Source: Escherichia phage BF17 | DNA length: 64,000 nucleotides | Direction: 5' to 3' (one strand) | Sequence record: MW822008.1 | Shown: piece by piece, positions 1 through 64,000 of the stretch | Layout: every line of letters starts with the position of its first letter | Position numbering within the stretch: the first letter of the stretch is position 1 | Notes under the pieces: generated by a model | Database searches by the model: none | The model's input: the letters and a program-made list of their open reading frames with translations, nothing else | Told to the model about the DNA's origin: nothing | Made by a program: the position numbers and the translations under genes

Positions 1-75
1 ATTATTGAAGCTTTCAGTAAAGATGATATTTTGGCATTCATCGCTTCAGTAGAGGTTTCGAGCAACCCTAAATAA
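1..75 (+). CDS. 3' end of an upstream ORF (partial, last 24 codons)
   Basis: Open frame from window edge to TAA at 73-75; too short to assign function. Confidence 0.25.
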   Translation: MIEAFSKDDILAFIASVEVSSNPK

Positions 76-120
76 TAATGAAGAACACAAGTTCTTCGTA
101 ACAATTTGGGAGATACTATT

Positions 121-363
121 ATGCTCAGTTTTCGTGAACAATTAGCAAAAGGCCAATTCGCTGCTAAAGCTCAAACATCCATTCCTAAAAAGTCTGCTTT
201 CTTAGGGACGATTACAGAAGATGGTTATTGTGATTATGATGCACCAGAAGATTCATGGTACATTACGAAAGACACAAAACGTGGTAATAGACTTCACAAA
301 AGTACCATTGCTCGCAAACAACGAAAAGAATTGAAAAAAATTCGATTCGGTGAAGAAGAATAA
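121..363 (+). CDS. hypothetical protein
   Basis: ORF-track entry starts at TTG 106; ATG at 121 is preceded by GGGAGA; followed by hairpin terminator. Confidence 0.4.
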   Translation: MLSFREQLAKGQFAAKAQTSIPKKSAFLGTITEDGYCDYDAPEDSWYITKDTKRGNRLHKSTIARKQRKELKKIRFGEEE

Positions 364-374
364 AATATAAATTA

Positions 375-403
375 AGGACTCTGATTACAGAGTCCTTTCT
401 TTT
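375..403 (+). terminator. intrinsic terminator (hairpin AGGACTC/GAGTCCT + T-run)
   Basis: 7-bp inverted repeat followed by TTCTTTTC directly after stop at 363. Confidence 0.5.
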
Positions 404-414
404 CGGAGAATATA

Positions 415-891
415 ATGATACATGAACACCTAGGTAATTTGTTTGAATTATTCAACACTGTTACTGATGATCAAACCGCGTTGCATATAATCGCTCATGG
501 TTGTAATGCACAGGGTAAGATGGGTTCGGGTTTTGCAAAAGAACTAAGAAATCGTTATCCGATGGCATATGATGATTATAAAGCATATGAAAAGGAAATG
601 GGATTTCTAAGAACAGGACAAATTTCATATTCTTCTATAAGTGATGATTTGCTTATCGCAAACTGCATTACCCAAAAGTACTATGGTAATGACGGTTCTA
701 AGTATGTGAGTTATGATGCAATCGATGATGTTTTCAAACAACTCAATTACTTATGTAACGTTGAACGCACTGTTCATGTACACTTCCCGAAAATTGGAGC
801 CGATTTAGGCGGTGGTAACTGGAACGTTATCAAAGAAATCATTGACCACAGACTGGTTAATGCAGAAAAACACTTATACATTCTAAAATAA
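415..891 (+). CDS. macro-domain protein (TARG1/DarG-like ADP-ribose hydrolase fold)
   Basis: Motif AHGCNAQGKMGSGFA resembles TARG1-type AHCIS..MGAGIA; C-terminal FPKIGADLGGGNW resembles macro-domain FPAISTGVYGYP loop; GGAGAA RBS. Confidence 0.55.
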   Translation: MIHEHLGNLFELFNTVTDDQTALHIIAHGCNAQGKMGSGFAKELRNRYPMAYDDYKAYEKEMGFLRTGQISYSSISDDLLIANCITQKYYGNDGSKYVSYDAIDDVFKQLNYLCNVERTVHVHFPKIGADLGGGNWNVIKEIIDHRLVNAEKHLYILK

Positions 892-910
892 ACAAAAGGA
901 CTTGACAAAA

Positions 911-1219
911 ATGACTATGACCGTTAAACTACTAAACATCAACAGCGTTGGACCAGTACTAGCAATTCTACAAAATGATGCACCAGAAGCAGTAGTAGTT
1001 AACTACCCAGCACAGCTAGGTACTGACGAACAAGGTGAAATCATTCTACGTGATTACTTAGAATTCATTAGTTCTGAAAAAGGCGTTATTTTTTATAAAT
1101 CCAACATCATTAGTATCAGCGATGCAAACCCTGCACTAGTTGAAGCTTATGTTGAAGCAATCAAGGCAATCGAAGAAAAACCAGCACTGATTGTTCCTGA
1201 TAACAAAATCATCCTATAA
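911..1219 (+). CDS. hypothetical protein
   Basis: ORF track starts at TTG 902; first ATG at 911 with AAGGA RBS upstream. Confidence 0.4.
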   Translation: MTMTVKLLNINSVGPVLAILQNDAPEAVVVNYPAQLGTDEQGEIILRDYLEFISSEKGVIFYKSNIISISDANPALVEAYVEAIKAIEEKPALIVPDNKIIL

Positions 1220-1231
1220 TAGAGGTATCTA

Positions 1232-1609
1232 ATGGCTGCTCAAAACGTTAAAGTTAAAACTATCCAAGCTATTGTAGTACTGAAAGATTCTACTCCATCA
1301 CCAAAAGAACTGGTTATGGCTGGTATGACAATGCTACATCAGTACAATCCAGAATCACCTAACTATGTACTGGAATACGAAGCAAAGCAGTTTAAAGAAC
1401 ATTGGCAGTCATGGATTAAAGATAATGAAATGGAACAGGTTGTTTATGCTGCTGATGACATTTTCGAACTAGAACAAATCGAATATCTAGCAGGGCAACA
1501 ATCTGTACCATTGAGTAACTTCGGCAATGGGGAAGAAGTTTTAGTACTGGGACCATTTACCGCTGATGCCATCATGCACTTACTAAGTAATTGTAAAAAA
1601 GTTGGCTAA
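1232..1609 (+). CDS. hypothetical protein (weak PTH2-like pattern, unverified)
   Basis: 125-aa ORF with GAGGT RBS; C-terminal VLVLGPFTADAIMHLL loosely resembles peptidyl-tRNA hydrolase 2 C-terminus. Confidence 0.45.
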   Translation: MAAQNVKVKTIQAIVVLKDSTPSPKELVMAGMTMLHQYNPESPNYVLEYEAKQFKEHWQSWIKDNEMEQVVYAADDIFELEQIEYLAGQQSVPLSNFGNGEEVLVLGPFTADAIMHLLSNCKKVG

Positions 1610-1870
1610 AAAACAAATATTATCAGGTTACCGTAATAACACGTTGCACTACAATGACTTAAAGTACTGGGTTGACCCCCACAACAATAAGTCATTGTTG
1701 CTGTACAGAGATAAATTTCGAGATTTGTACGGTATATATGACACACAGTTAATATACTTAGTTGATACCGAACATTTTGCTCCTATAGTATACCTGTACT
1801 GCTTGTATAATTCCAAATAACTATTAGCACCTCTAAATAATGTATATAAACATTAATGAGGTGCTTTTTT

Positions 1871-2662
1871 ATGTCTTACGATTATATGGGTGGAAACCCA
1901 GATGCTCCAAACTTTGATCATCGTGAAAAACTGAAAGATGTTATCACTCAAATGTTAGGTGCTGGTGCAGTTGAAGTTGAAATTACTGATGGTCAATTGG
2001 AAATTGCGATTGATAATGCGGTATCAAACTACCGAGCATGGAGTTCTGCTTCAAAAGAAGAAGCATTCTTGAACATGAAATTCTATGATTCACAATCTGT
2101 ATACATGCTTCCTACTGAAGTTGAAATTGTTAAACAGATTTATCGTTATGGTAACGGTTATCTAAGTTCTGGTAGTGGTAACTCAGTTGACCCTTTTTCA
2201 CTTGCATTTACCAACACTTACCTTTTAACGTCTGCACGTAACGCTGGTGGTTATGACTTAACTACTTATGATTTTAGTTTTCAATTCCAAGAATTAGTTG
2301 GGCGTATGTTTGGTAGAGAAATCATCTTCCAGTTCAACCCAATGACCAAAAAACTAATAATTGATCGTGATATTCGCGGTACTGAAGAAGTGCTATTACA
2401 TGTATATCATAATATACCTGAACCATTGCTATTCCAACGTCAACAAAGCTATCCTTGGCTACGTGACTGGGCATTGTCTGAAGCTATGATTATGTTGGGT
2501 CGCAACCGTGCTAAATTTGCTACATTGCCTGGACCACAGGGTACATTCTCTATGGATGGTGATACATTACGTAATGAAGGTGCACAACTTCAAGAACAGC
2601 TTAAAGAACAGTTGAAGAGATACAAAGATGGTGGTGATCCACTTGGAATGATTATCGGATAA
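1871..2662 (+). CDS. hypothetical protein
   Basis: ATG at 1871 has GAGGTG RBS (ORF track begins at 1856); followed by strong terminator. Confidence 0.5.
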   Translation: MSYDYMGGNPDAPNFDHREKLKDVITQMLGAGAVEVEITDGQLEIAIDNAVSNYRAWSSASKEEAFLNMKFYDSQSVYMLPTEVEIVKQIYRYGNGYLSSGSGNSVDPFSLAFTNTYLLTSARNAGGYDLTTYDFSFQFQELVGRMFGREIIFQFNPMTKKLIIDRDIRGTEEVLLHVYHNIPEPLLFQRQQSYPWLRDWALSEAMIMLGRNRAKFATLPGPQGTFSMDGDTLRNEGAQLQEQLKEQLKRYKDGGDPLGMIIG

Positions 2663-2672
2663 AACAAAAAAA

Positions 2673-2698
2673 AGACTCCTATATGGGGTCTTTTTTTA
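2673..2698 (+). terminator. intrinsic terminator
   Basis: AGACTCC-TATAT-GGGGTCT hairpin followed by T7. Confidence 0.7.
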
Positions 2699-2702
2699 TA
2701 TG

Positions 2703-2714
2703 TTGTGATATAAT
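2703..2714 (+). promoter_or_regulatory. extended -10 element TGTGATATAAT
   Basis: Same 12-mer TGTGATATAATG as in promoters at 15043 and 44343; no clear -35. Confidence 0.4.
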
Positions 2715-2741
2715 GATAATATTAATCTAAAGGAACCTGAC

Positions 2742-3020
2742 ATGAATAACAACATAGATGTAATGTATGCAATGTATAACAAATATACTTGTGGAGCACC
2801 TACATTGGATTATGAATCAACCGAAAAGAACTGGAAATTTATAAAAGAATCAATCGTAGATGTTTTCGGTAGAGATCGAATAAACGCGTGGGCGAGTATA
2901 TGTCGTGATGATAATGGAGAAACATTCTACATCACTTATGTTACTATATATTATGGGAGCGAGTTTATAGTTGGATTACTTGAATGTTTAGTAGGAAAGG
3001 ATTTAGTAGTACTTATATAA
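2742..3020 (+). CDS. hypothetical protein
   Basis: 92-aa ORF with AAGGAA RBS. Confidence 0.4.
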   Translation: MNNNIDVMYAMYNKYTCGAPTLDYESTEKNWKFIKESIVDVFGRDRINAWASICRDDNGETFYITYVTIYYGSEFIVGLLECLVGKDLVVLI

Positions 3021-3038
3021 TATACATGGAGAAGTATT

Positions 3039-3665
3039 ATGGAAAGACAAATAATTGCAATTAACGGTACTATCGGTAGCGGCAAAGATACTTTTGGTGA
3101 AACTTTTATCAATAATGGTTACACAAGAATGTCATTTGCAACTAATCTTAAAGATTCAGTTGCTGCTATCTTTGGATGGGATCGTGAAATGCTTGAGGGT
3201 TCGACTAAGGAAAGTCGTAAACTCCGTGAAGAGCCAGACCAGTACTGGTGTGAGAAGTTGGGGCGTGATGATGTTTCCCCTCGTTGGGTATTACAGAATT
3301 ACGGTACTAATATTTTGCGTAAGTACTTTCATAATGATATTTGGGTCCATAGCTTAGAGAAGTCAATGCAATCTGTTGAAGGGAATATTATCATTACTGA
3401 CTGCCGATTTCCAAATGAACTAAAAATGATTCGTTCATTAAATGGTATTGTGATTGAAGTTCAGCGTACCCTCCCACACTGGTATGGTTTAGCAGCATCT
3501 TTTAATAAAGGTGATATTAGCATGAAACCAATTGAGTTAGAATCAGTTCATGAATCTGAATGGGCGTGGATTGGTATCAATAATCCTGATATCATTGTAC
3601 AAAATAATAGCACAATTGAAGCGTTGCACCAACAAGCATTGAGCGTTATTTATGCCAATAAGTGA
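3039..3665 (+). CDS. P-loop nucleotide kinase, dNMP-kinase-like (T4 gp1-like)
   Basis: N-terminal Walker A INGTIGSGKDT resembles T4 gp1 LSGVKRSGKDT; GGAGAAG RBS. Confidence 0.55.
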   Translation: MERQIIAINGTIGSGKDTFGETFINNGYTRMSFATNLKDSVAAIFGWDREMLEGSTKESRKLREEPDQYWCEKLGRDDVSPRWVLQNYGTNILRKYFHNDIWVHSLEKSMQSVEGNIIITDCRFPNELKMIRSLNGIVIEVQRTLPHWYGLAASFNKGDISMKPIELESVHESEWAWIGINNPDIIVQNNSTIEALHQQALSVIYANK

Positions 3666-3759
3666 AATTAAAACAATTAGGACTTGACATTCAAATCCTT
3701 CAATAAATAAGACTATACGAATATAATTCGAATAACCAATTATTTTTGGAGGATTTAAT

Positions 3760-6423
3760 ATGGCAGGAGATCTACTCTCACCTGGCGTTTCCATTTCAGT
3801 AACTGATGAAAGTATGAGTACTGCTGCTGCTCCTGGCACAGTACCACTATTTGTAATCGCTACTGCTGAAGACAAACTTGTTCCTGGTAGCAGTGCAATC
3901 GCTGCGGGAACCACTAAAGCAAACGCTGGTAAACTACAGCTACTAACATCACAGAAAAGCTCACTAGATACATTTGGCTCACCAATTTTCCAAATGAACA
4001 ATGGTTCAGTTGTTCAAGGTGACGAACTAAACGAATATGGTCTACATGCTGTATATTCTTATCTAGGCATCACCAACCGTGCATATGTTATTCGTGCTGA
4101 TATCGATTTAGCTCAACTATCACCAAGTGCAACTGCACCAACTGGTCCAGTACCAAATGGTACTCTATGGTTTGATGCTGCTCAATCACAAATTGAAGCT
4201 TATGTTGCTAAGAAAGACAGCCCAAGCAGCTTCTATGACTGGCAATTGAAGCCTGTTACCATCGTAAGTTCTGAAGAAGTTGACGATGTTAGCCTAGTTG
4301 GTCTAAACGTTGATGATCTAGTTCTACGTTATAAGCCAAGTAATGGTCAAATGCTTATGTACAAACGTGCAGCATCTGGTCTAGTACAGGTTGAAACTTA
4401 TCTATCACCAATCAACAAAGTTCCAGTTGGTTCAACTGTTGAACAAGGTAACGTATGGATTCGTGATGGTTATACTCAAAATGGTTCAAACTATTTTGGT
4501 ACTCGTTTTGTTCTAAAACGTTATGCATCTCTAACTCAAGTTTGGAATATCGTTCCAGCATATACTGGTAATTCTTTCCAAGAAGTTGAAGCTAAGAGTG
4601 GTGTACTAAACAACAGTTATATTGCTTGCCGTTTTGATGACGATAGTAAGAGTTTCTCTTTCTATATTCAAAGTGCAAAACTATCAGCAATTAGTGCTCC
4701 AGCAGTACCACTAGGTGAAACTGTTATTGAGCAAGCTGGTGAAGATAGTTATTTGACTTTCGCTTACCTAAACAAATCTGTTAAAGTACTTGCAGTACCA
4801 CAAGGTGGCGTAATTAATACTCAAACTATCATCGATAATCTAAATGTTAGTGCTGATCTTATCAATGATGGATTCAAATTCAAACGTGAATCTAATGGCG
4901 GTTTGGTAGTTACAAACACCAAAGGTTATAGCTTTAAAGTTACCCAAAGCGGTGATGATATTTTTGCAGCGAATGAACTAGCTAAACTAACTGTAGATAG
5001 TAACAACTATTCTCTAGTTAACGTTAATAACTTACGTGTTAGCTCTTCTGTTCCACGTAGTATTGCTAAAGACGGTACTATTTGGTATGATTTCGGTAAT
5101 TCCGATAACCTAACTGTTACCATGTACATTGCAGATGTTGCAAATGACGAATGGGATCTAGTACAAGAAGATAACAAATATGTTCAAGTTGATGAACCTG
5201 CGGCAGACCGTCTAATTTGGGTACGCCCTCTATCTCAAGGAATTGATGGTTATGATTTCTATCGTAACGTTGATGGTGAGTGGGTTAAACTAGACAATAC
5301 TGACCAAAGTACTCTAAACGGTATGATTTTCGCTGACTTTAACTTCCCTGAACAAGTTGCTTCTGCTGCTCTTTATCAGAATGGTATGCTTGCAATTGAC
5401 CTCGGTAATACCGAAGGTGTTGTTAAGAAAATGGTTAATGGTCAATGGCAAGTTGTTAGTGGTGTTAGTCTTGATGGTGCAGGTCTATTCGGTCGTGCAG
5501 CACAACGCAAACTAATCGTTGAAGCACTAGCTGCTGTAATCGTCGGTAATGATGATATCCGTTCTGAATTCATCGACTTCAACCTAATCTGTGTTCCTGG
5601 TTATGTAGAAACTCTAGATGAATGTATTACCCTAAACACTGATCGTAAAGAAACAGCGTTCATTGTAACTGATGTACCTGCTCGTTTGAACCCAACCGGA
5701 AACGGTAGTGCAGTTCAAGAATGGGCTACTAACGCGAATAACGCACCAAGTAATGGTTCAGTAGGCCGTACTTCTGCATATGATTATGCTGCTCAGTACA
5801 TGGGCTGGTGTCTAAGTACTAACGTTGATGGTGAAGAAGTAGCGGTTCCAGGCAGTACTGTTGCAATGCGTACCTATGCGTACAGTGATAGTGTTAGTTT
5901 TGTATGGTATCCACCTGCTGGTACTACTCGTGGTGTTGTAACCAATGCTGCAAGTACTGGTTTCATTAACAGTGAAGGTGAATATCAACCAGTAGTATAC
6001 AACCAAGGTCAACGTGACGTGATGTATACCAACAACATTAACCCAATTGCAATGCGTCCTAACCGTGGCTTGCTAGTATATGGTGATAAAACACTATCTG
6101 CTAACCAAACCTCTGCACTAAGCCGTGTTAACGTTGCTCGTTTGGTTGTTTACATTCGTCGTCAACTAGAAATCATCTCTGAACCATTCCTATTCCGTTT
6201 GAATACTCCAAGTACTCGTCAGGAATTCAGTGGTGTAGTGAATAGCTTCCTAGCTGAAATCGTTCAACAACAAGGTCTATATAACTTCGCAGTTGTTTGT
6301 GACGAAAGTAACAACACTTCTGAACGTATTGACCGTAATGAACTTTGGATGGATATTGCAATCCAACCTACTAAGTCTATCAACTTCATTTACGTACCTA
6401 TTCGTATTGAAAAGACTCAATAA
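3760..6423 (+). CDS. tail sheath protein
   Basis: 887 aa; N-terminus MAGDLLSPGVSISVTDES resembles T4 gp18 start LLSPGIELKE; followed by putative tube genes; GGAGG RBS. Confidence 0.75.
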   Translation: MAGDLLSPGVSISVTDESMSTAAAPGTVPLFVIATAEDKLVPGSSAIAAGTTKANAGKLQLLTSQKSSLDTFGSPIFQMNNGSVVQGDELNEYGLHAVYSYLGITNRAYVIRADIDLAQLSPSATAPTGPVPNGTLWFDAAQSQIEAYVAKKDSPSSFYDWQLKPVTIVSSEEVDDVSLVGLNVDDLVLRYKPSNGQMLMYKRAASGLVQVETYLSPINKVPVGSTVEQGNVWIRDGYTQNGSNYFGTRFVLKRYASLTQVWNIVPAYTGNSFQEVEAKSGVLNNSYIACRFDDDSKSFSFYIQSAKLSAISAPAVPLGETVIEQAGEDSYLTFAYLNKSVKVLAVPQGGVINTQTIIDNLNVSADLINDGFKFKRESNGGLVVTNTKGYSFKVTQSGDDIFAANELAKLTVDSNNYSLVNVNNLRVSSSVPRSIAKDGTIWYDFGNSDNLTVTMYIADVANDEWDLVQEDNKYVQVDEPAADRLIWVRPLSQGIDGYDFYRNVDGEWVKLDNTDQSTLNGMIFADFNFPEQVASAALYQNGMLAIDLGNTEGVVKKMVNGQWQVVSGVSLDGAGLFGRAAQRKLIVEALAAVIVGNDDIRSEFIDFNLICVPGYVETLDECITLNTDRKETAFIVTDVPARLNPTGNGSAVQEWATNANNAPSNGSVGRTSAYDYAAQYMGWCLSTNVDGEEVAVPGSTVAMRTYAYSDSVSFVWYPPAGTTRGVVTNAASTGFINSEGEYQPVVYNQGQRDVMYTNNINPIAMRPNRGLLVYGDKTLSANQTSALSRVNVARLVVYIRRQLEIISEPFLFRLNTPSTRQEFSGVVNSFLAEIVQQQGLYNFAVVCDESNNTSERIDRNELWMDIAIQPTKSINFIYVPIRIEKTQ

Positions 6424-6431
6424 AACACTAA

Positions 6432-6456
6432 GGGAACCTTTTGGTTCCCTTTTTTA
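6432..6456 (+). terminator. intrinsic terminator
   Basis: GGGAACC-TTTT-GGTTCCC hairpin + T6 directly after sheath stop. Confidence 0.75.
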
Positions 6457-6506
6457 TTGTTTAAAATTAAATACGTTATGTTATTAATTCAACGATCAGG
6501 AATAAT

Positions 6507-6653
6507 ATGGAAGAAATACTTAAAAAAACATTACAAGATGTAAGTAAAACTGTAGCAACACAGGACGATGCCGTAAAAATCCTTAAAGCTTTTATACAAA
6601 ATTTGGAACATTGTCGGTATAATTCGAGAATACAATGTTTACACAAATGGTAA
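6507..6653 (+). CDS. possible small ORF (48 aa) not in ORF track
   Basis: ATG with AGGA upstream in the 387-bp sheath-tube gap; translation MEEILKKTLQDVSKTVATQDDAVKILKAFIQNLEHCRYNSRIQCLHKW. Confidence 0.25.
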   Translation: MEEILKKTLQDVSKTVATQDDAVKILKAFIQNLEHCRYNSRIQCLHKW

Positions 6654-6810
6654 ATGGTCGGTTGGTGTAAACTATACAGATCATAAACAAGAAAAAAAGT
6701 ACTTGTATTGTGTGAATATAGATTGGTTTCCTGTTGATGAGATACTTCAATAAAAGTGTAAGTAATAGATAAATAATATAAAGATGTCATTCCATAACAG
6801 GAGAATATAA

Positions 6811-7497
6811 ATGGCTACAATGCTTGATCGATATGGCGTTCCGCTCGCTGGCGGTGGTCGTATCTCTATGAAACAACCTAAAGCAAAATATAAATTCCGT
6901 GTTGTTTTCTTTGGCTTCGGTGCTAACGACGATGGCAATATGATTACCCTAGATACCAACACCGTTGGTGCTGTATCTGTATCACATGAAAACGTCACTG
7001 TGCATAGTTATAACAGTTCTGCTCACTATAAAGGTAAGTATACTTGGGATACTATTGATGTGGCTTTCCGTGATTCAGTTGGTAATGCTTCTGCTAAAGC
7101 TCTTTATAACCAAATGCGTAAAGAATTTAACTATTACAGTCAAGAATCTCGTATGACTGATTCCCAGTTCAAATTTGAAATGTGGATTCAAGAGCTAGAT
7201 GGCTCCAATAGTGAAAACACTTCTAACCTTTTTGAAGGTACTTTGAGTACTTGGGTATGTCAAGGCTGCTTTATCGAATCTAGTAACTTTGGTGACTGGG
7301 ATTATTCCTCAAGTGAAGCACAAGTTATTTCTATGACAATTCAACCAGACGGCTGTGCAAAACTCGGTCCTAATGGTGAAGCGTTCGGTGATGAAATTAC
7401 TGGTTTCGGTAACCCATCCACTGCTACCTCTATTAGTGGTGCACAAACCAACATTAGTAGTACTACTCTACCAGATAGTAACTTCTACGAAAATTAA
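6811..7497 (+). CDS. putative tail tube protein
   Basis: Directly downstream of sheath; paralogous to next gene (shared YGVPL...QPKAKYKFRV and DSVGNASAKAL motifs). Confidence 0.55.
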   Translation: MATMLDRYGVPLAGGGRISMKQPKAKYKFRVVFFGFGANDDGNMITLDTNTVGAVSVSHENVTVHSYNSSAHYKGKYTWDTIDVAFRDSVGNASAKALYNQMRKEFNYYSQESRMTDSQFKFEMWIQELDGSNSENTSNLFEGTLSTWVCQGCFIESSNFGDWDYSSSEAQVISMTIQPDGCAKLGPNGEAFGDEITGFGNPSTATSISGAQTNISSTTLPDSNFYEN

Positions 7498-7515
7498 TTT
7501 TTCTTTTAAACGTAA

Positions 7516-7543
7516 GCCTCGAACTAGTTCGGGGCTTTTTTTA
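7516..7543 (+). terminator. intrinsic terminator
   Basis: GCCTCGAAC/GTTCGGGGC hairpin + T7. Confidence 0.6.
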
Positions 7544-7586
7544 TGCTAAATAAAGTATAATACCTTATAAAATAAAAGAGGTTGCT

Positions 7587-8363
7587 ATGGCAAATAACAT
7601 GATTAATAAATATGGCGTTCCTCTACCATCAGGACGTAACCGTTCAATGTTACAACCGAAAGCAAAATACAAATTTCGTGTTATTGTATATAATTTCGGT
7701 ACTGATATAGATGAGCGTGATCACATTGCATTAGATGTTGATAAAGTTGATAGACCTACTGTTACTTTCAGTACTCATAAACTATATCAATTTACAACAA
7801 ATACATCTTACATTGGTAGTCACGATTGGGACCCAATTACTTTAACTATCCGTGATTCAGTTGGTAATGCATCAGCAAAAGCCTTGTCACGACAATTACA
7901 GAAACAATTAGATTTTCAACGAAGAATTACTTCCAGAACTGACCATGATTATGGTTCATATAAGTTCGGAATTGTCATTCAGATGTTGAATGGTCGCAAC
8001 TCTGATGATACACTAGAAGACTTGGGAAGAAACACATTAGTTAATGCAACAACTGCCGCTACCAACAATACTGGATTAGTCAACGCTGTTGATCAGTTCA
8101 TTGGTGGTTCATCATACAATAGTGCTGGCGTTATGGAGTACTTTGTACTAACAGGATGTGTTATACAAAATATATCATATGATTCACTTGACTATAGTTC
8201 AAGTTCTCCTGTTGAAATGGTTATTACAATAAAACCTGATAATTGTATCCAATTCGATAATATCGAAGAAATGTACAGTACTAGAATAAATTCACTTTTA
8301 CCTGAAAACGTAAACCAAGGATTAGATATCATTGACCGTGTTTTCGGTAGCATTGGATTATAA
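7587..8363 (+). CDS. putative tail tube protein (paralogue)
   Basis: Paralogue of 6811-7497; AGAGG RBS. Confidence 0.55.
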   Translation: MANNMINKYGVPLPSGRNRSMLQPKAKYKFRVIVYNFGTDIDERDHIALDVDKVDRPTVTFSTHKLYQFTTNTSYIGSHDWDPITLTIRDSVGNASAKALSRQLQKQLDFQRRITSRTDHDYGSYKFGIVIQMLNGRNSDDTLEDLGRNTLVNATTAATNNTGLVNAVDQFIGGSSYNSAGVMEYFVLTGCVIQNISYDSLDYSSSSPVEMVITIKPDNCIQFDNIEEMYSTRINSLLPENVNQGLDIIDRVFGSIGL

Positions 8364-8374
8364 GGAGATAACCC

Positions 8375-9469
8375 ATGAGTGATTTTTTTGATTCATTTGT
8401 CAGTACTGGAACTAGTATAGTTAATGGTGTTATTGACAATATCAACATCATTAGAGAACCAGCTTTTGAGAATTATAACGCTGCACAACGTGTGTTTGGT
8501 ACAGCAGGTGAAATGGGTTTTTCATTCTATAATTTACCAAAATTTAAGAACAGTTTTATTATCGAATTTGTACTAACCCCGTTCGCAAAGAACTTTATTA
8601 AAACCCAACTCCCAGATACACATACTGATTTTGATGTTAATAATGTATCGTGCTTTGTAAAAGATGTAACACTTCCTAGTTTTTCTTTTAGTGTTGAAAC
8701 CGTAAACCAATACAACAAAAAACGTTTAGTTACTGGTGATATTGTTTATAAACCAAGTAATGTTGTCTTCTACGATACTGTTGATGGTGCTGGATATCTC
8801 CTAATGGACGCATATCGTAAGTTCTACTATGGTGACTTCTTTGACAAGAACCCACAATCTTACCGAAATGACGTACTCAGTACACCAGAAAATTTCAATG
8901 GTTTAGGTGGAAACTGGGGTCGTTCTGTAATGAACAATGGTAACTACGACAACCAGTACTTTTTCAAATCAATTAATATCTATGAAATTGATAATGAAAC
9001 CTATACAGTTCATAACATGATAAATGTATTCATCGAAGATATACAATTAGAAACTAAATCTATGGAAAGTGAAGGTGACCCAGCACTATTATCTTTGACT
9101 ATGCGTTATGAAGCGTGTAACAACTTTGGTCCTGAAGGGTACTTGAGTATTGGTGTCCCTACAATGGAAATTGCACAACTCATCACCGATACTGAAGGTC
9201 TTGGTGTGAGTGGATTCTTTAAGTACTTTGGTGAACTTGATGACAAAACTAAAGGAATTTCGACAGTTGGTAAAATTATCCGAGCAGGAACATCAGTTAG
9301 TGATATAATCAGTAGTGCTGGTGATATCCTTCGTGGTGACATTACTCCTGATACCATCCGAAACATAGGTTCCGCAGTGACAAGAGGTGCAAATGCTATT
9401 GGTTTAGGAAGCATCGTTTCTTCTGCAAGCTCAAAATTCGGATTAGGTAACATATTAGGAGATTTTTAA
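8375..9469 (+). CDS. hypothetical virion protein (possibly tube-initiator-like)
   Basis: 364-aa ORF immediately after tube genes; AAGGAG RBS; no motif recognised. Confidence 0.4.
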   Translation: MSDFFDSFVSTGTSIVNGVIDNINIIREPAFENYNAAQRVFGTAGEMGFSFYNLPKFKNSFIIEFVLTPFAKNFIKTQLPDTHTDFDVNNVSCFVKDVTLPSFSFSVETVNQYNKKRLVTGDIVYKPSNVVFYDTVDGAGYLLMDAYRKFYYGDFFDKNPQSYRNDVLSTPENFNGLGGNWGRSVMNNGNYDNQYFFKSINIYEIDNETYTVHNMINVFIEDIQLETKSMESEGDPALLSLTMRYEACNNFGPEGYLSIGVPTMEIAQLITDTEGLGVSGFFKYFGELDDKTKGISTVGKIIRAGTSVSDIISSAGDILRGDITPDTIRNIGSAVTRGANAIGLGSIVSSASSKFGLGNILGDF

Positions 9470-10486
<1,017 letters not shown>

Positions 10487-10513
10487 CTTAAACGACCTTA
10501 TGGAGTTATTAAA

Positions 10514-11047
10514 ATGAATAGATTACAACAAATCCTAACGGATAAAAAACCAGTTTTTGAATACCGAGTCAAGTTTGCAGTTGAACCTACCAATGAGCAA
10601 CTAAGTAAAGTATCACAACGCCTAATGGATCGTTATGATGCATTTGATATTGGTGCACTAAAGAAAACTATTTTCATGGAAAGACCACTAGATTTTTATG
10701 AATTAGATTGTGGTGAAATTTGGATGTTTGATTTCAAATGCCACCGTGGTGTTCAATCAAACGTACTAATGTATGAAATTGGCAACCTACTAAGTATGAC
10801 TGAAGCTCTAATCCGTGTACGTAGTAAAGATGAACCACGTCAACAAGAAATGACCGAACTCGAAGATGATATTGACTTTGACGATTACGAACCAGTAATT
10901 GGTGTTGATTTTGGCAAACCAGAAGACAGCCATGATTTAGCTGGTGAAGAACGTGCTGTAACCGCAGTTAAAGATGCGATTGAAGCAGTTAAAAGTGACA
11001 ATAAATACTCTCAATATATGAGTGCTGGTTTTGGTAAAAAGGATTGA
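10514..11047 (+). CDS. hypothetical protein
   Basis: 177-aa ORF with GGAG RBS. Confidence 0.45.
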   Translation: MNRLQQILTDKKPVFEYRVKFAVEPTNEQLSKVSQRLMDRYDAFDIGALKKTIFMERPLDFYELDCGEIWMFDFKCHRGVQSNVLMYEIGNLLSMTEALIRVRSKDEPRQQEMTELEDDIDFDDYEPVIGVDFGKPEDSHDLAGEERAVTAVKDAIEAVKSDNKYSQYMSAGFGKKD

Positions 11048-11050
11048 GAC

Positions 11051-11596
11051 ATGAGTATACTTAATGAAATGTTAGACTATAATGATGAAGAGCTAAATGA
11101 AGCTCGTCCATATAGTCGTTCACAAAGTGCAGTAGATAGTGCAAAAGGAAAAGTAAAAGGCTTTTTCGGTAGTGGTCAAGTAGAACAAGGTGCACAAGAA
11201 GTTGGTGCAGAAGCAAACCGTCTTTGGGCTGAATTTAAACGCTATGTTGGTCGCAAATACGGTAAAGCACAGCCATCAGTACCATATGCTGATGTTGCAC
11301 AATTCTTCAAAGGAAATAACCTTGATATAAAACACCTGGGAAATAACAGTCGTCGTACTTTTACTCCTAAAGATGTTGGTTCTGCTCTATTGGCAGCAGC
11401 ACGTGACTTGATGAATGATTATCGTGATGATGATAAAGGTGAAGAACAACAACGTCCTGCACCACAAGCTCAACCTGACAATGCTCCACAACCAGCACCA
11501 CAGGAACAGCCAAAAGCACAAGGTTCTAGTATCCCTGATGCTCTACAAAAATTAAGTCCAGAGCAGCGTGAACAACTTTTGCGTATGCTTTCTTAA
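11051..11596 (+). CDS. hypothetical protein with P/Q/A-rich low-complexity tail
   Basis: 181-aa ORF; AAGGA RBS; PQAQPDNAPQPAPQEQP segment. Confidence 0.45.
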   Translation: MSILNEMLDYNDEELNEARPYSRSQSAVDSAKGKVKGFFGSGQVEQGAQEVGAEANRLWAEFKRYVGRKYGKAQPSVPYADVAQFFKGNNLDIKHLGNNSRRTFTPKDVGSALLAAARDLMNDYRDDDKGEEQQRPAPQAQPDNAPQPAPQEQPKAQGSSIPDALQKLSPEQREQLLRMLS

Positions 11597-11609
11597 GGAG
11601 AATCAACAC

Positions 11610-13121
11610 ATGGATAATTTTTTCAGTACTGAAACTACCACAGTACCTAATGGATATGTATATACTTCTCACACTGGTGGCAAATATGTATTTCTAGAAG
11701 GTTTCTGGTTTAACGACAATAATATGTTAATGGTAGACCCTAAAAAATACCCATCCATGTACGCAAGTGCTCGACAACAGATTGTTGAGCACAATCTATC
11801 TTCTAGTGAATATAAAATTGGTAAAAAATATATTCTTGAAGGTAAAGAGTGTACATTTCTTGGTGAAAATCGTTTCAATTCTAAAGATGGAATTCTACTA
11901 ACTGAAAGTGAAATTATCACTGAACTAATGGCAGATGACCACCGTGTATATAATGTTTCAAAAGAAACTCTACAAAAAGAATGGAACTCCCTAAAATTCT
12001 ATATCCTTCCACCATATGCTGATGATATTTCTATTCCAGCAGGTATGGAAGTTAGTGGATTTAAATTCATCCCTAAAAATCACCGTTTTGTTGATGCAAA
12101 ATCTGGACGTCCAGTTGACCCAGCAATGACACGTAAACTTTCCGATGAAGGTATGCGTATTGCTCGCCAATTAGCACCAAAAAACAAACTAATTCCAATT
12201 AAATCTACATTAGTACAAGGTAATACTCGTTCAGAATGGAATGGTAAAGAATTTTGTGATAATGATGGTAATGTTGTAATTCCAGAACAAAATGCACATG
12301 TAATCTTTAATGCATATCAGCAATTTGTTAAGGCTAACCCTGGTGATTTTCCTTCACTAACTGGTGATCATGAATCAGGTGAACAACGTTTTGGTTCAGG
12401 TGAAAAGCCAGAACAACCTAAACAACCAGTAAAACAGCCAGTATTCGCAACAAAAGAATCCATTAATGAAGCAGATGAAGAGATTGAAGAAACTGAATCT
12501 GTTGTGGTTCCACATGGTTACCGCATTACTTCAAATAAAGGTAAAACATACATTAAACAAAAAAATGCATGGTTTGATGTAGAAACTAAAAAACAACTAA
12601 ATTCTAGTGCTGCAAAAAGTGTTGAACGTGCTGCTCAACGTGATATAATTCGCCATAATAGTTCTGGTGCAATGAAAATCGGAACTAAAGTAAAATCTAA
12701 GAAAGGCACAGAGTATTCTTATATCGGTGGTAACCGCTTTATCAGTGCAGAAGGTAAATTGATTCCAAAATCAACTGCTGATGACATTCTTGCTCGTTAT
12801 GATGCAGAACGTGCTGATAAGAAAGAAGAAGAACCTGAAGAGAAAGTAGATGCTGAAGTATCAAGTACTGATGTAGTTGAGCCAAAAGCTGAACCTACTA
12901 AAGAACCAGAACCTGTTGCAGAGCCAGAACCTGAAGTTCCTGCTGCTGGGGATGAAGTTCAATCATTAGCTTCACGAATTAAAGAATCACCTTACGCTAA
13001 GAAAATTACAGTACTCTTAACGCGTGGTGATGAGGTTTCTCTAATTGCTGCTGACATTTTACTATCTGGTAAAAAGGATGAAACAGTGCAAATTTTAAAA
13101 TCATTAAATAAGAATGATTGA
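11610..13121 (+). CDS. hypothetical protein with internal tandem duplication
   Basis: ATG at 11610 with AAGGAG RBS (track starts 11568); two copies of a ~110-aa module (VPNGYVYTSHTGGKY.. / VPHGYRITSNKGKTY..; YKIGKKY..GENRF / MKIGTKV..GGNRF). Confidence 0.5.
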   Translation: MDNFFSTETTTVPNGYVYTSHTGGKYVFLEGFWFNDNNMLMVDPKKYPSMYASARQQIVEHNLSSSEYKIGKKYILEGKECTFLGENRFNSKDGILLTESEIITELMADDHRVYNVSKETLQKEWNSLKFYILPPYADDISIPAGMEVSGFKFIPKNHRFVDAKSGRPVDPAMTRKLSDEGMRIARQLAPKNKLIPIKSTLVQGNTRSEWNGKEFCDNDGNVVIPEQNAHVIFNAYQQFVKANPGDFPSLTGDHESGEQRFGSGEKPEQPKQPVKQPVFATKESINEADEEIEETESVVVPHGYRITSNKGKTYIKQKNAWFDVETKKQLNSSAAKSVERAAQRDIIRHNSSGAMKIGTKVKSKKGTEYSYIGGNRFISAEGKLIPKSTADDILARYDAERADKKEEEPEEKVDAEVSSTDVVEPKAEPTKEPEPVAEPEPEVPAAGDEVQSLASRIKESPYAKKITVLLTRGDEVSLIAADILLSGKKDETVQILKSLNKND

Positions 13122-13143
13122 TAACTAAAAGGATTTATTTAAA

Positions 13144-14133
13144 ATGGCTAAAAAAATTAATGAAGCACAAGTTAAAATCGATATCGCAGGTCTAGAATCT
13201 GAAGATCTAGAAACACTATCTCGTATGCTTGCATTAGCTGGTCAAGCAGAGCGTCAAGCTTCTCCTGTTGCTGCTCCAGTTCCTTCTATGGGGTCTATGA
13301 CCCCTTCTCTACCACCAATCGCTCCACTCGACATGGATTCCATTGGTGCTGGTGCTGAAGAAGAAGTTGGTGGTACAATGGATGGTGCGATTGATGCACC
13401 AGTTGAAGACCCATTGGAAGTAGCTGCTGACTCACTATCTGCTGAAGCTGGTGATTTTGGTGGTGATTCTGAAGAAGTAAGTATGGATGCAGAGTTCGAA
13501 GAGCCTGGTGTTGCAGATGAAGAAGAGTTTTCTTTAGATCTTTCCGGTCAACCTCAACTAGAATCAGTTGAAGAAGAGGAAGAAGAAGAAATCATCGAAG
13601 AAGAATTCGATTTCAGTCGTATGCTATCTCTAGCTGGGCTTCAAGACGAACCAGAAGATGAATATTCAGTAGAAGGTAACCCAGATACTGAAGTTAAAGT
13701 TGAAGAAAACACTTTCCTACCAGACCTAACCATCTCTGAAGATGAAGAACAAGGTGACAGTACTGATTTTGGACCTTACAACACTGAAGCTGATGCCGTT
13801 CGTGACGGTCAAGCTAAAACTAATGGTGTAGAAGGTGACCACTTTGTTGTTATTACCAAGGGTAACAAGTTCTACTGGAGACGTGTCGTTGATGAAGATG
13901 TTGACAATCGTCCTGAACCAGAGTACTATGACAATGACGGTAACGAGAACCGTGTTCACAAATTTGAACCTAAGTTTCCAGGTACTGCTCTAGGTGACAA
14001 CCCACTCAATGTTAATGAGAGTGATGAGTCCGTGGAAGGTAACGAAGAACTAGAAGATGAAAGCGATGAAGAAGTCGAAGACATTTTCGAAAGTCTCCAG
14101 AAGAAATATCAACAATTTCTAGGGGACAAATAA
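13144..14133 (+). CDS. highly acidic protein (D/E-rich)
   Basis: 329 aa with long E/D runs (EEEEEEEIIEEEFDF); AAAGGA RBS. Confidence 0.5.
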   Translation: MAKKINEAQVKIDIAGLESEDLETLSRMLALAGQAERQASPVAAPVPSMGSMTPSLPPIAPLDMDSIGAGAEEEVGGTMDGAIDAPVEDPLEVAADSLSAEAGDFGGDSEEVSMDAEFEEPGVADEEEFSLDLSGQPQLESVEEEEEEEIIEEEFDFSRMLSLAGLQDEPEDEYSVEGNPDTEVKVEENTFLPDLTISEDEEQGDSTDFGPYNTEADAVRDGQAKTNGVEGDHFVVITKGNKFYWRRVVDEDVDNRPEPEYYDNDGNENRVHKFEPKFPGTALGDNPLNVNESDESVEGNEELEDESDEEVEDIFESLQKKYQQFLGDK

Positions 14134-14134
14134 G

Positions 14135-14527
14135 ATGGGATATAATTATCGTGAATTGGTTGAAGCATTAGATGAAATCACTTCTAGTGAAGAATCTACT
14201 GAAGAAGAAAGTTTTGCAGTTGAGACTCCTTCTGATGCTGTTGCCACCGATTTACTTAAAGATATCACCGAATGCCTTATCCACATTGTGGATAAGGTTA
14301 AATCAGGTGAAGATCAAAAAGAAATCGTAGAAAAGCTTCAAAAAGCGTGTGACATTTTATCGGATGTTCGATATAATGATGAAAGTACTGAAGAAGTTGA
14401 TGAATCCACTGATTGCTGCTTCGGAACCAAAGATATGGGTCCGAAAATTGGTAAAGATGGTGTCCAAGACTATAAAGTTAAAGATGCTCCTTCATATGCA
14501 GCAAGACAGGGTTTCGTGGGGATGTAA
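14135..14527 (+). CDS. acidic hypothetical protein
   Basis: 130-aa ORF, E/D-rich, GGGGA RBS, tightly packed after previous gene. Confidence 0.45.
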   Translation: MGYNYRELVEALDEITSSEESTEEESFAVETPSDAVATDLLKDITECLIHIVDKVKSGEDQKEIVEKLQKACDILSDVRYNDESTEEVDESTDCCFGTKDMGPKIGKDGVQDYKVKDAPSYAARQGFVGM

Positions 14528-14530
14528 TTT

Positions 14531-14908
14531 ATGATTCCTGAACCACACAACAGTACTGAATTTCAAAACGATGTACTTTTAAAAGTTAGAGAAGTACATG
14601 GATCAGACGCTGAATTAACAGACCGTATGCTTCTGATGTCAATTTTTGAAAATTTCAGAACTGGCGGTGGTTTAAGACTTAGCAAGTTTGGATATACAAT
14701 TTGTAAAGAAAACATTCTTTACGAATTTACAAAAATCCCCTTGCAAAGAGAGTTCAAAAGTTCTATAATCTTTACATCGCTTGATAGGATATGTACTTCA
14801 CCCTACTATGTAGAAGGGCAGTACATATACCTCTCGGACGCAATGATAGTTACAGAGTTAACATTGTGTGGTGATGATTTTAGAATGTTATTTTCGATGC
14901 ACATGTAG
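14531..14908 (+). CDS. hypothetical protein
   Basis: 125-aa ORF with GGGGA RBS. Confidence 0.4.
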   Translation: MIPEPHNSTEFQNDVLLKVREVHGSDAELTDRMLLMSIFENFRTGGGLRLSKFGYTICKENILYEFTKIPLQREFKSSIIFTSLDRICTSPYYVEGQYIYLSDAMIVTELTLCGDDFRMLFSMHM

Positions 14909-14933
14909 CTTCGAAAATAAAGAAAAAAAGATG

Positions 14934-14961
14934 TTGACAACGCCGAATGATGTGTTATAAT
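14934..14961 (+). promoter_or_regulatory. sigma70-type promoter P1 (TTGACA-N16-TGnTATAAT)
   Basis: TTGACA 14934-14939, TATAAT 14956-14961 with TG extended -10. Confidence 0.7.
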
Positions 14962-15025
14962 GACCACCACGAAGCAAGTTTTCAAAATCACAAGATGTGA
15001 GATTGAAAAAGAAATAAAAAAGTTG

Positions 15026-15053
15026 TTGACAAGCCTGAACGATGTGATATAAT
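15026..15053 (+). promoter_or_regulatory. sigma70-type promoter P2, tandem duplicate of P1
   Basis: TTGACA 15026-15031, TATAAT 15048-15053; ~40-bp block GTTGACAA...GATGTG.TATAATGACCAC repeated 92 bp apart. Confidence 0.7.
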
Positions 15054-15115
15054 GACCACATCAAGACGGCAAAGAGAAATGCCTTTTTAAATACATGGAT
15101 GATTCATGAAGTAAC

Positions 15116-15158
15116 AAAGGAACTGATAAGTTAAAAATTCTTTTAACACAGTTCCTTT
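15116..15158 (+). promoter_or_regulatory. long stem-loop in 5' leader of the AAA+ gene
   Basis: AAAGGAACTG ... CAGTTCCTTT 10-bp inverted repeat with nested GTTAAAA/TTTTAAC stem. Confidence 0.45.
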
Positions 15159-15184
15159 ACTTTTGCCCACGGATTGGCTATAAT
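15156..15184 (+). promoter_or_regulatory. possible third promoter (TTTACT-N17-TATAAT)
   Basis: TATAAT 15179-15184 with weak -35 at 15156-15161. Confidence 0.35.
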
Positions 15185-15224
15185 AGAAACCTAAACGATT
15201 TTATCCAACAAAAGGAAAATATAC

Positions 15225-16553
15225 ATGTCTACTCAAAACAACGATATCCTGAACGTAAAACTGACTCCTAAGAAAGCTAAAGAAGCAATGGCACTGGCTG
15301 ACATGATTCAAGATAGCCTGATGATTTGGGGTAGCCCTGGTATCGGTAAATCTGCTATCGCACGTCAATACGCTGATGAGAACTACCCACTGCGTAAAGA
15401 TAACGTGGCAAAAATTGAGTTCATGAAACAACAAATCGAAGCTGATACTGAAAATGCTGATCAACTTCGCCGTGAACTGGCAGCGTTTGAAGCCAAACTA
15501 ATCGACCAAGACACTAACTTTATCGATTTCCGTTTGTCTCAGATTGAACCAAGTGACCTTCGCGGTATTCCAGTTCCAGAGAAAGTGTTCCTTGATATGG
15601 ATGGTAAGCAACTGATTGAATCTGAACTGGCTAGTGCACAAGATTACATCGCTGAAACAGCAGTTGTGTGGGCAGCACCTAAAGTACTGAAACTGTCTCC
15701 AGATTGGAAAGGTGTTATTCTGTTTGACGAAATCAACTCTGCAATGCCGATTGTACAGGCAGCGTCTTATCAGCTAATCCTCGACCGTTGTGTTGGTGAG
15801 ATGAAGCTACCTAAGACTGCACTGATTCTCGCAGCAGGTAACCGTGAAACTGATGGCGGTGTAACGTTCTCTCTAGCTACACCACTGCGTGACCGTATGA
15901 CCCACATCGAAATGATTCCTTATCATCAAGATTGGATTAACGATTATGCGATTGGTAAGCGTTTGAACCCAGCAACTGTAGCGTTCATCAACAACACTGG
16001 TGCTAAACACTTCAACACCCTTAGCCCACAAGATCCTTCTCACTGTGGTGGTACTTCTCCACGTTCATGGGAAGCAGTAGCACGCTACGAAGATCTGAAG
16101 AAAGTTAAGAACATTGATAAAGAAGTGTTCCGTGCGATGATTGCAGGTCGTGTTGGTGAAGGCGTAGCAACTGAATACATCGAGTATGTTGATAACGTAG
16201 CTAAACTACCAGATACCATGTCCATCCTACAGGGTGAGATTAAAGAGATTGATGCTTCGCTTGATATTTCCGCGAACTACTTCATCACTCTGAATCTGGT
16301 TTACAAAATTATCGACCTCTACAATGAGAAGCAAGAACAACGTCTACCAGTGGAAGATTGGGGTAAGCTGTGCAACAACTTCATCACCTTCCTAGACCAT
16401 AACTTCTCTGCAACTCAAGCAGAACTGGCAGTACTGGCGATTCGTACCATCACGCTTCATAAAGTAGCGATTACGATTAAAGATGTACCAGCGTTTAAAG
16501 ACTTCGTTATGAAGTACTCTGACCTAGTACGTAAAGCACGCTCTCTTGGTTAA
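15225..16553 (+). CDS. MoxR-type AAA+ ATPase (AAA_5 / CbbQ-NorQ-CobS-like)
   Basis: Walker A GSPGIGKS, Walker B VILFDEINSA, AAGN and TPLRDRM motifs; single AAA module; AAGGA RBS. Confidence 0.75.
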   Translation: MSTQNNDILNVKLTPKKAKEAMALADMIQDSLMIWGSPGIGKSAIARQYADENYPLRKDNVAKIEFMKQQIEADTENADQLRRELAAFEAKLIDQDTNFIDFRLSQIEPSDLRGIPVPEKVFLDMDGKQLIESELASAQDYIAETAVVWAAPKVLKLSPDWKGVILFDEINSAMPIVQAASYQLILDRCVGEMKLPKTALILAAGNRETDGGVTFSLATPLRDRMTHIEMIPYHQDWINDYAIGKRLNPATVAFINNTGAKHFNTLSPQDPSHCGGTSPRSWEAVARYEDLKKVKNIDKEVFRAMIAGRVGEGVATEYIEYVDNVAKLPDTMSILQGEIKEIDASLDISANYFITLNLVYKIIDLYNEKQEQRLPVEDWGKLCNNFITFLDHNFSATQAELAVLAIRTITLHKVAITIKDVPAFKDFVMKYSDLVRKARSLG

Positions 16554-16575
16554 TAATTAAAAAGAGTGTTGACAA

Positions 16576-16606
16576 GAAGGATACCACATGGTATCCTTCT
16601 TTTATC
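16576..16606 (+). terminator. intrinsic terminator after AAA+ gene
   Basis: Perfect palindrome GAAGGATACCA-CATG-TGGTATCCTTC + TTTT; preceded by TTGACA at 16569. Confidence 0.65.
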
Positions 16607-16628
16607 TTAACTAAACGAGGAAATACAA

Positions 16629-18038
16629 ATGTCAGATAAACGTTTCAGTGATGTTACTCCGGCTCTCCAGAAAGAATGTCAAGATCGTCTGATCTTAGCT
16701 CGCACATCTTTAATGCTAACATTCCCATTCTTTGGTGTACTGGCTTCTCGTCTGCGTCCAGTTGCAAACAATACATGGTGTCGTACTTTGGCAGTAGATG
16801 GTAAGCATTTATTCTACAACGTAGAATTCATCATGGGTATTCAGGACCAATCCAAAAAGACCGCATACGAAGAAGCAATTCGTGAGAAACATCCTGAAGT
16901 AACTGAAGAACAACTTAAAGAAATGACAGAAGGTTTGACTGATGAAAACCTGATTGCAGTTATCTGTCATGAGATTCTTCACTGTGCATATGACCACTTC
17001 TTGCGTCGTGGTATGCGTGACCCGCAGCGTTATAACCGTGCTGCTGACTATGCAATTAACCAGATTCTTGTTCGTGATAAAATTGGTAAAATCCAAAGCC
17101 AATGGCTGTACGATAAAAAGTACGATGGCATGACTGCTGAAGAGATTTATAACATTCTCGAAGAAGAAGATAAGCAGGATCAAGACGGAGAAGGTGAAGG
17201 TAACCCACAGGCTGGTAGTGGTGAGGGCGAAGGTAAATCACGTGGTACTTTTGGCGATATCAAAGATGGTAAAGGCAAAGGTACAACAATTGACCAGCAT
17301 GACGTTCCACAAGAAGGTCAAGAGGGTGGTTCAAGTGAGAAACAAAAACGTGATTATATGGATGATTTCAAAACAGCAATGATGAATGCTGCTCGTGCAG
17401 GTGGTACTCCTGCTGAAATCGCACGTATGATTAACAACTTCAAAGAACCAAAGATCGACTGGCGTTCTAAACTTCACCGCACGCTACGTAGCTGGTTGAA
17501 GTCTGACGCAACTTATCAAAGTCCTAATCGTCGTTCATGGGGTGCTGGTTTTGGTAGTACTGGTTCATTCTACGGGAATCCAATCTTCCCTGGCATGAAA
17601 CCTGATGATGATATTGATATTGCAATTGCACTAGATGCATCCGGTTCTATCTCTGAAGATATGCTCCGTGATTTCATCAGTGAAGTACTGGGTATCACTA
17701 AGCAGTTTAAACAATTTAAAATCCGTATCATGACGTTCGATACTGAAGTTTATACTGTAAAAGATTACAAAACTGGTGAAGAGAGTAAGATTCTTGAATA
17801 TCCAGTGAAAGGTGGTGGTGGTACTGACTTTGAAGCAGTATGGGTTCATATGAAGCATGACAACTATAAGCCAAAACAGCTTATTATGTTTACTGATGGT
17901 GAGCCGTGGCAGTCATGGGGCGATCCTGATTACTGTAAGACACTGTTTGTTATCCACAGTAATCCTAACAAACAAGCACCATTTGGTGAAACTGTACACT
18001 ACGAATATGAAGCTGACAAAAAGCGTCAACGTAGCTAA
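16629..18038 (+). CDS. vWA-domain protein with N-terminal HExxH metallopeptidase-like domain (DUF2201-like), partner of the AAA+ ATPase
   Basis: HEILH motif; MIDAS residues DASGS ... GGGGTDFE ... FTDGEP; GAGGA RBS. Confidence 0.75.
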   Translation: MSDKRFSDVTPALQKECQDRLILARTSLMLTFPFFGVLASRLRPVANNTWCRTLAVDGKHLFYNVEFIMGIQDQSKKTAYEEAIREKHPEVTEEQLKEMTEGLTDENLIAVICHEILHCAYDHFLRRGMRDPQRYNRAADYAINQILVRDKIGKIQSQWLYDKKYDGMTAEEIYNILEEEDKQDQDGEGEGNPQAGSGEGEGKSRGTFGDIKDGKGKGTTIDQHDVPQEGQEGGSSEKQKRDYMDDFKTAMMNAARAGGTPAEIARMINNFKEPKIDWRSKLHRTLRSWLKSDATYQSPNRRSWGAGFGSTGSFYGNPIFPGMKPDDDIDIAIALDASGSISEDMLRDFISEVLGITKQFKQFKIRIMTFDTEVYTVKDYKTGEESKILEYPVKGGGGTDFEAVWVHMKHDNYKPKQLIMFTDGEPWQSWGDPDYCKTLFVIHSNPNKQAPFGETVHYEYEADKKRQRS

Positions 18039-18050
18039 GTACTAAATAAT

Positions 18051-18081
18051 GAGAACGGAAAATTCCGTTCTCTACTTTTTT
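18051..18081 (+). terminator. intrinsic terminator after vWA gene
   Basis: GAGAACGGAA-AA-TTCCGTTCTC hairpin + T6. Confidence 0.75.
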
Positions 18082-18147
18082 CAGCGGGACAGCTTGGAAA
18101 AAGGTGATATAATTATATTTGTAACAACATACATGGAGAGTATTAAA

Positions 18148-18378
18148 ATGGAACAAGAACCAGAAAAAATTCAACTAACACTAATCGACCTAATCAACGC
18201 TGCTAAAATCATGGAAGCTGCTGTGGCTCGTAATTCATTTAAAGTCGAAGAACTTGTTGATGTTGCTCCAGTCGTATCTAAGTTTGTTGAGTTTGCTAAC
18301 TCTGCACTCGAAGATATCAAAGCACAAGAAGAAGCTGAAGCTGCACAAGCTGCTGCTGAACAAAATAAAGGAGAATAA
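18148..18378 (+). CDS. small acidic hypothetical protein
   Basis: Track ORF 18049 overlaps the terminator; ATG at 18148 has GGAGAG RBS. Confidence 0.4.
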   Translation: MEQEPEKIQLTLIDLINAAKIMEAAVARNSFKVEELVDVAPVVSKFVEFANSALEDIKAQEEAEAAQAAAEQNKGE

Positions 18379-18380
18379 TA

Positions 18381-19034
18381 ATGGCTATTCGTCACGTTGG
18401 TGTAGTACGTAATACAGGTTCACGTGTATTTGTGGTATGGCGTTCACTCCCTGATGATCCAGAACATTGTCTCATTGTTTATCGCGATTCACTTCCTGAA
18501 GCATATGCTCAATCTGTTGCAGATTTAGTAATGAATCAAGGTCAATCGAATGTAGATTTGTGGGAAGTTATGCATAAGATTGGTCATCTAGACGGTCGCA
18601 AAATGCTAGATGTGCTTCATAATCTACAACATTTGCGTCGTGCACGTACTTGTGATATTGATATGCATGTTGGTGGCAACAGTAAGATTTCTCTTGATGT
18701 TCTAAACACCGCAATCAATGATAATGATGCTAAAAAACATGAAGATGGTAAAGTTAAAGAATACAACCCATTCAAGCCACAAGAAGTTGATACTTCTGTT
18801 GAAGAAGCTACCATTGTTGAGCAACTACTTAAAGATGCACAACGTTATGAGCAGTTGGCTAAAGAGCACTTTGAACGTGCTTACAACTTAGAACCATCTC
18901 TACGTCCACAAGTTCAAGCAACACCTGTAGCACCTGATAGCAAAACTTTCTATATTGAAATCCCAGAAGGAATTTCACAAACCAAAGCAATTGAGAAAGT
19001 TAAACAGGCATTTGCTGAACGTAAAGCAAAATAA
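18381..19034 (+). CDS. hypothetical protein
   Basis: 217-aa ORF with AAAGGAG RBS. Confidence 0.45.
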   Translation: MAIRHVGVVRNTGSRVFVVWRSLPDDPEHCLIVYRDSLPEAYAQSVADLVMNQGQSNVDLWEVMHKIGHLDGRKMLDVLHNLQHLRRARTCDIDMHVGGNSKISLDVLNTAINDNDAKKHEDGKVKEYNPFKPQEVDTSVEEATIVEQLLKDAQRYEQLAKEHFERAYNLEPSLRPQVQATPVAPDSKTFYIEIPEGISQTKAIEKVKQAFAERKAK

Positions 19035-19039
19035 TATAA

Positions 19040-19633
19040 ATGAATAAAATAGAATTAGATGAAGCAATCAATGGTTTATCTAATGTATGTTTCAGTGGCG
19101 GGGCAGCAGGTGCTGACCGCCTTTTTTCTATCTATGCAAAAGACAATGGATTTGAAGTAATAAATTTTTCATTCAAGGGTCACCAAAGCAGTGTAGATGA
19201 AAATACTATATTAGAAATTCCATCCAATATCCTTTGTGATAGTTCAATATTAAAACAATTAAACATTGCATGTTACTCTTTACGCCGTAAAGTTCCTAAG
19301 CCTGGTTCGTATGTATATAACTTACTTGCAAGGAATAGTTACCAGATACTTAATACTAAAAGAGTATATTGTATTGCAAATATTACATCACCCACGCAAG
19401 TTTCAGGTGGAACTGCATGGGCAGTACAGATGTATATGGATTCAGTTGACAATCCAGAAATATATTGTTATGATATGAACACTCGCTCTGTATTTTATTA
19501 TGATACAGTACTGAAAGAGTTTACTGAAACATTCTCAATACCAGCACCACACGGTAACTGGACTGGGATTGGTTCACGTAATGCTACACAAAAACACATG
19601 GAACACTTTATTACATTTTTCAAGGACGTATAA
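19040..19633 (+). CDS. hypothetical protein, possibly SLOG/DprA-like Rossmann fold
   Basis: N-terminal CFSGGAAGADRLFSIYA resembles the G-rich nucleotide-binding loop of DprA/LOG-type proteins; stop overlaps thyA start (ATGA). Confidence 0.3.
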   Translation: MNKIELDEAINGLSNVCFSGGAAGADRLFSIYAKDNGFEVINFSFKGHQSSVDENTILEIPSNILCDSSILKQLNIACYSLRRKVPKPGSYVYNLLARNSYQILNTKRVYCIANITSPTQVSGGTAWAVQMYMDSVDNPEIYCYDMNTRSVFYYDTVLKEFTETFSIPAPHGNWTGIGSRNATQKHMEHFITFFKDV

Positions 19634-20562
19634 TGAAACAACTACAAGAACTATATCAAAGAATTCTGGATCAAGGTGTCGAAAGCGTTGATCGTACTGG
19701 TGTTGGCACTATCAAGCTAATCGGACAACAAATGCGTTTTGACCTAAAAGAAGGTTTCCCAGCAGTAACTACTAAACGTTTAGCTTGGAAAGCAATGACT
19801 TCAGAATTGTTATGGTTTATTGAAGGTTCTCACGATGAGCGTCGTCTGTGTGAAATTTTACACGGGACACGTGATGTAGAAAAGAAAACAATTTGGACAG
19901 ACAACTACCTTAATCAAGGTGTAAGCCTTGGGTATTCTGATGGTGAGCTTGGCCCAGTTTATGGTAAACAATGGCGTGAATGGGAAGATTATAAATTCAG
20001 TTCCAGTACTGAAGAAATTCAAGAACTAAAAGATAAAGGGTATAAAGTTATTGATTATACTGGTTCACATGGTGTTATTATGCGTCGTGTAACTGACCAG
20101 CTAAAACAAGTTATTGAAGGTATCAATACTGATCCATACGGTCGTCGTCACATTCTAAGTGCATGGAACGTTGGTGAGCTTGATGCTATGACTTTGCCAC
20201 CCTGTCATAGCTTTGTGCAGTTTTGTGTTGTACAGGGTAAACTAAGTTGTATTCTTCATCAACGTAGTGCTGATCTATTCCTTGGTGTGCCATTTAATAT
20301 TAGTAGTTACTCACTACTAACTCATATGATTGCACAAATTACAGGGTTAGATGTTGGTGAATTTATTTGGAATGGTGGCGACTGCCATATCTATCAAAAC
20401 CATATTGAACAAGTAAAAGAGCAACTCCAACGTGAACCACGTACATTACCAGAATTATGGTTAGATCCTACTATTACTGATATTGAAGATTTCACTATGG
20501 ATTCTTTCAAATTAGTTAATTACGATCCAATGCCATCAATCAAAGCACCAATGGCTGTATAA
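19633..20562 (+). CDS. thyA: thymidylate synthase (ThyA-type)
   Basis: ELLWFIEGS, GPVYGKQWR, catalytic PPCHSF, QRSADLFLGVPFNISSY, GDCHIYQNH; Asn retained in PFN so dUMP-type rather than dCMP hydroxymethylase. Confidence 0.9.
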   Translation: MKQLQELYQRILDQGVESVDRTGVGTIKLIGQQMRFDLKEGFPAVTTKRLAWKAMTSELLWFIEGSHDERRLCEILHGTRDVEKKTIWTDNYLNQGVSLGYSDGELGPVYGKQWREWEDYKFSSSTEEIQELKDKGYKVIDYTGSHGVIMRRVTDQLKQVIEGINTDPYGRRHILSAWNVGELDAMTLPPCHSFVQFCVVQGKLSCILHQRSADLFLGVPFNISSYSLLTHMIAQITGLDVGEFIWNGGDCHIYQNHIEQVKEQLQREPRTLPELWLDPTITDIEDFTMDSFKLVNYDPMPSIKAPMAV

Positions 20563-20569
20563 AAGAAAA

Positions 20570-20594
20570 GGGAGACATAAGTCTCCCTTTTTTA
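20570..20594. terminator. bidirectional intrinsic terminator
   Basis: GGGAGAC-ATAA-GTCTCCC flanked by A-run and T-run between convergent genes. Confidence 0.8.
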
Positions 20595-22559
20595 TTATCT
20601 TAATGTAACCAGTGTACGTCCGGCAAATCTCACATCAGGAGTTGCAGGGATACTGAACACTACGCTTGTTCCATTGAATGTAACACTATCAACTTCAACA
20701 CGAGTGTAAACACCAGTACTTACGAGTTCTTGAATTTCAGCAGTTACTATGTTACTAGCAGTTACTGTTAATGTGTAATATGAGCCGTTTAAAACCCACG
20801 CTGACGCAACAAACGGGTCAGTACGAACAGAACCAGAACCAATTGGAACCCATTGTCCTTGAACCTTCTGCATCGATGTACGTTCGGTATTTGAGTATGC
20901 AATCATACCATCAACACCAACCGAGTTATCAATTGTAGCCAGTACTGGTAATTGAATACCATATCGGTTGAAACGAGTACGAATAACACCGTTATCATAT
21001 ATACTTACATCAGCATAACTTCCCATAGTGAAACGTAAGTCTGCACCAAGTAGTTTTATATCACTTTGGTTAGTAGTACTTTCTAATGTGAATACACCAT
21101 TCTCTAGTAAGTTTATGTTTTTGAATTTGTTATTAGTTCCATTGAAATTAGTATTTGCATTATAAGTACTAACACCATTAACTGTAATAGTGTCACCAGT
21201 AGTGTCACCTAGTGTTGTATTACCTTTAACAACTAAATTCCCGCTGGCATTGATGTTACCTGCGTCTAAATCACCAGTTAGTGATGTTGAACCATCTACA
21301 ATAATATTTCCATGAAAATGTGATTCACCATTTTTAAATTCAACTTGAACTTTATTCATTGAACTCAAAGAAATAATATTACTACTTGCACTTATCCCTA
21401 CGTTTGTGTTTGATGCATTATCAAAACGTATTACTGGCGTAGCTGCTGGTGTAGCGGTAGTTTGGAATAATGTTAGTGTTCCATTATTAATTCGAACACG
21501 TTCTGTGCCAGCAGTGCTGAACCCAATTGCGTCATCGGATGGATGAAATATACCAGTATTAGCATCGGACCACTTAGTTGGGTCATTACCTGGGTTATTC
21601 GTTGGGTCAAACGGATTATTATTAAATGTCAATGCTGGTGCTGCTGCACTGCCATACACCACCCCAAAACGCCCAGAGCCGTCTGTTCCATCATTATACA
21701 TGGAATCACCAGTTCTACGTAAACACTCAATCACAACGTTATCTATGGATGTTTGAACGGTCCCTGCGTTTGTTCTAAATTGACGATGATTTGCAATCAT
21801 TACAGTATTGTCATATAATACTGAAGCAGCGGAAATGCTTGTTCTTGACTGACGAAGACGTATATTCTTATCTTCAGTTATAATAATCCAATCGCCATCT
21901 GAAAGTGCAGTTTGGTTCATTGGAACACCAGATGCAAATGGTTTGGTCAAGTCAGTATCTGTTGCTAAATTTTCAAGGCCATCATGACCAGTACTAGGAA
22001 TAGATGCAGTAATAATTCTAGCAAAAGCGTATGTTACTAGTTTAGCACCAGATATATTTGGATTAGAGTCAACATAATATAAAATTTCAATCCAATTACC
22101 TTGTCCAGTTGGATTTGTAGGTGTAAATGTAACAGGACTTGTTTGTGGATTATTTGCTTCATAATGTGCTTGTGCGGCATCCATTATACCACGCACGACA
22201 TAATAATCACCATTAAGCGATGGTGATGGTGCTGGTAGTGGAGTTTGTGCTAAAGGTGGATCAATATCATCTGGGATGGGATTATATGTACCAACAAATT
22301 GTAAACCACTAGTTACTGAATCTGGTAATTGGGAAGTAAGAAGTTTACCGTTTGCATCTAGGTTTGCAAAACGTCTATATGCCATTGAACCATCTTCAAA
22401 GTCTAGTACACCTTCAAATGCTTTCCATCCTTTATTGTATCTAATCATCCCTGATCTAACCACATCAGCGGTTTCTTTAGTCGGTGCTTTAGGTAATTCT
22501 AGAAATGCCTGACTATCTATAATTACACCACCATCACCTCTAATTCGATTTATACTCAT
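20595..22559 (-). CDS. putative tail fibre / receptor-binding protein
   Basis: 654 aa, T/S/N/G-rich beta-type sequence, last gene of the minus-strand fibre operon; GAGGA RBS. Confidence 0.45.
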   Translation of the reverse strand: MSINRIRGDGGVIIDSQAFLELPKAPTKETADVVRSGMIRYNKGWKAFEGVLDFEDGSMAYRRFANLDANGKLLTSQLPDSVTSGLQFVGTYNPIPDDIDPPLAQTPLPAPSPSLNGDYYVVRGIMDAAQAHYEANNPQTSPVTFTPTNPTGQGNWIEILYYVDSNPNISGAKLVTYAFARIITASIPSTGHDGLENLATDTDLTKPFASGVPMNQTALSDGDWIIITEDKNIRLRQSRTSISAASVLYDNTVMIANHRQFRTNAGTVQTSIDNVVIECLRRTGDSMYNDGTDGSGRFGVVYGSAAAPALTFNNNPFDPTNNPGNDPTKWSDANTGIFHPSDDAIGFSTAGTERVRINNGTLTLFQTTATPAATPVIRFDNASNTNVGISASSNIISLSSMNKVQVEFKNGESHFHGNIIVDGSTSLTGDLDAGNINASGNLVVKGNTTLGDTTGDTITVNGVSTYNANTNFNGTNNKFKNINLLENGVFTLESTTNQSDIKLLGADLRFTMGSYADVSIYDNGVIRTRFNRYGIQLPVLATIDNSVGVDGMIAYSNTERTSMQKVQGQWVPIGSGSVRTDPFVASAWVLNGSYYTLTVTASNIVTAEIQELVSTGVYTRVEVDSVTFNGTSVVFSIPATPDVRFAGRTLVTLR

Positions 22560-22605
22560 TTAAATATTTCCTCAGAATAGATTATATATTAAGTATTTAT
22601 TTTAG

Positions 22606-22636
22606 ATAAAAGAAAAGGCCAACCATAGTTGACCTT
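22606..22636 (-). terminator. intrinsic terminator (minus strand)
   Basis: AAGGCCAAC/GTTGACCTT hairpin (one mismatch) followed on minus strand by T-run. Confidence 0.5.
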
Positions 22637-22649
22637 TAAAAAATATAAA

Positions 22650-23429
22650 TTAACGAGTACGCTCAGGAATATCAATACCTTCATATACCCATACAGCCGC
22701 CTGTTGTGCTTTATAAATTGCATCTTCATCAGCATCAGGAACTGCATCAATGTCAGCACATTGCTTATCACACTCTGCAAATAGGGATTCAACCATAGCA
22801 AATGCTTCAGTGTATAGTTGAGTCATTTCAGCAGCAGATAGTTTTACAATTGCGTCATCAAGGAAAATAGAAACACTATCAGCACCTGAAGTTACTTGAG
22901 TGTAATAGTTAAGAAGCATTTGACGACCAGCTAGATCAGTACTATAACGATGACCGTTAAACATATAACCAGCATTAATACGGTCACTACGAGATGATAC
23001 TGTGCGTGCTTTCAGATCAGATTTAACTGATGCAATGTCCATATCAACATAATTATAAGTTTTCAGTACTGTTAACTCTTTATATTCACCTTCTGCTTCT
23101 TCTAAGAATGTGATGACTGGTTGATTACTATCTAGTAGTTTAATATATTCCAAATTCTCATTAATTGCGTTCACGTTACCAACATTCTTATATTCCAACC
23201 ACCAGAAACCCTCTTCTTTACGAACAGCGTTATTAGGTTCAATTTCAGAACCATCTTTACTTGAAATACCATAAAGTGCACGAATATCGCTGTACAAATA
23301 ACGATATGTTTGTTCATCATCTGGAGTTGCTCCAGGGCGTTCTTTTAAACCCTTAACACCAACTGGGTTGGAGATGATGTTACCCAATTCATAATTTTCT
23401 TTAGAACTACCTTTTACATATGTAAACAT
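22650..23429 (-). CDS. hypothetical protein, possible fibre assembly or chaperone role
   Basis: 259-aa ORF between fibre genes; GAGGTAG RBS; function inferred from position only. Confidence 0.4.
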   Translation of the reverse strand: MFTYVKGSSKENYELGNIISNPVGVKGLKERPGATPDDEQTYRYLYSDIRALYGISSKDGSEIEPNNAVRKEEGFWWLEYKNVGNVNAINENLEYIKLLDSNQPVITFLEEAEGEYKELTVLKTYNYVDMDIASVKSDLKARTVSSRSDRINAGYMFNGHRYSTDLAGRQMLLNYYTQVTSGADSVSIFLDDAIVKLSAAEMTQLYTEAFAMVESLFAECDKQCADIDAVPDADEDAIYKAQQAAVWVYEGIDIPERTR

Positions 23430-23452
23430 ATAACTACCTCACTTGTTAAGAT

Positions 23453-23490
23453 GGTGTCACCATAATTGATGACACCGTTTTTTTTATTTT
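23453..23490 (+). terminator. plus-strand-oriented hairpin + T-run inside a minus-strand operon
   Basis: GGTGTCA ... TGACACC stem followed by GTTTTTTTTATTTT on plus strand. Confidence 0.4.
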
Positions 23491-23495
23491 AATTA

Positions 23496-26400
23496 TTAAG
23501 CAGTACGTTGTGCAATGAACAAATCAGTAACTGAACTTACACCATCATAAATTACTTGGTAAATGGTCACGCTACCAGCAGTTTTGTTTAGTTCACCATC
23601 AACAACAGCATAAGTACCATCAGTTGTAAAGTTTCTGTTACCAGTTGTATCTTGTTTAACATAGATGTATACTGATGCAGCTTTACCACCACCAATTAGG
23701 CCAGTAATTGGAGCCAACGTGGTATCTTGGTCTAGAGTGATGAAGTATACGTTACTTGTACCATCTGGAGTCCATGTTCCGGTTGGAGCAATTACTGATG
23801 ATGTAACTTGAGTTGGGATTACATCATACTTTTTGGTAGTTACTGTTGTAGTAGTTAAGTTAGCATTAGTAGTGGTTAGTTCACCAGTTACTGTTACTGC
23901 CTTATCAAACACAGCATTTTCTTTAAATGATGAAGTTGCATTAACGGTTAGAACGTCAGCCGCTGCGTCACCTAATGTTACGTTACCATTCGCAGTTAGT
24001 GCTCCTGTTACTGCTAGTGTTCCACCTACTGTTGCGTTACCAGTAACGGATGCACTTGCAAGTGTAGCCAAACCTGATGTTGTAATTGTAGAAACGGTTG
24101 TTGCACCGAATCCAGCAGTACCAGTTGCAGAGATATTACCACCTACTGTTAGGTTACCAGCAGTGATACCAACAGTACCAGTGATGTTTGCACCACTTGA
24201 CATAGTTACTGCACCACCAAATGAACCAGTAGTAGTAACTTCTAAAGTATTACCTTTAAGCAATCCAGTTGCAGTGATAGAAGTACCAGCAGTAATTGAA
24301 GTGTTAGCAGTAATTGAAGTGCCAGCCGCTACGTTGTTAGTTGCAGTCAAAGACTTAACAGCTACATCGGAATCTGCTTGGTTCAATTGTGCATTTAGTA
24401 CACCAGTAACAGTAAAGTCACCGTTGTTTACAACGTTACCATTAACGATTAGGTTGTTGTTTTGTGAACCGACTTCACCAATTGTTGCAGAACTTGAAAT
24501 AATTGCCGCACCAGCAGTAATATTACCAGCAGAAGATAAAGAATCGGATGCTATTACTGCAAACGGTTCTAGTGTTTGTCCACCAACATCGATATCTGCG
24601 TTAATACCACCTTCAACACGTAGTTTACCAGCAATATAAGTGTCTGGCATAATCTGTACAGTTTCAGGCTGCTCACCTAATGGTGTACCAACTGTTAGAG
24701 TTGCACCAGTTTTAACAGAACCTAGTGTTGTTTGACCAACTACACCTAGTGTACCACCAACGGTTGCGTTGTTAGTTACTGCTAGACCAGTTCCTGAACC
24801 ATTCAAGGTTGCAGATGGAGCAGTTACTGCACCAGAAGTTAGTGTTCCACCAATTGTTGCTAAACCAGTTACACCTAATGTTCCACCAAGGGTAGTATTA
24901 CCTGTCGCATTTAATGTTTCAGATAGAGTTAGTGTTTTAGCAGAGATATCTGCACCAGTTAGATCTAAGCTACCAGGAGTTAGTGTTCCAACTACAGTTA
25001 CATCGTTACCAAATGTCGCAGCACCAGTAACACCAAGAGTAGTACTGAAAGAGCCACTTGTTGCAGATACACCAGAAGTTACGATAGAACCAAGTGATGC
25101 TTGACCAGTTACTCCTAATGTACCACCAATAGTTGCATTATTAGTTACTGCTAGTGCAGTACCAGTACCGCTTAGGGTTGCCGATGGAGCAGTTACTTCA
25201 CCAGTTACACCTAATGTTCCACCTACTGTTGTGTTACCACCAAAGGAAGCTGCACCATCAGAGTGAATAGTTTCAGATACTGACAAACTCTTAGCTGTAA
25301 TGTCAGCAGTTGTTAGGTCTAAACCACCTGCTGGTGTGAATACACCTTCAACAGTTACATCGTTGTCAAATGTAGCTGCACCAGTAACATCCAATGTAGA
25401 ACTAAATGTACCAGTACTACCAGATACAGCACCGGAAACCAATGAACCAACAGTTGTTACACCAGTAATATTCGCAAGACCAGTTACAGTCAATGGACCT
25501 GAAGATAATGAGCCAGTTACACCTAATGTTCCACCAACGGTCGCATTGTTAGTAACACCCAAACTACCAGCATTCACTGTGCCAGATGCAGTAACATCAG
25601 TAGTACTTACACCACCACTTAGTGTGCTTAGGCCAGTTGCAGTGATGGTTGAAGCAGTTGCAAGACTATTAGCAGAAATATCTGCACCAGTTAGGTCAAT
25701 ACCACCTTGTGGAACCAATTCACCTTCAACTGTTAGTTTCTGAACAGTACTATCACCAGATACATTTAAGGATGCAGCACTTAGTGCAGCTACTGTACTT
25801 TGACCAGTTACATTTAAAGTGGTGTTTACTGTAGTGTTGTTTAAAGTTGTATCACCGGATACTAATATAGCGTTGGTATTGATACCACCAGCATCAACTT
25901 GAATACCACCAGTGCTTACAGTTACTTTCTTGCCGATATTTACAATATCAGTTAGGGTAGTTGCACCAGTTACTGAAGCAGTACCTGCGACTGAAAGGTT
26001 TCCAGATACGGATGGGCTACCAGTTACAACACCAGTTGTTAGTACTAGGTTACCACCAACGGTAGTATTTCCAGAACTAGCAAGGGTAATTGCTGAAACA
26101 TTGGAAGAACTTAAATCAATTGAACCATTAACAACTAGGTCACCACCAATTGTAGCACCTTCTGTAGTACTTAGGGATTTAGAACTAATATCGGTAGTAC
26201 TTAGGTCGATAGAACCAGGAGTAACAGTGCCAGATACGGTCAAATCACCAGTAATAGAAGCACTTTTCGCAATGTCAATTGTATCATTAACAGAACTAAT
26301 ATTATTAACATTTAATATACCATTAATGTTTGCATTATTGTCAACACGTAAACCTTCACCAACTCCATTTAGTACAATACTTGTAGCTGTTACTTCAGTA

Positions 26401-29216
26401 GCAGATACTTGTTTTAGTGTACTTGAACCAGTTGTTTCAATAGTATCTGCACGGACAGCACCAATAGTTGCATCAGTAGTAATTAGTTTTGGTAGAGTGC
26501 TAGAATTCACTGTATCAGAAACTGTAATAACACCAGCACTTGTAATTGTCTCTGCACTTGCAAGAGATTTCACAGACACATCAGCAGCACTTAGATCAAC
26601 TGTACCTGCTACCACAAGATCGCCACCAATTGTAGCACCTTCAGTTGTGGTTAGAGACTTAGAACTAATATCAGTAGTACTTAGGTCAATTGCACCAGGG
26701 GTCAATGTCCCAGATACGTCCAAATTACCAGTGATTGTAGTGTTATTGTTAATTGCTACACCATCAGCATTGCTGATTGACGCAGTTTCAACAGATGCAC
26801 CTTTTAATACGCCAGTAGCGGTAATGTTAGTTGCAGAAGTAATAGCACCAGAAGCGTTAACACCAGCTAGAGTTGATGTACCAGTTACATTTAGTGTGGT
26901 AGCATTTGCAGTGGTTGCAGTTACTGTGGTAATATTAGCTTCAGTACTGGAAAGTTTAGGTAGAACACTACTTACTGTACCTTCAGAACTAATAACTGCA
27001 CCAGTACTGGTTAGAGATTTAACAGCAACGTCAGCAGCACTTAGATCAACTGTACCTGCAACAACTAGGTCACCACCAATGATAGCACCTTCAGAAGTTG
27101 TTAGAGACTTAGCATCAATATCAGTAGTACTTAGGTCAATTGAACCAGGGGTAAGATTTCCAGTCACAGATAGATTACCTGCAATTGAAGTGTTGTTTGT
27201 TATTGACACACCAGCAGTGTTGCTAATGATTGCAGTTTCAACAGAAGATGCCTTTAGAGCACCAGTTTCAACGCTACCAGATTTAGAAAGACCAGTTACT
27301 ACAGATGATGCACCAGAAATTTCACCAGTTGCTGTAATAGTAGAGCCAGAAATTGCAGTACCTGCAATTGCACCAGTACTATTGATTGAAGTTGCTGTAA
27401 CACCAGCAAGAGTTGATTCACCAGCAACAGATAGAGTTGTTGTAACATCAACTTTGTTTGGAGCAATATCAAGACCGTCAACGTCAGCGATTGCAGTTAC
27501 ACCAGTTGAAGTTCCAGTTACTACCAAGTCTTTAACAGTGATTGTTTGACCAGTTACGGTTACATCACCACTGAAAGTGCCAGCTACAGCAGATAAATCG
27601 CCACTAAAGGTTGCGTTATCACCGCTAACATCCCCAGTAAAGGTTGCACTTGTACCGGATACTCTATCACTGAAGATACCTTTAGAACCACTAACATCAC
27701 CACTGAAAGTACCAGAGGCAGCAGATAATGCACCAGTAACAGTTGCAGCACCACCAACTTGTAGAGATGAACCTACAGTTGTTTGACCAACTGATTCAAG
27801 AGTTTGACCTTTGATTGCTTCAGCAGCAACTACTGATTTAGGAGTTAGATCTTGTCCACTCACATCAACAGTTAGGCCAGTTACAGTACCTGTAAATTCA
27901 ACATCATTAAGAATTGCTTTACCACCAACTTGTAGTTGTGGAGTTGCAGGGTTTTGTGTTGCGTTACCAGTAATTGTTAGATAATCTAATTTGTTTAGAC
28001 CATTACCAGTAATACCATAGGTAGATAGTGCAGCAGAACCGAAGGTTGCAGTTTGTAGAACGTTCAACTTAGCAGGAGACATTAGTTCAGATTGAACTTC
28101 GTTTGCTAACAAGACTGTTGGACGTGCACTAGGTGCAGTATATGCAAAACCTAGCTTAACGTTAGCATCAGCGGTATTTTGACCCAAATTGATTGCTTTG
28201 AATGTTGCAGTACTTGCTAGACCAGTGATGTTTGCACCCAATGTAACTGCACCAGTTAGTGCTGAAGCACCGGATACTGATAATGTTGTTGCTTGGATAT
28301 CATCTAAATCAAAACTACCACCAATAGTACCAGATACGTTGATGTTGTTAAAGTTTGCAGTACCAGAACTTTCGATATTAGGAATAGTTGCTACACCAGT
28401 TACTTCTAAATCAACAACTTTAGTTTTACCTTTAGTTACTTCAAGTAAAGGAGTGGTTGGTGATTGAATTGCGTTACCAGAAATAGTTACATAATCTAAT
28501 TTGTTTAAACCATTACCTGTAATACCGTAAGTTGAAAGTGAAGAATCACCAAATGTTGCAGTTTGTAGAACATTCAACTTAGCTGGTGACATTAGTTCGG
28601 ATTGAACTTCGTTCTGTAGAAGAACGGTTGGTCGTTGTCCTGGAACGGTGTAACCAAAGTTTAGTCTATATGCTTGACCTGCTTCATTAGGCCCGATACG
28701 AATATCACGGAAGTTTGCAGTACTTGCAAGACCAGTGATATTTGCACCCAATGTGACTGAACCAGTTAGTGCTGAAGCACCAGACACATTAAGTGTTGTA
28801 GCATTAATATCAGAAAGATTAAAAGTACCACCAAGTGTACCAGAAATGTTTACATCTTTAAAAGTTGCTGTGCCAGTTGAAGTAATATCAGTTGATTCAA
28901 CAGAATCAAATGATCCTGAATTAGCTTCTAAATTATCAAATTTTGCAGTTGTTCCGACAGCAGCAGTAATGTTTCCTGCAAATGTCGCAGCACCTGAAAC
29001 ATCAGCACCACCGGATAAGGTTGCCTTACCAGCAACATCCAATGCACCTGTGACATTCACAGAACCAGCGGTAATTGCAGTGAATACTGCGTTAGCAAAA
29101 GACACTTCCCCATTAACCGTTAGGTCATTACTGAATACTGCATTACCTTTGACCAAAAGATCCTTACCTACCGTGGAATTACCAGATACATCAAGATCCG
29201 TTTTAATCGAGTACAT
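23496..29216 (-). CDS. giant repeat-containing tail fibre protein (1906 aa)
   Basis: G/T/S/A/V-rich beta-repeat composition; paralogous to 29366-34282 (shared MYSIKTDLD start and TPDGT..VYIYV C-terminus); internal tandem repeats. Confidence 0.7.
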   Translation of the reverse strand: MYSIKTDLDVSGNSTVGKDLLVKGNAVFSNDLTVNGEVSFANAVFTAITAGSVNVTGALDVAGKATLSGGADVSGAATFAGNITAAVGTTAKFDNLEANSGSFDSVESTDITSTGTATFKDVNISGTLGGTFNLSDINATTLNVSGASALTGSVTLGANITGLASTANFRDIRIGPNEAGQAYRLNFGYTVPGQRPTVLLQNEVQSELMSPAKLNVLQTATFGDSSLSTYGITGNGLNKLDYVTISGNAIQSPTTPLLEVTKGKTKVVDLEVTGVATIPNIESSGTANFNNINVSGTIGGSFDLDDIQATTLSVSGASALTGAVTLGANITGLASTATFKAINLGQNTADANVKLGFAYTAPSARPTVLLANEVQSELMSPAKLNVLQTATFGSAALSTYGITGNGLNKLDYLTITGNATQNPATPQLQVGGKAILNDVEFTGTVTGLTVDVSGQDLTPKSVVAAEAIKGQTLESVGQTTVGSSLQVGGAATVTGALSAASGTFSGDVSGSKGIFSDRVSGTSATFTGDVSGDNATFSGDLSAVAGTFSGDVTVTGQTITVKDLVVTGTSTGVTAIADVDGLDIAPNKVDVTTTLSVAGESTLAGVTATSINSTGAIAGTAISGSTITATGEISGASSVVTGLSKSGSVETGALKASSVETAIISNTAGVSITNNTSIAGNLSVTGNLTPGSIDLSTTDIDAKSLTTSEGAIIGGDLVVAGTVDLSAADVAVKSLTSTGAVISSEGTVSSVLPKLSSTEANITTVTATTANATTLNVTGTSTLAGVNASGAITSATNITATGVLKGASVETASISNADGVAINNNTTITGNLDVSGTLTPGAIDLSTTDISSKSLTTTEGATIGGDLVVAGTVDLSAADVSVKSLASAETITSAGVITVSDTVNSSTLPKLITTDATIGAVRADTIETTGSSTLKQVSATEVTATSIVLNGVGEGLRVDNNANINGILNVNNISSVNDTIDIAKSASITGDLTVSGTVTPGSIDLSTTDISSKSLSTTEGATIGGDLVVNGSIDLSSSNVSAITLASSGNTTVGGNLVLTTGVVTGSPSVSGNLSVAGTASVTGATTLTDIVNIGKKVTVSTGGIQVDAGGINTNAILVSGDTTLNNTTVNTTLNVTGQSTVAALSAASLNVSGDSTVQKLTVEGELVPQGGIDLTGADISANSLATASTITATGLSTLSGGVSTTDVTASGTVNAGSLGVTNNATVGGTLGVTGSLSSGPLTVTGLANITGVTTVGSLVSGAVSGSTGTFSSTLDVTGAATFDNDVTVEGVFTPAGGLDLTTADITAKSLSVSETIHSDGAASFGGNTTVGGTLGVTGEVTAPSATLSGTGTALAVTNNATIGGTLGVTGQASLGSIVTSGVSATSGSFSTTLGVTGAATFGNDVTVVGTLTPGSLDLTGADISAKTLTLSETLNATGNTTLGGTLGVTGLATIGGTLTSGAVTAPSATLNGSGTGLAVTNNATVGGTLGVVGQTTLGSVKTGATLTVGTPLGEQPETVQIMPDTYIAGKLRVEGGINADIDVGGQTLEPFAVIASDSLSSAGNITAGAAIISSSATIGEVGSQNNNLIVNGNVVNNGDFTVTGVLNAQLNQADSDVAVKSLTATNNVAAGTSITANTSITAGTSITATGLLKGNTLEVTTTGSFGGAVTMSSGANITGTVGITAGNLTVGGNISATGTAGFGATTVSTITTSGLATLASASVTGNATVGGTLAVTGALTANGNVTLGDAAADVLTVNATSSFKENAVFDKAVTVTGELTTTNANLTTTTVTTKKYDVIPTQVTSSVIAPTGTWTPDGTSNVYFITLDQDTTLAPITGLIGGGKAASVYIYVKQDTTGNRNFTTDGTYAVVDGELNKTAGSVTIYQVIYDGVSSVTDLFIAQRTA
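24266..24490. repeat. near-identical ~210-225-bp segment shared with 30093-30300, with 18-bp unit copy-number difference
   Basis: Direct read: CCAGTTGCAGTGATAGAAGTACCAGCAGTAATTGAAGT ... CACCAATTGTTGCAG in both genes; this copy has an extra 18-bp unit (GTSITA x3 vs x2). Confidence 0.8.
26100..27260. repeat. three tandem copies of a ~450-bp coding repeat within the 1906-aa fibre gene
   Basis: Recurring block ...CTTAGGTCAATTGAACCAGGGGT... ; protein repeat TPGxIDLSTTDISSKSL.TTEGATIGGDLVVAGTVDLSAADV x3. Confidence 0.7.
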
Positions 29217-29316
29217 AGAGTCCCCTCCTATAACGATGAACTATATATTCATAACCCATCTTTTGTTAATATACTTATATTTAGTTTAATTCACAAAAAC
29301 ACTATTATCTAATACA

Positions 29317-29345
29317 AAAGAAAAAGCCAACTAAAAAAGTTGGCT
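29317..29345 (-). terminator. intrinsic terminator between the two fibre genes
   Basis: AGCCAAC/GTTGGCT hairpin followed on minus strand by TTTTCTTTT. Confidence 0.6.
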
Positions 29346-29365
29346 TTAATTATTAATTTAAAATG

Positions 29366-32300
29366 TTATACACGTTGTGCAACGAAGGTATCAAACACAG
29401 TACTGAAACCATCATAGATTACTTGGATAATACTTGTTTGACCAACTACAGCACTTACTGTACCAGAAACTACAGAGTATGCACCACCGAAGGTGAAAGT
29501 AGTATCAGCAACAGATGGAGTTACATAGATATACACTGAACATGCTTGACCACTACCAATTAGACCCGCGATGGAATCCATTGTAACACTTTGGTCAAGA
29601 GTTAAGCGATATACGTTAGTAGTACCATCTGGTGTCCAAGTGCCACCTACAGCAGCAGTAGAAGCAGTAACACTAGCAGGGATAACAGAATATTTCTTAG
29701 TTACCATGTTGTTTGTAGTGAAGTTTGCAGTGGTGGTGTTAATAGAACCAGTCACTGTTAGGTTCTTATCAAATGTTGCGTTCTCTTTAAATGTAGATGT
29801 TGCATTTACAGTTAAAGTATCAGCAGCAGCATCACCAATCACAGTGTTACCATTTGCAGTTAATGTACCACCTACAGTTAGATCACCAGTTACAGATGCA
29901 CTTGCCATTGTAACAGCACCAGTTGTAGTAATGGTTGTTGCAGTTAGTGCTTGGAAGCTTGATTCTTCTGTTGCAATTACTGAACCATCAACATGCATGT
30001 CACCACCTGAAACATCAGCACCACCTAGTAGGCTTACTTTACCACCGAACGAACCAGTAGTCGTGATAACAAGAGAGTTACCATTCAATGCACCAGTTGC
30101 AGTGATAGAAGTACCAGCAGTAATTGAAGTACCAGCCGCTACGTTGTTAGTTGCAGTCAAAGACTTAACAGCTACATCGGAATCTGCTTGGTTCAATTGT
30201 GCATTTAGTACCCCAGTAACGGTGAAGTCACCATTAGTTACTACGTTACCATTAACAGTTAGGTTGTTGTTTTGTGAACCAACATCACCAATTGTTGCAG
30301 CTTTAGAAACGATGGTTGCACCAGAAGTAATGTTACCAACAGCAGATAGTGTTGCAGCAGCTTCAATTGCATATGGTTCTAGTGTTTGACCACTTACGTC
30401 GATTTCAGCGTTAATACCACCGATTACACGCAATTTACCAGCAATATAAGTATCTGGAATGATCTGTACAGTTTCAGGTTGTTCACCAACTGGAGTACCA
30501 ACAGTTAGGGTTGTGCCAGTTTTCACTGCACCAGTAGCTGTTAGTGAAGATACAGTAGTAGCACCAGTAACATCTAGAGTGCCAGTTACACCCAAATTAC
30601 CACCAACTGATGCGTTTGCAGTAGAAGTTAAACTTCCAACAGTTGCTAGACCAGATGCAGTCACAGTAGAAGTACTAACACCACCACTTAGAGTACTTAG
30701 GCCAGTTGCATTGATAGTTGTTGCAGTAGTTAGACTATTAGCAGTAATGTCTGCACCGCTTAGGTCAAGACCACCTTGTGGGATCAATTCACCTTGGACA
30801 GTTAGTTTCTGAACAGTACTGTCACCAGAAACTGTTAGTGATGTCGCAGATACACCTGCTAGAGTAGAAGCACCAGTTACACCTAAAGTTCCAGTAATGG
30901 AAGTTCCTGCTAGAGTAGAAGCACCAGAAACGTTAATTGTGTTAGTATTGATACCACCATCAACTACCTGAATACCACCAGTACTCACTGTTACTTTCTT
31001 ACCGATATTAACAATATCAGTTAGGTTAACAGCACCAGTTACACCAAGAGTTCCACCGATTGTTGTATTACCAGAGATAGCTGGGCTACCAGTCACAACA
31101 CCAGTTGTTAGTACTAGATCAGTTCCAACAGTAGTAGAACCAGTACTTGCTAGACTTGCAGCTACAAGGTTAGTTGCACTTAAGTCGAATGCACCATCTA
31201 CAGTTAGGTCACCAGCAATGTGTGCGTTACCTAGTGAATCAAGAGATTTAACGGTTACATCAGTATTGCTTAGGTCGATTGAACCAGCAGTTAGTGTACC
31301 AGATACAGCTAAATCACCAGTGATTGCAGTATTTTTTGCAATATTAAGAGAAGCAGCAGTTGTTGTTAAAGAACCAACAGTTGCAATGCCACCAACAGAT
31401 AATGCACCACCAACGTTTGCATCATTATCAACTTGAAGACCAAGGCCACTACCAGAAAATTCAGCACTAGTAGCAGTTACTTGAGTAGCTGATACACTTT
31501 GTAGTACACTGTTGCCAGTTGCATTAATAGTACCTGCATTTACTGTAAAGAGTGTTGCATCAGTTGAAGTAATTTTAGGTAACGAACTAGTATTGGTTGA
31601 ATCGGTAACGGTAATAACACCAGCACTTGTAATTGTCTCTGCACTTGCAAGAGATTTCACAGACACATCAGCAGCACTTAGGTCAAAAGTACCATCAACT
31701 ACTAAGTTTCCACCAACATTAACATCAGCAGTAGTAGTTAGTGAGTTTGCAGTAATATCAACAGTTGTTAGATCAAGACCACCTTCAGGTTTGAATACAC
31801 CAGTGACAGTTAGATCTTTTGCCGCGACAACATTACTTGCTAGATTTAGTGTACCAGCACCAGCAGCTTCAGCTTGTAAAGTTGGAACTGTTACAGAAGT
31901 TGTGATTGTTGCAGTACCAGAAGACAAACGCGAACCAGATACTACACCAGTACTAGTTAGTGTTCCTACTTTCGCTGCACCAGTAGTAGTTAGTGTTCCA
32001 CCTGAAACGTCACCAGTTGCGACAACAGAAGATGCATTAATTACACCAAATGTACTTGGGTTAGTTGCACTAACTGATTTTGTTACTACATCAGCAGCAG
32101 ACAAATCAATAGCACCAGTTACTGCAAGAGAACCACCCACAGTTACGTTACCAGTAGTTGTTAAAGAAGCAGCACTTACATCAGTAGTGCTTAAATCTAT
32201 ACTACTCGGAGTTAGTGTTCCAGTAATAGTTACGTTATTAGCAAAAGTAGTGTCACCAGTAATACTTGGAACAGTTAGTGAAGCCATAGAACCAGCACCA

Positions 32301-34282
32301 GTTACTGCAAGAGAACCACCAGATAGTGCACCAGCCGCAGTTACTGTATTACCAGATACAGACGCACCAGTAACATCACCAGTACTGGTTACTGAACTAG
32401 CAGTTAGGCCAGCTAAAGTAGTGTCCCCAGCAACAGATAGTGTTGTTGTAACATCAACTTTATTTGGGGCGATATCAAGACCATCAACATCAGCTTGGGC
32501 AGTTACACCAGTAGTTGTACCAGTTACTACTAAATCACGTACAGTTACAGTTTGACCAGTAACGCTAACATCACCACTGAAAGTACCTTTAGCAGCACTT
32601 ACGTCACCAGTGAAGGTTGCAGCAGTACCAGTTAGTGCACCAACAACATTAGCTGTTCCACCAACTTGTAGGTTAGTTCCTACGGTGGTTTGACCAACAG
32701 ATTCAAGGGTTTGTCCTTTGATTGCTTCAGCAGCAACAACAGATTTAGGAGTTAGGTCTTGACCACTTACATCAACTGTTAGGCCAGTTACAGTACCAGT
32801 GAATTCAACATCATTTAGTACTGATTTACCAGCTACTTGTAGTTGTGGTGTTGCTGGACTTTGTGTACCATTACCAGTAATAGATAGATAATCTAGTTTG
32901 TTTAGACCGTTACCTGTGATACCATAGGTTGCAAGAGATGCATCACCAAAGGTAGCAGTTTTTTGTACATTTAGTACTGCTGGAGATACTAGTTCAGACT
33001 GAATTTCATTTTGTAGAATTACAGTTGGACGAGCACCAGGGGCAGAATAAGCAAAACCATACTTAACGTTAGCATCGGCTGCGTTTTGTCCTAAACTTAC
33101 TGCTTTAAAATTAGCAGTACTATTAGCACCGGAAATATCAGCACCCAAAGTTACACCACCAACAAGGCTAGTTAATCCAGAAACAGTTAGAGTGTTTGCT
33201 TCAATATCATCAAGACTGAAAGTACCGCCGAGTGTACCAGATACGTTGATGTTATTAAAATTAGCAGTACCAGTACTTTCAATGTTAGGAATAGTTGCAG
33301 TTCCTGTTACTTCGAAATCATGAACTTTAGTTTTACCTGAAGTTACTTGTAATAGTGGAGTTGTTGGATCTTGAACAGAGTTACCAGATACTGTTAGGTA
33401 ATCTAGTTTGTTTAGACCATTACCAGTAATACCAAAAGTGGATAATGACGAATCACCAAAAGATGCAGTTTTCAATACACTTAGGGTAGCTGGAGACATC
33501 AATTCTGATTGGATTTCGTTCTGTAGAATTACAGTTGGACGAAGACTTGGAGCAGAATAGTTAAAGCTCAAACGGTAGTTAGTGTTTGCAGCATTGGAAC
33601 CAATTTTAATATCACGGAAGTTTGCACTACTATTCACACCAGTAATGTTGGAACCTAATGTAACACCACCTTGTAGACTGGTCAAACCAGAAACAGTTAG
33701 AGTTGTTGCATTAACATCAGATAGACTAAATGTTCCACCTAGTGTACCGGAAATATTCACATCTTTAAAGTTTGCAGTTCCAGTTGATGTAATATCAGTA
33801 GTTGCAGTGTTTGTGAATGTTGCATCAGTTGCAGTTATTGTGTCAAATGCTGCGGTAGTGCCAGTTTCAGCAGTAATGTTACCTTTAAATGAAGAAGTTC
33901 CAAGAACATCCATTGATGCCACTTGGGTATCTTTTAGTACAGCAGTGCCAGCGGTTTGTGTTAGGTTACCTGCCATTGATACTGGGCTTTGGAATTGTGC
34001 ATTAGAATTAATCGTTGCAGTATCAGAACCAACAGGTAAATTACCAATTACGGAATTACCATGAACTTCAATTCCACCATTCAATGATGCTTTACCAGCA
34101 ACATCTAGTGTAGATGAAATGTCTACAGTTTCTGCTTCAATTGCAGTGAATACAGCGTCAGCAAAAGTTACAGTTCCATTAACTGTTAGATTTTTATTGA
34201 ATACTGCATCGCCTTTCACAAGAAGATCTTTAGCAACCGTTGCACCACCAGTTATATCGAGATCTGTTTTAATCGAGTACAT
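29366..34282 (-). CDS. giant repeat-containing tail fibre protein (1638 aa), paralogue
   Basis: Same composition and shared N- and C-terminal modules as 23496-29216; GGAGGG RBS. Confidence 0.7.
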   Translation of the reverse strand: MYSIKTDLDITGGATVAKDLLVKGDAVFNKNLTVNGTVTFADAVFTAIEAETVDISSTLDVAGKASLNGGIEVHGNSVIGNLPVGSDTATINSNAQFQSPVSMAGNLTQTAGTAVLKDTQVASMDVLGTSSFKGNITAETGTTAAFDTITATDATFTNTATTDITSTGTANFKDVNISGTLGGTFSLSDVNATTLTVSGLTSLQGGVTLGSNITGVNSSANFRDIKIGSNAANTNYRLSFNYSAPSLRPTVILQNEIQSELMSPATLSVLKTASFGDSSLSTFGITGNGLNKLDYLTVSGNSVQDPTTPLLQVTSGKTKVHDFEVTGTATIPNIESTGTANFNNINVSGTLGGTFSLDDIEANTLTVSGLTSLVGGVTLGADISGANSTANFKAVSLGQNAADANVKYGFAYSAPGARPTVILQNEIQSELVSPAVLNVQKTATFGDASLATYGITGNGLNKLDYLSITGNGTQSPATPQLQVAGKSVLNDVEFTGTVTGLTVDVSGQDLTPKSVVAAEAIKGQTLESVGQTTVGTNLQVGGTANVVGALTGTAATFTGDVSAAKGTFSGDVSVTGQTVTVRDLVVTGTTTGVTAQADVDGLDIAPNKVDVTTTLSVAGDTTLAGLTASSVTSTGDVTGASVSGNTVTAAGALSGGSLAVTGAGSMASLTVPSITGDTTFANNVTITGTLTPSSIDLSTTDVSAASLTTTGNVTVGGSLAVTGAIDLSAADVVTKSVSATNPSTFGVINASSVVATGDVSGGTLTTTGAAKVGTLTSTGVVSGSRLSSGTATITTSVTVPTLQAEAAGAGTLNLASNVVAAKDLTVTGVFKPEGGLDLTTVDITANSLTTTADVNVGGNLVVDGTFDLSAADVSVKSLASAETITSAGVITVTDSTNTSSLPKITSTDATLFTVNAGTINATGNSVLQSVSATQVTATSAEFSGSGLGLQVDNDANVGGALSVGGIATVGSLTTTAASLNIAKNTAITGDLAVSGTLTAGSIDLSNTDVTVKSLDSLGNAHIAGDLTVDGAFDLSATNLVAASLASTGSTTVGTDLVLTTGVVTGSPAISGNTTIGGTLGVTGAVNLTDIVNIGKKVTVSTGGIQVVDGGINTNTINVSGASTLAGTSITGTLGVTGASTLAGVSATSLTVSGDSTVQKLTVQGELIPQGGLDLSGADITANSLTTATTINATGLSTLSGGVSTSTVTASGLATVGSLTSTANASVGGNLGVTGTLDVTGATTVSSLTATGAVKTGTTLTVGTPVGEQPETVQIIPDTYIAGKLRVIGGINAEIDVSGQTLEPYAIEAAATLSAVGNITSGATIVSKAATIGDVGSQNNNLTVNGNVVTNGDFTVTGVLNAQLNQADSDVAVKSLTATNNVAAGTSITAGTSITATGALNGNSLVITTTGSFGGKVSLLGGADVSGGDMHVDGSVIATEESSFQALTATTITTTGAVTMASASVTGDLTVGGTLTANGNTVIGDAAADTLTVNATSTFKENATFDKNLTVTGSINTTTANFTTNNMVTKKYSVIPASVTASTAAVGGTWTPDGTTNVYRLTLDQSVTMDSIAGLIGSGQACSVYIYVTPSVADTTFTFGGAYSVVSGTVSAVVGQTSIIQVIYDGFSTVFDTFVAQRV

Positions 34283-34358
34283 TTAGTTCCCTCCAAATAG
34301 GCAAAAAGCATAAAATACATTTGACCTTGTTAATATACATATATTTAGTTATTGATAT

Positions 34359-34402
34359 AAAAAATCCAGACTAGATGAATCATAGTCTGGACTATTTTTT
34401 TT
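34359..34402. terminator. bidirectional-type hairpin terminator
   Basis: TCCAGACT ... AGTCTGGA 8-bp stem flanked by A6 and T8. Confidence 0.6.
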
Positions 34403-35300
34403 ATTTACCGGAAATTACTATTTTACCACTAAACGCTTCGTCAGAAGTGAATGTAACATTACCACTTGCATCAATTTGAGTTTCGGTTATTACCAGTTCA
34501 AATGGTGATGCTGCTGTGCTGCCTGGAGTTTTATTTGAATAAATTGAAATATACAAATTATCAGGTGTTTGGTTATGTTCAGACGCGGGGATAGTAATGG
34601 TGTATTCATCACTAGATACTACCCAATCCGCTTGGTTAATTAATTTACTATAAGGTACTGTCATTGTTGTTGCTCCTATGATGTTGACTTTGACACTTGT
34701 ATAATCAGTGATTTGACCAATAACATCAATCGTAATGTCACCAATACCACTCACAGTGACGTTAGTTTGGAATACAGTGTCAAGTGGGATGTTACCAGGG
34801 TCACCCTGTAGCTGAACCATAATATCTGGTCCACGACCATGTACTGATTCAGGTAAAGAATAAGTATATTGATCTGTTGTTCCAGGAACTAATGTAAATG
34901 CCGATACAGGAACGATTTCAGTAGTAACGTAAGAACTATCAGTACCTGGAGTTGTGCTTTGGAGAGGTTTCCAAACACCAAGGTCTTTAATATAGATCTG
35001 AATAATATTAGTACTGTCAACTAAGAAGTAAGCGTCACCATCTACACCGATTGATTCAGATGGTGCAATAGTTCCACGTAAAATACCGGAACCGCCACCA
35101 CCACCGCTATGTGTATTCAAATAACCCAATGTAACCAAGTGTGTATTTGCGGTTGGGTCACCTGCTGAAACAGGAAGAAGTTGTGTACCCGTGTAGTTCT
35201 GGATTTGAACAACATTACCATTAGTGGCAATTTGTGCACCATTTTTACCAAGTATGAAGGTCTTCTTCATGGTTCCTTCTAAATTAGAAAAAACTGCCAT
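34401..35300 (-). CDS. short tail fibre / receptor-binding protein sharing N-terminal module with the tailspike
   Basis: Starts MAVFSNLEGTM, identical to start of 35315-37456; G-rich linker then beta-rich domain. Confidence 0.5.
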   Translation of the reverse strand: MAVFSNLEGTMKKTFILGKNGAQIATNGNVVQIQNYTGTQLLPVSAGDPTANTHLVTLGYLNTHSGGGGGSGILRGTIAPSESIGVDGDAYFLVDSTNIIQIYIKDLGVWKPLQSTTPGTDSSYVTTEIVPVSAFTLVPGTTDQYTYSLPESVHGRGPDIMVQLQGDPGNIPLDTVFQTNVTVSGIGDITIDVIGQITDYTSVKVNIIGATTMTVPYSKLINQADWVVSSDEYTITIPASEHNQTPDNLYISIYSNKTPGSTAASPFELVITETQIDASGNVTFTSDEAFSGKIVISGK

Positions 35301-35314
35301 TTTTATAATCTCCT

Positions 35315-37456
35315 TTAAGATAGGGTGATATATGTTATTGGTTGAGCAGCTTTCAATAATGCCCCTGCTGCGGTAGCAGTAACAATCGGATCGGCAATAT
35401 CGATACGATACGCATTATTAACAACATAAACTGCTCTAGTGATATATGTTTTTAAATCTTCGCCGTTTTCCCCTGCTCCTGTGATTAGGATTTCGGTTCC
35501 AGCAGCTTTAGCATATTGATTTTCACCCCATGATACACCCAATGCTTCGATATAAGTTTGTCCTGCAACTGTTTGTCTAATTGTGTCATATCGACCAAAG
35601 AAAGAACCACCTACTGTAACAATAAATTTTCCACCTGATTGTTTATGGATAATTGTTCCTTCTGGGAAATATCTCCCACCAGGAAAAACATCATAAGGCA
35701 CGTAATACTGTTCAACTACAGGTATTACTACAGGTCCACGATGACCCGTTCCATCAATTGCAGTGGTTACTTTAAAGTTATTAGATGATTGGTCAATACG
35801 GTCAACATACATTCTTGAGAAACTATATTTTGATATGTTACAATCATCTTGAACAACACAATTAGTCCAGTTGGTATATGTATATTTAGAGCGAGTATAT
35901 AAGCCCCCTCCTTCACCTTCAGTTGCAAGGTGTTGTCCAATAACATCAAGTTCTTTAGTACTGATATTATTAAACTTGGAAGATGACGGCAATCCACGCC
36001 ATTGAATTCTACTACATGTAATATTAGAAAGTTCAGTAGTATTTAGCCAATTATCAGAGCCTGATGTATGCACAATAATAGACGACTCAGGAATGTGGAG
36101 ATTACATAATTTAAAGTTACGTGGAGGACCAGCAAATTTACCAGATGTTACACCCCAGTTAATAGAAACCATACGGTTAGTTACTGATGGATCATTTAAT
36201 AGATGTCCAGATAGGCCATCAATAATAAAATCAACAGAACCATAAGTAATTACACCAGCGGTTGTCAAACCAGTACCAATTGATACCAATGTCGATGGAT
36301 AAACTTCATTATTAAGAATTTTAAAGTCTTTACCCAATTCAACGTGAATACATTGACGAACATTGTATAAGCGGTTATTTTTTATAACGAATTTTTTTAC
36401 ATATTGTGAATCATCTGCATTCACATCATAAGGACCAGAACCAGCAACGCCGATACCAATACCCCAGTTTGAAAGAGGAATTGGTGCATCTGTACCATCT
36501 ACGTTTTCAATCAAGTTACCTTCTATTACAAAACCGTCTGGGTAATGTGAGTTGACTACGTTCAATTCAATTGCATCACCATATATATCATGGATGTGGT
36601 TGTATGAATAACGCCCAACTGTCATTTTCTCACCAGTGCCTTGCTGAAGAACACCGTACTTACATTGTGTCATTTCATTAAAGCAGAAGTCGATAGTACC
36701 TGATTCAGTCATACCTTGCATTAGAAATGCAGCAGTACTTGTAATATTAATAAATTTATTAAAATAAAATTTACCATTACCACCAAAGAATTTTAAATAA
36801 CATCCTGTTAATGTTGCTTGTTGGATTGTACTATTCAGTACTGATACCATTGTTCCACCGTTACCAGTGATTGTTCCACCAAACCATTGAATATCATTCA
36901 AATAAACAGCAGTTCTGATACGATAATTACCACCAGCTTGAATTTGGATTTGGTGTTCTTTTGCATAAACTGCACATGCGTTAACCGCCGCCGTGTCATC
37001 AGTGATGCCATCACCTTTTGCACCAAACTCTTCTGGAGTTATGTAAAACTGTGCCTGTTGGAGTGTTCCTCCAGTAATAAGTCCGATATAATCAGCACCG
37101 TTAACACTGGAAAGGACATTTTTATTAATGTATAATGATTTTACCCAAACATCATTTGTTTTTGCAAAGATATCAACAATACCCTCAGAATCAACTTGAA
37201 AATAAGTGTTGTTATTTTTACCAATGTCATTTGTTGGTGGAAGCACGCCAAATAAAGCATTTGGGTTATCTTCAAGATACCTAACGTTTACTGCGGAATC
37301 ATCGTCATTAGGAGTTCCCACCTTAACAGGTAGGAACGTTTCGCCTAAAAAGTCTTTGATTGCGACAGAATCGTTTACAAAATTAATAGAAGCACCACGT
37401 TTACCCAACTTAAATGTTGGCATCATGGTTCCTTCTAAATTGGAAAAAACTGCCAT
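35315..37456 (-). CDS. tailspike with pectate-lyase-like beta-helix (putative polysaccharide depolymerase)
   Basis: Motif EEFGAKGDGITDDTAAVNACA typical of the pectate-lyase-superfamily N-cap; N-terminal MAVFSNLEGTM module; 14-bp gap to next gene. Confidence 0.7.
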   Translation of the reverse strand: MAVFSNLEGTMMPTFKLGKRGASINFVNDSVAIKDFLGETFLPVKVGTPNDDDSAVNVRYLEDNPNALFGVLPPTNDIGKNNNTYFQVDSEGIVDIFAKTNDVWVKSLYINKNVLSSVNGADYIGLITGGTLQQAQFYITPEEFGAKGDGITDDTAAVNACAVYAKEHQIQIQAGGNYRIRTAVYLNDIQWFGGTITGNGGTMVSVLNSTIQQATLTGCYLKFFGGNGKFYFNKFINITSTAAFLMQGMTESGTIDFCFNEMTQCKYGVLQQGTGEKMTVGRYSYNHIHDIYGDAIELNVVNSHYPDGFVIEGNLIENVDGTDAPIPLSNWGIGIGVAGSGPYDVNADDSQYVKKFVIKNNRLYNVRQCIHVELGKDFKILNNEVYPSTLVSIGTGLTTAGVITYGSVDFIIDGLSGHLLNDPSVTNRMVSINWGVTSGKFAGPPRNFKLCNLHIPESSIIVHTSGSDNWLNTTELSNITCSRIQWRGLPSSSKFNNISTKELDVIGQHLATEGEGGGLYTRSKYTYTNWTNCVVQDDCNISKYSFSRMYVDRIDQSSNNFKVTTAIDGTGHRGPVVIPVVEQYYVPYDVFPGGRYFPEGTIIHKQSGGKFIVTVGGSFFGRYDTIRQTVAGQTYIEALGVSWGENQYAKAAGTEILITGAGENGEDLKTYITRAVYVVNNAYRIDIADPIVTATAAGALLKAAQPITYITLS

Positions 37457-37470
37457 TTATCAACCCTCTT

Positions 37471-38634
37471 TTAAATGTTATCTTGAATAGGCTGAATAGG
37501 TGCTTGCCATGATAAAGTACAAACGATCTTCATTTCACCAAATGAACTGTTGTTTACGGAATCATTGAATACACAAGAAATGATTTCATCTTTACTTGAC
37601 ACTTCATGGTTGGTTTCGTTAACAATGTAACGCATTTTGCGGTTGATATCGAAATAATCAACAGGTGCAATTACAGTACCACCAATATCTTCTTGTGCTT
37701 CACCACCGAAACGTACAAACATTTCACTTACTGGTTCATCATATGCTTGGTTAATATCAACTTCGATATTAGTTACTAGGTATCCAGCAGGGCATGTACC
37801 AATAACTAACAATGCGTTGGTCCATGAATGATCAATAGTGTTGATGATAACAACTGTATCTTTACCTGGTTCACCCTGAATACCTGGTTCACCTTGCTTA
37901 CCTTCTTCACCGTCTTTTCCACGGAATAAGATGCCAGCACTCCACTCTTTAGTTGGGGTGGATGATGTAGTTACGATATCAACATAATACAAATTACCAT
38001 CAGTAGTGTTATAGAAGCAATAATCTTGTGGTAGATTATCAATGCTTGGGAATTGACTACCAGTACTATCAATGTGGAAACGACCACGTAGACCCTGTTC
38101 ACCACGGAAAGGAACACCATCACTCCATGTTGCAGTTACGCTTTGATAGAAATATAATTTACCATCTTCAGTATTATAGAAGGTATAGTTATTGACGAGG
38201 CCAGTTGTTGGAAACACAGTACCGGAACTGTCAATGTGGAATGGTTTACCAGCTTCACCAGTATCACCTTTACCAAACTCTACACGGTTCCAAGTACTAA
38301 TTGTTTCTTGTGCATCGTTTGATTTAAAATATAAAGTACTAGTGCCGTTTGCAAGACTAAGATAACACCACCCTAGTTCTTCACCAACACGGAAGAGTTC
38401 ATTAGGAACTTCAAAACCTATCTCATTTGGATAAAAGTTTCTACCGTTAGCACCATTTTGTCCAACCACTAGACCTAAGTCTTGGATTGTATTGTCGGAA
38501 TAGGTTACAATTAAATGTCCAGCAGCGTTAATAACTAAACTTTTGATGCCAGAATTATTACATGAACCACCTGACCCATTGTTGAATGAAATTGTCATAA
38601 TATTTCCCTTGTATGAGTTAATGTCATATACCAA
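37471..38634 (-). CDS. fibre-like protein with collagen-like G-X-Y run
   Basis: GKDGEEGKQGEPGIQGEPGKD (7 G-X-Y triplets); duplicated FHIDS.G..FP motif; first gene of the operon. Confidence 0.5.
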   Translation of the reverse strand: MVYDINSYKGNIMTISFNNGSGGSCNNSGIKSLVINAAGHLIVTYSDNTIQDLGLVVGQNGANGRNFYPNEIGFEVPNELFRVGEELGWCYLSLANGTSTLYFKSNDAQETISTWNRVEFGKGDTGEAGKPFHIDSSGTVFPTTGLVNNYTFYNTEDGKLYFYQSVTATWSDGVPFRGEQGLRGRFHIDSTGSQFPSIDNLPQDYCFYNTTDGNLYYVDIVTTSSTPTKEWSAGILFRGKDGEEGKQGEPGIQGEPGKDTVVIINTIDHSWTNALLVIGTCPAGYLVTNIEVDINQAYDEPVSEMFVRFGGEAQEDIGGTVIAPVDYFDINRKMRYIVNETNHEVSSKDEIISCVFNDSVNNSSFGEMKIVCTLSWQAPIQPIQDNI

Positions 38635-38707
38635 TATTTATCAGTACAAAATACATTTCGTTGCCATTAATAAATAAATGAAAGTTCACTACTAAAAGGG
38701 CTTAACA

Positions 38708-39205
38708 ATGGCATTAAGATCAAAAGACTTCCTCTTCAAAAGAAAAACTAAAGATGGTTCATGGCAAGAATTTCCTGAATCAGATAGCTGGTATCCTGCT
38801 AACTTAGATTATCATTGGAACGAACAAACATTACCATTAGCTAGTGGCGGCTATTATGGTAGTACTACAGGATTACATACAATATCCTTTACCCTACGTA
38901 ACTTCATTGGTAGAATTTACGTACTCGCTACACTGGCAAGTAATCCATCTGACGATGATTGGTTCCCAATTAAATTTACCGAAAGCTGCAACTTCTATCT
39001 TGAATTTACTGATAATGTCATTCTTAACCCAAATGGTGGTGACCTTATTAGAGAACAAGGTACAACTGGTACATTCGCTGAAACCTTAACCGGAAACTTT
39101 ACCTATCTGAAAGTTGGTATTGACCGTGATTACATTAGCAAGTATCCATCTGATGTACAAAAAAGTTTAGCTGGTAAGTTAGAACAAATTTTAATTAACT
39201 ACTAA
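38708..39205 (+). CDS. hypothetical protein
   Basis: 165-aa ORF with AAAGGG RBS, divergent from fibre operon. Confidence 0.45.
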   Translation: MALRSKDFLFKRKTKDGSWQEFPESDSWYPANLDYHWNEQTLPLASGGYYGSTTGLHTISFTLRNFIGRIYVLATLASNPSDDDWFPIKFTESCNFYLEFTDNVILNPNGGDLIREQGTTGTFAETLTGNFTYLKVGIDRDYISKYPSDVQKSLAGKLEQILINY

Positions 39206-39214
39206 GGATTAGAA

Positions 39215-39823
39215 ATGAAATTAGAAACAGAACAACCAAAACTATTTGTTAAGGGTCATGTACTAATTACTGACGTTACTGATCCATCTAACCAAAAAAT
39301 CGTTTTGGATAAATCAAACGCAATTCACCCTGAAAATATGAGTACTGCTATTGCTAATGCGTTGGCTTATAATCAAGATAGTACTGGTATTCCTATTGGA
39401 TCTATTAGTGAGATGCGTTTTGGTAATGGTGGAACAGTAGTTTTGAGTACTGGTCGTATCACATACAAGAAACCACGCGTTACTTCTTTCGGTGGTCTAT
39501 ATTCTCAGACTTATCTGAAAAAAATCAACCCACGTATCTCTGCTGGTATTGATTCACAATATAACAACATTACAACTGTTCACATTCCAGGCCAAGCTTA
39601 CACTGATATTGTCTGTATTTGTACATTAGGTTTAGGTGAGCCATCTGACCAAGGTGTTAGCTCTGGTACTAGCATGGATGGGACATATGTATTTGACGAA
39701 TTGGGTTTATATACAAATGGTGATAGTGGTATTCCACTTACCCATATCATTTTTCACCCAGTTGAGAAAAGTGCTAACCGTGTTTTGCAAATCAAATACA
39801 CAGTTCGTGTCCAACTACAATAA
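39215..39823 (+). CDS. hypothetical protein
   Basis: 202-aa ORF with AAGGA RBS. Confidence 0.45.
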   Translation: MKLETEQPKLFVKGHVLITDVTDPSNQKIVLDKSNAIHPENMSTAIANALAYNQDSTGIPIGSISEMRFGNGGTVVLSTGRITYKKPRVTSFGGLYSQTYLKKINPRISAGIDSQYNNITTVHIPGQAYTDIVCICTLGLGEPSDQGVSSGTSMDGTYVFDELGLYTNGDSGIPLTHIIFHPVEKSANRVLQIKYTVRVQLQ

Positions 39824-39835
39824 TAAGGTGATGAT

Positions 39836-40936
39836 ATGAGTGTAAGTTATACAATTTATAGAAGTAATGGTAGCGTTTATGCTACCATTCCAAATAACGT
39901 AATATTAGGACCAAACCAACCTGGTAGTAACCCAGTACCGTTAAACTTTGCAGGTAGAAATAAAGTTGGTTACGGGCAAGCATGGAACGAAAACTTCCTC
40001 CACTTGGTTGAGAACTTCAGTGGGGCTACTGCACCTCGTGGTAACGTTAATGGTCAGATTTGGTACAGAAATACTGGCAACACTGGTGAACTACTTCTTG
40101 CATTAGTTGATAATGCTCGTCAACCAGTAGATACTGCATCTGAAGCTGACTGGGCATCTATCCCAATGATTTCAATTTTCAACACAGTACCAGATGGTGA
40201 AAATAGTATTATGGGTCGTATGGTTCTTACCAGCAATGGTGATTCCCTTCGTGTCCTAATGAAAAATAAAGAATGGCGTGAAATTCAAACATCTCGTCCT
40301 GAAAATAAAGAATACTCCACACTACTTGATATCAACTATGATACAGGTAAGAAATACATTGAATTTACACAAAGTAACAGTACTAAGCCATTAGCTTACT
40401 TCAATATGGGTGGCACTTCACAGGTTGATTCAAATAACTGGACAACATTCACAAATGGTACTGGGGTGTTTGAATTTGGTAGTAACTATTTTTATGAATT
40501 GAAAATTATGATTCGTGAAGTTAGTGATTCATCAGGTGAAATTGTTTCTCTTCCGTATAATTCAAAAACATTTTTCATTAAAGGTCAGTTCTATGTTGAT
40601 AACCAAGGTACATTTGTTCCTGGTTCAATTGGTGCAAGTCAGATTCCAGACCCACGTCGCATTACACAACTAGAATCAATCAAGGATGTAATTACCAGTA
40701 GTCGCCCTAATTGGGATGTATCTATGGTAATTAATGGTGTTGACCCAACTCTCCCAAATCCGAATGGTATTACAAAAGCGGATTACGAAAACTGGGTGGT
40801 TAACTCTCTTAACTCTAATAAAAACTTAGGGTTCCGCGTCGATGGTATAGTAAACAACCTTTCGGCGGGTGAGTCAGTTAAGCTTCAAGCATCTGTCCTA
40901 CTTAATATAACAGGTATCCCACTGATTGGGGTATAA
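39836..40936 (+). CDS. hypothetical protein, possibly tail-associated
   Basis: 366-aa ORF with AAGGTGA RBS; no motif recognised. Confidence 0.4.
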   Translation: MSVSYTIYRSNGSVYATIPNNVILGPNQPGSNPVPLNFAGRNKVGYGQAWNENFLHLVENFSGATAPRGNVNGQIWYRNTGNTGELLLALVDNARQPVDTASEADWASIPMISIFNTVPDGENSIMGRMVLTSNGDSLRVLMKNKEWREIQTSRPENKEYSTLLDINYDTGKKYIEFTQSNSTKPLAYFNMGGTSQVDSNNWTTFTNGTGVFEFGSNYFYELKIMIREVSDSSGEIVSLPYNSKTFFIKGQFYVDNQGTFVPGSIGASQIPDPRRITQLESIKDVITSSRPNWDVSMVINGVDPTLPNPNGITKADYENWVVNSLNSNKNLGFRVDGIVNNLSAGESVKLQASVLLNITGIPLIGV

Positions 40937-40968
40937 AAAGAAAAAAGGAGCCAATGGCTCCTTTTTTT
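40937..40968. terminator. bidirectional intrinsic terminator
   Basis: GGAGCC-AAT-GGCTCC flanked by A-run and T7 between convergent genes. Confidence 0.75.
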
Positions 40969-40969
40969 G

Positions 40970-41434
40970 TTAATATCGATATGGTAAGCTGTTGACAAAC
41001 TGTGTACCTTGACGTATACTTTCCCACAATGAATAAAAATCCTTCATTAAATTTGCGTTGAGTAATGTGTTTTTTGCACCAGGATGTAACGGTTTAGGCC
41101 ATGAGCCAATCTTAACCCATGCATAACCAGAACTCTCATGATTTAAAGTAGGTACGAATTCATTTTCAACTACAATGACAAATGAATAGTATTTAAATTT
41201 ACCATTCTTAGTGCAGAACACATCAAATGGTATAATATCTATTATCGTTGGAATAGAATCACCTAGTTCTTCTTTAATCTCACGCATAAGACCCTGTAAA
41301 GGAGTTTCATTATACTCAAGCTTCCCACCAACAAATGCCCAGTTGTTAGAATACGTACTTCTTTCTGATCTCAAGTTTAACATCATGTGTCCAGTACTTT
41401 TAGATAAAAATATAGCACCTACTGCTTCATTCAT
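40970..41434 (-). CDS. Nudix hydrolase
   Basis: Canonical Nudix box GGKLEYNETPLQGLMREIKEELG (G-x5-E-x7-REUxEExGU); AAGGAGG RBS. Confidence 0.8.
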   Translation of the reverse strand: MNEAVGAIFLSKSTGHMMLNLRSERSTYSNNWAFVGGKLEYNETPLQGLMREIKEELGDSIPTIIDIIPFDVFCTKNGKFKYYSFVIVVENEFVPTLNHESSGYAWVKIGSWPKPLHPGAKNTLLNANLMKDFYSLWESIRQGTQFVNSLPYRY

Positions 41435-41446
41435 AACAACACCTCC

Positions 41447-42790
41447 TTATTTGTCAGTGAAAGTTATTTTCCAATACCCCTGGCGATATACCGACATAAT
41501 ACTCTTATGCCATTTGAATTTGTCATTATATCTATAATATCCACTATCTTCCATATTATAAACATAGTTGTGTACTAGTGATGGTTCAATAAGTTCTGCT
41601 CCATCATTGGTAATTTTAAACAAATAGTTCGCTGGGATTTCAGTCTCTTTGTAAATGATGTTATGTATGCTATTATTTACATAATATTGTTCAGGTAGTG
41701 CGTTATATAACAAAGAGCCTTTACTAATGAATCCATGTATTGTATAATCAACAGTATAATTACTATTATCAAGCTGAACTACAATCTTGTTAGCATCAAC
41801 CCCTTCACCAAATGAAGAGATATGTCCTTTTAGTGGGTTATCCTCTTCTATAGCTTGTTGGAATTTAATACCTACAGTCTTGTCTTCATATTCTGGGTCC
41901 AAGTACTTAAGGTATTTTTCCCATGAATAAATCCCACCATTTGGTGATGTTTCTGATAGTGATTGACTAACAAGAGTAAGTTGGTAAGTATCTGGTATAT
42001 TAAGTTCAGAGTTTGTTATTTCATCAACTTTAATACATAAGTTCTTTGGTGTGAACACATCAGTAATGATATCGGAGTAATTACCAATTTCAAAATCAAG
42101 TTCATCACGAGCACCTTTAATATTGGTGGTGATTTGTTGGATAAGTTTTGGTTTCTCAACAATAGCTGGCAAAGAGAACCAAATTGTGGTTTCAAATGTC
42201 AATACCATTATATCCAAATCACTATCGGTTCCTTGTGGGAAACCACGAGTAGTAAATTGACAGTCAATCAACTCCACATCACTCAATGATGTCCAATCCA
42301 ATGGGTTCTCGGAGAGTTGTAATTGAATACTAGGAGCAAACAATGTTGAAATTTGCTCAAATAGTTCCATTTTAGTTTGTGTTTGTGTAACCCAAATATT
42401 AACATCAAACGTAAATGTCCAAGGTACTGGGTTATGACGAGTTACTTTATACTGTTTATCTAAGTCTTTAGTATATTCGTTAATTCCAGGGGACTTGTTA
42501 GTCCCCATAACTAATGTTTCATTTGCGTTTGAACGAACTGACTTGCGATCTAGTTTAAGTTGGTTTACACTAATGGTCATGATTGGTGCTGTTGGAAGCA
42601 CGTTCTCACTGTTACCATTAATAATTGCTGCTGCCATACGTGAAATATCTGCATAGCGGCAAGGAACTTTCTTATATTTTGGTTTTCCGTCAGCATCAAC
42701 ACCATTTTGTACTTGAAATTCACCAAACACTCTGATAAGATGTTTCAGTACTCGACGAAATTGACCATCATAATAATAATCTATTTTCAT
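41447..42790 (-). CDS. hypothetical virion protein
   Basis: 447-aa ORF; start overlaps upstream stop (ATGA). Confidence 0.45.
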   Translation of the reverse strand: MKIDYYYDGQFRRVLKHLIRVFGEFQVQNGVDADGKPKYKKVPCRYADISRMAAAIINGNSENVLPTAPIMTISVNQLKLDRKSVRSNANETLVMGTNKSPGINEYTKDLDKQYKVTRHNPVPWTFTFDVNIWVTQTQTKMELFEQISTLFAPSIQLQLSENPLDWTSLSDVELIDCQFTTRGFPQGTDSDLDIMVLTFETTIWFSLPAIVEKPKLIQQITTNIKGARDELDFEIGNYSDIITDVFTPKNLCIKVDEITNSELNIPDTYQLTLVSQSLSETSPNGGIYSWEKYLKYLDPEYEDKTVGIKFQQAIEEDNPLKGHISSFGEGVDANKIVVQLDNSNYTVDYTIHGFISKGSLLYNALPEQYYVNNSIHNIIYKETEIPANYLFKITNDGAELIEPSLVHNYVYNMEDSGYYRYNDKFKWHKSIMSVYRQGYWKITFTDK

Positions 42791-44295
42791 TCTGAATCCT
42801 TATGTATACGATACACTGTATTAGGTTTAACTGCATCATGTAATGGTACACGGTTCGGGCTATTAACAAATTCTGTTAGAGCAAGATCTGCACCTTCCCA
42901 CGGTTTTCTACCACCGTAATCGAAAATCACCCAAGAATTCTTGGACGCACTGTATTCCCATAGGGTTACTGGTGTATAATCGGTACGATAGTAGTAATCA
43001 CCATCAACTGCATCACTTGGGAACATGTTACCTTCAGGAACTGTACCTCGTGCTGGAGGAATCTTAGGACGATAATCTTGTTGTGAATCGATATTTCCAT
43101 AAACACTATTAGAAGTGAATGGGTCATTAACGTAAGTTACTTCTGGTTCTCCCCATTTACCATTTAAGTACTGATAAATGTGTGGTTCTTTGTATTCAAT
43201 ATAAAAATCATCAACCCCTTGTGGCGGTGTGCTTTCTGTAGTACACTCAACATCACAATTTAGCCACTTTTTGGCAGATTTGTCGTATTGATACAATGAG
43301 AAGCCAGTAACATCAGCCTCGTTTTCTTTAAAGAAGAAGTCACCATCCATCGGTTTGCGAGGAAAGATGGTTCCACGCTTGACTTCCACAGAAATCCATG
43401 TATCATTAGATAGTTCTTTCAGTACTGGGTAAGTTTTCTTGAGGAAATACATTTTATTTGCTGGTTCCTCTGGTAATTCGTATCCATTTAGCATATACTT
43501 AGACAAATCAACAGTATCTGGTCTGTCATCGAACAAGTGTTCGTTAGTAAAATGAATGTATGGTACTTCATCATCAGCTTGCATAATGATACGGTTCATA
43601 ATATCCATTTCATTACCATAGCTGCTGTTCTCTGAAGAGCCATCATCAGTATTACCATTGCCGTTGTTTGGATCATCTGGGTCATCAGGGTAGTTATTGT
43701 TACCTAGAAGGTCAGAGTACTCTGGTGAATCAGTAAGAGGTTTAACACGGAGTTTGTAAATGTGATGTTGCCATGTAACTGAGTAACCTTCTGACGTTCT
43801 AAACCCATCTTGTACTACATAGAAGCGGTTTAAACCAGAATCTTTACCAAGTACATCAAAATCACGTAAGTTAGGAAGTTCGATTACGTCACCTGGCATA
43901 ATTTTTCTTCCCAAACGCTGAATCATTGTGTTATAATGAATTGTGATGTCCATTGTGTTAAAATTGAAGAACAATCCTGGGATTTTCAAGTCAGGTGTTG
44001 CTTCTTGGACTTGGTAGACGCAACTTAAGGTGATAGCTTCGAGATTATAGTTACGGCTTGGAGTGTCCCCAAAAATTAAATCACCAATGCTTGACACAAC
44101 GGTACTATCTGATCCATAATAATCACCGCCGTATGATAAATCAGTGTTGTCAGCGACTTGTTTTGGTCCGACATAGGCATAAAGCCACATGTCAACACCA
44201 CCGATGTTGTATTGTTCTGCTATGGCAGAGTCAATGAACTTGTAATCATTGGTTCTACCTTTTTTCCACATTCTGTATGCCATGTTTGTCTCCAA
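42787..44295 (-). CDS. hypothetical virion protein
   Basis: 502-aa ORF with GGAGA RBS, divergent from the ClpA-like gene. Confidence 0.45.
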   Translation of the reverse strand: METNMAYRMWKKGRTNDYKFIDSAIAEQYNIGGVDMWLYAYVGPKQVADNTDLSYGGDYYGSDSTVVSSIGDLIFGDTPSRNYNLEAITLSCVYQVQEATPDLKIPGLFFNFNTMDITIHYNTMIQRLGRKIMPGDVIELPNLRDFDVLGKDSGLNRFYVVQDGFRTSEGYSVTWQHHIYKLRVKPLTDSPEYSDLLGNNNYPDDPDDPNNGNGNTDDGSSENSSYGNEMDIMNRIIMQADDEVPYIHFTNEHLFDDRPDTVDLSKYMLNGYELPEEPANKMYFLKKTYPVLKELSNDTWISVEVKRGTIFPRKPMDGDFFFKENEADVTGFSLYQYDKSAKKWLNCDVECTTESTPPQGVDDFYIEYKEPHIYQYLNGKWGEPEVTYVNDPFTSNSVYGNIDSQQDYRPKIPPARGTVPEGNMFPSDAVDGDYYYRTDYTPVTLWEYSASKNSWVIFDYGGRKPWEGADLALTEFVNSPNRVPLHDAVKPNTVYRIHKDSE

Positions 44296-44325
44296 AATAA
44301 ATCGGGTATATCTTTATTTACCTTG

Positions 44326-44353
44326 TTGACAAACGCAAAGAATGTGATATAAT
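44326..44353 (+). promoter_or_regulatory. sigma70-type promoter (TTGACA-N16-TGnTATAAT) for ClpA-like gene
   Basis: TTGACA 44326-44331, TGTGATATAAT 44343-44353; same architecture as P1/P2. Confidence 0.7.
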
Positions 44354-44391
44354 GTTTATTAATTAGAGTGACTACTCATTTAGGAGAATAC

Positions 44392-46680
44392 ATGAATCTT
44401 ACCCAATTGTTCAAAAAAAGCGACGAACTGGCAACTTCTCTGGGTCATACCTTCTTGACTATTGACCATCTAAGTGCTACAGTACTGACAATCGATAGCA
44501 TCAAAGCAGTGTTTGAGGATATGAACATCGATGCAGAGAAACTACACGGTCGTTTGATTGCATATCTGAAAAATACAGCATTCCCACATGCACCTAAAAG
44601 TGCTGATGGTGATGAAGCGAACCGCACATCACTTCTTGTGAACCGTGTAGTTCAGGAACTTTCTAAGAAATCAGTAATTGAGCAACTTAAACGTGATGAT
44701 TTCTCAATTGATGCTTATTTTGTACTGTTTGAGTGTTTGTCCTTCCCAAATACTGCACTAGAAGCAGCATTGCGTGAAGAGGGTATCACTTGTACTGAAG
44801 CAGCACGAACTCTTCAGAAGCACGTAGAAGCAATCGACAACGGAATTAACCTTCAAAGCATTAGTGATGAACCAACTGGGGAGAAAAAAGTGGCACAACA
44901 GCAACCATCGTCCAAACAAAAAGGTTTAGAAGATTACACCACTAACCTAACCGCACTTGCAAAAGAAGGTAAACTTGACCCAATGATTGGTCGCCAGAAA
45001 GAGCTTTCTGCACTGATTGAAACTCTGGCCCGTAAGACTAAGAAAAATGCTATCCTGACTGGTGAAGCTGGTGTTGGTAAAACGCAAATTATTGATGGTC
45101 TAGCACAGGCAATCGCTGATGGTGAAGTACCAGAGCATCTTAAAGATGTTGAAATTCTGTCTCTGAACGTAGGTGCACTGACTGCTGGTACTAAGTACCG
45201 TGGTGAGTTCGAAGAACGTATCGATAACCTACTAAAAGAACTGAAGAAACGTGAAAACACTATTGTGTTCATCGATGAAATCCATATTATGGTTGGTGCT
45301 GGTTCAGCAAGCAACGGTTCTATGGATATGAGCAACATGCTCAAACCTGCACTATCTCGTGGTGAGATTCGTGTAATCGGTGCAACAACTTACGATGAAT
45401 ATCGTAAAAACATCGAAAAAGATAGTGCACTAACTCGTCGTTTCATGAAAATTGATGTAGTTGAGCCAACAATTGATGAAACCCGTGCGATTGTGAATGG
45501 TTTGAAATCTACTTATGAAACTTTCCATAACGTAGAGTTCAGTACTGAAGCAATGGATGCAGTTATTACACTAAGTGATAAGTTCCTGAAGAACAAACAC
45601 TTCCCTGACAAAGCAATCGACCTAATGGATGCGGCAGCAGCGAAAGTACGTTCTCGTGAAACTGATGATAACATCATCACTGTTGCACTGATTCAAGAAG
45701 TTGTTGCAGGTATCGCAAACCTAGATATTAACGTGGTTGCTTGCACTGAAAGTGAACGTATGCGTAATCTACCAGATGCACTCCGTTCTCGTGTATACGG
45801 TCAAGAAGAAGCAGTACAGAAACTGGTTGATAACGTGATGGTAGCTCGTGCTGGTCTGCGTGATAAATCAAGTGTTCAAGGTGCATTCATGTTTGTTGGG
45901 CCATCTGGTACTGGTAAAACTGAAATTACCAAAGCACTGGCTGATGCAACTGGTTCTGAACTGATTCGTTTCGATATGTCCGAGTTTTCACAGGAACATA
46001 CTGTTGCTAAACTGATTGGTTCACCTCCAGGCTATGTTGGTCACGATTCTGGTAACGGTCTGCTACTCGACAAGATTGAGCAGTTCCCGAATGCAGTACT
46101 GTTGCTTGATGAAATCGAAAAAGCTGATCGTAAAGTACTACTAACCTTCCTACAGGTTCTGGACGAAGGACGTTTGACTGGTTCACAAGGTAAAACTGTT
46201 TACTTCAATAACGTAACTGTTATTATGACAACTAACCTTGGTGCAGCAGATTCAACCAAGCGTAGTATTGGGATGAGCGGTAGTGACACAGCACAAGATA
46301 AAGCGATTAAAGCATTCTTGCCACCTGAATTCATCAACCGTATCGATAGTATTGTGACATTCAAAGACCTAAGCAGCGAAGCGATTGACAGCATCATTGA
46401 TAAGTTCATGGGAAGTTTGAATGAACAAATCAAAGACCGCAAAGTTAAAGTTTCACTGACCAAAGCGGCACGTGAGTGGTTGGCAACAAATGGTGTTAAA
46501 GTTGGGATGGGTGCACGTCCAATGAAACGCACTATTGAGCAAAACATCCGTGTCCCACTAGCTAAAGAGATGTTGTGTGGTTCTCTGGTTAATGGTGGTA
46601 ACGTAACGTTTGATGTGATTGATGGTAAATTGGCTATCAAACCTAAACGAACTAAAGCAGTAGAAAAAGTTATTGCGTAA
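44392..46680 (+). CDS. ClpA-like two-ring AAA+ unfoldase (Clp/Hsp100 family)
   Basis: D1 Walker A GEAGVGKT and B IVFIDEIH; D2 Walker A GPSGTGKT and B LLLDEIE; sensor GARPMKR; no ClpB middle domain; SIGMSG loop where ClpA has IGL; ATG 44392 with TAGGAG RBS (track starts at GTG 44368). Confidence 0.8.
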   Translation: MNLTQLFKKSDELATSLGHTFLTIDHLSATVLTIDSIKAVFEDMNIDAEKLHGRLIAYLKNTAFPHAPKSADGDEANRTSLLVNRVVQELSKKSVIEQLKRDDFSIDAYFVLFECLSFPNTALEAALREEGITCTEAARTLQKHVEAIDNGINLQSISDEPTGEKKVAQQQPSSKQKGLEDYTTNLTALAKEGKLDPMIGRQKELSALIETLARKTKKNAILTGEAGVGKTQIIDGLAQAIADGEVPEHLKDVEILSLNVGALTAGTKYRGEFEERIDNLLKELKKRENTIVFIDEIHIMVGAGSASNGSMDMSNMLKPALSRGEIRVIGATTYDEYRKNIEKDSALTRRFMKIDVVEPTIDETRAIVNGLKSTYETFHNVEFSTEAMDAVITLSDKFLKNKHFPDKAIDLMDAAAAKVRSRETDDNIITVALIQEVVAGIANLDINVVACTESERMRNLPDALRSRVYGQEEAVQKLVDNVMVARAGLRDKSSVQGAFMFVGPSGTGKTEITKALADATGSELIRFDMSEFSQEHTVAKLIGSPPGYVGHDSGNGLLLDKIEQFPNAVLLLDEIEKADRKVLLTFLQVLDEGRLTGSQGKTVYFNNVTVIMTTNLGAADSTKRSIGMSGSDTAQDKAIKAFLPPEFINRIDSIVTFKDLSSEAIDSIIDKFMGSLNEQIKDRKVKVSLTKAAREWLATNGVKVGMGARPMKRTIEQNIRVPLAKEMLCGSLVNGGNVTFDVIDGKLAIKPKRTKAVEKVIA

Positions 46681-46712
46681 AAAAGAAAAGGAGAGCAAAT
46701 GCTCTCCTTTTT
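46681..46712. terminator. bidirectional intrinsic terminator
   Basis: GGAGAGC-AAAT-GCTCTCC flanked by A-run and T5. Confidence 0.75.
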
Positions 46713-46713
46713 G

Positions 46714-49700
46714 TTATTTAACTTCTAATAGATTTTTAATGTCATTACCACTTATTTGCAAACTATCGGAGTAAACAGATAGTTCGATTGGATAACTGTT
46801 AACACTATAACGTTTTAGTAAATTAACTTTACCTAAGTTCAAGCCATTAAATGAATATGTCACATTCTCTTTAAAGTCGTGTTCTGCACTATACATTACC
46901 CCACGGAGTAAGTTATTTGCAAAACGTACTTCAACTTTTTCAAAACCAAGAGAAATAATATCATTCATACTTGCACCAGCACCAGATAGAACATTATTAG
47001 TAACACTATATGGACTAACTGAATCTGGTTGTGAAACATAAGTAGCATTTTCTTCACTGATAGCAGTAATGTTAGTTACTGTTCCACCAACTACACCAAT
47101 ATATGTATCACTAACTAGTGGATATGCATATTCCCATACCCCGTCAGCATTCAGTACTGGTTGAATAATACCAACATCATACTCGAACACGTTAATTTCC
47201 ACACTATCAGTCATTTTGGTTCTCACTAACTCACTAAGAACACCTGCACCAGTAATTGGTAAGTTATATCCGTTATCAATGGTAACACCATCAACTTCAA
47301 ATATCTCGTTAGACACTACCCAAACATCAACGTCATCTGGTGTAATTCCATCATTATAAGAACCACCGTATAGTGTTGTGTCGTAGAATACTTCATAGTT
47401 CATTGCGTCGATAGCATAATTTCTATTTGTTTCATACAACTTAACACCATCAACCAAGAATTCTGGATCAGCAAAGGTTCTAATACGAACGATGTTCAAT
47501 GCTAGAGGTATTGCTGGTTCATTCTGTTGTTGTTTAGTGATGTTATCATAACGAAGCACAACTCCAGTACTATCTAGTAGTTCTACAGTTCCGTTCGCAG
47601 TGTTTCTTACTGTGTACAAGGTTGGTGTGGTGTCAGTTTTGATTTTTGATACACTCAAGATGGTTTCCCATGCATTGTTTTGGTATCTCACATAATCTTC
47701 ACCATCAGTTGTGAATATCATAACCTTATCACCATCAGATAGGGTATTGTCAATTACTTCAGCTTCTGTATCACTAACAATTGATTTAATTTTATAGAAG
47801 TATTTTTCATCATACTTACTGTATGATTTACTAATATCATTTTCAATCTTAGCGTAAGAAGGAATACTAACAATTGCTTCTGTTGTTTTATAAGGGTTGA
47901 TAATAACCATACCTTCAGTTTTATATCTACTATTGTCTCTCAATTGAACTAGTGAAACACTATTGAATCCATAACCATCAACTGTGAAGCGAATCTGACC
48001 AATCTTTCTTCCTGATGGGTTAATATCAGAAATGTCGATTATGTACGGATCTACTTCGTCACCTTCAACTTCCCATTTTAACTCGGAAGTTTGTGATTCA
48101 AGTGCTAGGTTATCAAATGCATTCATATCATCGTAGTACTTAGCATCGGTGATGCTATCTAGGATGTGCTGATAATCACTGTACATTGGGTTATTTCTAT
48201 CAAGAGGTAAGTCATCAAGATTTATTTCTGCCAATTGAACTAGTTGACCGTCAGTTATGAATTTGTCTTCCATGAAATCATCAATGCTTTGGTCATCTGG
48301 GATACTCTCGTATACACCATTAACATTAACATAAACATATTTTCGTGGCATCATAGTAAATGCATGAATATCAATAGGCATTCTACTTAGTATTTCTTCA
48401 GCCTTTTCATAATGGTCGGTAGCATCTTTGTCATACAAACCACGCATACCGGACAATACATGAATTGCGTCATTGTAGAATCGTTGATTTCCATTTTCAT
48501 CTACATGGCGATATGAATAAACACCATATTCAACTTCAAGTATAATTCTAACTTCATCATCAGTTGCAGTAGTATTGTTTTCTTTAATTAAAGAAACATA
48601 CTTATTATACAACTCACTACTAACTTCAAAGTAACCAAAGTTATAATCAGTACTGGATGCATAACCAAACGGTAGTCTGGTACTTGGATTATCATCATAG
48701 GTTAACCCACTAAATCCACATCCAACCTCATCATGAATTACTTCATCATCTGCACCTGTGTACAATTTCAAACGGTTAGAGAGTGTGTTATACTGAACAT
48801 AATGATTTACGTCATTAAACATTTCATTTTGTGTTGATTCTTTATATACACGATTCAACGTTTCTGTGAATTCTGCGGTTGCTACCAAATCATCTGCATG
48901 GTCTGCATACCATTGGTTAACACCGTAAGCAATCCCTAGAGTTACGTTCAATTCTGGGTAATACAATTGCATCTGATAAGCAACCAATAGGTCGAAATCT
49001 TCATCACTGTATTCTGGGAATGTATATTTGTAACGTTGTAATTCAAAATTACTAACAACATCTTGTGCATTAGATTGATATTTCTTATTCACTTCTTCCA
49101 ATACATCAACACTTGCCAAATTATCATTTGGTTTACATTGAGTGTTGTCGTAGTGCATGATAACATCAATTTCTTGGAAACGGCGATTAGGTGTTACGAA
49201 ATCACTTGGCAATTCACCAACTTGCTCCCAACGTTGAGTTACCTCATTGAATTGAGCATATTCATAATCCCAAATGTCTTTTTCCGTTTTAACCCAAGTC
49301 CCATCTGCAAATATATAGCCATTAGGATCTAAATCATTACACAAACCTTTAATTAAATCATCATCTGAAGTTTTCTGTTCAATCTGGGAACGAATCTTAG
49401 TTCTATATGGTTTAACTTCTTCAAAGTACTCAACGATTTGATTAATCAAGTTGTCGTTGGAATAGTTCTGTACTAATGATTGTTCTAAACCTACAATATA
49501 AATGTAAGATGTTTTGAATACCCAATCAACAACGCTTTGTTCTACGTGAACATACTTAACCATATCAAACACAATTTCACTCTGATGTAAGTCGAATGAG
49601 TTCTTCAATAAAGCTAGTGCTTTACGAACGTTAATCTCACGATTACTCAACGAACCATTAGCATCACGAACTGTATAGTCAGCGTATAACATATCATTCA

Positions 49701-52700
49701 ATTCAACTGTACTATTTTCACGACCAATTGCTTTCCAGTAAACTGAATCACGTGATTGTGCTTTAATGTACAATGTCCAGATGCCATCAACATCTGTAAT
49801 TCTGATAATGTCACCAACTTGATAGTTCTTAGTGTTTGCATCTTCTAGGCTGGATTCTTGTGTATATGCAGTATTTTTATCGTATCCAATATCATACCAA
49901 TCTGCTAGTGACCAGTACTGGGTCATGTCCAATGAAGTTCCTAGTGCTTCAACATAGTCTGATTGTTTAATCATTTTCTGTTGACCTTCACCACGGTTTT
50001 CCAATGTAATGGTAACCACACTACCAGCACTTGATGGACTATTCATTAGATGAATATAACCATTAGCATCAATATGCACAAAATATACAGAGCTAGTTGA
50101 TAGTGGGGTAGGTAATACACCACTAGTACTTACTAGTACTGCGTCGTTTTCTTTGAACTTGTCACTTTCAGGTGCAATGACTAATTCACTATTGTAAGTT
50201 AGCACACGATATGATACTTCATTCGGGTTAACTTCAGTAGTTTTAACATTAAACACTTCGTCCATTAGAACAGTGTTAGTTGTTATATTCTGTGAGCGAT
50301 AATAGTTATTTGCACTTTCTACAAAGTTTCTACGAGCTTCAATTACATCTTGGAACCAAGTCTTATTAGAACCTAAACCGTTTGGTACTAAAGGATATAG
50401 TAAATCAATAACAGTTCCTGATTCAGTAGTTTCTTGACCAATCATAGAATTCCACATAGAAGTCCAGATTGATGGATTGAAGTTATAGCTATCACCTTCT
50501 TTACATAATTGATACTGGTCATGTTTAATAACTTCAGTATTATCCATGTAATAAGAAACAGTTAAAATACTTGTGTCATCGTTGACTTCAAATTGCATAT
50601 TACTTAGAATGAACGAGCTTTCATTGATTGGTGCAAACCAAGGAATGTTAAGCTGTGCTGGTTCTTTAATAATACGAGCAATATCAGTACAAGATTTAGT
50701 TCTGGAATGTAATGGTGGTACATAAATTGTATCACGAACCCAGAAATAGTATTTTGTAACATAAGTATCAGTTGTGCTATCATATTCTAAGAACGTACTA
50801 TAATTATCTTCCAATGCGGTTCCGCTTGGTAGGTACATAGTGTTGTTTTTATTTTTGTTAGCAACGTCTTTACAGTATTTGTCCCAGTTATATGGTTCAA
50901 CTGGTGAACATACCCATTCAAGAACATCAACAGTACTGTGCGGTAACAATCTACCCCAGTTATAACGTTTATATTCATTTGTTGCATCAACATCCACATT
51001 ACCGTCAGCATCATAGATTGCACGAGTGTAATCTAAGTAGAAAGCAGTGCTGGTGTTCCACCAAACCTGACCAACTTTATCAGCACCCCATGCTTGAATC
51101 AATTCACCATTGCTGTTGTATTGTGCTGGGTCAACTGGAGATGTGTAGGTAACGTTCTGCATCGCTGCACCAGGAATAACACCGTTGATTGGGTCAAACA
51201 CGTTTAGGTACAACGCAGTAATGTTAGTACGTTCATCATATGTAGTTGGACGGTCAAACAAAGTACTTTGTGGAGCTTTAAAACTATATTTTCTGTCAAT
51301 GTATTCCTGACGCATCTCTTCAGTACTGAATCGTGAAACATAACGATACAAGCGTGGGCGAGTATCAGGATCAGTGAAGTCAATAGTGATTGAAGTGTCA
51401 AACGGAACTACCATAACTCTAGGGTCATTACCCGCAGTATAATATTGACTTTCTATAGTCAATGTATCTGGCATAAAGTTAGTTTCATCAACAAAGTAAT
51501 AATAATCACCATCATTTAGTGGGATATCATCACTTAGAGTTACTTTACAGAATTGTTCTGCATATACATCGGTATTTTCAATTGGAACGATAGAGAGCAT
51601 CTCAACTTCAGTGTCTACTAGTTCGAAAATATTCCACAAATCATTACCATCTTTAAACATCCATACAGAATCTGGGATTTCACCACTGTTATTCATATAA
51701 TTGATACGATCATTATATGCAGTACTGAAATCTTTAGTAACGTATGAAATTTCATCTAGTGTTACAGGACCAATGTCTGGAAGTTGGATATTCTCACTTC
51801 TTCCACTACGCATTGGGAATGAAAACTTACCATTTGGACGAGTAATCCAGCGTGAGTCAACCCCTTGTTCACCGTAATAAACAATACCATTACCAGTACC
51901 ATTTGATGTAGCATTAACATCAAACGAAACCATCTGTGGTTGTTGTTTAAATTGGTCATTGATTAGTTTAAATTGTAGATTTTTCTTACCATTGATATTA
52001 CCATAAGTACCAATCTTAAATGCCCATTCCTGAAGTGCTTTATATTCATCAGTGTCGTAAGATTTAGAAACGCGTAGTACTTTTTCCATTACTTGGTTAG
52101 TACCTTTGTCATGAATGAATCCTTTATAGAAATCAACACGACTAACATCACTACTAATCATACGTTGTAGATAATCACGAGTTTGATAGCCAATCAAGTG
52201 ATTTGATAACTCTTGAAGCTGAACATCACTCACAGGAGTTTCACTATTATAATATAATTCAAAATCAGTTACTAATTTTTCAAATGATGGTAAAGTTCCT
52301 GCTTCTAGGATAATGAAACCAGGTGCTTGTAGGCGACCAGTCCATGACCCAGTAATGTAACCATACATTTTAATCAATTCTTGAATAGCACCATAAGTTG
52401 GTTGGTAAATGTAATCACCAAAGATAGTTTTATCATCAAAAACAACTGCGTGTTCATATGAACTTAGGCTCAAACGAATCAACGCCATACGTTTTTGTGA
52501 TTCAGATGTAGTTCTCACTGTGAATACGTTACCGATACGCGAAGTTTCGATTTCATATTGACGGATGCCTTGGTTTTCATCATCGAGTAGTGACCAAACA
52601 CCACCACTATTCTGTGTAACAGATTGAACTGAACCAAAATCCGCACCAAATTTAGCATTAGCTGCACTTGGAGTACAGGAGATGAACTCACCAGTACTTA

Positions 52701-55700
52701 AATTATTCTGACTCCAAATAACAAAGTCTTTAGCAATAGTTGTCCAGTCTTGTTGAGTACCACTATCATTTACATCTTCAAAAATCCAGCCATGTTCTTT
52801 TAGATATTCACCATATCCACAAATGAAAGTATAAACTTCTTGGTATGTATTGAATATTTTACCATATTCTAATGTACCTTCAGATTTCCATTCATTGTAA
52901 TGAACAACAGTTCTGTCTTCCAATTTAAGAGTTACTTTTCTTCCATTTTTAACTGGAATTTTATATTTAAATTTAGCACCAACTAAATCATAACCATCAA
53001 TTTGATATGCACTACCATTCCAAGTAATTTTTACTGCACTCATTTGCTCATCGCGAATGTTATTGGAACGAACTAGACCGATAGTTTGGTTTTCTTGTGA
53101 AATCAAACCGAAAGATTTAGCAGTGAATGTCAATTGGTCTGCTTTAGTAAAGCCACCAATTTTGTGAGCGACATTGACATAAGAAGAACGAACAACGTCA
53201 CCGTATTTGGTGGTAATGTTCTTATTCTGATACATCAAATAGTCACTAACAAACATTTGATAACCGATAGTACGGGTGTTTTTCTCACCATGTACTAATG
53301 TAGTACTGTCAAAGTTTAGACGCTTACGGGTTTCACCATAAAGGAACTGTGAACCATCAGTATAAACTGGTTTAAGGTTATCATTACGGGTATCCCAGTA
53401 ATAGTTTGCAAACTGTGCTGGTTTTGCTTTGTATAGAAGAAGCATTTGGTCATAAGCAAACATCGCAGTGTTCATGTAAGTGAATTCCATGTCACCCATG
53501 TCACCATAAGACCACGGTTCTGCACGATGATCTAAATTACCACTAACAAGACCTAAAACTTCAGGTGCAATATACTCAACTTCACAAATATCAATACCAG
53601 TACTGGTTTTCTCGCCAGTCTTAGTGATTTTAAATGGCTGTACACCGAAACGCTTGTATTTGTCATATTGACCACGGCGTTCACCTGACAAAATAGTACC
53701 AGTACTGCTATCACCGATAGTACCATCAATATCCCACAATCCACTTGGGACCAAATCACCATTTTCATTCATTACTAGTGCTTCATACACATAAACAACA
53801 TCACCCTCACGTTCACCAACTTGAACTGCGGTTGGTTCGTATTCTTGGTTCCACCAAGTAGGACGTTGAGAGAAGCCCATCATTTCCCACGGATGGGTTG
53901 CTGGACGATATGTGCCATATTGGTCAGTATAGATTGCACGCCATGAACCACGAGCAGGAATTTCAGTACGTTGACCATCAACAACATAATAACTACCAGT
54001 ATAGTTCCAAGTTCTCCAGTTATTTGCATCATAATCATGAGTACTGTTACTAATGCCATTGGTTGCTGTGAAGTTAATGTAACCACGTAGTAATAGAGTT
54101 TTCTTTTCTTCTGCACTATAATCAGTACCAGTGAAATATGGAGTTGGGAATAGGTCTTCACTGTTTAGTACTGGTTTATAATCAATATCCTTGAAAGTAA
54201 GATCAATACTATTAAAGATACGATTTTCCAATTCAAAAACTACGTCATCCATTTTATCAACACCATTGATAACACGGTATGCTTTTGAAATAATACCAGT
54301 ATGACTGATATTATAACAGCTAGATTTACTACCAGCAGTTAAGAATGTTGCTTTTTGTGGTGTATAAGCTTGCAAAATACCCAAGAACTGTGGAGTTGGT
54401 GGGACAAATGCACGAATAAACCCAGCAGTGCTTGCAACGTTGTCATAGTAGAATGGGAATGTACTATCACGTCCCATATTAATAGCTGTTAGAATCGCAT
54501 CTACGATGTTTGATGCACTATTACCAAGAAAAGCACTTGGGTCTTCTTCATACAAACGAAGCATTTGAGTGTTGAACTTGTTAATGAAGCGGAAGTATTC
54601 TGCTTGCATAAACATGATTGATTCAAACAAATCAATATCTTCATTAGCGGTATGTGCCATTAGTGGTAACATGGACGCTTCGTTTTGAATAATTTTAGTG
54701 CCTACACCATTATTAACCAAACCAGCAGCCAAACGTTCTTCGTAATTGTTAAAGTCATCAGCAGAACCAGATGTAATATTCTTTTGAATAATATCTTGGA
54801 AGTGCAGGGTGTAATCACCTTGGTTGATGTATTCAATGTTTGAATTATATGGGTTATTTTGTAGATTAATTGGAACTTCATATGCACCCAACTCTTTATT
54901 AGGAGTGATAGTGCTACTATAAGTTCTGATTTGTACAACAGAATCTTCATCCAAATCAACAGAGCTATCAATTGTAATACTTTGTACTTGATTATTAACT
55001 ACAGTTTTTGTGTATTCTTTTATTTCCACACCATCAACAACTAGTTCGATAATATCATCAGAATTATCTAGTACTTTTTGTGCCAATTCAAATGTATGAT
55101 TGTACTTAACGCTTTGTACCCCATCACCAACGATAACATGCCAATCAAGATATGTTTCACGTTCTGCTTTGTAATATTGATAAGTTCTGTCAACTTCAAT
55201 TACATAAGCATACATTCCTTCAACTGGGTCTTTGAAACTTTCCATGTCATAAACAGTACTGAACACGCGGAACATTACTGTACGTTCAACCTGTGGAGTT
55301 TGTTTAACATATTGTTTGGAGTATTCAGTACTACGAACCCAATCAGTTTCTAGGTTCATTGTATTACCTTCACCAATTACGTTATAGTAATATAGTCCAT
55401 CAATTTCAACTTCCACACCCAAATGCTCGTAAGTATAACGAGTTGATTGTAGGAAATTCTCATATGTGTAATAATTGTAATCACCTAGTTCAATATTATA
55501 ACCATAAACGCTATCAGTTGCATAATTATAGTTAATTTTAAAACCAAATAGTGAAGAACCAGTAAAAGTACTTGATGGATAGGTAGTAGTGTTGTTTAGT
55601 TTAACACCATTACGGTCATACAATTGGAATTGTGGAAATACGTTCACAGAAGTTTTAGACTGTGCTTGAATCCAATGAGAACCGTCCCAATACATGGAAC

Positions 55701-56715
55701 TGTTACCAAATTCATTACCTTTGATAATAAGAACTACGTCACCATCTTGTGGTTCACCACTCGGACGGCTTTCAGATTCTTCGTCTGGATCTAATGCTAG
55801 ACCATACACACGTGTTCCATCTTGCATACGTTTAACATATACTTTATAAATTCGGTTGTTTTCACCATTGTTACCAATACTGGTGAAAAGAATACGCATA
55901 CCATCTTGTGGAATAATACCATCAATACGTATACCGCTGTTAATATCTTTTTGTACGATATCTTCAGGTTTAATAATATCAGAGAACAAATCAACTGTCC
56001 CACGGAATTTAGTACCGTAGTTCATTAGTTCGATATTTTTATTGTATTCGATAATTGGTGCACGAGCACGAACAAAACGGGAATCTTGCATTAGTTCTTC
56101 AGTTAGGATAGTACCATCTTCTAAAGTTTCACCTAATGTGTACCAGAAGTTTTGTAGTGACCAAGTGTTACCATTTTCTGCACCACGTTCCATTACAATA
56201 TAATCTGGAGTTGTGATATTATAGCTATTCTTGGAATCCCATAGGTATGAACTGTAGTTGTTCATTTTATTTGGGTTAATTGGTGGGGTCCATGAATAGA
56301 ACTTACCATTAAACAAACGGCTTTCATTTTCGGTTAGTGCACCGTAATGATTCATATAGCCAACTAGATCATCATAAAATTGAATTGAACGAATGCTGGA
56401 GTCATCATTTCTTGAGACATACGCAGTGGACAACTGATATAGTTGACGTGCGACTGTTGACTCGTGTAAGAAGATGTTCCCTGCTGCTGCCGGAGAACCC
56501 ATGTCACCAATGTAGCCGTCAACTAATTCGTTTTCAGCCGGATTAAACCATTGTTGGATAACATCATCACTGACTTTCTGAATATCTTCTAAGCCTTGCA
56601 TCCACTCAGGCAATCTTTTTATGAAAAGCTTCTTCTGTACTGCTTCAGCCATCTGTGTAGGTTGAAACTTAAAATTATTAGTCATTTTTGGACTCCATAT
56701 AATTCGTTCATTCAT
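46714..56715 (-). CDS. giant virion protein (3333 aa), putative baseplate or fibre-associated
   Basis: Single uninterrupted 10-kb ORF downstream of gp6-like gene; alternative start at 56685 (MTNNF) has GGAG RBS. Confidence 0.65.
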   Translation of the reverse strand: MNERIIWSPKMTNNFKFQPTQMAEAVQKKLFIKRLPEWMQGLEDIQKVSDDVIQQWFNPAENELVDGYIGDMGSPAAAGNIFLHESTVARQLYQLSTAYVSRNDDSSIRSIQFYDDLVGYMNHYGALTENESRLFNGKFYSWTPPINPNKMNNYSSYLWDSKNSYNITTPDYIVMERGAENGNTWSLQNFWYTLGETLEDGTILTEELMQDSRFVRARAPIIEYNKNIELMNYGTKFRGTVDLFSDIIKPEDIVQKDINSGIRIDGIIPQDGMRILFTSIGNNGENNRIYKVYVKRMQDGTRVYGLALDPDEESESRPSGEPQDGDVVLIIKGNEFGNSSMYWDGSHWIQAQSKTSVNVFPQFQLYDRNGVKLNNTTTYPSSTFTGSSLFGFKINYNYATDSVYGYNIELGDYNYYTYENFLQSTRYTYEHLGVEVEIDGLYYYNVIGEGNTMNLETDWVRSTEYSKQYVKQTPQVERTVMFRVFSTVYDMESFKDPVEGMYAYVIEVDRTYQYYKAERETYLDWHVIVGDGVQSVKYNHTFELAQKVLDNSDDIIELVVDGVEIKEYTKTVVNNQVQSITIDSSVDLDEDSVVQIRTYSSTITPNKELGAYEVPINLQNNPYNSNIEYINQGDYTLHFQDIIQKNITSGSADDFNNYEERLAAGLVNNGVGTKIIQNEASMLPLMAHTANEDIDLFESIMFMQAEYFRFINKFNTQMLRLYEEDPSAFLGNSASNIVDAILTAINMGRDSTFPFYYDNVASTAGFIRAFVPPTPQFLGILQAYTPQKATFLTAGSKSSCYNISHTGIISKAYRVINGVDKMDDVVFELENRIFNSIDLTFKDIDYKPVLNSEDLFPTPYFTGTDYSAEEKKTLLLRGYINFTATNGISNSTHDYDANNWRTWNYTGSYYVVDGQRTEIPARGSWRAIYTDQYGTYRPATHPWEMMGFSQRPTWWNQEYEPTAVQVGEREGDVVYVYEALVMNENGDLVPSGLWDIDGTIGDSSTGTILSGERRGQYDKYKRFGVQPFKITKTGEKTSTGIDICEVEYIAPEVLGLVSGNLDHRAEPWSYGDMGDMEFTYMNTAMFAYDQMLLLYKAKPAQFANYYWDTRNDNLKPVYTDGSQFLYGETRKRLNFDSTTLVHGEKNTRTIGYQMFVSDYLMYQNKNITTKYGDVVRSSYVNVAHKIGGFTKADQLTFTAKSFGLISQENQTIGLVRSNNIRDEQMSAVKITWNGSAYQIDGYDLVGAKFKYKIPVKNGRKVTLKLEDRTVVHYNEWKSEGTLEYGKIFNTYQEVYTFICGYGEYLKEHGWIFEDVNDSGTQQDWTTIAKDFVIWSQNNLSTGEFISCTPSAANAKFGADFGSVQSVTQNSGGVWSLLDDENQGIRQYEIETSRIGNVFTVRTTSESQKRMALIRLSLSSYEHAVVFDDKTIFGDYIYQPTYGAIQELIKMYGYITGSWTGRLQAPGFIILEAGTLPSFEKLVTDFELYYNSETPVSDVQLQELSNHLIGYQTRDYLQRMISSDVSRVDFYKGFIHDKGTNQVMEKVLRVSKSYDTDEYKALQEWAFKIGTYGNINGKKNLQFKLINDQFKQQPQMVSFDVNATSNGTGNGIVYYGEQGVDSRWITRPNGKFSFPMRSGRSENIQLPDIGPVTLDEISYVTKDFSTAYNDRINYMNNSGEIPDSVWMFKDGNDLWNIFELVDTEVEMLSIVPIENTDVYAEQFCKVTLSDDIPLNDGDYYYFVDETNFMPDTLTIESQYYTAGNDPRVMVVPFDTSITIDFTDPDTRPRLYRYVSRFSTEEMRQEYIDRKYSFKAPQSTLFDRPTTYDERTNITALYLNVFDPINGVIPGAAMQNVTYTSPVDPAQYNSNGELIQAWGADKVGQVWWNTSTAFYLDYTRAIYDADGNVDVDATNEYKRYNWGRLLPHSTVDVLEWVCSPVEPYNWDKYCKDVANKNKNNTMYLPSGTALEDNYSTFLEYDSTTDTYVTKYYFWVRDTIYVPPLHSRTKSCTDIARIIKEPAQLNIPWFAPINESSFILSNMQFEVNDDTSILTVSYYMDNTEVIKHDQYQLCKEGDSYNFNPSIWTSMWNSMIGQETTESGTVIDLLYPLVPNGLGSNKTWFQDVIEARRNFVESANNYYRSQNITTNTVLMDEVFNVKTTEVNPNEVSYRVLTYNSELVIAPESDKFKENDAVLVSTSGVLPTPLSTSSVYFVHIDANGYIHLMNSPSSAGSVVTITLENRGEGQQKMIKQSDYVEALGTSLDMTQYWSLADWYDIGYDKNTAYTQESSLEDANTKNYQVGDIIRITDVDGIWTLYIKAQSRDSVYWKAIGRENSTVELNDMLYADYTVRDANGSLSNREINVRKALALLKNSFDLHQSEIVFDMVKYVHVEQSVVDWVFKTSYIYIVGLEQSLVQNYSNDNLINQIVEYFEEVKPYRTKIRSQIEQKTSDDDLIKGLCNDLDPNGYIFADGTWVKTEKDIWDYEYAQFNEVTQRWEQVGELPSDFVTPNRRFQEIDVIMHYDNTQCKPNDNLASVDVLEEVNKKYQSNAQDVVSNFELQRYKYTFPEYSDEDFDLLVAYQMQLYYPELNVTLGIAYGVNQWYADHADDLVATAEFTETLNRVYKESTQNEMFNDVNHYVQYNTLSNRLKLYTGADDEVIHDEVGCGFSGLTYDDNPSTRLPFGYASSTDYNFGYFEVSSELYNKYVSLIKENNTTATDDEVRIILEVEYGVYSYRHVDENGNQRFYNDAIHVLSGMRGLYDKDATDHYEKAEEILSRMPIDIHAFTMMPRKYVYVNVNGVYESIPDDQSIDDFMEDKFITDGQLVQLAEINLDDLPLDRNNPMYSDYQHILDSITDAKYYDDMNAFDNLALESQTSELKWEVEGDEVDPYIIDISDINPSGRKIGQIRFTVDGYGFNSVSLVQLRDNSRYKTEGMVIINPYKTTEAIVSIPSYAKIENDISKSYSKYDEKYFYKIKSIVSDTEAEVIDNTLSDGDKVMIFTTDGEDYVRYQNNAWETILSVSKIKTDTTPTLYTVRNTANGTVELLDSTGVVLRYDNITKQQQNEPAIPLALNIVRIRTFADPEFLVDGVKLYETNRNYAIDAMNYEVFYDTTLYGGSYNDGITPDDVDVWVVSNEIFEVDGVTIDNGYNLPITGAGVLSELVRTKMTDSVEINVFEYDVGIIQPVLNADGVWEYAYPLVSDTYIGVVGGTVTNITAISEENATYVSQPDSVSPYSVTNNVLSGAGASMNDIISLGFEKVEVRFANNLLRGVMYSAEHDFKENVTYSFNGLNLGKVNLLKRYSVNSYPIELSVYSDSLQISGNDIKNLLEVK

Positions 56716-56733
56716 TTGATTTATTTATGATAT

Positions 56734-56757
56734 AAAAAAGACGTTCCGAAGAACGCC
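56734..56757 (-). terminator. intrinsic terminator with UUCG tetraloop
   Basis: Minus-strand RNA GGCGTTC-UUCG-GAACGTC followed by U6, in the 50-bp gap between gp6-like and giant genes. Confidence 0.65.
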
Positions 56758-56765
56758 TTAATGTG

Positions 56766-59700
56766 TTATGAACCAATGTTAATGTTACTCTTAGCCAAGG
56801 AATTGACTATCTGTACGTTATCAACTGATGCAGTACTTAAGAAAATCTGGTCAGAACGTGAAGGGATTTCAAATAGTGATCCAAATTTAGAGTTAGGGTT
56901 TTGAGCTACGATAACAATAGTACTAATATGTCGTCCTAATTGGGAGTGAATGTATGTACACAAGTCTGTGTAATAGAAACTTTCACCAAAATCCCAGTTG
57001 TCAACATTAAAATACTCGTTAGTTAGTGCTACGACATTTTGACGAATTTCATCATCACTCATTGTACTGTTAGGCAATTTGACGACTTTAAAATCTGCTT
57101 TATAATCTTCAGCAGCACTCGCACCAAATAATGGTAGATATTCTGCACTATGCCAAATAATACTGTCACTGATGACTATTTTTTGTTCAACTTCTTTAAA
57201 AATGTCTTTCAATTCAACAGATGTTGGCGGTTTAGGCATATTACCTTGTGTTCCATTCTTCAACCATACATCAACTTCAGTTTTGTATGAATTGGTTAAT
57301 ACATACATGTCAATCAAGTTTGTTCTACTTGGGTCAATGCGATTATCATCTGGTGCATAATGTTTCCAGTGGAAATCAATACCAGTTCTTGCATTCGTTT
57401 TTACGGTATATTGTGAAGTTACATCTTTATAACCATAATAATCTAACTTTTGGTTAACATCAGCATTAGTACCGATATTAACAATAGCACGATAAAACGC
57501 AAGTTCAGGAGTTGCAGCAGTTGTATCATCAGAATAGGTCAAGTTCTCAATTAATTGGTTTAAACGGTCATTATTATTACCAACAGTTTGTTCAATGAAG
57601 TAATATTTACCATCATAGTTAAAGCCAACTATAAAGCCTGAACCTTTACTATAGATACCACTCAATGTTGTTGATCGAATAGCATTGTTGCGAACAAATT
57701 CACTTCTCTTATACGCATTAGTTTCTGCAAGTGCCTGATCCATTGTATAAGCCCATGAAGAATCAAGAATAGTGAAAGTATCATTCGGTAATGACAGTAC
57801 TGATATAGTGAAATCATCGTTTTCTTGGAAAACCAATATACCACCATATTTAACTGAATCTTCACCAGTCCAATTTGGTACAATTTCTCTGAATTGATTA
57901 GGTTCTAGTGGGATTCCATTACTATCAACGTTTTCAGAGGTGATAACCACACGAGAACCATCAAGATACCCGTTTTCTTGTTGAATTGTGTCATAAATTT
58001 GGAAATCTATGTTACTTGTCAACCCAGCATTACTATTGCTTGTGGTATTTGATGATAAAATTTCAATTTTGTCACTTTGAACACTACCAGTACTAATATC
58101 AGTTATCTTTTTAGAAGAAACGAAGTAAAAACGAACTTTATCACCACCAACGAACACATATTCAACGCCATTCGCATCAAATTCCCAGGTTTCAGCAGTA
58201 TATTTGATGTTAATCATAACAAGAACTTCATTTCCATTATAAGAAATAGTATCTTCATCAGTACTGATTTCTAATGGAATCCAAGAAGTTGTTTCTTTAT
58301 CATGAATAATAACAAAATCTGTCTTTTTATCAAGCATTGCAGCGATTGCTTGCACTTCGACACTATTAAAACGTGTTCTGTATTGTAAAATGTACTCTTG
58401 TGCTTGCATATTTGATGAAACTGAAGTACTTAGAACGTAATATCCATTATCAAGAACACTAACAATACTAGCCCACACAGTAGTTCCGGCATTTGAAAAC
58501 TTAATCAACGTACCAACTTGATAATTTCCGAATACGTTACCTGTTGCCCCCATAATACGACCATACGTATTAGTTGCGTAATTAGAATTGTATTCAGGTG
58601 TCCATTTTTGTTGAATTTCAATACCAATTGTATTCGGTGGATATGCTTGATAACGTTGGATTACAGCATTCTCACCAATCAATGGCTGAATATTATCAAT
58701 TACAATACTAGCATTTGTTTTGGTAGTTGGTAATTGTAAAGATTTATTAAATTGTGTGTTTTCTTGATACATTGAACCATCATCACTAAACACATCAGTG
58801 TTTTGATACTTACCAGTTGGATCATTAATATCAATGAATCGTGACTGTCCACTATATAAACGGTTAATTGCTTTAGATTTAAGAACTGTGTTACCCAAAC
58901 TCAACGGAGCAATGTTATAGTCTTCGCCGTTAACAAAACGGTTTTGAGTGTAATACATTTGTGGAGCACGAGCCTTAATTTGTTCAATTGTTTCTGCACT
59001 TTGTGCACGATCTGATTCATATTGCAATGTGAAACGAATATCCAAAGTACTGGATTCATAGCTTGATTGTGTTTTGGTTCTATAGGTGTATTTTACACTT
59101 TTGTTCTGGATTTCAGACGTTTTAATGTTGTATGTTTCACCATTACTAACACGATACCATACACGATACGTCCCACGAGGAACAACACCACTACGAGAAT
59201 CAGGATACTTAATAGTAATCTGGTCTTTATCACGAGTTGTGACAGCAAAGATTGTTTTTAGTTGACGGTTAACAGTATTGTATGCGATACTTTCCATAGA
59301 TGGAACTTTGGTCCATTTAGTACGTACAATACCATCTTCGTTGATTTCCTGAACCCAAACATCAGTTTCGTTGATATTATCTACGTTGATGTCTTGGATA
59401 CGGTTTTCTTCACGAATATTATATTGGTAATCTTGGTATGTCAATGTCCCTTGAACAAAATAAACGAAGAAACCAGTATTTGGTGAACTAAATCCGTTAC
59501 CATCATTCTGATAAACGATATATTTTTGCTCTTGTGGTTCAGGGTGACGCTCTTCAACACCAACTGCTGTAATATCAGGGTTGACAACTTCAAATGTCAT
59601 CGATTCACCATTAACTGTAGCTGTGAATGGAAGACTTGGTGCTGACATTGGAATTGTATTCATACGATATAGCTGACGAGAAACACCATTGATATCGATA

Positions 59701-60227
59701 CGTTTAACCGGATTACCAAACTGGTTAGTACTGACAAATGAACTGTTCATAACTAGAATGAAGTTCTCATACCAGTTTGTGTCCATTGGGTCATTCCAAC
59801 GAATGATTTTATCCTTAAGTGATTCGTTAAAACTATTACGAACGTCTTGGTTGGTTTTTATTTCTGTTAATTTAGCAACTGCACGACCTGGATATGAACG
59901 GCGTGGAGAGTAAGAAATCATTTTTGCGAGTTTCAGTACTGATGCACGACGAGTAGCAGTATCTAGGAAGTTCTCACGAGTGTTTAAATCCATACGGAAT
60001 GCTAAGTTCTGTCCTAGCATAGAAATGGTATCTAGAATAAAGATGAACTGGTCGTTTTCGATCCAGTCGTTGAAAGAATCTGGGTACGTAGCACGTAGAT
60101 AGTCAATCATACTTTGACGGATTGTATCAAAGTCATAAGCTGTTAGATTGATCTTATAAAAGCTTTCATATACTTGAGTCCAATCTTCACCAGCGTATAA
60201 ATTTGATTGCCTTTTTTGTTGTGACAT
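56766..60227 (-). CDS. baseplate wedge protein, gp6/Baseplate_J-like (1153 aa)
   Basis: ENFLDTATRRASVLKLAKMISYSPRRSYPGRAVAKLTEI aligns by eye with T4 gp6 ESFMRTANLRSSVVQAAQDNGYLPTSKSAAQTEI (recalled); follows gp25-like gene. Confidence 0.6.
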   Translation of the reverse strand: MSQQKRQSNLYAGEDWTQVYESFYKINLTAYDFDTIRQSMIDYLRATYPDSFNDWIENDQFIFILDTISMLGQNLAFRMDLNTRENFLDTATRRASVLKLAKMISYSPRRSYPGRAVAKLTEIKTNQDVRNSFNESLKDKIIRWNDPMDTNWYENFILVMNSSFVSTNQFGNPVKRIDINGVSRQLYRMNTIPMSAPSLPFTATVNGESMTFEVVNPDITAVGVEERHPEPQEQKYIVYQNDGNGFSSPNTGFFVYFVQGTLTYQDYQYNIREENRIQDINVDNINETDVWVQEINEDGIVRTKWTKVPSMESIAYNTVNRQLKTIFAVTTRDKDQITIKYPDSRSGVVPRGTYRVWYRVSNGETYNIKTSEIQNKSVKYTYRTKTQSSYESSTLDIRFTLQYESDRAQSAETIEQIKARAPQMYYTQNRFVNGEDYNIAPLSLGNTVLKSKAINRLYSGQSRFIDINDPTGKYQNTDVFSDDGSMYQENTQFNKSLQLPTTKTNASIVIDNIQPLIGENAVIQRYQAYPPNTIGIEIQQKWTPEYNSNYATNTYGRIMGATGNVFGNYQVGTLIKFSNAGTTVWASIVSVLDNGYYVLSTSVSSNMQAQEYILQYRTRFNSVEVQAIAAMLDKKTDFVIIHDKETTSWIPLEISTDEDTISYNGNEVLVMINIKYTAETWEFDANGVEYVFVGGDKVRFYFVSSKKITDISTGSVQSDKIEILSSNTTSNSNAGLTSNIDFQIYDTIQQENGYLDGSRVVITSENVDSNGIPLEPNQFREIVPNWTGEDSVKYGGILVFQENDDFTISVLSLPNDTFTILDSSWAYTMDQALAETNAYKRSEFVRNNAIRSTTLSGIYSKGSGFIVGFNYDGKYYFIEQTVGNNNDRLNQLIENLTYSDDTTAATPELAFYRAIVNIGTNADVNQKLDYYGYKDVTSQYTVKTNARTGIDFHWKHYAPDDNRIDPSRTNLIDMYVLTNSYKTEVDVWLKNGTQGNMPKPPTSVELKDIFKEVEQKIVISDSIIWHSAEYLPLFGASAAEDYKADFKVVKLPNSTMSDDEIRQNVVALTNEYFNVDNWDFGESFYYTDLCTYIHSQLGRHISTIVIVAQNPNSKFGSLFEIPSRSDQIFLSTASVDNVQIVNSLAKSNINIGS

Positions 60228-60292
60228 AATTTATTCCTTTAAATCAGTAAAGTACTAGTTCAGTACTGGGAATTATATATAGAAATATTTAT

Positions 60293-60323
60293 CCAAAAAG
60301 AAAAGCACCCCGAAGAGTGCTTT
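60293..60323 (-). terminator. hairpin terminator between gp25-like and gp6-like genes
   Basis: AAAGCAC-CCCGAAGA-GTGCTTT stem with T-runs on both strands. Confidence 0.5.
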
Positions 60324-60329
60324 TATAAT

Positions 60330-60725
60330 TTACAAAGATGATACAGAATAGGTAGCCATTCTGTTGTTACTTCTTGCATCAAAAACTATAGTTAATTCTT
60401 CAAGAGTATTGAGAACAACATATTCAAGTACTATATCCATCTGATAACCGTACTCAATTCTTGATATTTGAAGTTTCTTTAAGCTTAAACGTGGGTCCAA
60501 GCTAATAATTCTACGGGCATCTGCTTCCAAAAGGTTGATTGTATTATAACCATCCAATTCAAATAGCAAATCCCACGCAATGAACCCATAATCAGCATCA
60601 AATGCACGTTCACCTTTTTTTGTATTGAAATGATTCATTAAATCCTGACGAACCAATTCACTGTCATACAATGTTTCAGTTCTTCCAACTACTGGAGTTG
60701 AAAAACCTTTAAAAACAATTGCCAT
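60330..60725 (-). CDS. baseplate wedge protein gp25-like
   Basis: TKKGERAFDADYGFIAWDLLFE matches T4 gp25 TRKGSRPFDPEFGCDLSDQLFE (recalled); 131 aa vs 132. Confidence 0.8.
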   Translation of the reverse strand: MAIVFKGFSTPVVGRTETLYDSELVRQDLMNHFNTKKGERAFDADYGFIAWDLLFELDGYNTINLLEADARRIISLDPRLSLKKLQISRIEYGYQMDIVLEYVVLNTLEELTIVFDARSNNRMATYSVSSL

Positions 60726-60740
60726 TATGTGTTTCCTTTA

Positions 60741-61229
60741 TTATACGGATTCGACGATGCGAGCCATCTTCTCCGCTCTGGATGTGGTTTGTTTGTACCA
60801 CGAACTATCACGCATTTCTTTACCAGCAGTTTTATAATCCCCACGACCGAGAGCAGCCATCGCTTTTTTGAAATTTAAAACTTTTGATTTACCCATTTGG
60901 AACACCATAAACCACAATACACGCTGAACCTGTACTGGAGCAGTCATTCCAAATTGATCATAGATTGATTTTGCGTCATTGTAAGCGGTCTGAGCATCTT
61001 TTATAAGGAGAGCATCAGCTTCTGCTTCAGTGAGTCCATTTTTGAAACTTTCACCCTTAAGTACAAGGTGACCGTAACCAATGGTATCAAGACCTAGACT
61101 GTCTTTATATACCCAAAACTTATCATTTTTAAAATAACCAAGTTTTTTCTGATACGCAATAGTACCTTCAAATTCTTTAATTTCTTTAAAAAATTGTTCG
61201 TCGGTATTTTTGATTTCCCATTTACTCAT
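60741..61229 (-). CDS. endolysin, T4-lysozyme family (GH24)
   Basis: EFEG...YKDSLGLDTIGYGH with Glu/Asp/Thr at T4L positions E11/D20/T26; MVFQMGKSKV and SSWYKQTTSRAEKMA motifs. Confidence 0.85.
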   Translation of the reverse strand: MSKWEIKNTDEQFFKEIKEFEGTIAYQKKLGYFKNDKFWVYKDSLGLDTIGYGHLVLKGESFKNGLTEAEADALLIKDAQTAYNDAKSIYDQFGMTAPVQVQRVLWFMVFQMGKSKVLNFKKAMAALGRGDYKTAGKEMRDSSWYKQTTSRAEKMARIVESV

Positions 61230-61266
61230 AAAGATTTCCTCATTATTATTTATAGTACTGAAATAT

Positions 61267-63930
61267 TTATTGACATGCCTCTAATCTACGTGCCATTAAT
61301 TCAGCACGGCGTGTAGTTTGACGATACCAAGCTGAATTTCGAATTTGAGCAGCAGCTTGCTTGTAGTTACCTTTAGCCATTTCAGATAGCATTGACTTAA
61401 ATTTCATTACACCACCTTTACCCATCTGGAATACCATTTGACATAGAACTTGTTGTGCCATGTAAGGTGTTTTCATCTTATAAGAAGCGTAAATGGATTT
61501 TGCGTCATATATAGCCTTACTACTATCACGCACCAACATATCATTGGCTTCCTGTTCGGTAATCCCACCAGAGAAGTTTTCACCACCAACAATCAAGTGA
61601 CCGTAACCAATAGTTGGGAATCCACGACTATCCAAATATCTCCAAAATTTACCATTGCGGTAATATCCTTTAGCTTGTTGATACGCCATTGTTCCTTCAT
61701 ATTCTTTCAATTCAGAAATAAATTGTGAATCACCCGGAACAACTTTCCAATCAATTGCAGTCTTATCAACATTACCCACATTGTATGATTCTTGTGCAGT
61801 AGGTGCTGGAGTACCCCCTGAACGTTGTGTTCTTCTACGACGAGGGACATGACGAGAACCACGTTGAGAATACCCAGTACCGATAGTTTTAATTTTAGTT
61901 GTTACAACTAATTCATCACTATCAACAGAAGGTTGAACAACAGCTTTCGGTGCTGCTTGGTTCGTTGCTTGTCCTGCAATTAATGTTTTATTTCCCGCTT
62001 CAGAACCTGTACCAGTCTGGGATGCATAGAATAATCCAGGGTCAACTGAACCACTAAATCCTAGTACGTTGGCAGAGGTAACTCTTATTTCAAATTGAAT
62101 AACACCATTAGCTTTACCGATAACTTGACCTTTTTGAACAACGTCTTTATTGAGCAAATCTGATTGAATATTATAAAATACAGATTTATATCCAGACTTA
62201 TGTTGAACCAATAAAGCACCATTAGTGATAACAACTACACCGCCATCTGGAGCTACAACATCACCCTTGCACTGTATTTCCCAGCCACTTCTATCAGCTT
62301 TACCACCACCACTTGTCGGGACACCTTTCCCCCAATAACCGTATTGGCGAATGGTTCCACTACACGGCATGAACATATGAAGACCTTCATACGTAATGCT
62401 ATAACCAGTCATACCAGGATCAGAAGTCATTAAATCTTGTGTTTGAACTTGTTCTGTTTCTGTTGTATAATTTACATATTGAATTGCTTCAGTGTCCTGT
62501 ACTGGAGCTAAAGTTGGAGCTACATCATTAGCAGGTTCAGGTTGAACTGGGGATTCACTATTCCCACTACCACCACCTTGACGTGGAGGTTCAACAGTAC
62601 TGCCGTGATTCTCAGCATCAACCCAAGCCGATATATCATGTATATGATCATTCAAGCCAGCAGATGGGGTGCGGAAGTTTGGTGCATTAAATTCAGCAGT
62701 ACCACTATTACCACCACTGTTAACAGTAAGAGTTTGACCACCACCACTAATAATAGCTGATGAAGAACCAATAAGATTAGCACTGGTAGCAGCAGAGATT
62801 GACGCATTAGAACCAGCAGTTATATCAGTACTGCTACCACTTTGCATACGTAATGAAGCTGCTGTTACTAAACGTAAATCTGCTCCAGCGTTAATAACAA
62901 CCTGACCACCAACTTTAGCATCCAATGCACCAACCAAATCTAGTTTAGTGTTTGCACCAACACGAGCATTGAAGTCTGCTCCACTTTCAATATTATATGA
63001 GCGTCCAGCAACCATGTTAATATCTTGACCTGCACGAATGTTAATATTCTTATCACAGTGCATTTCAATATCACCTTCACCAGTGAATTTAATACGTGCA
63101 GTACCATCACGGTTAATTAAAAGAACATCACCAGAGGCTTCAGATAACAACAACTGTGCACCACTACGTGTTTTAATTACAACGCCTTCATTTTTACGAG
63201 AACCAACACGAGTATCGTTCACTGGGTTATTGAATTGGGTATCCTGATAACCATCTGGATCTTGATCCCATGTAGGTGCTGTTAATTCTTCTTCTGTGTA
63301 ACCATCATCAATAATAAAACTGTTACCACGAGGTGAGGAAAGACCATAAACAGTACTGGTGGTCTGGCGAGTACTGCTACGGTTAGCAACACCCGCTTCC
63401 TCATCATAAAGTAAGTTTTGTTTTTTCAGACCTGCAATAATTGGAACGTTTGCATATTTGTCTTGAGTACTGGTAGAAATTGTATTACGGTCATAATCAG
63501 TTACGGGTAATGGCATATCAGTACCAGCATAGTTGCTTATTTCAGTAGCCATCCCAGGAACCATCGTATTCATACGTTGGTCATAAACACAACCAATCCA
63601 ATACGCTTGGAATGTTCTTGCTTGTGCAAATATAACAACAACAGTACATCCGACATCAGGTGGAACCGCCCAAAAACCATATCCCTTTGGATATTGACCA
63701 TAAGCATCAGCACTTGGTATCCCTGGAGTTTTGCCAGCGAATGGAGACATGTATGATGCTTCAATCCATGACTCTTTTGAATTTTTATCACTTTGTGAAC
63801 CTTGAATCCACACTTTTAGCTTACCGGATTTAGTTGGGTCACGGTTATCCATCACGGTTGCTAGTTGTGGGTACGAAGGGTCAAAACGACCCAACTGTTG
63901 TTGGGCATATTTCTTACTTGTATCTGCCAT
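61267..63930 (-). CDS. baseplate central spike with C-terminal lysozyme domain and degenerate M23-like domain
   Basis: N-terminal OB-type region (KLKVWIQG...WIEASYMSPFAG...YWIGCVY), central beta-helical repeats, M23-like block lacking conserved His, C-terminal GH24 domain (EYEG...YLDSRGFPTIGYGH). Confidence 0.7.
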   Translation of the reverse strand: MADTSKKYAQQQLGRFDPSYPQLATVMDNRDPTKSGKLKVWIQGSQSDKNSKESWIEASYMSPFAGKTPGIPSADAYGQYPKGYGFWAVPPDVGCTVVVIFAQARTFQAYWIGCVYDQRMNTMVPGMATEISNYAGTDMPLPVTDYDRNTISTSTQDKYANVPIIAGLKKQNLLYDEEAGVANRSSTRQTTSTVYGLSSPRGNSFIIDDGYTEEELTAPTWDQDPDGYQDTQFNNPVNDTRVGSRKNEGVVIKTRSGAQLLLSEASGDVLLINRDGTARIKFTGEGDIEMHCDKNINIRAGQDINMVAGRSYNIESGADFNARVGANTKLDLVGALDAKVGGQVVINAGADLRLVTAASLRMQSGSSTDITAGSNASISAATSANLIGSSSAIISGGGQTLTVNSGGNSGTAEFNAPNFRTPSAGLNDHIHDISAWVDAENHGSTVEPPRQGGGSGNSESPVQPEPANDVAPTLAPVQDTEAIQYVNYTTETEQVQTQDLMTSDPGMTGYSITYEGLHMFMPCSGTIRQYGYWGKGVPTSGGGKADRSGWEIQCKGDVVAPDGGVVVITNGALLVQHKSGYKSVFYNIQSDLLNKDVVQKGQVIGKANGVIQFEIRVTSANVLGFSGSVDPGLFYASQTGTGSEAGNKTLIAGQATNQAAPKAVVQPSVDSDELVVTTKIKTIGTGYSQRGSRHVPRRRRTQRSGGTPAPTAQESYNVGNVDKTAIDWKVVPGDSQFISELKEYEGTMAYQQAKGYYRNGKFWRYLDSRGFPTIGYGHLIVGGENFSGGITEQEANDMLVRDSSKAIYDAKSIYASYKMKTPYMAQQVLCQMVFQMGKGGVMKFKSMLSEMAKGNYKQAAAQIRNSAWYRQTTRRAELMARRLEACQ

Positions 63931-64000
63931 CTTAAATTATTCCTTATTCAATTATACTATCGTGACGTTTGAGTGCACGAATTACAATTGCAGCCTGAAT

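Follow-up and report, generated by a model that had tools for sequence, protein, structure and literature searches.

Late transcription in phage T4 is directed by a single 8-bp box, whose first base stands at -13 and which spans -13 to -6, with no -35 element and with AT-rich DNA just downstream (PMC2988020). The late promoters of the Aeromonas phage Aeh1, which belongs to a different phage lineage and whose consensus was derived in silico, carry a/gC at -13/-12, the same departure from T4 that gives ACTAAATA, the box described below (PMC2988020). Closer to the phage studied here are CBB and GAP32, Rak2-like phages of the same group, for which the CBB paper predicted a late promoter, ATAAATA, resembling the T4 box TATAAATA and located before structural genes. 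That motif, which came from MEME applied to upstream regions only, includes CTAAATA variants in Supplementary Table S7 (for example CTAAATATAATATA), where the entry Porf_226 (ATAAATACTTGAAA) is the late promoter predicted before CBB_226, an orthologue of the fibre genes considered here. The same paper describes a gp55-like sigma in CBB and found no homologues of gp33 or gp45 there, which suggests that the sliding-clamp activation step of T4 may not apply and leaves it in doubt for the present phage too. The literature that we searched yielded neither promoter predictions nor start-site data for the genus Asteriusvirus, nor any mapped start sites for this phage clade: the fEgEco12 paper does not mention promoters, and the RNA-seq paper on PA5oct reports only TATAATA/TTGAC-type promoters.

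The DNA analysed here, a 64,000-nucleotide stretch of Escherichia phage BF17 (MW822008.1; hereafter the window), is from a Rak2/121Q-like jumbo coliphage of the genus Asteriusvirus, with WPEC3 (98.6% identity over 8 kb), WPEC5, CMSTMSU and Ecwhy_1 as its closest records. Two giant tail-fibre genes, both on the minus strand, lie at 23496-29216 (fibre gene A, 1906 aa) and 29366-34282 (fibre gene B, 1638 aa); they are tandem paralogues with ~75-84% nucleotide identity, and the genes around them are virion genes encoding sheath, tube, baseplate and tail proteins and a colanic-acid depolymerase. A sequence-only reading of the window had drawn attention to a 24-bp element, present in two copies with one mismatch some 45-70 bp upstream of the fibre starts, and had proposed it as a candidate late promoter or activator site specific to the fibre genes. 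Both copies lie where that reading placed them (TTGTTAATATACTTATATTTAGTT for copy A and TTGTTAATATACATATATTTAGTT for copy B; Table 1), differ at a single position (23/24 identical) and span 46-70 nt and 45-68 nt upstream of their ATGs; the coding-strand sequence that it gave, AACTAAATATA[A/T]GTATATTAACAA, is also correct, and we parse it as AA-CTAAATA-TA[A/T]GT-ATATTAACAA. With up to three mismatches allowed, the window contains no further match, and 100 dinucleotide-preserving shuffles produced none. A genome-wide motif search, which the same reading had suggested as a check, finds the full 24-mer nowhere but at the two fibre genes in the 384-kb genome of WPEC3 (assembled from eight pieces, with word counts made on 361.6 kb of unique sequence), where the next-best matches have at least five mismatches.

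The two loci share one order on the coding strand: upstream stop codon, terminator, 24-mer, a leader of ~40 nt, GGAGGG and ATG. Pairwise alignment of the copies shows that the upstream terminators are unrelated and the downstream leaders unalignable, and likeness between the loci returns only from the GGAGGG ribosome-binding site and the coding sequence. The 24-mer thus stands as an isolated block of identity and is not the edge of a larger duplicated stretch, and the possibility that it merely belongs to a larger duplicated 5' region with no conservation of its own falls away, the flanks having diverged around it. Because the fibre genes are paralogous, the two promoters probably share ancestry; because the gene upstream of each ends in a terminator, each fibre gene needs a promoter of its own.

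Table 1. Coordinates of the predicted control features upstream of the two giant fibre genes (positions in the window)
Feature	Position	Strand	Remarks
24-bp element, copy A, AACTAAATATAAGTATATTAACAA	29263..29286	-	Fibre gene 23496-29216; predicted -14 to +10 of late promoter
Late-promoter box ACTAAATA, copy A, predicted -13 to -6	29278..29285	-	Heptamer CTAAATA at 29278-29284; geometry from PMC2988020
Predicted transcription start +1 (A), copy A	29272	-	Sixth nt past heptamer; predicted 56-nt leader
Intrinsic terminator hairpin, end of upstream fibre gene B	29323..29347	-	Followed by T-run; palindromic, also called on +
Shine-Dalgarno AGGAGGGG, fibre gene A	29222..29229	-	5 nt before ATG 29216-29214
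24-bp element, copy B, AACTAAATATATGTATATTAACAA	34327..34350	-	Fibre gene 29366-34282
Late-promoter box ACTAAATA, copy B, predicted -13 to -6	34342..34349	-	Heptamer at 34342-34348
Predicted transcription start +1 (A), copy B	34336	-	Predicted 54-nt leader
Terminator-like hairpin after virion structural gene 34401-35300	34365..34391	-	9-bp stem, 9-nt loop, then TTTTTTATAT
Shine-Dalgarno GGAGGG, fibre gene B	34289..34294	-	6 nt before ATG 34282-34280

Several features of these intergenic regions lie outside the element. The hairpin that ends fibre gene B is a perfect palindrome; since its plus-strand side continues with AATTATT and no T-run, it probably works mainly for the minus strand. The hairpin upstream of copy B was read directly from the sequence, the automated terminator scan having allowed loops of at most 8 nt. 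The leader downstream of copy A (29217-29262) has GA(A)TGG(G)TTATG in common with the corresponding leader of phage JNE01 (446-500), and the ribosome-binding site and start of JNE01 (GGAGGGAACTAAATG) match copy B; the fibre leaders thus look mosaic, suggesting recombination among fibre upstream regions.

We regard it as very probable, from the sequence analysis set out here, that each 24-mer is a T4-type late promoter together with the start region of its fibre gene. In T4 numbering the element resolves into A (-14), ACTAAATA (-13 to -6), TA[A/T]GT (-5 to -1), A (+1) and TATTAACAA (+2 to +10). Host RNA polymerase carrying a phage gp55-like late sigma would read it, with ACTAAATA serving as a variant of the T4 box, the AT-rich TA[A/T]GT as the melting segment, and the invariant A six nucleotides past the box as +1, so that ATATTAACAA would supply the first ten nucleotides of an mRNA predicted to begin AUAUUAACAA. 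The likeness to T4 late promoters extends to one short AT-rich box where a -10 element would stand, the lack of a -35 element, AT-rich DNA downstream that would melt (TA[A/T]GT and then ATATTAA at the fibre genes), placement in front of virion genes, a divergent gp55-like sigma encoded in the genome, and avoidance of the word elsewhere. The box itself differs: ACTAAATA agrees with that of T4 at 6/8 positions, the general word here is [A/C]TAAATA, and the fibre genes have AC, not TA, at -13/-12.

The core of the element is far more widely distributed than the element as a whole. There are 21 copies of [A/C]TAAATA in the window, 14 of them within the 4% of the sequence that is intergenic, and all 14 of these aim at a gene on the same strand, 0-61 nt off. 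In the unique sequence of WPEC3, ATAAATA occurs 48 times, as against 141-243 times for most permutations of the same composition, and 33 of the 48 copies (69%) are intergenic although intergenic DNA makes up 8% of the genome, with 29 lying at most 100 nt upstream of a same-strand gene. This genome-wide depletion suggests that spurious late promoters within genes are selected against; TAAATAA, which overlaps ATAAATA, is also low in WPEC3, at 65 copies. The 39 intergenic WPEC3 sites lie before mostly virion genes, including those for the major head protein, portal, prohead protease, sheath, tube, baseplate and fibres, and such sites are almost missing from the arrays of small early genes. When the 39 sites are aligned on the heptamer, one further column is informative, the sixth nucleotide after it, which is A at 25/39 and a purine at 32/39; A/T is enriched genome-wide in the columns directly downstream of the box, and GTATA follows the heptamer at 23% of sites, compared with 2% of random intergenic windows. 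Upstream of the heptamer this 39-site profile holds no information of a -35 kind. The proposal that the element is a candidate late promoter is thus well supported by sequence analysis, in that the phage's general late word follows a terminator, a virion gene comes next, and the nucleotide at the predicted start is a conserved A. The idea of an activator site finds no support, since late promoters of the T4 type work without a sequence-specific activator (PMC2988020) and nothing is conserved upstream of -14. Specificity to the fibre genes does not hold for the core, [A/C]TAAATA being found before ~39 other, mostly virion, genes; it holds for the 3' extension only.

Other heptamer sites in the window have arrangements of their own. 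In the 73-bp gap between a tail-protein gene (37471-38634, minus strand) and a structural gene (38708-39205, plus strand), heptamers at 38623-38641 (-) and 38670-38689 (+) point apart, in what looks to be a divergent pair of late promoters, and 121Q conserves nearly all of the gap. The baseplate hub gene (60741-61229) is preceded by two heptamers 17 nt apart on the minus strand, at 61247-61270 (ATAAATATTTCAGTACTATAAATA), the second of them a perfect T4-type TATAAATA. For the head-tail adaptor (1856-2662, plus strand), the longest open reading frame begins at 1856, the form used in the 121Q annotation, whereas the WPEC3 start lies 15 nt further downstream, at window position 1871; this second start has a GAGG Shine-Dalgarno sequence, and CTAAATA (1833-1839) would then lie 31 nt upstream.

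A sigma factor fitting this reading is encoded in a near-identical genome. WPEC3 CDS382, which in that 98.6%-identical genome lies ~3.4 kb past the right edge of the window, hits two PHROG families: 'sigma factor for late transcription' (phrog_12791, E=1.4e-152) and 'late sigma transcription factor' (phrog_234, 1.5e-16). A phmmer comparison of CDS382 with PDB sequences gave no match, and Pfam gave nothing significant; its probable kinship to T4 gp55 is drawn from the PHROG families and from the domain hit in the CBB paper. The fibre promoters would presumably depend on this late sigma and act late in infection.

To follow the element beyond the two copies we turned to orthologues picked through the fibre protein, a choice that leaves the set unbiased by the motif. 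A tblastn search of GenBank phages with the fibre N-terminus gave 58 phage records, of which 13 were taken, with 72% down to 36% identity. Across 15 fibre orthologues (36-100% protein identity; hosts from E. coli to Xanthomonas) the layout of terminator, [A/C]TAAATA, leader, GGAGGG and ATG is constant. When these are anchored on the heptamer, just TAAATA and the A six nucleotides downstream are conserved in all 15, neighbouring columns being at background and those upstream of -14 at a background identity of 0.36-0.46. The distance from heptamer to ATG varies between 35 and 62 nt, indicating that the block is not tied to the ribosome-binding site. In CBB the heptamer upstream of the fibre orthologue coincides with Porf_226, and the likeness to CBB and GAP32 extends to the motif, with its CTAAATA variants, and to the kinds of gene that it precedes.

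Within the genus the conserved block is longer. Seven Asteriusvirus sequences share an island that runs from 2 nt before the heptamer through the AA after ATATTAAC, essentially the 24-mer, with a mean identity of 0.83-0.96 against 0.39-0.46 in the flanks; in these seven, +1 to +8 (ATATTAAC) is 100% conserved. The fibre locus is the one part of the structural module that has diverged between the window phage and 121Q, and the blocks left there are the 24-mer (plus GGT) and the ribosome-binding site and start; the other late promoters gave no such footprint in the comparison with 121Q because their intergenic regions are 90-97% identical throughout. Mimasvirus, Eneladusvirus and other genera keep the heptamer and +1 and have a different conserved leader; CBB and GAP32 likewise lack the start region ATATTAACAA of the Asteriusvirus fibre promoters and have a conserved leader of their own. 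A search of IMG/VR with the fibre N-terminus gave no confirmed relatives. Scanning IMG/VR for TAAATAWWWRYATATTAAC returned at least 120 loci, and among the matches listed one truly lies upstream of a fibre gene (121Q type) and the rest are unrelated AT-rich sequences; the scan is uninformative on fibre specificity, since the likeness of the matches follows from the pattern itself.

The eight orthologues that do not belong to the 121Q-like Asteriusvirus set (Munch, EJP2, Hallingskeid, pEa12, GAP32, CBB, Yen9-04 and XbC2) have their Shine-Dalgarno sequence within a near-invariant A[A/T]TCCAA[C/T]GGAGGGATT, at ~478-498 of each locus with the ATG at 501. The inverted repeats AATCC and GGATT could pair and partly sequester the Shine-Dalgarno sequence, and five of the eight (pEa12, GAP32, CBB, Yen9-04 and XbC2) also have in common a leader, GAAATAA(A)TGATTTGGGATAAGTTTTTCCATATT. 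This motif and leader may control how the fibre mRNA is translated, as an element without counterpart in the window phage.

Which part of the Asteriusvirus element exceeds a general late promoter can be narrowed down. Non-fibre late promoters often begin ATA at +1, and 8 of 37 match ATATTAACAA at seven or more of its ten positions, compared with ~4% of background windows; the best of these 37 sites reaches 8/10, and none is higher. What appears, from these comparisons, to be both fibre-restricted and unexplained by general promoter features is only TTAACAA (+4 to +10), which is invariant in all seven diverged Asteriusvirus fibre upstream regions. Promoter escape or the 5' end of the mRNA could place a constraint on it, or it could be conserved as the site of a regulator or as an anchor for recombination. 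It is doubtful, in our estimation, that ATATTAACAA (+1 to +10), and TTAACAA especially, forms a dedicated control module of all Asteriusvirus fibre genes, acting as a regulator site, as a signal in the initially transcribed or 5'-end mRNA, or as an exchange anchor. If it did, the module would govern the very long messages for host-range fibres, in timing, level or stability, and the region could also anchor the exchange of fibre cassettes between phages.

One specific form of such control, a late promoter overlapped by the site of a fibre-specific DNA-binding regulator, with AATATA-NN-TATATT and ATATTAACAA together tuning fibre timing or level, we think unlikely. It would accommodate the confinement of the full 24-mer to two genes in 384 kb, the complete retention of ATATTAAC in seven Asteriusvirus regions with background flanks, and the ceiling of 8/10 positions at which other late promoters match the start region. 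The nearest precedent is T4 DsbA, which binds AT-rich sites overlapping the box at two late promoters, and it is a precedent of sorts only: binding is of low affinity, and the protein is non-essential, with no demonstrated effect and a role that is not known (PMC2988020). The dyad AATATA-NN-TATATT, however, is imperfect and has not been maintained, 121Q and A4 breaking it at different positions, and a TA-rich sequence will be partly palindromic by chance. No candidate regulator was identified; occupancy of -9 to +5 would mean repression, not activation; and in other genera, which retain the heptamer and +1, the downstream sequence is different.

Very unlikely, in our judgement, is that the conserved 3' part works as RNA, an unstructured AU-rich 5' end (AUAUUAACAA) serving the stability, processing or translation of the long fibre mRNAs. 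With +1 as predicted, ATATTAACAA would indeed be the mRNA 5' end, and both leaders are predicted to fold with it unpaired. Yet the leaders fold no better than shuffled sequences (z = -0.15 and 0.03), the 24-mer is without structure, there is no Rfam match at E<=1, and the spread of ~10 to 45 nt in the distance to the ribosome-binding site among orthologues argues against a fixed translational element. A structured cis-regulatory RNA leader was rejected on the same z-scores, the unstructured 24-mer and the Rfam result.

It is extremely improbable that TATATT within the element serves host sigma-70 as a -10 hexamer, with unmodified host polymerase reading the fibre genes. Such promoters can be drawn at both copies (TTGTGA-17-TATATT at copy A and TTTATA-18-TATATT at copy B, each 9/12), but the numbers of such matches do not exceed those in shuffles (4 versus 1.8 +/- 1.3, and 1 versus 1.1). 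Moreover, the -35 hexamers fall in non-conserved DNA and are absent from the 121Q-type orthologues, where the hexamer is CATATT, and good sigma-70 promoters in the window look quite different, as does TTGACA-16-TATAAT at 44326-44353. The sequence-only reading was right that the element does not match the early TTGACA/TATAAT promoters, the matches being weak (9-10/12), of shuffle-level frequency and with a non-conserved -35. A reading of the element as an antisense promoter was checked and rejected. That the element is a passive, functionless remnant of the tandem fibre-gene duplication is barely credible: the genes are indeed paralogues, but an element 96% identical stands between flanks that have both diverged to background, and orthologues keep the block even where the rest of their intergenic DNA cannot be aligned.

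Near-consensus sigma-70 promoters do occur elsewhere within the late, structural region, all on the plus strand. The one at 44326-44353 has a TGn extension and precedes a ClpA-like protease gene (44368-46680), and those at 15156-15184 and 2704-2720 stand before an ATPase gene at 15225 and a small open reading frame at 2742, respectively. Non-structural genes inside the virion module thus appear to retain promoters of an early or middle type.

Returning to the late-promoter reading, the near-identity of the two copies over 24 bp has, most likely, two sources: descent of the promoter together with the fibre gene when that gene was duplicated, and constraint on the start region and the initially transcribed sequence, which every Asteriusvirus fibre upstream region examined has retained. 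The fibre element is best read as one of ~40 late promoters in the genome, its orthologous site in CBB having been predicted earlier, and the understanding of late transcription in T4-related phages is unchanged by it. For the Asteriusvirus jumbo coliphages it contributes a testable model of the late promoter, [A/C]TAAATA at -12 to -6 with a purine start six nucleotides downstream, together with predicted starts for two host-range fibre genes that are of use in annotation and in engineering fibre expression in therapeutic phages.

Follow-up and report, generated by a model that had tools for sequence, protein, structure and literature searches.

The 713-aa protein described here is probably the colanidase tailspike of an Asteriusvirus jumbo coliphage, and the N-terminal anchor that it shares with the 299-aa product of the adjacent gene would dock both proteins into the same kind of socket. 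The colanidase itself is already known in Asteriusvirus; the detail of its mounting is modestly new. The window, i.e., the entire stretch of 64,000 nt that was analysed, shares ~99% identity with sequenced genomes of Asteriusvirus jumbo coliphages; the colanidase region shows 99.6% DNA identity to phage Turkey3, and the cluster that is 100% identical to the 713-aa protein bears the name of phage BF17. Both ORFs are on the minus strand and start with MAVFSNLEGTM, at the positions given in the original prediction (Table 1).

Table 1. Features of the colanidase locus; coordinates are those of the window.
Feature	Coordinates	Strand	Evidence
'Tail protein' gene, 387 aa, upstream, co-directional	37471..38634	-	phrog_13565, E=2e-211
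Probable colanidase tailspike gene, 713 aa	35315..37456	-	ORF; orthologue of 121Q gp573, PBECO4 gp547, BF17 ORF313
Colanidase N-terminal anchor, residues 1-65	37262..37456	-	anchor HMM, E=5e-29 over residues 1-69
Colanidase repeat-type neck, residues 66-110	37127..37261	-	repeat HMM, E=9e-11 over residues 66-104
WcaM-type right-handed beta-helix body plus C-terminal domains, residues 140-713	35318..37039	-	homology, AF2, Foldseek
Conserved 299-aa virion structural protein gene	34401..35300	-	orthologue of 121Q gp572, GAP32_221, CBB_227
299-aa protein N-terminal anchor, residues 1-65	35106..35300	-	anchor HMM, E=3e-33
299-aa protein repeat-type neck, residues 66-112	34965..35105	-	repeat HMM, E=5e-25 over residues 71-113
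Two tandem beta-sandwich (Ig-like) domains, residues 125-209 and 217-298	34407..34928	-	
Long tail-fibre gene, 1638 aa, downstream, co-directional	29366..34282	-	phrog_4549 tail fibre, E=2e-182

The colanidase and 299-aa ORFs are separated by 14 nt, and the gaps of this size together with Shine-Dalgarno sites are signs of an operon; none of the gaps between the four genes holds a G+C-rich terminator, a terminator-like hairpin follows at 29323-29347, and the 1638-aa fibre gene is apparently the final gene of the transcription unit. The 387-aa tail protein gene occupies the same neighbourhood in all the RaK2-like genera examined, where it is always adjacent, and in five genera the 299-aa gene keeps its place, flanked by the tail protein and long fibre genes; only in Asteriusvirus is a colanidase gene placed between the tail protein and the 299-aa genes.

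Over its full length, the colanidase is 87% identical to 121Q gp573, and its residues 96-712 matched the colanidase tailspike gp150 of phage phi92 (PDB 6e0v) with 57% identity (phmmer, E=4e-233). It also matched phrog_6117, annotated as 'colanic acid degradation' (E=2e-252), and, with residues 262-466, the NCBIfam model WcaM (E=9e-27), while PF27800 is precomputed on the clusters identical and related to it. The AlphaFold2 model is formed by repetitive short strands, with a pLDDT of ~90 across residues 140-713, and Foldseek aligned it to 6e0v (E=3e-62, TM 0.90 on the target), the next matches being beta-helix tailspikes and alginate epimerases and lyases. These data bear out the proposal of a beta-helix polysaccharide depolymerase. 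As for its being pectate-lyase-like, this is correct for the fold but not for the family, which is WcaM/PF27800; the Pfam model Pect-lyase_RHGA_epim (PF12708) stayed below threshold (20.2 bits vs. a cut-off of 27), with a match spanning only residues 143-227, in the region of GDGxTDDT. The stretch GAKGDGITDDTAAV corresponds to residues 145-158 of the 713-aa protein, with GAKGDGITDDT at residues 145-155. Residues Q272, D294, E297, N299, W331, Q368, H371, and E373 do not vary among 27 homologues, bacterial WcaM included, and the colanidase has them all; these polar and acidic residues are candidates for the catalytic site. The same catalytic body and invariant residues are found in phi92 gp150 (PDB 6E0V/6E0W), PBECO4 gp547, and 121Q gp573. 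E. coli WcaM (PF27800, TIGR04004) has a homologous beta-helix core and a bacterial WcaM is among the homologues of the colanidase; nevertheless, the colanidase scores 94 vs. ~800 bits, far under the equivalog cut-off, and has in addition an N-terminal anchor and extra C-terminal domains.

Enzymatic activity is taken here from papers on orthologues. In PMC13450770, which cites Xu 2025, phi92 gp150 is reported to hydrolyse colanic acid, and the bond cut is given as beta-1,4 Glc-Fuc, making the enzyme a hydrolase; this argues against lyase chemistry for the colanidase homologue studied here. Likewise, PMC10059673 equates BF17 ORF313 with PBECO4 gp547, i.e., with the enzyme of Kim 2015 that degrades colanic acid. 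From its close homology to PBECO4 gp547 and phi92 gp150, the target of the colanidase is expected to be colanic acid, an EPS, in keeping with the degradation of capsule or EPS originally proposed. No proteomics, halo, or colanidase data were found in the Sharanji and fEgEco12 papers.

The common start of the two ORFs belongs to a much longer similarity. In a single BLASTP comparison, residues 1-104 of the 713-aa protein and 1-110 of the 299-aa protein were 41% identical (E=1e-19); the similarity is thus ~105-110 residues long, far beyond chance, and exceeds the ~20 residues that had been noticed after the shared start. This module is composed of an anchor of ~65 aa and a repeat of ~45 aa. The latter follows in the colanidase neck the pattern G..P....G....YF.VD.....I..K....W, and many long proteins contain up to 14 copies of the equivalent profile segment (positions 65-112). 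The AF2 models show the colanidase anchor with low confidence and, in the neck of the 299-aa protein, beta-hairpins at residues 73-112 (pLDDT ~83). Searches with phmmer and hmmsearch revealed no other carrier of the module among the 195 ORFs of at least 50 aa from the window (next best E>0.1); no Pfam or PHROG model covering the anchor was found, and the module showed no homology to the T4 gp10-like XD domains, to the N-termini of TSP1/gp66 and T7 gp17, or to the P22 head-binding domain. Visually, the 387-aa tail protein gave the impression of carrying the 66-112 repeat, for which the repeat HMM gave no support. A combined alignment of colanidases and the 299-aa family (A3) was dropped, as the 299-aa family was misaligned past residue ~62.

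Conservation within the module is concentrated at its very start. The first ~10 anchor residues are near-invariant across genera and paralogues, and column conservation over the first 20 residues of the 299-aa family is 0.93 (48 members). In four Asteriusvirus lineages, 28-32 of the first 33 nt are identical between the two copies, while outside this start the module has dropped to ~45% nucleotide identity. A recent gene conversion could explain why the first 11 residues are identical (32/33 nt), but we rejected it, since GAP32, Yen9-04, and CBB, each with a single copy of the gene, have conserved this start as well; its maintenance in these phages points instead to ancestral conservation, at both the protein and the nucleotide level. 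It could be argued that the shared N-terminus is a relic of a tandem duplication, without any present common function, and the genes are indeed tandem paralogues at their 5′ ends. However, we consider this very improbable, because the first 33 nt have been preserved while the remainder of the module diverged, because the near-invariance of the first residues extends across genera, and because other cargoes have independently acquired the anchor.

The 299-aa protein (phrog_10468, E=2e-92) has 66 homologous clusters with 44-97% identity, all of which, except for one fragment, are 284-309 aa long and reach 100% coverage. Its orthologue CBB_227 was detected in virions by mass spectrometry (5 peptides, 32% coverage; PMC5259590). 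The RaK2 lineage, which is devoid of the long fibre (PMC5259590), keeps only the N-terminal 115 aa of the 299-aa protein. The family is conserved end to end in phages of Escherichia, Klebsiella, Erwinia, Yersinia, Cronobacter, and other hosts, and between genera that infect different hosts the C-terminal domains share 42-54% identity, being about as conserved as the rest of the protein. We found neither a hypervariable tip nor a Pfam domain in the 299-aa protein; its structural matches are generic Ig-like only, and PDB sequence searches with the protein and with its family profile retrieved no relatives. Since it shows no variable distal domain that tracks the host, nor any recognisable binding or enzymatic domain, the designation of this protein as receptor-binding is not supported, and it is best read as a conserved core structural or connector protein, not as a receptor binder determining host range. 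T4 gp9, the connector of the long tail fibres, is a multi-domain protein of ~290 aa with beta-sandwich domains; the 299-aa protein is of similar size and its gene is directly upstream of that for the proximal subunit of the long fibre, by which it may be regarded as a functional analogue.

The two proteins could also occupy non-equivalent sockets, with the 299-aa protein acting as an adaptor and the colanidase as its passenger in a branched complex, or they could associate as mixed trimers through their shared N-terminus. The genes are adjacent and co-transcribed, and branched receptor-binding complexes assembled from conserved N-terminal domains are well known, e.g., those of CBA120 and RaK2 gp526-534 (PMC10253068); branching systems, however, use complementary domains and not identical N-termini. 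Furthermore, conservation is highest in the extreme N-terminal peptide, which is the same in both proteins and suggests a common partner, and in other genera the 299-aa protein exists without a passenger, making such an arrangement improbable. For docking through a common anchor, the 387-aa tail protein may be put forward as a candidate partner. Its counterparts CBB_228 and phAPEC6 gp253 were found by mass spectrometry (CBB data from PMC5259590), and a PDB sequence search with it returned no relatives.

The distribution of the anchor indicates that it heads diverse cargoes. Genomes of Asteriusvirus are the only ones with two copies, whereas the other RaK2-like genera have a single one, nearer to the 299-aa version; two module carriers were identified in the window and also in 121Q, A4, and Turkey5, as well as two in L011. 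In one uncultured RaK2-like contig, the anchor also heads a spike with an S74 chaperone and a spike with a PF13229 beta-helix, and elsewhere it precedes BNR-propeller fibres, the cargo types amounting to five. Additionally, a metagenomic chimera (P0071) combines the anchor and a WcaM body with a C-terminal domain of the 299-aa type (E=3e-25 and 2e-16). The idea of an adaptor for interchangeable cargoes is therefore supported by comparison, in that the first ~65 residues head unrelated spikes and fibres, docking being the putative function of the anchor. A search of 5.8 billion proteins by word index with the anchor-only profile yielded four matches, all of them short proteins or fragments, and was too insensitive for a query of 68 residues (90 candidates scored). 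A separate fibre family, P0144, had no match in the phage genome collection; its similarity to the 299-aa protein is weak and covers 27 residues of the latter's C-terminal domain (E=0.004).

The enzyme body appears in turn behind different N-termini. Its homologues carry PF09008, PF03906, PF18668, PF12571, or PF26208, corresponding to N-termini of the P22, T7, gp66/TSP1, tail-collar, and phi92 types. For instance, phi92 gp150 possesses a different N-terminus of ~190 residues (PF26208), fitting its different virion, whereas the Asteriusvirus orthologues carry the RaK2-like anchor. This pattern bears on whether the colanidase could be instead a soluble enzyme that is freed at lysis and strips colanic acid from neighbouring cells, with an N-terminus serving for folding, trimerisation, or recognition by an assembly factor. 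The PHROGs category of its family is 'moron, auxiliary metabolic gene and host takeover' and not 'tail', and the PBECO4 enzyme of Kim 2015, once purified, reportedly acts in trans. The virion proteome of phAPEC6, moreover, lists gp253 and gp256 but neither gp254 nor gp255, such that the colanidase is absent from it, as is the 299-aa protein; gp254 and gp255 have no annotation in the deposited record. That study, however, comprised 62 proteins only, and low-copy spikes are easily missed. Besides, the gene is inside the tail-fibre transcription unit, between two structural genes confirmed by mass spectrometry, the body is otherwise found only behind virion adaptors (P22 head-binding, T7 tail fibre, gp66/TSP1, and tail collar), and a classic tailspike with an S74 chaperone starts with the same anchor. 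We thus regard a soluble enzyme as unlikely and favour a colanidase that would be attached to the virion, presumably as a trimer.

The scenario that we propose is that the WcaM-type body cuts the colanic-acid slime of E. coli, by which the virion would reach the cell surface, and that this body behaves as a mobile cassette, fused in each phage to an adaptor that fits it. In Asteriusvirus, the adaptor would be a copied N-terminus of the 299-aa virion protein encoded by the adjacent gene; most likely, that gene was duplicated, and in one of the copies the enzyme took the place of the beta-sandwich domains. With this common anchor, both proteins would most likely plug into sockets of the same kind, in the baseplate or the fibre base. 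A broader possibility, to which we would give an even chance, is that the ~65-residue anchor starting with MA[VI][FY]SN[LF]xGT is a plug-in adaptor, hitherto undescribed, that is used clade-wide by RaK2-like jumbo phages and also by some unknown relatives, with the 299-aa protein as its default carrier, new spikes arising by insertion of cargo into a duplicated copy, and P0071 as a surviving intermediate that retains both ends. If so, retargeting of jumbo phages would follow a simple rule, that of cargo swaps behind a fixed anchor.

A conserved N-terminal part that binds the particle, an exchangeable cargo, and several carriers per phage are the principle common to modular spikes such as P22 gp9, the T7 gp17-type proteins, G7C gp63.1/gp66, CBA120 TSP1-4, RaK2 gp526-534, and the KP32 'conserved peptide', and the general concept of modularity in phage receptor-binding proteins is unchanged by our results. 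Mucoidy, due to the overproduction of colanic acid, is a common means of escape of E. coli from phages, which a colanidase borne on the virion counters; this role was already appreciated for PBECO4 and phi92, and many Asteriusvirus genomes carry an annotation of the enzyme. What we add is small, namely how the enzyme would be mounted, with an anchor copied from a core structural protein of RaK2-like phages. If the anchor does dock, it would define a boundary for cargo exchange in the engineering of jumbo-phage host range, and would flag the 299-aa protein and its socket for structural work.

The two minus-strand ORFs proposed to share the start MAVFSNLEGTM were confirmed, with a gap of 14 nt between them, and among the window's 195 ORFs of 50 aa or more, no other carries this N-terminus. 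The shared stretch is also real, although it extends well beyond the start and the ~20 similar residues of the original prediction: BLASTP aligned residues 1–104 of the 713-aa protein with residues 1–110 of the 299-aa protein (41% identity, E=1e-19), so that the common module spans ~105–110 residues, comprising an anchor (the first ~65) and a repeat-type neck (the next ~45). The anchor was predicted with low confidence in the AlphaFold2 models of both proteins and matched no Pfam or PHROG model in the window proteins, 299-aa clusters, colanidase homologs and anchor carriers checked.

Positions 34300–37600 of the window share 99.6% identity with Escherichia phage Turkey3, 97–99% with eight further jumbo coliphages and ~80% with 121Q, PBECO4 and phAPEC6, all of them from the genus Asteriusvirus, with genomes of about 350–385 kb. 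In their records the larger gene is labeled either "colanic acid degradation" or "colanidase tailspike"; the smaller is called "virion structural protein". In phage vB_Ec-M-J, otherwise 98% identical, the colanidase is split into two CDS (352 and 361 aa), either by a genuine frameshift or stop or by a sequencing error.

Coordinates of the features described (locus numbers designate sequences from other phages or Logan contigs)
Feature	Sequence	Position	Strand
713-aa colanidase	window	35315–37456	minus
299-aa protein	window	34401–35300	minus
Conserved 33-nt starts	window	37424–37456; 35268–35300	minus
387-aa tail protein	window	37471–38634	minus
1638-aa long fiber	window	29366–34282	minus
Spurious ORF within the long fiber gene	window	31512–32555	opposite to fiber
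Hairpin	window	29323–29347	both
Next large fiber ORF	window	23496–29216	
MutT/NUDIX hydrolase	window	40970–41434	minus
Split colanidase, vB_Ec-M-J	L001	10016–12158	
RaK2 ORF061w, 115 aa	L003; NC_019526	9001–9348; 40413–40760	
Region of gp254/gp255, phAPEC6	L006; MK817115	6910–10115 (L006)	
P0071, 792 aa, metagenomic	L008 (Logan SRR31729320)	6320–8698	
P0139 and P0145, metagenomic	L011 (Logan SRR18476386)	8001–10343 and 16571–18343	

The 713-aa protein matches phrog_6117 ("colanic acid degradation", E=2e-252) and, over residues 96–712, the crystallized colanidase tailspike phi92 gp150 (E=4e-233). The beta-helix, on which the prediction had been staked beforehand, was found in its AlphaFold2 model (pLDDT ~90 over residues 140–713, with repetitive short strands), for which the best Foldseek hit was 6e0v (E=3e-62, TM 0.90 on target, 57% identity), followed by beta-helix tailspikes and alginate epimerases/lyases; the GAKGDGITDDTAAV motif occupies residues 145–158. 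The protein belongs to the WcaM family (PF27800) and retains D294, E297, N299, Q368, H371 and E373, which are among the columns invariant in 27 diverse homologs, including one bacterial WcaM. According to a 2026 phi92 paper (PMC13450770), phi92 gp150 cleaves colanic acid by hydrolysis of the beta-1,4 glucose-fucose bond. The 713-aa protein is 87% identical to 121Q gp573 and 100% identical to BF17 ORF313, which the BF17 paper (PMC10059673) equates with PBECO4 gp547, crediting colanic-acid degradation to Kim et al. (2015). Family, fold and the published activity of homologs thus identify it as an already-known colanidase. The proposed pectate-lyase-like depolymerase was therefore right in substance and in its lyase-like fold, but the enzyme is a WcaM-family hydrolase and not a pectate lyase, its Pfam pectate-lyase-type match being sub-threshold (20.2 vs. 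27 bits).

As a mobile cassette, the catalytic body is fused in homologs to P22 head-binding (PF09008), T7 tail-fiber (PF03906), TSP1/gp66 (PF18668) or tail-collar (PF12571) N-termini and, in phi92 gp150, to a phi92-type PF26208 N-terminus. The PHROG and PDB matches of the 713-aa protein both start at about residue 94–96, indicating that its first ~95 residues are lineage-specific.

The 299-aa protein (phrog_10468, E=2e-92) has homologs in 66 clusters, all but one fragment full length (284–309 aa) and none with a Pfam domain. Its AlphaFold2 model (pLDDT 80) is ill-defined over the first ~70 residues, followed by beta-hairpins (73–112) and two confident beta-sandwich domains (125–209 and 217–298). 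Conservation is uniform along the chain, with the first 20 residues near-invariant, and the C-terminal domains keep 42–54% identity between genera with different hosts, unlike what would be seen in a host-range receptor-binder. Of the two receptor-binding proteins originally proposed, only the colanidase thus remains a candidate, and the 299-aa protein is, in our reading, either a component of the structural core or a connector. CBB_227, its ortholog in CBB, was detected in virions by mass spectrometry (5 peptides, 32% coverage; PMC5259590). The gene always lies between those for a ~375-aa tail protein and the long tail fiber in Asteriusvirus, Mimasvirus (GAP32, CBB) and Eneladusvirus (fHe-Yen9-04). 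The RaK2 lineage, which lacks the long fiber (PMC5259590), has at this locus a 115-aa protein containing only anchor and repeat. This stub, and the position directly upstream of the fiber gene, are suggestive of a fiber-connector role by analogy with T4 gp9, to which the 299-aa protein shows no sequence or fold match. Alcyoneusvirus K64-1 and relatives have the same short ortholog as RaK2; the Alcyoneusvirus locus lacks both the long-fiber gene and the next ~210-aa gene present in GAP32, which fits a single deletion.

In the published virion proteome of phAPEC6, the neighbors gp253 and gp256 are present and gp254/gp255 (colanidase and 299-aa protein) are missing, perhaps because the phAPEC6 record skips these numbers and annotates no CDS over the two genes. 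PDB searches with the 299-aa family profile and the 387-aa tail protein found no related tail structure. The tail protein, colanidase, 299-aa and fiber genes lie close together, and no G+C-rich terminator interrupts them ahead of the hairpin, an arrangement that would fit their co-expression as tail parts. This perfect 10-bp hairpin, with flanking T-runs on both strands, is terminator-like in either direction and separates the fiber gene from the next large fiber ORF. The 1638-aa fiber contains a tandem duplication of ~175 residues (roughly 165–340 and 340–515), with "TGTANF..NISGTLGGTFSL..LTVSGLTSL.." present twice, and its Thr/Ser/Val/Gly-rich composition generates several long spurious opposite-strand ORFs. 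Elsewhere in the tail module, a MutT/NUDIX hydrolase gene has a gp15-like sheath completion gene on one side and three structural genes in reverse orientation on the other, an arrangement kept across all RaK2-like genera examined.

A tblastn search of 50,697 phage genomes with either N-module retrieved only 71 records, all from RaK2-like jumbo phages, with two copies in Asteriusvirus and one in every other phage. Single copies are 50–66% identical to the 299-aa version vs. 30–40% to that of the colanidase, whose gene occurs between the tail protein and 299-aa genes only in Asteriusvirus. These results indicate that the 299-aa protein is the ancestral carrier and that the colanidase gained a copy of its N-terminus. 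This direction is supported by P0071, an enzyme within a 299-aa-type frame, in which the N-module (E=3e-25) is followed by a WcaM body and the last 299-aa-type beta-sandwich domain (E=2e-16); its gene, directly upstream of thymidylate synthase, is not at the Asteriusvirus position. The first 11 codons of the two genes are identical at 32 of 33 nt, while the remaining module is only ~45% identical in DNA. GAP32, Yen9-04 and CBB, whose genes are single-copy, begin them with the same 33 nt, so that the identity reflects ancestral conservation rather than recent gene conversion. Synonymous sites are also conserved in this start, ATGGCAGTTTTTTC[C/T]AATTTAGAAGGAACCATG, suggesting a possible constraint on the nucleotides themselves (e.g., translation initiation or mRNA structure) besides selection on the protein.

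An exhaustive search with a profile, covering 1.84 billion representative proteins, resolved three separable parts in the 299-aa protein: positions 1–70 occur at the extreme N-terminus of 705–1366-aa proteins, positions 65–112 as a repeat, in up to 14 copies, in many long proteins, and positions 117–288 at the C-terminal end of ~375–385-aa proteins with other N-termini. Anchor-only carriers include a spike with a Peptidase_S74 chaperone (P0139), a PF13229 (Beta_helix) spike (P0145) and fibers with BNR/sortilin-type propeller repeats (P0144, P0149, P0172 and P0216). P0139 and P0145 are encoded in one 120-kb contig, which a 902-aa neighbor, 65–67% identical to Eneladusvirus and Mimasvirus proteins, assigns to an uncultured RaK2-like phage; this phage thus has two distinct spikes that bear the anchor. 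Both genes flank those for 902-, 199- and 919-aa proteins beside NrdD/NrdG, a locus without anchor carriers in cultured relatives. The distribution of the anchor is that expected from an adaptor for exchangeable cargoes, so that sequence comparison supports the proposed common anchor as a candidate adaptor. Together, these analyses document a lineage-specific anchor family and the likely origin of the anchored colanidase by duplication and cargo insertion.

What the first reader, a model, noticed from the sequence alone, without database searches (positions are those of the whole stretch)
40937..41434. Isolated Nudix hydrolase between structural modules
The Nudix box is perfect and the gene is a single-gene minus-strand unit bounded by a bidirectional terminator. 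Phage Nudix enzymes can hydrolyse ADP-ribose, NAD(H) or signalling nucleotides, so the substrate is worth determining. With the macro-domain protein at 415-891, this phage may encode two ADP-ribose-handling activities.
Basis: partly seen in the sequence, partly recalled or inferred. Interest (0 to 1): 0.4.

Follow-up and report, generated by a model that had tools for sequence, protein, structure and literature searches.

The report
Tail-operon MutT-like Nudix hydrolase gene
This is a real, probably active Nudix hydrolase gene of an E. coli jumbo phage, already annotated in relatives; it is the last gene of a late tail operon, always follows the tail-completion gene, and looks more like nucleotide-triphosphate cleaners than ADP-ribose enzymes.

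Summary
The ORF is real. It lies at 40970-41434 on the minus strand and encodes 154 aa (Pfam NUDIX 3e-15, PHROG 1198 2e-44). All catalytic Nudix-box residues are present, and a strong bidirectional terminator hairpin follows at 40941-40967. It is not a single-gene unit. It is the third gene of a minus-strand operon: structural protein, then gp15-like tail sheath stabiliser, then Nudix, with a 4-nt overlap and a 12-nt spacer that carries GGAGGTG. The window is 98.5% identical to Asteriusvirus jumbo coliphages, where an identical protein is already annotated MutT/NUDIX.

The nearest characterised relatives by profile and fold are NudI, MutT, NudG and BdRppH, which are (d)NTP or RNA-triphosphate pyrophosphohydrolases. 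No ADP-ribose, NADH or Ap4A subfamily signature is present. In near-identical genomes a different Nudix, T4 NudE.1-like, sits 0.8 kb upstream of the macro gene, just outside the window. That gene is the better ADP-ribose partner.

The gp15-Nudix gene pair is conserved in 80 of 80 uncultured phage loci examined. The Nudix is always better conserved than gp15. Published virion proteomes of phAPEC6 and CBB, and the MS notes in the PA5oct record, do not list it. The substrate remains undetermined. This is an ordinary feature with one interesting aspect, the gp15 linkage.

The parts
40970..41434 (-). Nudix hydrolase CDS, 154 aa, of a phage-specific MutT/NudI-like clade
   Evidence: ORF. Pfam NUDIX 3.2e-15. 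phrog_1198 2.3e-44. A 100% identical protein is annotated 'nudix hydrolase' in Escherichia phages BF17 and fEgEco12. AF2 model pLDDT 92 with a Nudix fold.
41258..41326 (-). Nudix box, residues G37-D59 (GKLEYNETPLQGLMREIKEELGD). The catalytic residues E43, R51, E52, E55 and E56 are invariant across 41 homologues.
   Evidence: Alignment A1 invariants; regex check.
41072..41101 (-). Clade-specific C-terminal motif W112-P-K-P-L-H117-P-G-A-K121 at the start of the C-terminal helix. H117 is invariant. The motif is absent from cellular MutT-like proteins.
   Evidence: the helix begins at residue 118 in the model.
41440..41446 (-). Shine-Dalgarno GGAGGTG inside the 12-nt spacer between the gp15-like stop codon (TAA, 41447-41449) and the Nudix ATG
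   Evidence: Sequence.
40941..40967 (.). Bidirectional intrinsic terminator hairpin shared with the convergent + strand structural gene 39836-40936
   Evidence: The hairpin is conserved in phAPEC6 and RaK2 but absent in CBB and Vibrio phage 2.275.O, where the convergent genes abut.
41447..42790 (-). gp15-like tail sheath stabiliser / tail completion gene, immediately upstream and co-oriented
   Evidence: PF16724 4.8e-22. phrog_11196 1e-220 and phrog_227. Detected in virions of phAPEC6, CBB and PA5oct.
42787..44283 (-). First gene of the operon, a virion structural protein (498 aa from the ATG at 44283). It overlaps the gp15-like gene by ATGA.
   Evidence: phrog_11591 5e-258; annotation in vB_Ec-M-J; sequence.
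44313..44320 (-). TAAATAAA element 30 nt upstream of the operon's first ATG. It is a candidate late promoter of the type predicted for Rak2-like phages (ATAAATA).
   Evidence: The motif and a gp55-like sigma factor are described for CBB and GAP32 in PMC5259590. Function is inferred, not shown.

Best explanation
The gene encodes a catalytically competent single-domain Nudix pyrophosphohydrolase. It belongs to a phage-specific clade whose closest characterised relatives are the small MutT, NudI and NudG type (deoxy)nucleoside-triphosphate pyrophosphohydrolases.

It is the last cistron of a three-gene operon: structural protein, then gp15-like tail completion protein, then Nudix. The operon is probably driven by a T4-like late promoter element at about 44313-44320 and ends at the bidirectional hairpin 40941-40967. 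The enzyme is therefore made late, together with tail proteins, but it is not a detectable virion component.

Mechanistically, the REIKEE glutamates (E52, E55, E56) together with E43 and E100 would bind Mg2+/Mn2+ and activate water to cleave a pyrophosphate bond (NTP to NMP + PPi, or NDP-X to NMP + P-X). The invariant WPKPLHPGAK segment at the mouth of the C-terminal helix probably reads the base or X moiety and sets a clade-specific specificity.

The most likely role is hydrolysis of non-canonical or surplus (d)NTP-type nucleotides while the very large AT-rich genome is still being replicated and packaged, rather than ADP-ribose turnover.

Shown: gene, fold, catalytic residues, operon anatomy, synteny, purifying selection, absence from published virion proteomes. 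Inferred: late timing, substrate class, biological role.
For: Identity and activity:
- Pfam and PHROG hits.
- All catalytic residues are invariant in 41 homologues spanning 41-100% identity.
- The AF2 model has pLDDT 92.

Nearest relatives:
- Profile search against the PDB: MutT 1.4e-11 and 2.2e-11, NudI 3.8e-10, NudG 1.3e-9, BdRppH 4.4e-9. No ADPRase or NudC appears among the 60 best hits.
- The strand LNHESSGYAWVK aligns with NudI INEEFDDYAWVK.
- NCBIfam's best weak hits are all NTPase-type.
- The distant homologues in phiRSL1 and BcepSauron sit near deaminase-type nucleotide-metabolism genes.

Operon:
- 12-nt spacer with a Shine-Dalgarno sequence and an ATGA overlap.
- No promoter-like signal above shuffles.
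- A late-type motif lies upstream of the operon only.

Conservation:
- The arrangement structural gene, gp15-like, Nudix is kept in vB_Ec-M-J, phAPEC6, CBB, RaK2, Vibrio 2.275.O, PA5oct, marine metagenomic phages, and 80 of 80 IMG/VR loci.
- The Nudix is more conserved than gp15-like in 75 of 75 loci (mean 50% against 33% identity). Against cultured relatives the figures are 96/80/72/62% for the Nudix and 89/60/62/42% for gp15-like.

Not in virions: the orthologue is missing from the phAPEC6 and CBB virion MS tables, and the PA5oct record carries no MS note for it, while flanking products were detected in all three.
Against: - No NCBIfam equivalog model comes near its cut-off (MutT 34.5 against 97.9; NudI 32.4 against 95).
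- Nudix specificity is notoriously hard to predict from sequence.
- The clade-specific H-P-G-A-K segment replaces the region where, as I recall, E. coli MutT places its 8-oxoG-reading Asn119. A classical MutT specificity is therefore unlikely.
- A late tail-operon position is unusual for a nucleotide-pool enzyme.
- No transcript or activity data exist for any member. The PA5oct per-gene expression tables were not available.
Confidence: 0.5

Rival explanations
1. This is the first reader's idea: an ADP-ribose / NAD(H)-derivative pyrophosphatase. It would work with the macro-domain protein to dispose of ADP-ribose or NAD-derived immune signals such as Thoeris gcADPR.
For: - Phage Nudix enzymes such as T4 NudE.1 hydrolyse ADP-ribose, Ap3A, FAD, NAD and NAD-RNA (GenBank note).
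- Comparative work predicts phage Nudix and macro proteins counter ADPr signals (PMC9503650, PMC7824862).
- A macro protein is present at 415-891.
- JGI's automatic names call some homologues 'ADP-ribose pyrophosphatase YjhB'.
Against: - The gene is in a different PHROG from NudE.1 (1198 against 1185).
- hhalign to NudE.1 covers only the N-terminal 96 columns.
- ADPRases are not in the top 60 profile hits.
- The ADPRase Pro at box +15/16 is Cys/Thr here, and Thr/Ser/Cys across the family.
- The gene is 40 kb from the macro gene, whereas a NudE.1-like paralogue lies 0.8 kb from it in near-identical genomes.
Confidence: 0.12
2. An RNA 5'-end pyrophosphohydrolase or decapping enzyme of the RppH, BdRppH, Dcp2 or Nudt16 type. 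It would remodel mRNA stability late in infection.
For: - BdRppH is the best single-sequence PDB hit (9.8e-7).
- Dcp2 Nudix domains are among the few hits that align over nearly the whole profile (positions 7-139, 6e-9).
- Family member P0072 passes the Pfam Nudt16-like gathering score (30.1 against 27).
Against: - The window protein itself has no Nudt16-like hit at E <= 0.01.
- NCBIfam RppH models score 16-25 bits against cut-offs of 118-259.
- E. coli RppH is not in the top 60 profile hits.
- There are no RNA-metabolism neighbours.
- BdRppH also hydrolyses GTP/dGTP, so the hit does not discriminate.
Confidence: 0.15
3. A virion-packaged enzyme, injected with the DNA to act at the very start of the next infection. 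This is the model proposed for Nudix genes embedded in morphogenesis clusters.
For: The gene is embedded in structural genes and co-transcribed with them. PMC9503650 proposes packaging of Nudix, macro and NADAR proteins in myoviruses.
Against: The orthologue does not appear in the virion MS table of phAPEC6 (gp249) or CBB (CBB_232), and PA5oct gp161 carries no MS note in its record, although the products of both flanking genes were detected in each. RaK2 annotation marks its neighbours, but not the Nudix, as virion proteins.
Confidence: 0.05
4. The enzyme is functionally coupled to tail completion, which would explain the obligatory gp15 linkage. For example, it could remove a nucleotide-derived ligand during tail or neck assembly. 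Alternatively, it could destroy a pyrophosphate-containing host signal triggered by tail proteins late in infection.
For: - The gp15-Nudix adjacency survives rearrangement of everything around it, in 80 of 80 IMG/VR loci and in marine phages.
- Where the pair is interrupted, the inserts are homing endonucleases or single ORFs.
- The Nudix is under stronger constraint than gp15.
Against: - Adjacency can be explained by inheritance of an operon plus a requirement for late co-expression.
- No nucleotide cofactor is known for gp15-type proteins.
- Clade members in phiRSL1 and BcepSauron keep the motifs without gp15 linkage.
- There is no direct evidence of interaction.
Confidence: 0.1

Closest known systems
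NudI (YfaO) of Enterobacteria, a pyrimidine dNTP pyrophosphohydrolase (PDB 3oga, 3n77, 6dt3)
   Different: The NCBIfam NudI equivalog scores 32.4 against a cut-off of 95. NudI lacks the WPKPLHPGAK motif. NudI is a chromosomal housekeeping gene, not part of a tail operon.
MutT (8-oxo-dGTP diphosphatase) and NudG (CTP / 5-methyl-dCTP pyrophosphohydrolase)
   Same: Top profile hits in the PDB (MutT 5x1x 1.4e-11, 4v14 2.2e-11; NudG 2rrk 1.3e-9). Shares the L-x-R...W-x-F-x-GGK-x-E N-terminal pattern. GenBank relatives are annotated 'MutT-like'.
   Different: MutT equivalog models score 34-36 bits against cut-offs of 98-148. The C-terminal helix entrance carries H-P-G-A-K instead of the MutT base-reading segment; the MutT side of this comparison is from memory. 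Cellular MutT-like hits are separated from the phage clade by a large gap in E-value (1e-25 to 1e-8).
T4 NudE.1 (gene e.1), a phage Nudix active on ADP-ribose, Ap3A, FAD, NAD and NAD-RNA
   Same: A phage-encoded, single-domain Nudix of about 150 aa, encoded next to late genes. hhalign probability is 92% over the Nudix-box half.
   Different: It belongs to a different PHROG (1185 against 1198), with no alignment beyond column 96. The same phage lineage carries a true NudE.1-like paralogue (EcMJ_272; 40% identity to NudE.1) next to the macro gene.
BdRppH, Dcp2 and Nudt16, RNA 5'-end Nudix hydrolases
   Same: BdRppH is the best single-sequence PDB hit. Dcp2 aligns over the full domain. One family member passes the Pfam Nudt16-like cut-off.
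   Different: The window protein itself does not hit Nudt16-like. RppH equivalogs score far below their cut-offs. There is no RNA-related gene context.
MutT/NUDIX genes of Rak2-like jumbo phages (121Q gp578, RaK2 gp469, GAP32_226, CBB_232, PA5oct gp161)
   Same: These are orthologues at 53-100% identity, in the same position after the gp15-like gene. The protein in this window is 100% identical to the fEgEco12 / BF17 protein.
   Different: None of substance. None of these has been characterised biochemically, as far as the searched literature shows.

Membership tests
Nudix superfamily (PF00293) | Nudix box GX5EX7REUXEEXGU with the catalytic Glu residues | tested here: met
   G37-D59 fits every fixed position except the final U, which is Asp here. 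E43, R51, E52, E55 and E56 are invariant in 41 homologues. Pfam score 56.7 against a cut-off of 21.1.
Nudix superfamily (PF00293) | Alpha/beta/alpha Nudix fold | tested here: met
MutT 8-oxo-dGTP diphosphatase (TIGR00586 / NF008044) | Score above the equivalog cut-off | tested here: not met
   34.5 bits against 97.9, and 35.7 against 148.
MutT 8-oxo-dGTP diphosphatase | 8-oxo-dGTP hydrolysis / antimutator activity | not testable with these tools
   Needs an enzyme assay or mutT complementation.
NudI nucleoside triphosphatase (NF012016) | Score above the equivalog cut-off | tested here: not met
   32.4 bits against 95, although NudI is the best structural neighbour.
ADP-ribose pyrophosphatase subfamily | Conserved Pro about 15-16 residues after the Nudix box (criterion of Dunn et al. 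1999, recalled from memory) | tested here: not met
   Positions +15/+16 are Cys74 and Thr75. The family columns are T/C/S and T/S. No ADPRase appears in the top 60 profile hits.
T4 NudE.1 family (phrog_1185) | Match to the family profile | tested here: not met
   The window protein hits phrog_1198 (2.3e-44) and has no phrog_1185 hit at E <= 1e-3. T4 NudE.1 and EcMJ_272 hit phrog_1185 at 4.7e-74 and 1.4e-45.
NADH pyrophosphatase NudC | SQPWPFPxS motif downstream of the box, and a zinc-binding N-terminal domain (recalled) | tested here: not met
   The motif is absent. The protein is a single 154-aa domain.
Ap4A hydrolase subfamily | Tyr 16-18 residues after the box (recalled) | tested here: not met
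   The residues at those positions are T-K-N.
RNA pyrophosphohydrolase RppH (NF001936-7) | Score above the equivalog cut-off | tested here: not met
   25.3 against 118, 21.8 against 139, and 16.5 against 259.
Nudt16-like decapping family (PF22327) | Score above the gathering threshold | tested here: inconclusive
   The window protein has no hit at E <= 0.01. Homologue P0072 scores 30.1 against 27, and P0067 scores 26.8 against 27.
gp15-linked phage Nudix clade (defined in this report) | Located immediately downstream of and co-oriented with a T4-gp15_tss gene, with the E-F-x-P-x-L-N-x-E and P-L-H-P-G motifs | tested here: met
   Window anatomy. 80 of 80 IMG/VR loci, 70 of them with a gap of 60 nt or less. 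Motifs.

The most novel reading that the evidence does not exclude
The invariant gp15-Nudix gene pair reflects a real functional coupling. On this reading, a late, non-virion pyrophosphohydrolase with a clade-specific substrate pocket (WPKPLHPGAK) is needed for one of two things: tail or neck completion, or destroying a pyrophosphate-containing host alarm or immune nucleotide that appears when tail proteins accumulate. That would be a new late-stage role for a phage Nudix enzyme across a very large clade of uncultured and jumbo myoviruses.
Probability: 0.1. Interest if true: 0.6.

Novelty: new member of a known kind. Interest (0 to 1): 0.28.

Why it matters
By itself the gene is ordinary. It is a Nudix hydrolase already annotated in dozens of jumbo-phage genomes. 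Three things make it worth a modest follow-up.

First, it is one of the best-conserved proteins of the tail module in a clade that runs from therapeutic-candidate coliphages to abundant uncultured marine phages, and no member has a known substrate.

Second, its fixed position after the tail-completion gene, together with its absence from virion proteomes, does not fit the usual assumptions. Those assumptions place phage Nudix enzymes either among early metabolic genes or among packaged, injected effectors.

Third, separating it from the NudE.1-like paralogue next to the macro gene tells experimenters which of the phage's Nudix genes to test for ADP-ribose or NAD counter-defence and which to test for nucleotide-pool functions.

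Tried and rejected
- **T4 late promoter.** I searched for the exact motif TATAAATA. There is one match in the window, far from the operon and fewer than chance.
- **Longer upstream motif.** AAATAAAGATATA is not enriched (8 matches against 6.3 expected).
- **Internal promoter for the Nudix.** The sigma-70 scan gives only 9/12 matches, and fewer sites than in shuffles (24 against 29). The only late-motif variant upstream is a 1-mismatch site 238 nt away inside the gp15-like gene. I rejected it as evidence of an internal promoter.
- **Naming the substrate from curated models.** No NCBIfam equivalog comes near its cut-off.
- **Per-gene expression in PA5oct.** The supplementary tables are not held. 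The main text and the preprint do not mention the gene.
- **Literature on this gene family.** I found no characterised jumbo-phage MutT-like Nudix, no anti-Thoeris or anti-defence Nudix, and no report of Nudix and gp15 together.
- **CoA pyrophosphatase idea.** This was prompted by the 'MLNLRS' resemblance to the NuCoA motif and a weak 1nqy hit. I rejected it because the downstream Arg/Gly spacing does not fit.
- **Virion-packaged enzyme.** I considered it and ranked it low because of the proteome data.

Full report
**What is in the sequence.** The ORF runs 40970..41434 on the minus strand and encodes 154 aa. The finding's start, 40937, includes the terminator. The protein matches Pfam NUDIX (3.2e-15, 56.7 bits against a cut-off of 21.1) and PHROG 1198 'MutT/NUDIX hydrolase' (2.3e-44).

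The Nudix box is G37-D59, GKLEYNETPLQGLMREIKEELGD. Every fixed position of GX5EX7REUXEEXGU is met except the last hydrophobic one, which is Asp. That position is variable or gapped across the family. So the box is catalytically complete but not literally perfect.

Directly after the stop codon lies a hairpin at 40941-40967: a GGAGCC/GGCTCC core extended by A/T pairs. T-runs on both strands make it bidirectional. Its free energy is -20.6 kcal/mol on the + strand and -15.9 on the - strand, z about -5, and 0 of 200 shuffles fold as well.

**It is not a single-gene unit.** On the same strand, the gp15-like tail sheath stabiliser gene (41447-42790; PF16724 4.8e-22) ends 12 nt before the Nudix ATG. 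The spacer reads TAA-GGAGGTG-TTGTT-ATG, a canonical ribosome-binding site. The gp15-like gene itself overlaps the upstream virion structural gene (42787-44283) by ATGA.

Sigma-70-like sites in the region are no more frequent than in shuffles (24 against 29.2 +/- 5.8). The only late-type motif upstream of the Nudix gene is a 1-mismatch site 238 nt away, inside the gp15-like gene.

Thirty nucleotides upstream of the first ATG of the operon lies TAAATAAA (44313-44320, minus strand). The same octamer occurs only six times in the window. Four of those occurrences lie 28-36 nt upstream of the start codons of structural genes or operons: 7547+, 38671+, 44313- and 56720-. It matches the ATAAATA late-promoter motif predicted, together with a gp55-like sigma factor, for the related phages CBB and GAP32 (PMC5259590). 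I therefore infer late co-transcription of the three genes. I have not shown it.

**Where the window comes from.** Region 40000-45000 is 98.5% identical to Asteriusvirus jumbo coliphages (vB_Ec-M-J, Ecwhy_1, fEgEco12 and others) and 82% identical to 121Q/PBECO4-type phages. The Nudix protein is 100% identical to the annotated 'nudix hydrolase' of fEgEco12 and BF17. Its identity to relatives is:

| Relative | Identity |
|---|---|
| 121Q / phAPEC6 | 96% |
| RaK2 | 78-80% |
| CBB, GAP32, BF | about 72% |
| Vibrio phage 2.275.O | 62% |
| PA5oct | 53% |

In that sense the gene is already known and annotated.

**The gp15-Nudix linkage.** The local order is a ClpA-like gene on the other strand, then structural gene, gp15-like and Nudix, then three convergent structural genes. 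This order is identical in vB_Ec-M-J, phAPEC6, CBB and RaK2. The core triple is kept in Vibrio 2.275.O and PA5oct.

A profile search finds 1550 proteins at E <= 1e-5. Marine metagenomic members of about 50% identity again lie in the arrangement 416-aa protein, T4-gp15_tss, NUDIX, although their other neighbours differ: gp13, a dNMP kinase, gp23 and even a ribosomal protein L11 gene.

I scanned IMG/VR with the family alignment. At least 569 relatives were found and the best 80 loci, at 41-70% identity, were kept. I then searched their six-frame ORFs with my own HMM of gp15-like proteins, with these results:

- All 80 loci have a gp15-like gene upstream on the same strand.
- In 70 of them the gap is 60 nt or less.
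- The ten exceptions carry opposite-strand HNH homing endonucleases, single unknown ORFs, or in one case fibre-like genes.
- Two far-edge orthologues, at 41% and 44% identity, also have gp15-like upstream.

The Nudix is more conserved than gp15-like in 75 of 75 loci, with mean identity to the window of 50% against 33%. It is also more conserved than most of its structural neighbours in cultured relatives. The caveat is that the 80 loci are the best-scoring ones, so the sample is biased towards closer relatives. More distant homologues at 31-37% identity in phiRSL1 and BcepSauron keep the clade motifs but sit among nucleotide-metabolism-type genes such as deaminase, topoisomerase IB and pncB, not next to gp15.

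**Not a detectable virion protein.** In the PA5oct GenBank record, gp162, gp163 and other neighbours carry ESI-MS/MS notes and gp161, the Nudix, does not. In the phAPEC6 virion table, gp248, gp250c and gp251c are present and gp249 is absent (PMC7247149). In the CBB table, CBB_231, 233 and 234 are present and CBB_232 is absent (PMC5259590). This argues against the packaged, injected-enzyme model proposed for morphogenesis-linked Nudix genes (PMC9503650), within the sensitivity of shotgun MS.

**What kind of Nudix it is.** Forty-one homologues spanning 41-100% identity keep the following residues invariant or nearly invariant:

- the box residues;
- R22;
- F80-x-Y82;
- E92-F-x-P95-x-L-N98-x-E100-S-x-G103-Y-x-W106;
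- W-P-K-P-L116-H117-P-G119-A-K.

The AF2 model is confident, with pLDDT 92.

No NCBIfam equivalog is near its cut-off. The ADPRase proline, the Ap4A tyrosine and the NudC SQPWPFP signature are absent; these criteria are recalled from the Nudix literature. The H-P-G-A-K segment sits at the entrance of the C-terminal helix. From memory, E. coli MutT places its 8-oxoguanine-reading Asn119 there, so a classical MutT specificity is doubtful.

My best reading, at confidence about 0.5, is this. The enzyme is a (d)NTP-type pyrophosphohydrolase with a clade-specific base pocket. It is made late, and it cleans or trims the nucleotide pool during late replication and packaging of a 350-380-kb genome; the window itself is 37.7% G+C.

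**The ADP-ribose idea.** The macro-domain call at 415-891 holds up: PDB 2fg1 1e-15, 2afc, macrodomain 5e3b 3e-11, and Poa1p ADP-ribose-1''-phosphatase 2e-6. The DarG model scores 3.7e-8, below its cut-off. Pfam Macro is just under its cut-off.

The Nudix most likely to partner it is a different gene. Window 1-900 is colinear with vB_Ec-M-J 124036-124935 at 99.2% identity. In that genome a 136-aa Nudix, EcMJ_272, ends 406 nt before the window start and 820 nt upstream of the macro gene. EcMJ_272 belongs to PHROG 1185 together with T4 NudE.1 (1.4e-45 and 4.7e-74) and is 40% identical to NudE.1 (3e-17). NudE.1 hydrolyses ADP-ribose, Ap3A, FAD, NAD and NAD-capped RNA (GenBank note; bioRxiv 10.1101/2024.04.04.588121).

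The Nudix of this finding shares only the box region with EcMJ_272 (BLASTP 3e-4) and with NudE.1 (hhalign, 96 columns). The phage lineage may well have two ADP-ribose-handling activities, but the second is probably not this gene.

The feature is a new member of a known kind. It belongs to an uncharacterised, phage-specific branch of the MutT-like Nudix hydrolases and is already annotated as such in GenBank.

The one aspect that goes beyond routine annotation is the gp15-Nudix gene pair. It is universal across the sampled clade, under strong purifying selection, and its Nudix partner is absent from virion proteomes. I found no mention of this linkage in the searched literature.

Interest is 0.28.

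Noticed in passing
Just upstream of window position 1, equivalent to OQ718158.1 123220-123630 (L008:11221-11631): Near-identical genomes carry a second Nudix gene (EcMJ_272, 136 aa) of the T4 NudE.1 family (phrog_1185 1.4e-45; 40% identity to NudE.1). It lies between a tRNA nucleotidyltransferase gene and the macro-domain gene, ending 406 nt before this window begins. It is the more plausible ADP-ribose/NAD-handling partner of the macro protein.
   Followed up: partly
window 415-891 (+): The macro-domain protein is supported by PDB matches (2fg1 1e-15; macrodomain 5e3b 3e-11; yeast Poa1p ADP-ribose-1''-phosphate phosphatase 2e-6) and a sub-threshold DarG hit. Pfam Macro is just below its cut-off. 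PHROG labels it 'phosphatase'.
   Followed up: partly
window 7547-7554 (+), 38671-38678 (+), 44313-44320 (-), 56720-56727 (-): TAAATAAA occurs only 6 times in the window, and 4 of those lie 28-36 nt upstream of start codons of structural genes or operons (tail tube, structural 38708, the Nudix operon, the giant structural gene). This matches the ATAAATA late-promoter motif predicted for CBB and GAP32, which resembles T4 TATAAATA.
   Followed up: partly
window 44326-44353 (+): A perfect 12/12 sigma-70 consensus promoter (TTGACA-16-TATAAT with an extended -10 TG) faces the ClpA-like ATPase gene. It lies in the same divergent intergenic region as the putative late promoter of the Nudix operon.
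   Followed up: no
L002 (PA5oct MK797984) 4872-5420: The annotated start of PA5oct gp161 (locus 5103) lies inside the Nudix box (GGM-LENNE). The ORF is open from ATG 4872/4929, and the conserved N-terminal strands are encoded upstream, overlapping the end of gp162. The GenBank CDS is probably truncated at its 5' end.
   Followed up: partly
L038:3157-3867 (-), L050:3390-3968 (-), L061:531-1301 (-): In some uncultured relatives an opposite-strand HNH homing-endonuclease gene is inserted exactly between the gp15-like and Nudix genes. Other loci (L053, L056, L086, L098) carry a same-strand ORF of about 200 aa and unknown function there.
   Followed up: partly
L015-L018: 438-863 (-): Marine metagenomic phage contigs carrying the gp15-Nudix pair also encode a ribosomal protein L11 homologue (PF03946 + PF00298) next to gp13 and a dNMP kinase.
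   Followed up: no
L100:1775-3685 (+): In the most divergent orthologous locus, a 636-aa DUF7487 protein is inserted between the gp15-like and Nudix genes, on the same strand.
   Followed up: no

Follow-up and report, generated by a model that had tools for sequence, protein, structure and literature searches.

A ClpA-family unfoldase gene of Rak2-like jumbo phages and its possible place in a phage-encoded Clp system

The window analyzed here, 64,000 nucleotides of the Escherichia phage BF17 record MW822008.1, is DNA of an Asteriusvirus jumbo coliphage and is 99% identical to WPEC5, EC.P1 and fEgEco12. Within a neighborhood of sheath-completion, baseplate wedge and hub genes, a lone gene on the opposite strand from the surrounding virion genes encodes a ClpA-like protein. 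The features of the locus are as follows.

42787-44283, minus strand: gene for a 498-aa virion protein, on one flank of the clpA-like gene
44326..44353, plus strand: sigma-70-type promoter, TTGACA (44326-44331), 16-nt spacer and extended -10 element TGaTATAAT (44345-44353)
44381..44386, plus strand: Shine-Dalgarno sequence AGGAGA, 5 nt 5' of the ATG at 44392, read directly from the sequence
44392..46680 (stop included), plus strand: coding sequence of the 762-aa ClpA-family double-ring AAA+ unfoldase, from profile and PDB matches
44392..44841, plus strand: N-terminal domain (aa 1-150), a divergent eight-helix domain of Clp_N type, from Pfam Clp_N, the ClpA alignment and AlphaFold2
44842..44925, plus strand: flexible linker (approximately aa 151-178), with pLDDT <50 at aa 157-175, gapped and variable in alignments
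45052..45678, plus strand: D1 AAA+ core and lid (aa 221-429), from Pfam AAA and AAA_lid_9
45880..46353, plus strand: D2 AAA+ large domain (aa 497-654), Pfam AAA_2, 167.5 bits
46267..46275, plus strand: I626-G627-M628, the positional equivalent of E. coli ClpA I617-G618-L619, from alignment
46370..46608, plus strand: D2 small domain (aa 660-739) with sensor-2 GARPMKR, Pfam ClpB_D2-small, 76.8 bits
46685..46712, both strands: intrinsic terminator, bidirectional, also serving the convergent 3333-aa gene
46714-56715, minus strand: gene for a 3333-aa virion protein, on the other flank and convergent with the clpA-like gene

The longest form of the reading frame in the ORF listing begins at a GTG (44368..46680, plus strand, 770 aa). 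The true start is almost certainly the ATG at 44392, which gives 762 aa; this product is 100% identical to database cluster P0001 and equal in length to the annotated coding sequence in vB_Ec-M-J. The GC content of the gene is 0.41, against 0.35-0.42 in the remaining window.

A consensus sigma-70 promoter of the extended -10 type is dedicated to the gene, an arrangement conserved across three phage genera, the RaK2 orthologue being preceded by TTGACA-18-TGaTATAAT and the CBB orthologue by TTGGAA-18-TGcTATAAT. The BF17 promoter carries TG at -15/-14 and is one of just three perfect sites of its kind in the 64-kb window. The private TTGACA-N16 promoter and bidirectional terminator proposed by the initial annotation are thus both borne out, the former by agreement with the consensus at 12 of 12 positions and the latter by its detection on both strands; the terminator RNA folds at -18 kcal/mol (z = -5.99), and none of 200 shuffled sequences was equally stable. 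The virion operon leaders in the window are preceded by a different signal, the shorter (A)TAAATA late-type motif reported for CBB. The T4-type late promoter TATAAATA was considered as the late signal and ruled out, since it is depleted in the 64-kb window (1 found, 6.55 expected) and (A)TAAATA lies upstream of the virion operons instead. From promoter sequence we infer early timing for the clpA-like gene, which would be transcribed by unmodified host RNA polymerase.

The translation contains GEAGVGKT, IVFIDEIH, GPSGTGKT, LLLDEIE, GARPMKR and TKRSIGMSGSD, as quoted in the initial annotation, whose claim of a ClpA architecture without the ClpB middle domain is upheld. Pfam AAA, AAA_lid_9, AAA_2 and ClpB_D2-small are all matched; in the profile search that it had suggested, AAA, AAA_2 and ClpB_D2-small are clear, and Clp_N is just over threshold (21.6 bits against a cut-off of 20.7, at aa 11-59 and covering the first repeat only). 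D1 carries Walker A GEAGVGKT, pore loop KYRG, Walker B IVFIDEIH and arginine fingers RRF, and D2 carries Walker A GPSGTGKT, pore loop GYVG, Walker B LLLDEIE and arginine finger NR. The double-ring AAA+ motor is therefore complete, with both Walker A/B pairs, the pore loops, the arginine fingers and sensor-2 in place. These catalytic and pore motifs, including GARPM.R, are invariant in 40 aligned sequences of 38-100% identity drawn from the phage clade and bacterial ClpAs.

The phage protein is 41% identical to E. coli ClpA (PDB 1ksf, 1r6b, 6uqo, 7uiv) and shares with it the domain order N-domain, D1, D2, D2-small and all of the ATPase, pore-loop, Arg-finger and sensor-2 motifs. In a PDB search it aligns with 1ksf in a single stretch (17-741 against 20-734, 595 bits), whereas the ClpB, ClpC and Hsp104 chains each match in two separate stretches. 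Because the ClpA alignment is continuous while the others are split in two, we conclude that the phage protein has no middle domain. ClpB, ClpV (TssH) and ClpC are two-ring Hsp100 motors of the same superfamily and give strong matches, but their chains match in the two-stretch manner consistent with an additional middle domain. An AlphaFold2 model of the phage protein (pLDDT 78.6) resembles ClpA and ClpC chains (TM-score normalized to target length, 0.76-0.84), with 46-48% identity to E. coli ClpA over D1-D2. ClpA is the top-scoring family, although the NCBIfam equivalog thresholds are not reached (TIGR02639, 752.1 bits under a cut-off of 993.15; PRK11034, 646.4 bits under 1350). The match to PHROG 4871, a phage 'ATP-dependent protease' family, spans nearly the entire profile (E = 0, 1019.3 bits, residues 9-764 against positions 10-761 of 764).

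The N-domain differs strongly from that of E. coli ClpA. Mean column entropy is 1.5 in this domain and 0.61 in the D2 large domain, indicating strong divergence, but the ClpA N-domain can be aligned from phage residue 17 onward, the TIGR02639 alignment begins at model position 4, and the AlphaFold2 model places eight helices in aa 1-150 (block pLDDT 56-89). The phage protein differs from E. coli ClpA also in belonging to a virulent jumbo phage and in being driven by a phage early-type promoter.

The initial annotation implied a previously unrecognized feature, which is not the case: this is a known gene, a conserved and annotated core gene of the RaK2/121Q giant coliphages. The identical protein is already in public databases as a Clp ATP-binding subunit, and dozens of genomes of Rak2-like phages label the gene either ClpA-like ("ClpA-like protein" in 121Q) or Clp ATP-binding subunit. 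It is assigned to PHROG 4871 and has been discussed in PMC6102473 and PMC7824862. Our literature searches for an experimentally characterized phage ClpA or ClpP returned nothing relevant. The Rak2-like orthologues in that PHROG (121Q gp581, RaK2 ORF069, GAP32_229 and CBB gp235) are 60-99% identical and occupy the identical position, as a lone opposite-strand gene with the same promoter type between virion proteins of ∼500 aa and ∼3330 aa; the sole notable difference among them is the docking tripeptide. Identity to the 121Q subgroup is 84.4-84.7% at the nucleotide level and 92.6% at the amino-acid level, and the higher amino-acid value implies purifying selection on the gene. More distant phage ClpA-type proteins (∼40% identical) are found in PA5oct-like phages (MIJ3, PA5oct EST35_0298) and in the Atu_ph07/Phosso-like group, where they likewise co-occur with phage ClpP and ClpS.

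A recent passenger from the host, or an assembly chimera, is so improbable an origin that we reject it. The NCBI title of cluster P0001 is "AAA family ATPase [Escherichia coli]", but the P0001 contigs labeled E. coli are whole phage genomes of 350-378 kb. The phage clade extends from 100% down to 54% identity, with bacterial ClpAs next at 38-45%; identity to E. coli ClpA itself is merely 41%, and megablast against 5,426 complete E. coli genomes found no match to the gene. The GC content of the gene is near that of its surroundings, and three phage genera whose proteins are 60-75% identical share its position and promoter. The question of phage or host origin left by the initial annotation is thereby settled in favor of the phage.

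One loop of the protein corresponds in position to the ClpP-docking loop of E. coli ClpA. The initial annotation had placed IGM at the IGL docking position by eye, and the alignment confirms this, being anchored on both sides by the invariant segments MTTN...G and PEFxNRxD. The phage protein has a homologous hydrophobic-Gly-hydrophobic loop at this position that is predicted to be flexible, with aa 624-630 disordered in the AlphaFold2 model. The docking tripeptide of the ClpA subfamily follows the pattern [I/L/M/V]-G-[F/L], whereas the phage loop reads IGM-S where E. coli ClpA reads IGL-I; it is two to four residues shorter and lacks I620 and H621, both of which touch ClpP in the E. coli complex (10.1101/820209). 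Few parts of the D2 large domain vary as much across the phage clade as this tripeptide, with the L619 column at the 97th percentile of entropy and the I617 column at the 91st. Position 3 is hydrophobic in 95 of 112 cluster representatives and Ala or Gly in 16, the Gly is substituted in 19, and position 1 is hydrophobic in all but 3. Variants in the clade include IGV, IGA, IGG and MNM, and some members have IGL or IGF; by phage, the tripeptide is LGL in the 121Q type, IGV in RaK2, LGM in GAP32 and CBB, and MNM in PHA46 and the 7t3 type. PHA46, with MNM, has intact clpA-like and clpP-like genes. Judged from these sequences, such variability would be unexpected for an obligatory ClpP interface.

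The same phages encode candidate partners. ClpA-like proteins at ≥60% identity occur in ∼70 records, ClpP-like proteins in the same Escherichia, Klebsiella, Salmonella, Erwinia, Yersinia, Cronobacter, Pectobacterium, Xanthomonas and Serratia jumbo phages, and ClpS-like proteins in 71 records that fall in exactly the ClpA-like/ClpP-like phage groups. Eleven Pseudomonas records of PA5oct-like phages were recovered in each of the ClpA, ClpP and ClpS searches, and all three proteins are present in Atu_ph07 or Phosso, so that the trio co-occurs in three jumbo-phage lineages. The Asteriusvirus ClpS-like protein taken alone does not pass the Pfam ClpS model, and tblastn with E. coli ClpS missed its gene, which was recovered with the GAP32 homologue as the query. 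The three genes are dispersed and do not form an operon; clpP lies ∼87-95 kb from the clpA-like gene, amid ligase and nucleotide-metabolism genes.

The phage ClpP homologue matches Pfam CLP_protease with 143 bits and has an intact S97, H122, D171 triad in 10 of 10 sequences, and its docking pocket is remodeled, with just 2 of the 14 residues of the E. coli pocket retained. The putative interface thus departs from its E. coli counterpart on both sides, in the loop by IGM-S in place of IGL-I and in the pocket by the loss of most E. coli residues. The pockets of the other lineages are nearer to that of E. coli, with 6 of 14 residues retained in PA5oct-like phages and 10 of 14 in Atu_ph07; the ClpA tripeptide of PA5oct-like phages and of Phosso, a relative of Atu_ph07, is the canonical IGF, unlike the IGM found here. 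When tripeptide and pocket were compared in eight paired genomes, we observed only clade-level trends that are confounded with phylogeny, such as M92L and F82C in PHA46 (MNM).

RefSeq and PHROG annotate the phage ClpP as a head-maturation protease, which we reject as its sole role because CBB has a T4 gp21-type Peptidase_S77 protease between the portal and capsid genes of its head module, and ClpP lies among ligase and nucleotide-metabolism genes. Some doubt about this rejection persists: virion preparations from CBB (one peptide) and PA5oct contained ClpP-like but no ClpA-like protein, so that ClpP may also act on its own in association with the particle. In the CBB virion proteome ClpA-like gp235 is absent while the flanking gp234 and gp236 are detected, and PA5oct ClpA carries no ESI-MS/MS note whereas its neighbors do.

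The reading that we favor, at a probability of roughly one half, is that the gene encodes a hexameric ClpA-family unfoldase, a Rak2-like core protein that is non-virion, probably expressed early, and most likely serves as the unfolding component of a Clp system encoded by the phage. The phage ClpA would thread substrate proteins through its pore and would be joined with the phage ClpP homologue and the ClpS-like adaptor, the flexible IGM loop docking into the remodeled pocket of phage ClpP. Possible substrates include host proteins, phage regulators and misfolded or excess virion subunits. A more specific version, which we hold only tentatively, is that Rak2-like phages have an orthogonal, self-contained ClpS-ClpA-ClpP machine. 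Its docking interface, a hydrophobic-Gly-Met loop facing the remodeled ClpP pocket, would have co-diverged from that of the host, so that unfoldase and peptidase would pair with each other to the exclusion of host ClpP, ClpX and ClpA.

The initial annotation instead suggested that IGM docks on the host ClpP tetradecamer; phage ClpA would then serve as a substitute specificity factor for host ClpP and redirect host proteolysis, for example against defense proteins. We consider this unlikely, and in any case less parsimonious. Since the phages carry their own ClpP, with an intact Ser-His-Asp triad, and their own ClpS-like protein, host ClpP need not be borrowed. It is true that IGM sits at the IGL position, that Met is chemically near Leu, and that E. 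coli ClpP tolerates the IGF of ClpX and the IGL of ClpA alike (10.1101/820209), but the phage loop is shorter and lacks the ClpP-contacting I620 and H621. The LGL of the 121Q subgroup and the IGL or IGF of some clade members would also suit host ClpP, as an early-type promoter would suit host takeover; however, the tripeptide drifts to IGV, IGA, IGG and MNM among phages of enterobacteria with near-identical ClpP, a pattern that selection for a single conserved pocket in the host would hardly produce.

It is also conceivable, although we doubt it, that the protein acts independently of any ClpP, as an unfoldase or chaperone that unfolds, disaggregates or primes the 3333-aa protein or the fibers, or remodels complexes, with the loop a decaying relic. 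An invariant motor combined with a relaxed tripeptide is what such a role would predict, yet the tripeptide is far from random, given the hydrophobic residues kept at positions 1 and 3. ClpB and ClpV lack the ClpP-docking loop, whereas the phage protein keeps it. There is a precedent for ClpP-independent activity in the remodeling of RepA by E. coli ClpA alone (10.1101/820209), and translocase or assembly roles have been proposed by Iyer et al. The genomic setting can be read in the same direction, because Asteriusvirus, Alcyoneusvirus, Mimasvirus and PHA46 always have the gene in the tail/baseplate module, beside that for the ∼3330-aa virion protein, and because a gene for a DnaJ-like co-chaperone immediately precedes it in PA5oct-like phages, Phosso and Atu_ph07, unlike in Asteriusvirus. 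In PA5oct-like phages it is also near a giant tail protein, but the adjacent giants of the two groups are not homologous by BLASTP (3333-aa protein against the 2236-aa MIJ3 tail protein, no similarity, E = 0.44), and on this basis we reject deep conservation of ClpA beside one giant-protein family. The idea of a dedicated unfoldase for the 3333-aa protein, raised by the initial annotation, is left with adjacency as its sole basis, conserved within the Rak2-like group. A sigma-70-type early promoter would moreover be odd for an assembly chaperone because the adjacent virion genes bear late-type motifs, and the co-occurrence of ClpP and ClpS in three jumbo-phage lineages also counts against a ClpP-independent role.

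As a sequence feature the clpA-like gene is ordinary, a member of a recognized phage protein family, and its interest lies in its function. The proposal of a phage Clp system is directly testable from the comparative data, namely the variable tripeptide, the remodeled ClpP pocket, the early-type promoter and the absence from virions. An orthogonal machine, if real, would give these phages a private early protease for remodeling the host proteome or removing defense proteins, and would thus be a candidate for host takeover or anti-defense. Engineering would likewise gain a naturally orthogonal pair of unfoldase and peptidase, and a protease private to the phage, with a docking interface distinct from that of the host, would show clearly that a virus can import regulated proteolysis as an entire system.

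The region contains one long forward ORF, listed from a GTG at 44368 to 46680 (770 aa). An ATG at 44392 stands 5 bases past AGGAGA, and the 762-aa product from that start is 100% identical to the public protein cluster P0001 and equal in length to the CDS annotated in vB_Ec-M-J, the closest well-annotated relative. The relevant elements in the window are:

44326–44353, + strand: promoter TTGACA-16 nt-TATAAT with TG at −15/−14, 12/12 match
44392–46680, + strand: ClpA-like ORF, from ATG after AGGAGA and P0001 identity
46267–46275, + strand: IGM loop tripeptide, aa 626–628, from alignment to E. coli ClpA
46685–46712, both strands: terminator hairpin, from terminator scoring and fold
14934–14961 and 15026–15053, + strand: the other two perfect TTGACA-16-TGnTATAAT promoters, in tandem upstream of ORF 15225–16553

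Every motif quoted in the initial annotation is found in the translated ORF, and a profile search for the ClpA architecture that it proposed matched AAA (D1), AAA_lid_9, AAA_2 (D2) and ClpB_D2-small in Pfam, with Clp_N reaching 21.6 bits (threshold 20.7) in the N-terminal 199 aa, over the first repeat only. The top NCBIfam family is ClpA (TIGR02639; 752 bits, model positions 4–733 of 734), short of the 993 bits set as its curated equivalog threshold. The best PDB match is E. coli ClpA, which aligns in a single stretch (17–741 versus 20–734, 595 bits), whereas ClpB, ClpC and Hsp104 chains align in two; the phage protein therefore has no ClpB-type middle domain, as had been claimed. An AlphaFold2 model built with 40 homologues (mean pLDDT 78.6) has eight helices within aa 1–150 and disordered segments at the N–D1 linker (157–175) and at 624–630, the IGM loop. 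Foldseek matched the model to ClpC and ClpA chains, with 46–48% identity and TM-scores of 0.76–0.84 (normalised by target length) against E. coli ClpA D1–D2 chains. Most of the earlier structural interpretation is borne out.

Over the 2.6-kb region, identity is 99% to Escherichia phages WPEC5, EC.P1 and fEgEco12, 98–99% to TH47, Turkey3, vB_Ec-M-J, Ecwhy_1, WPEC3 and CMSTMSU, and 84.4–84.7% to the 121Q, PBECO4, G17, phAPEC6 subgroup, all of them Asteriusvirus, Rak2-like jumbo myoviruses of 350–385 kb. PHROG 4871 matches over the full length (E = 0, 1019 bits), Attai et al. (PMC6102473) already mention phage ClpA, and Iyer et al. 2021 (PMC7824862) name ClpA and ClpX of jumbo phages as possible translocases or assembly factors. 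From existing annotation, PHROG 4871 and these two papers, the phage ClpA is real, yet already known at the annotation level, a family-level trait of a well-sampled phage group. A characterised phage ClpA had been unfamiliar to the initial annotation, and our search of the available literature library likewise turned up no experiments on a phage ClpA. A single phage clade spans 100% to 54% identity without interruption; after a gap come the bacterial ClpAs at 38–45%. A host-derived passenger is excluded: identity to E. coli ClpA is 41%, not the near-identity to a host clpA named as refuting in the initial annotation, and megablast against 5,426 complete E. coli genomes returned no match. The two Asteriusvirus subgroups share ~84.5% nucleotide identity but 92.6% protein identity, which points to purifying selection.

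The gene occupies an identical slot in Asteriusvirus, Mimasvirus CBB, Alcyoneusvirus RaK2 and Salmonella phage PHA46 (loci L001, L002, L003 and L016), which extends to all four its described location among virion genes beside the giant-protein gene. In each it is a lone opposite-strand gene, flanked on one side by a gene for a ~500-aa virion protein, adjoining a sheath-completion-like gene, and on the other by that for a 3326–3340-aa virion protein, beyond which lie genes for baseplate wedge and hub. The window's 3333-aa virion structural protein (46714–56715, − strand) is convergent with clpA, and its size and position are kept in CBB gp236 and RaK2 ORF070; BLASTP showed no similarity between it and the 2236-aa tail protein beside clpA in MIJ3. 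The PHA46 ORF (L016:301–2574; PP191103.1 207551–209824) is intact, without internal stop, has the tripeptide MNM and carries no CDS annotation in GenBank record PP191103.1. In the CBB virion proteome, flanking gp234 and gp236 (the counterpart of the 3333-aa protein) were detected but ClpA-like gp235 was not, and the PA5oct ClpA gene is without the ESI-MS/MS note that neighbouring genes carry. ClpA is absent from the virion proteomes of both phages.

The private promoter and bidirectional terminator reported earlier both hold: the promoter is of the extended −10 kind, and the hairpin (−18 kcal/mol, z = −6) was called as a terminator in either orientation. This type of promoter is kept before clpA in RaK2 (TTGACA-18-TGaTATAAT) and in CBB (TTGGAA-18-TGcTATAAT). 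Only three perfect promoters of the TTGACA-16-TGnTATAAT kind occur within the 64-kb window, and all carry the longer common string aTGTGnTATAATG, which suggests that they may form one phage early-promoter class. The ORF behind the tandem pair encodes a 442-aa AAA+ ATPase (PHROG 1297) and is followed by a PHROG 1314 'HNH endonuclease'-family gene. In the CBB paper, early genes are assigned RpoD-like promoters, and late structural genes an ATAAATA motif. Matching the late motif put forward for CBB and GAP32, (A)TAAATA-like motifs lie upstream of virion operon leaders in the window, including the divergent neighbour of clpA, at 24–67 nt for several of them (e.g. 22559(−), 38708(+), 44283(−), 60227(−), 61229(−)); the window scan found none before clpA. 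Exact copies of the T4 late promoter TATAAATA are fewer than chance predicts (1 site versus 6.55 expected, both strands of the window). The double-ring motor encoded at this locus is intact, of ClpA type and under purifying selection, and it has a private, conserved sigma-70 promoter; we infer that its product is a non-virion, early protein expressed by host RNA polymerase from within a late structural module.

The by-eye alignment of IGM with the E. coli IGL tripeptide proved correct, since IGM aligns unambiguously to I617-G618-L619 between the invariant MTTN..G and PEFxNRxD motifs. Of the docking onto host ClpP proposed from it, the position stands but the host partner is weakened, because the tripeptide is variable, the loop is shorter and these phages encode their own ClpP; the proposal overlooks phage ClpP and ClpS-like genes encoded outside the window. 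Among 112 cluster representatives of the phage clade, used for the tally and for column entropy, the tripeptide is IGM or MGM (16/112 each), IGV (11/112), LGM or IGA (9/112 each), LGL or MSM (8/112 each), IGG or MNM (5/112 each) or VGF (4/112), with rarer forms, including LGH and TAI, in 16 further representatives. The glycine is substituted in 19/112, and the L619 and I617 columns stand at the 97th and 91st entropy percentiles within the D2 large domain, unlike the ATPase and pore motifs, every one of which is invariant. In the seven bacterial ClpAs included, the tripeptide is IGF, MGF or IGL. The structure of E. coli ClpAP shows I620 inserted into the pocket as well, and polar contacts made by H621 (bioRxiv 10.1101/820209); the phage loop is 2–4 residues shorter and reads IGM-S-G.

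Candidate partners and related loci in related phages are:

L009:3953–4648: ClpP homologue EcMJ_201 (vB_Ec-M-J)
L007:2779–3471; L010:21917–22594; L011, L012, L013, L014, L015: ClpP orthologues
L018:1489–2034: ClpS-like EcMJ_400 (vB_Ec-M-J)
L017:1321–1854: ClpS-like GAP32_314
L004:8284–11202 (MIJ3); L021:2425–5343 (PA5oct); L005:7530–11292 (Phosso): DnaJ–clpA region

The ClpP orthologues CBB gp104, RaK2_00489, 121Q gp464, EcMJ_201 and that of PHA46 (64–90% identity to the CBB protein; Pfam CLP_protease 138–143 bits) retain an intact Ser-His-Asp triad (S97, H122, D171) and have a conserved C-terminal extension of ~20 aa. Their genes neighbour those for DNA ligase, phosphoesterase and dCMP deaminase, 87–95 kb from clpA. 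RefSeq labels the protein 'head maturation protease', despite a gp21-type protease elsewhere; a role solely as prohead protease was rejected, since CBB has a T4 gp21-type Peptidase_S77 protease, located between portal and capsid. The IGL pocket of E. coli ClpP is lined by 14 residues (bioRxiv 10.1101/820209), of which Asteriusvirus ClpP keeps two at 34% overall identity, with changes including Y60T, F82S, L114G, F112L and A52S. Both faces of the would-be ClpA–ClpP interface have thus diverged from the E. coli pair; in PHA46, with MNM, both ORFs are intact. EcMJ_208 (L009:7583–8191), a second, very weak ClpP-fold protein (CLP_protease 20.6 bits) likewise annotated 'head maturation protease', has a hydrophobic N-terminus and bears a closer resemblance to an NfeD or SppA-type protein with a signal peptide.

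The ClpS-like protein (177–181 aa; 71 Rak2-like records, with the host genera of the phages that have ClpA-like and ClpP-like genes) is annotated as ClpS adaptor in 121Q gp48 and scores 41.8 bits against Pfam ClpS in GAP32, through which alone the Asteriusvirus homologue is recognisable. It has a long N-terminal extension and a partly degenerate N-degron pocket motif (LLDDPTTSAEFV versus VNDDYTPMEFV; H66 to Asn), and its gene adjoins an IF3-like gene. ClpA, ClpP and ClpS are also present together in PA5oct-like Pseudomonas phages and in Atu_ph07 or Phosso, so that phage ClpP and ClpS-like genes co-occur with clpA in three jumbo-phage lineages. Unlike the IGM loop here, those read in MIJ3 and Phosso are canonical IGF, and the ClpP pockets are nearer to E. 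coli's (6/14 kept in PA5oct and 10/14 in Atu_ph07, versus 2/14). In PA5oct-like and Phosso/Atu_ph07-like phages a DnaJ-like gene stands just upstream of clpA, with a peptide deformylase gene between them in Phosso; clpA has no DnaJ-like neighbour in the Rak2-like group.

We favour, at a probability of about 0.5, an early hexameric ClpA that would unfold substrates and most probably pass them to a ClpP peptidase, the phage's own ClpP being the more parsimonious partner, with the ClpS-like protein perhaps serving as adaptor via the divergent ClpA N-domain. Relaxed tripeptide conservation, the shortened loop, the dispersal of clpA, clpP and clpS, and the finding of ClpP-like protein without ClpA-like protein in virion preparations count against this reading. 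ClpP-like protein, whether packaged or co-purified, is reported in virion mass spectrometry of two unrelated jumbo phages, CBB (one peptide, 4.5% coverage; Table 4, PMC5259590) and PA5oct (EST35_0272, L019, 'ESI-MS/MS' note), a hint that ClpP may have a role of its own.

An unfoldase or assembly chaperone that acts independently of ClpP, which we consider rather unlikely, would also suit the variable loop, the constant position next to the giant virion protein and, in distant relatives, the neighbouring DnaJ-like gene. Hijacking of host ClpP, as first proposed, draws on the chemical closeness of IGM to IGL and on the acceptance by host ClpP of IGF as well as IGL, but a short, variable loop in phages with a ClpP of their own makes it quite improbable. 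The continuing interest lies in the function of phage ClpA and, possibly, in an orthogonal phage Clp system.
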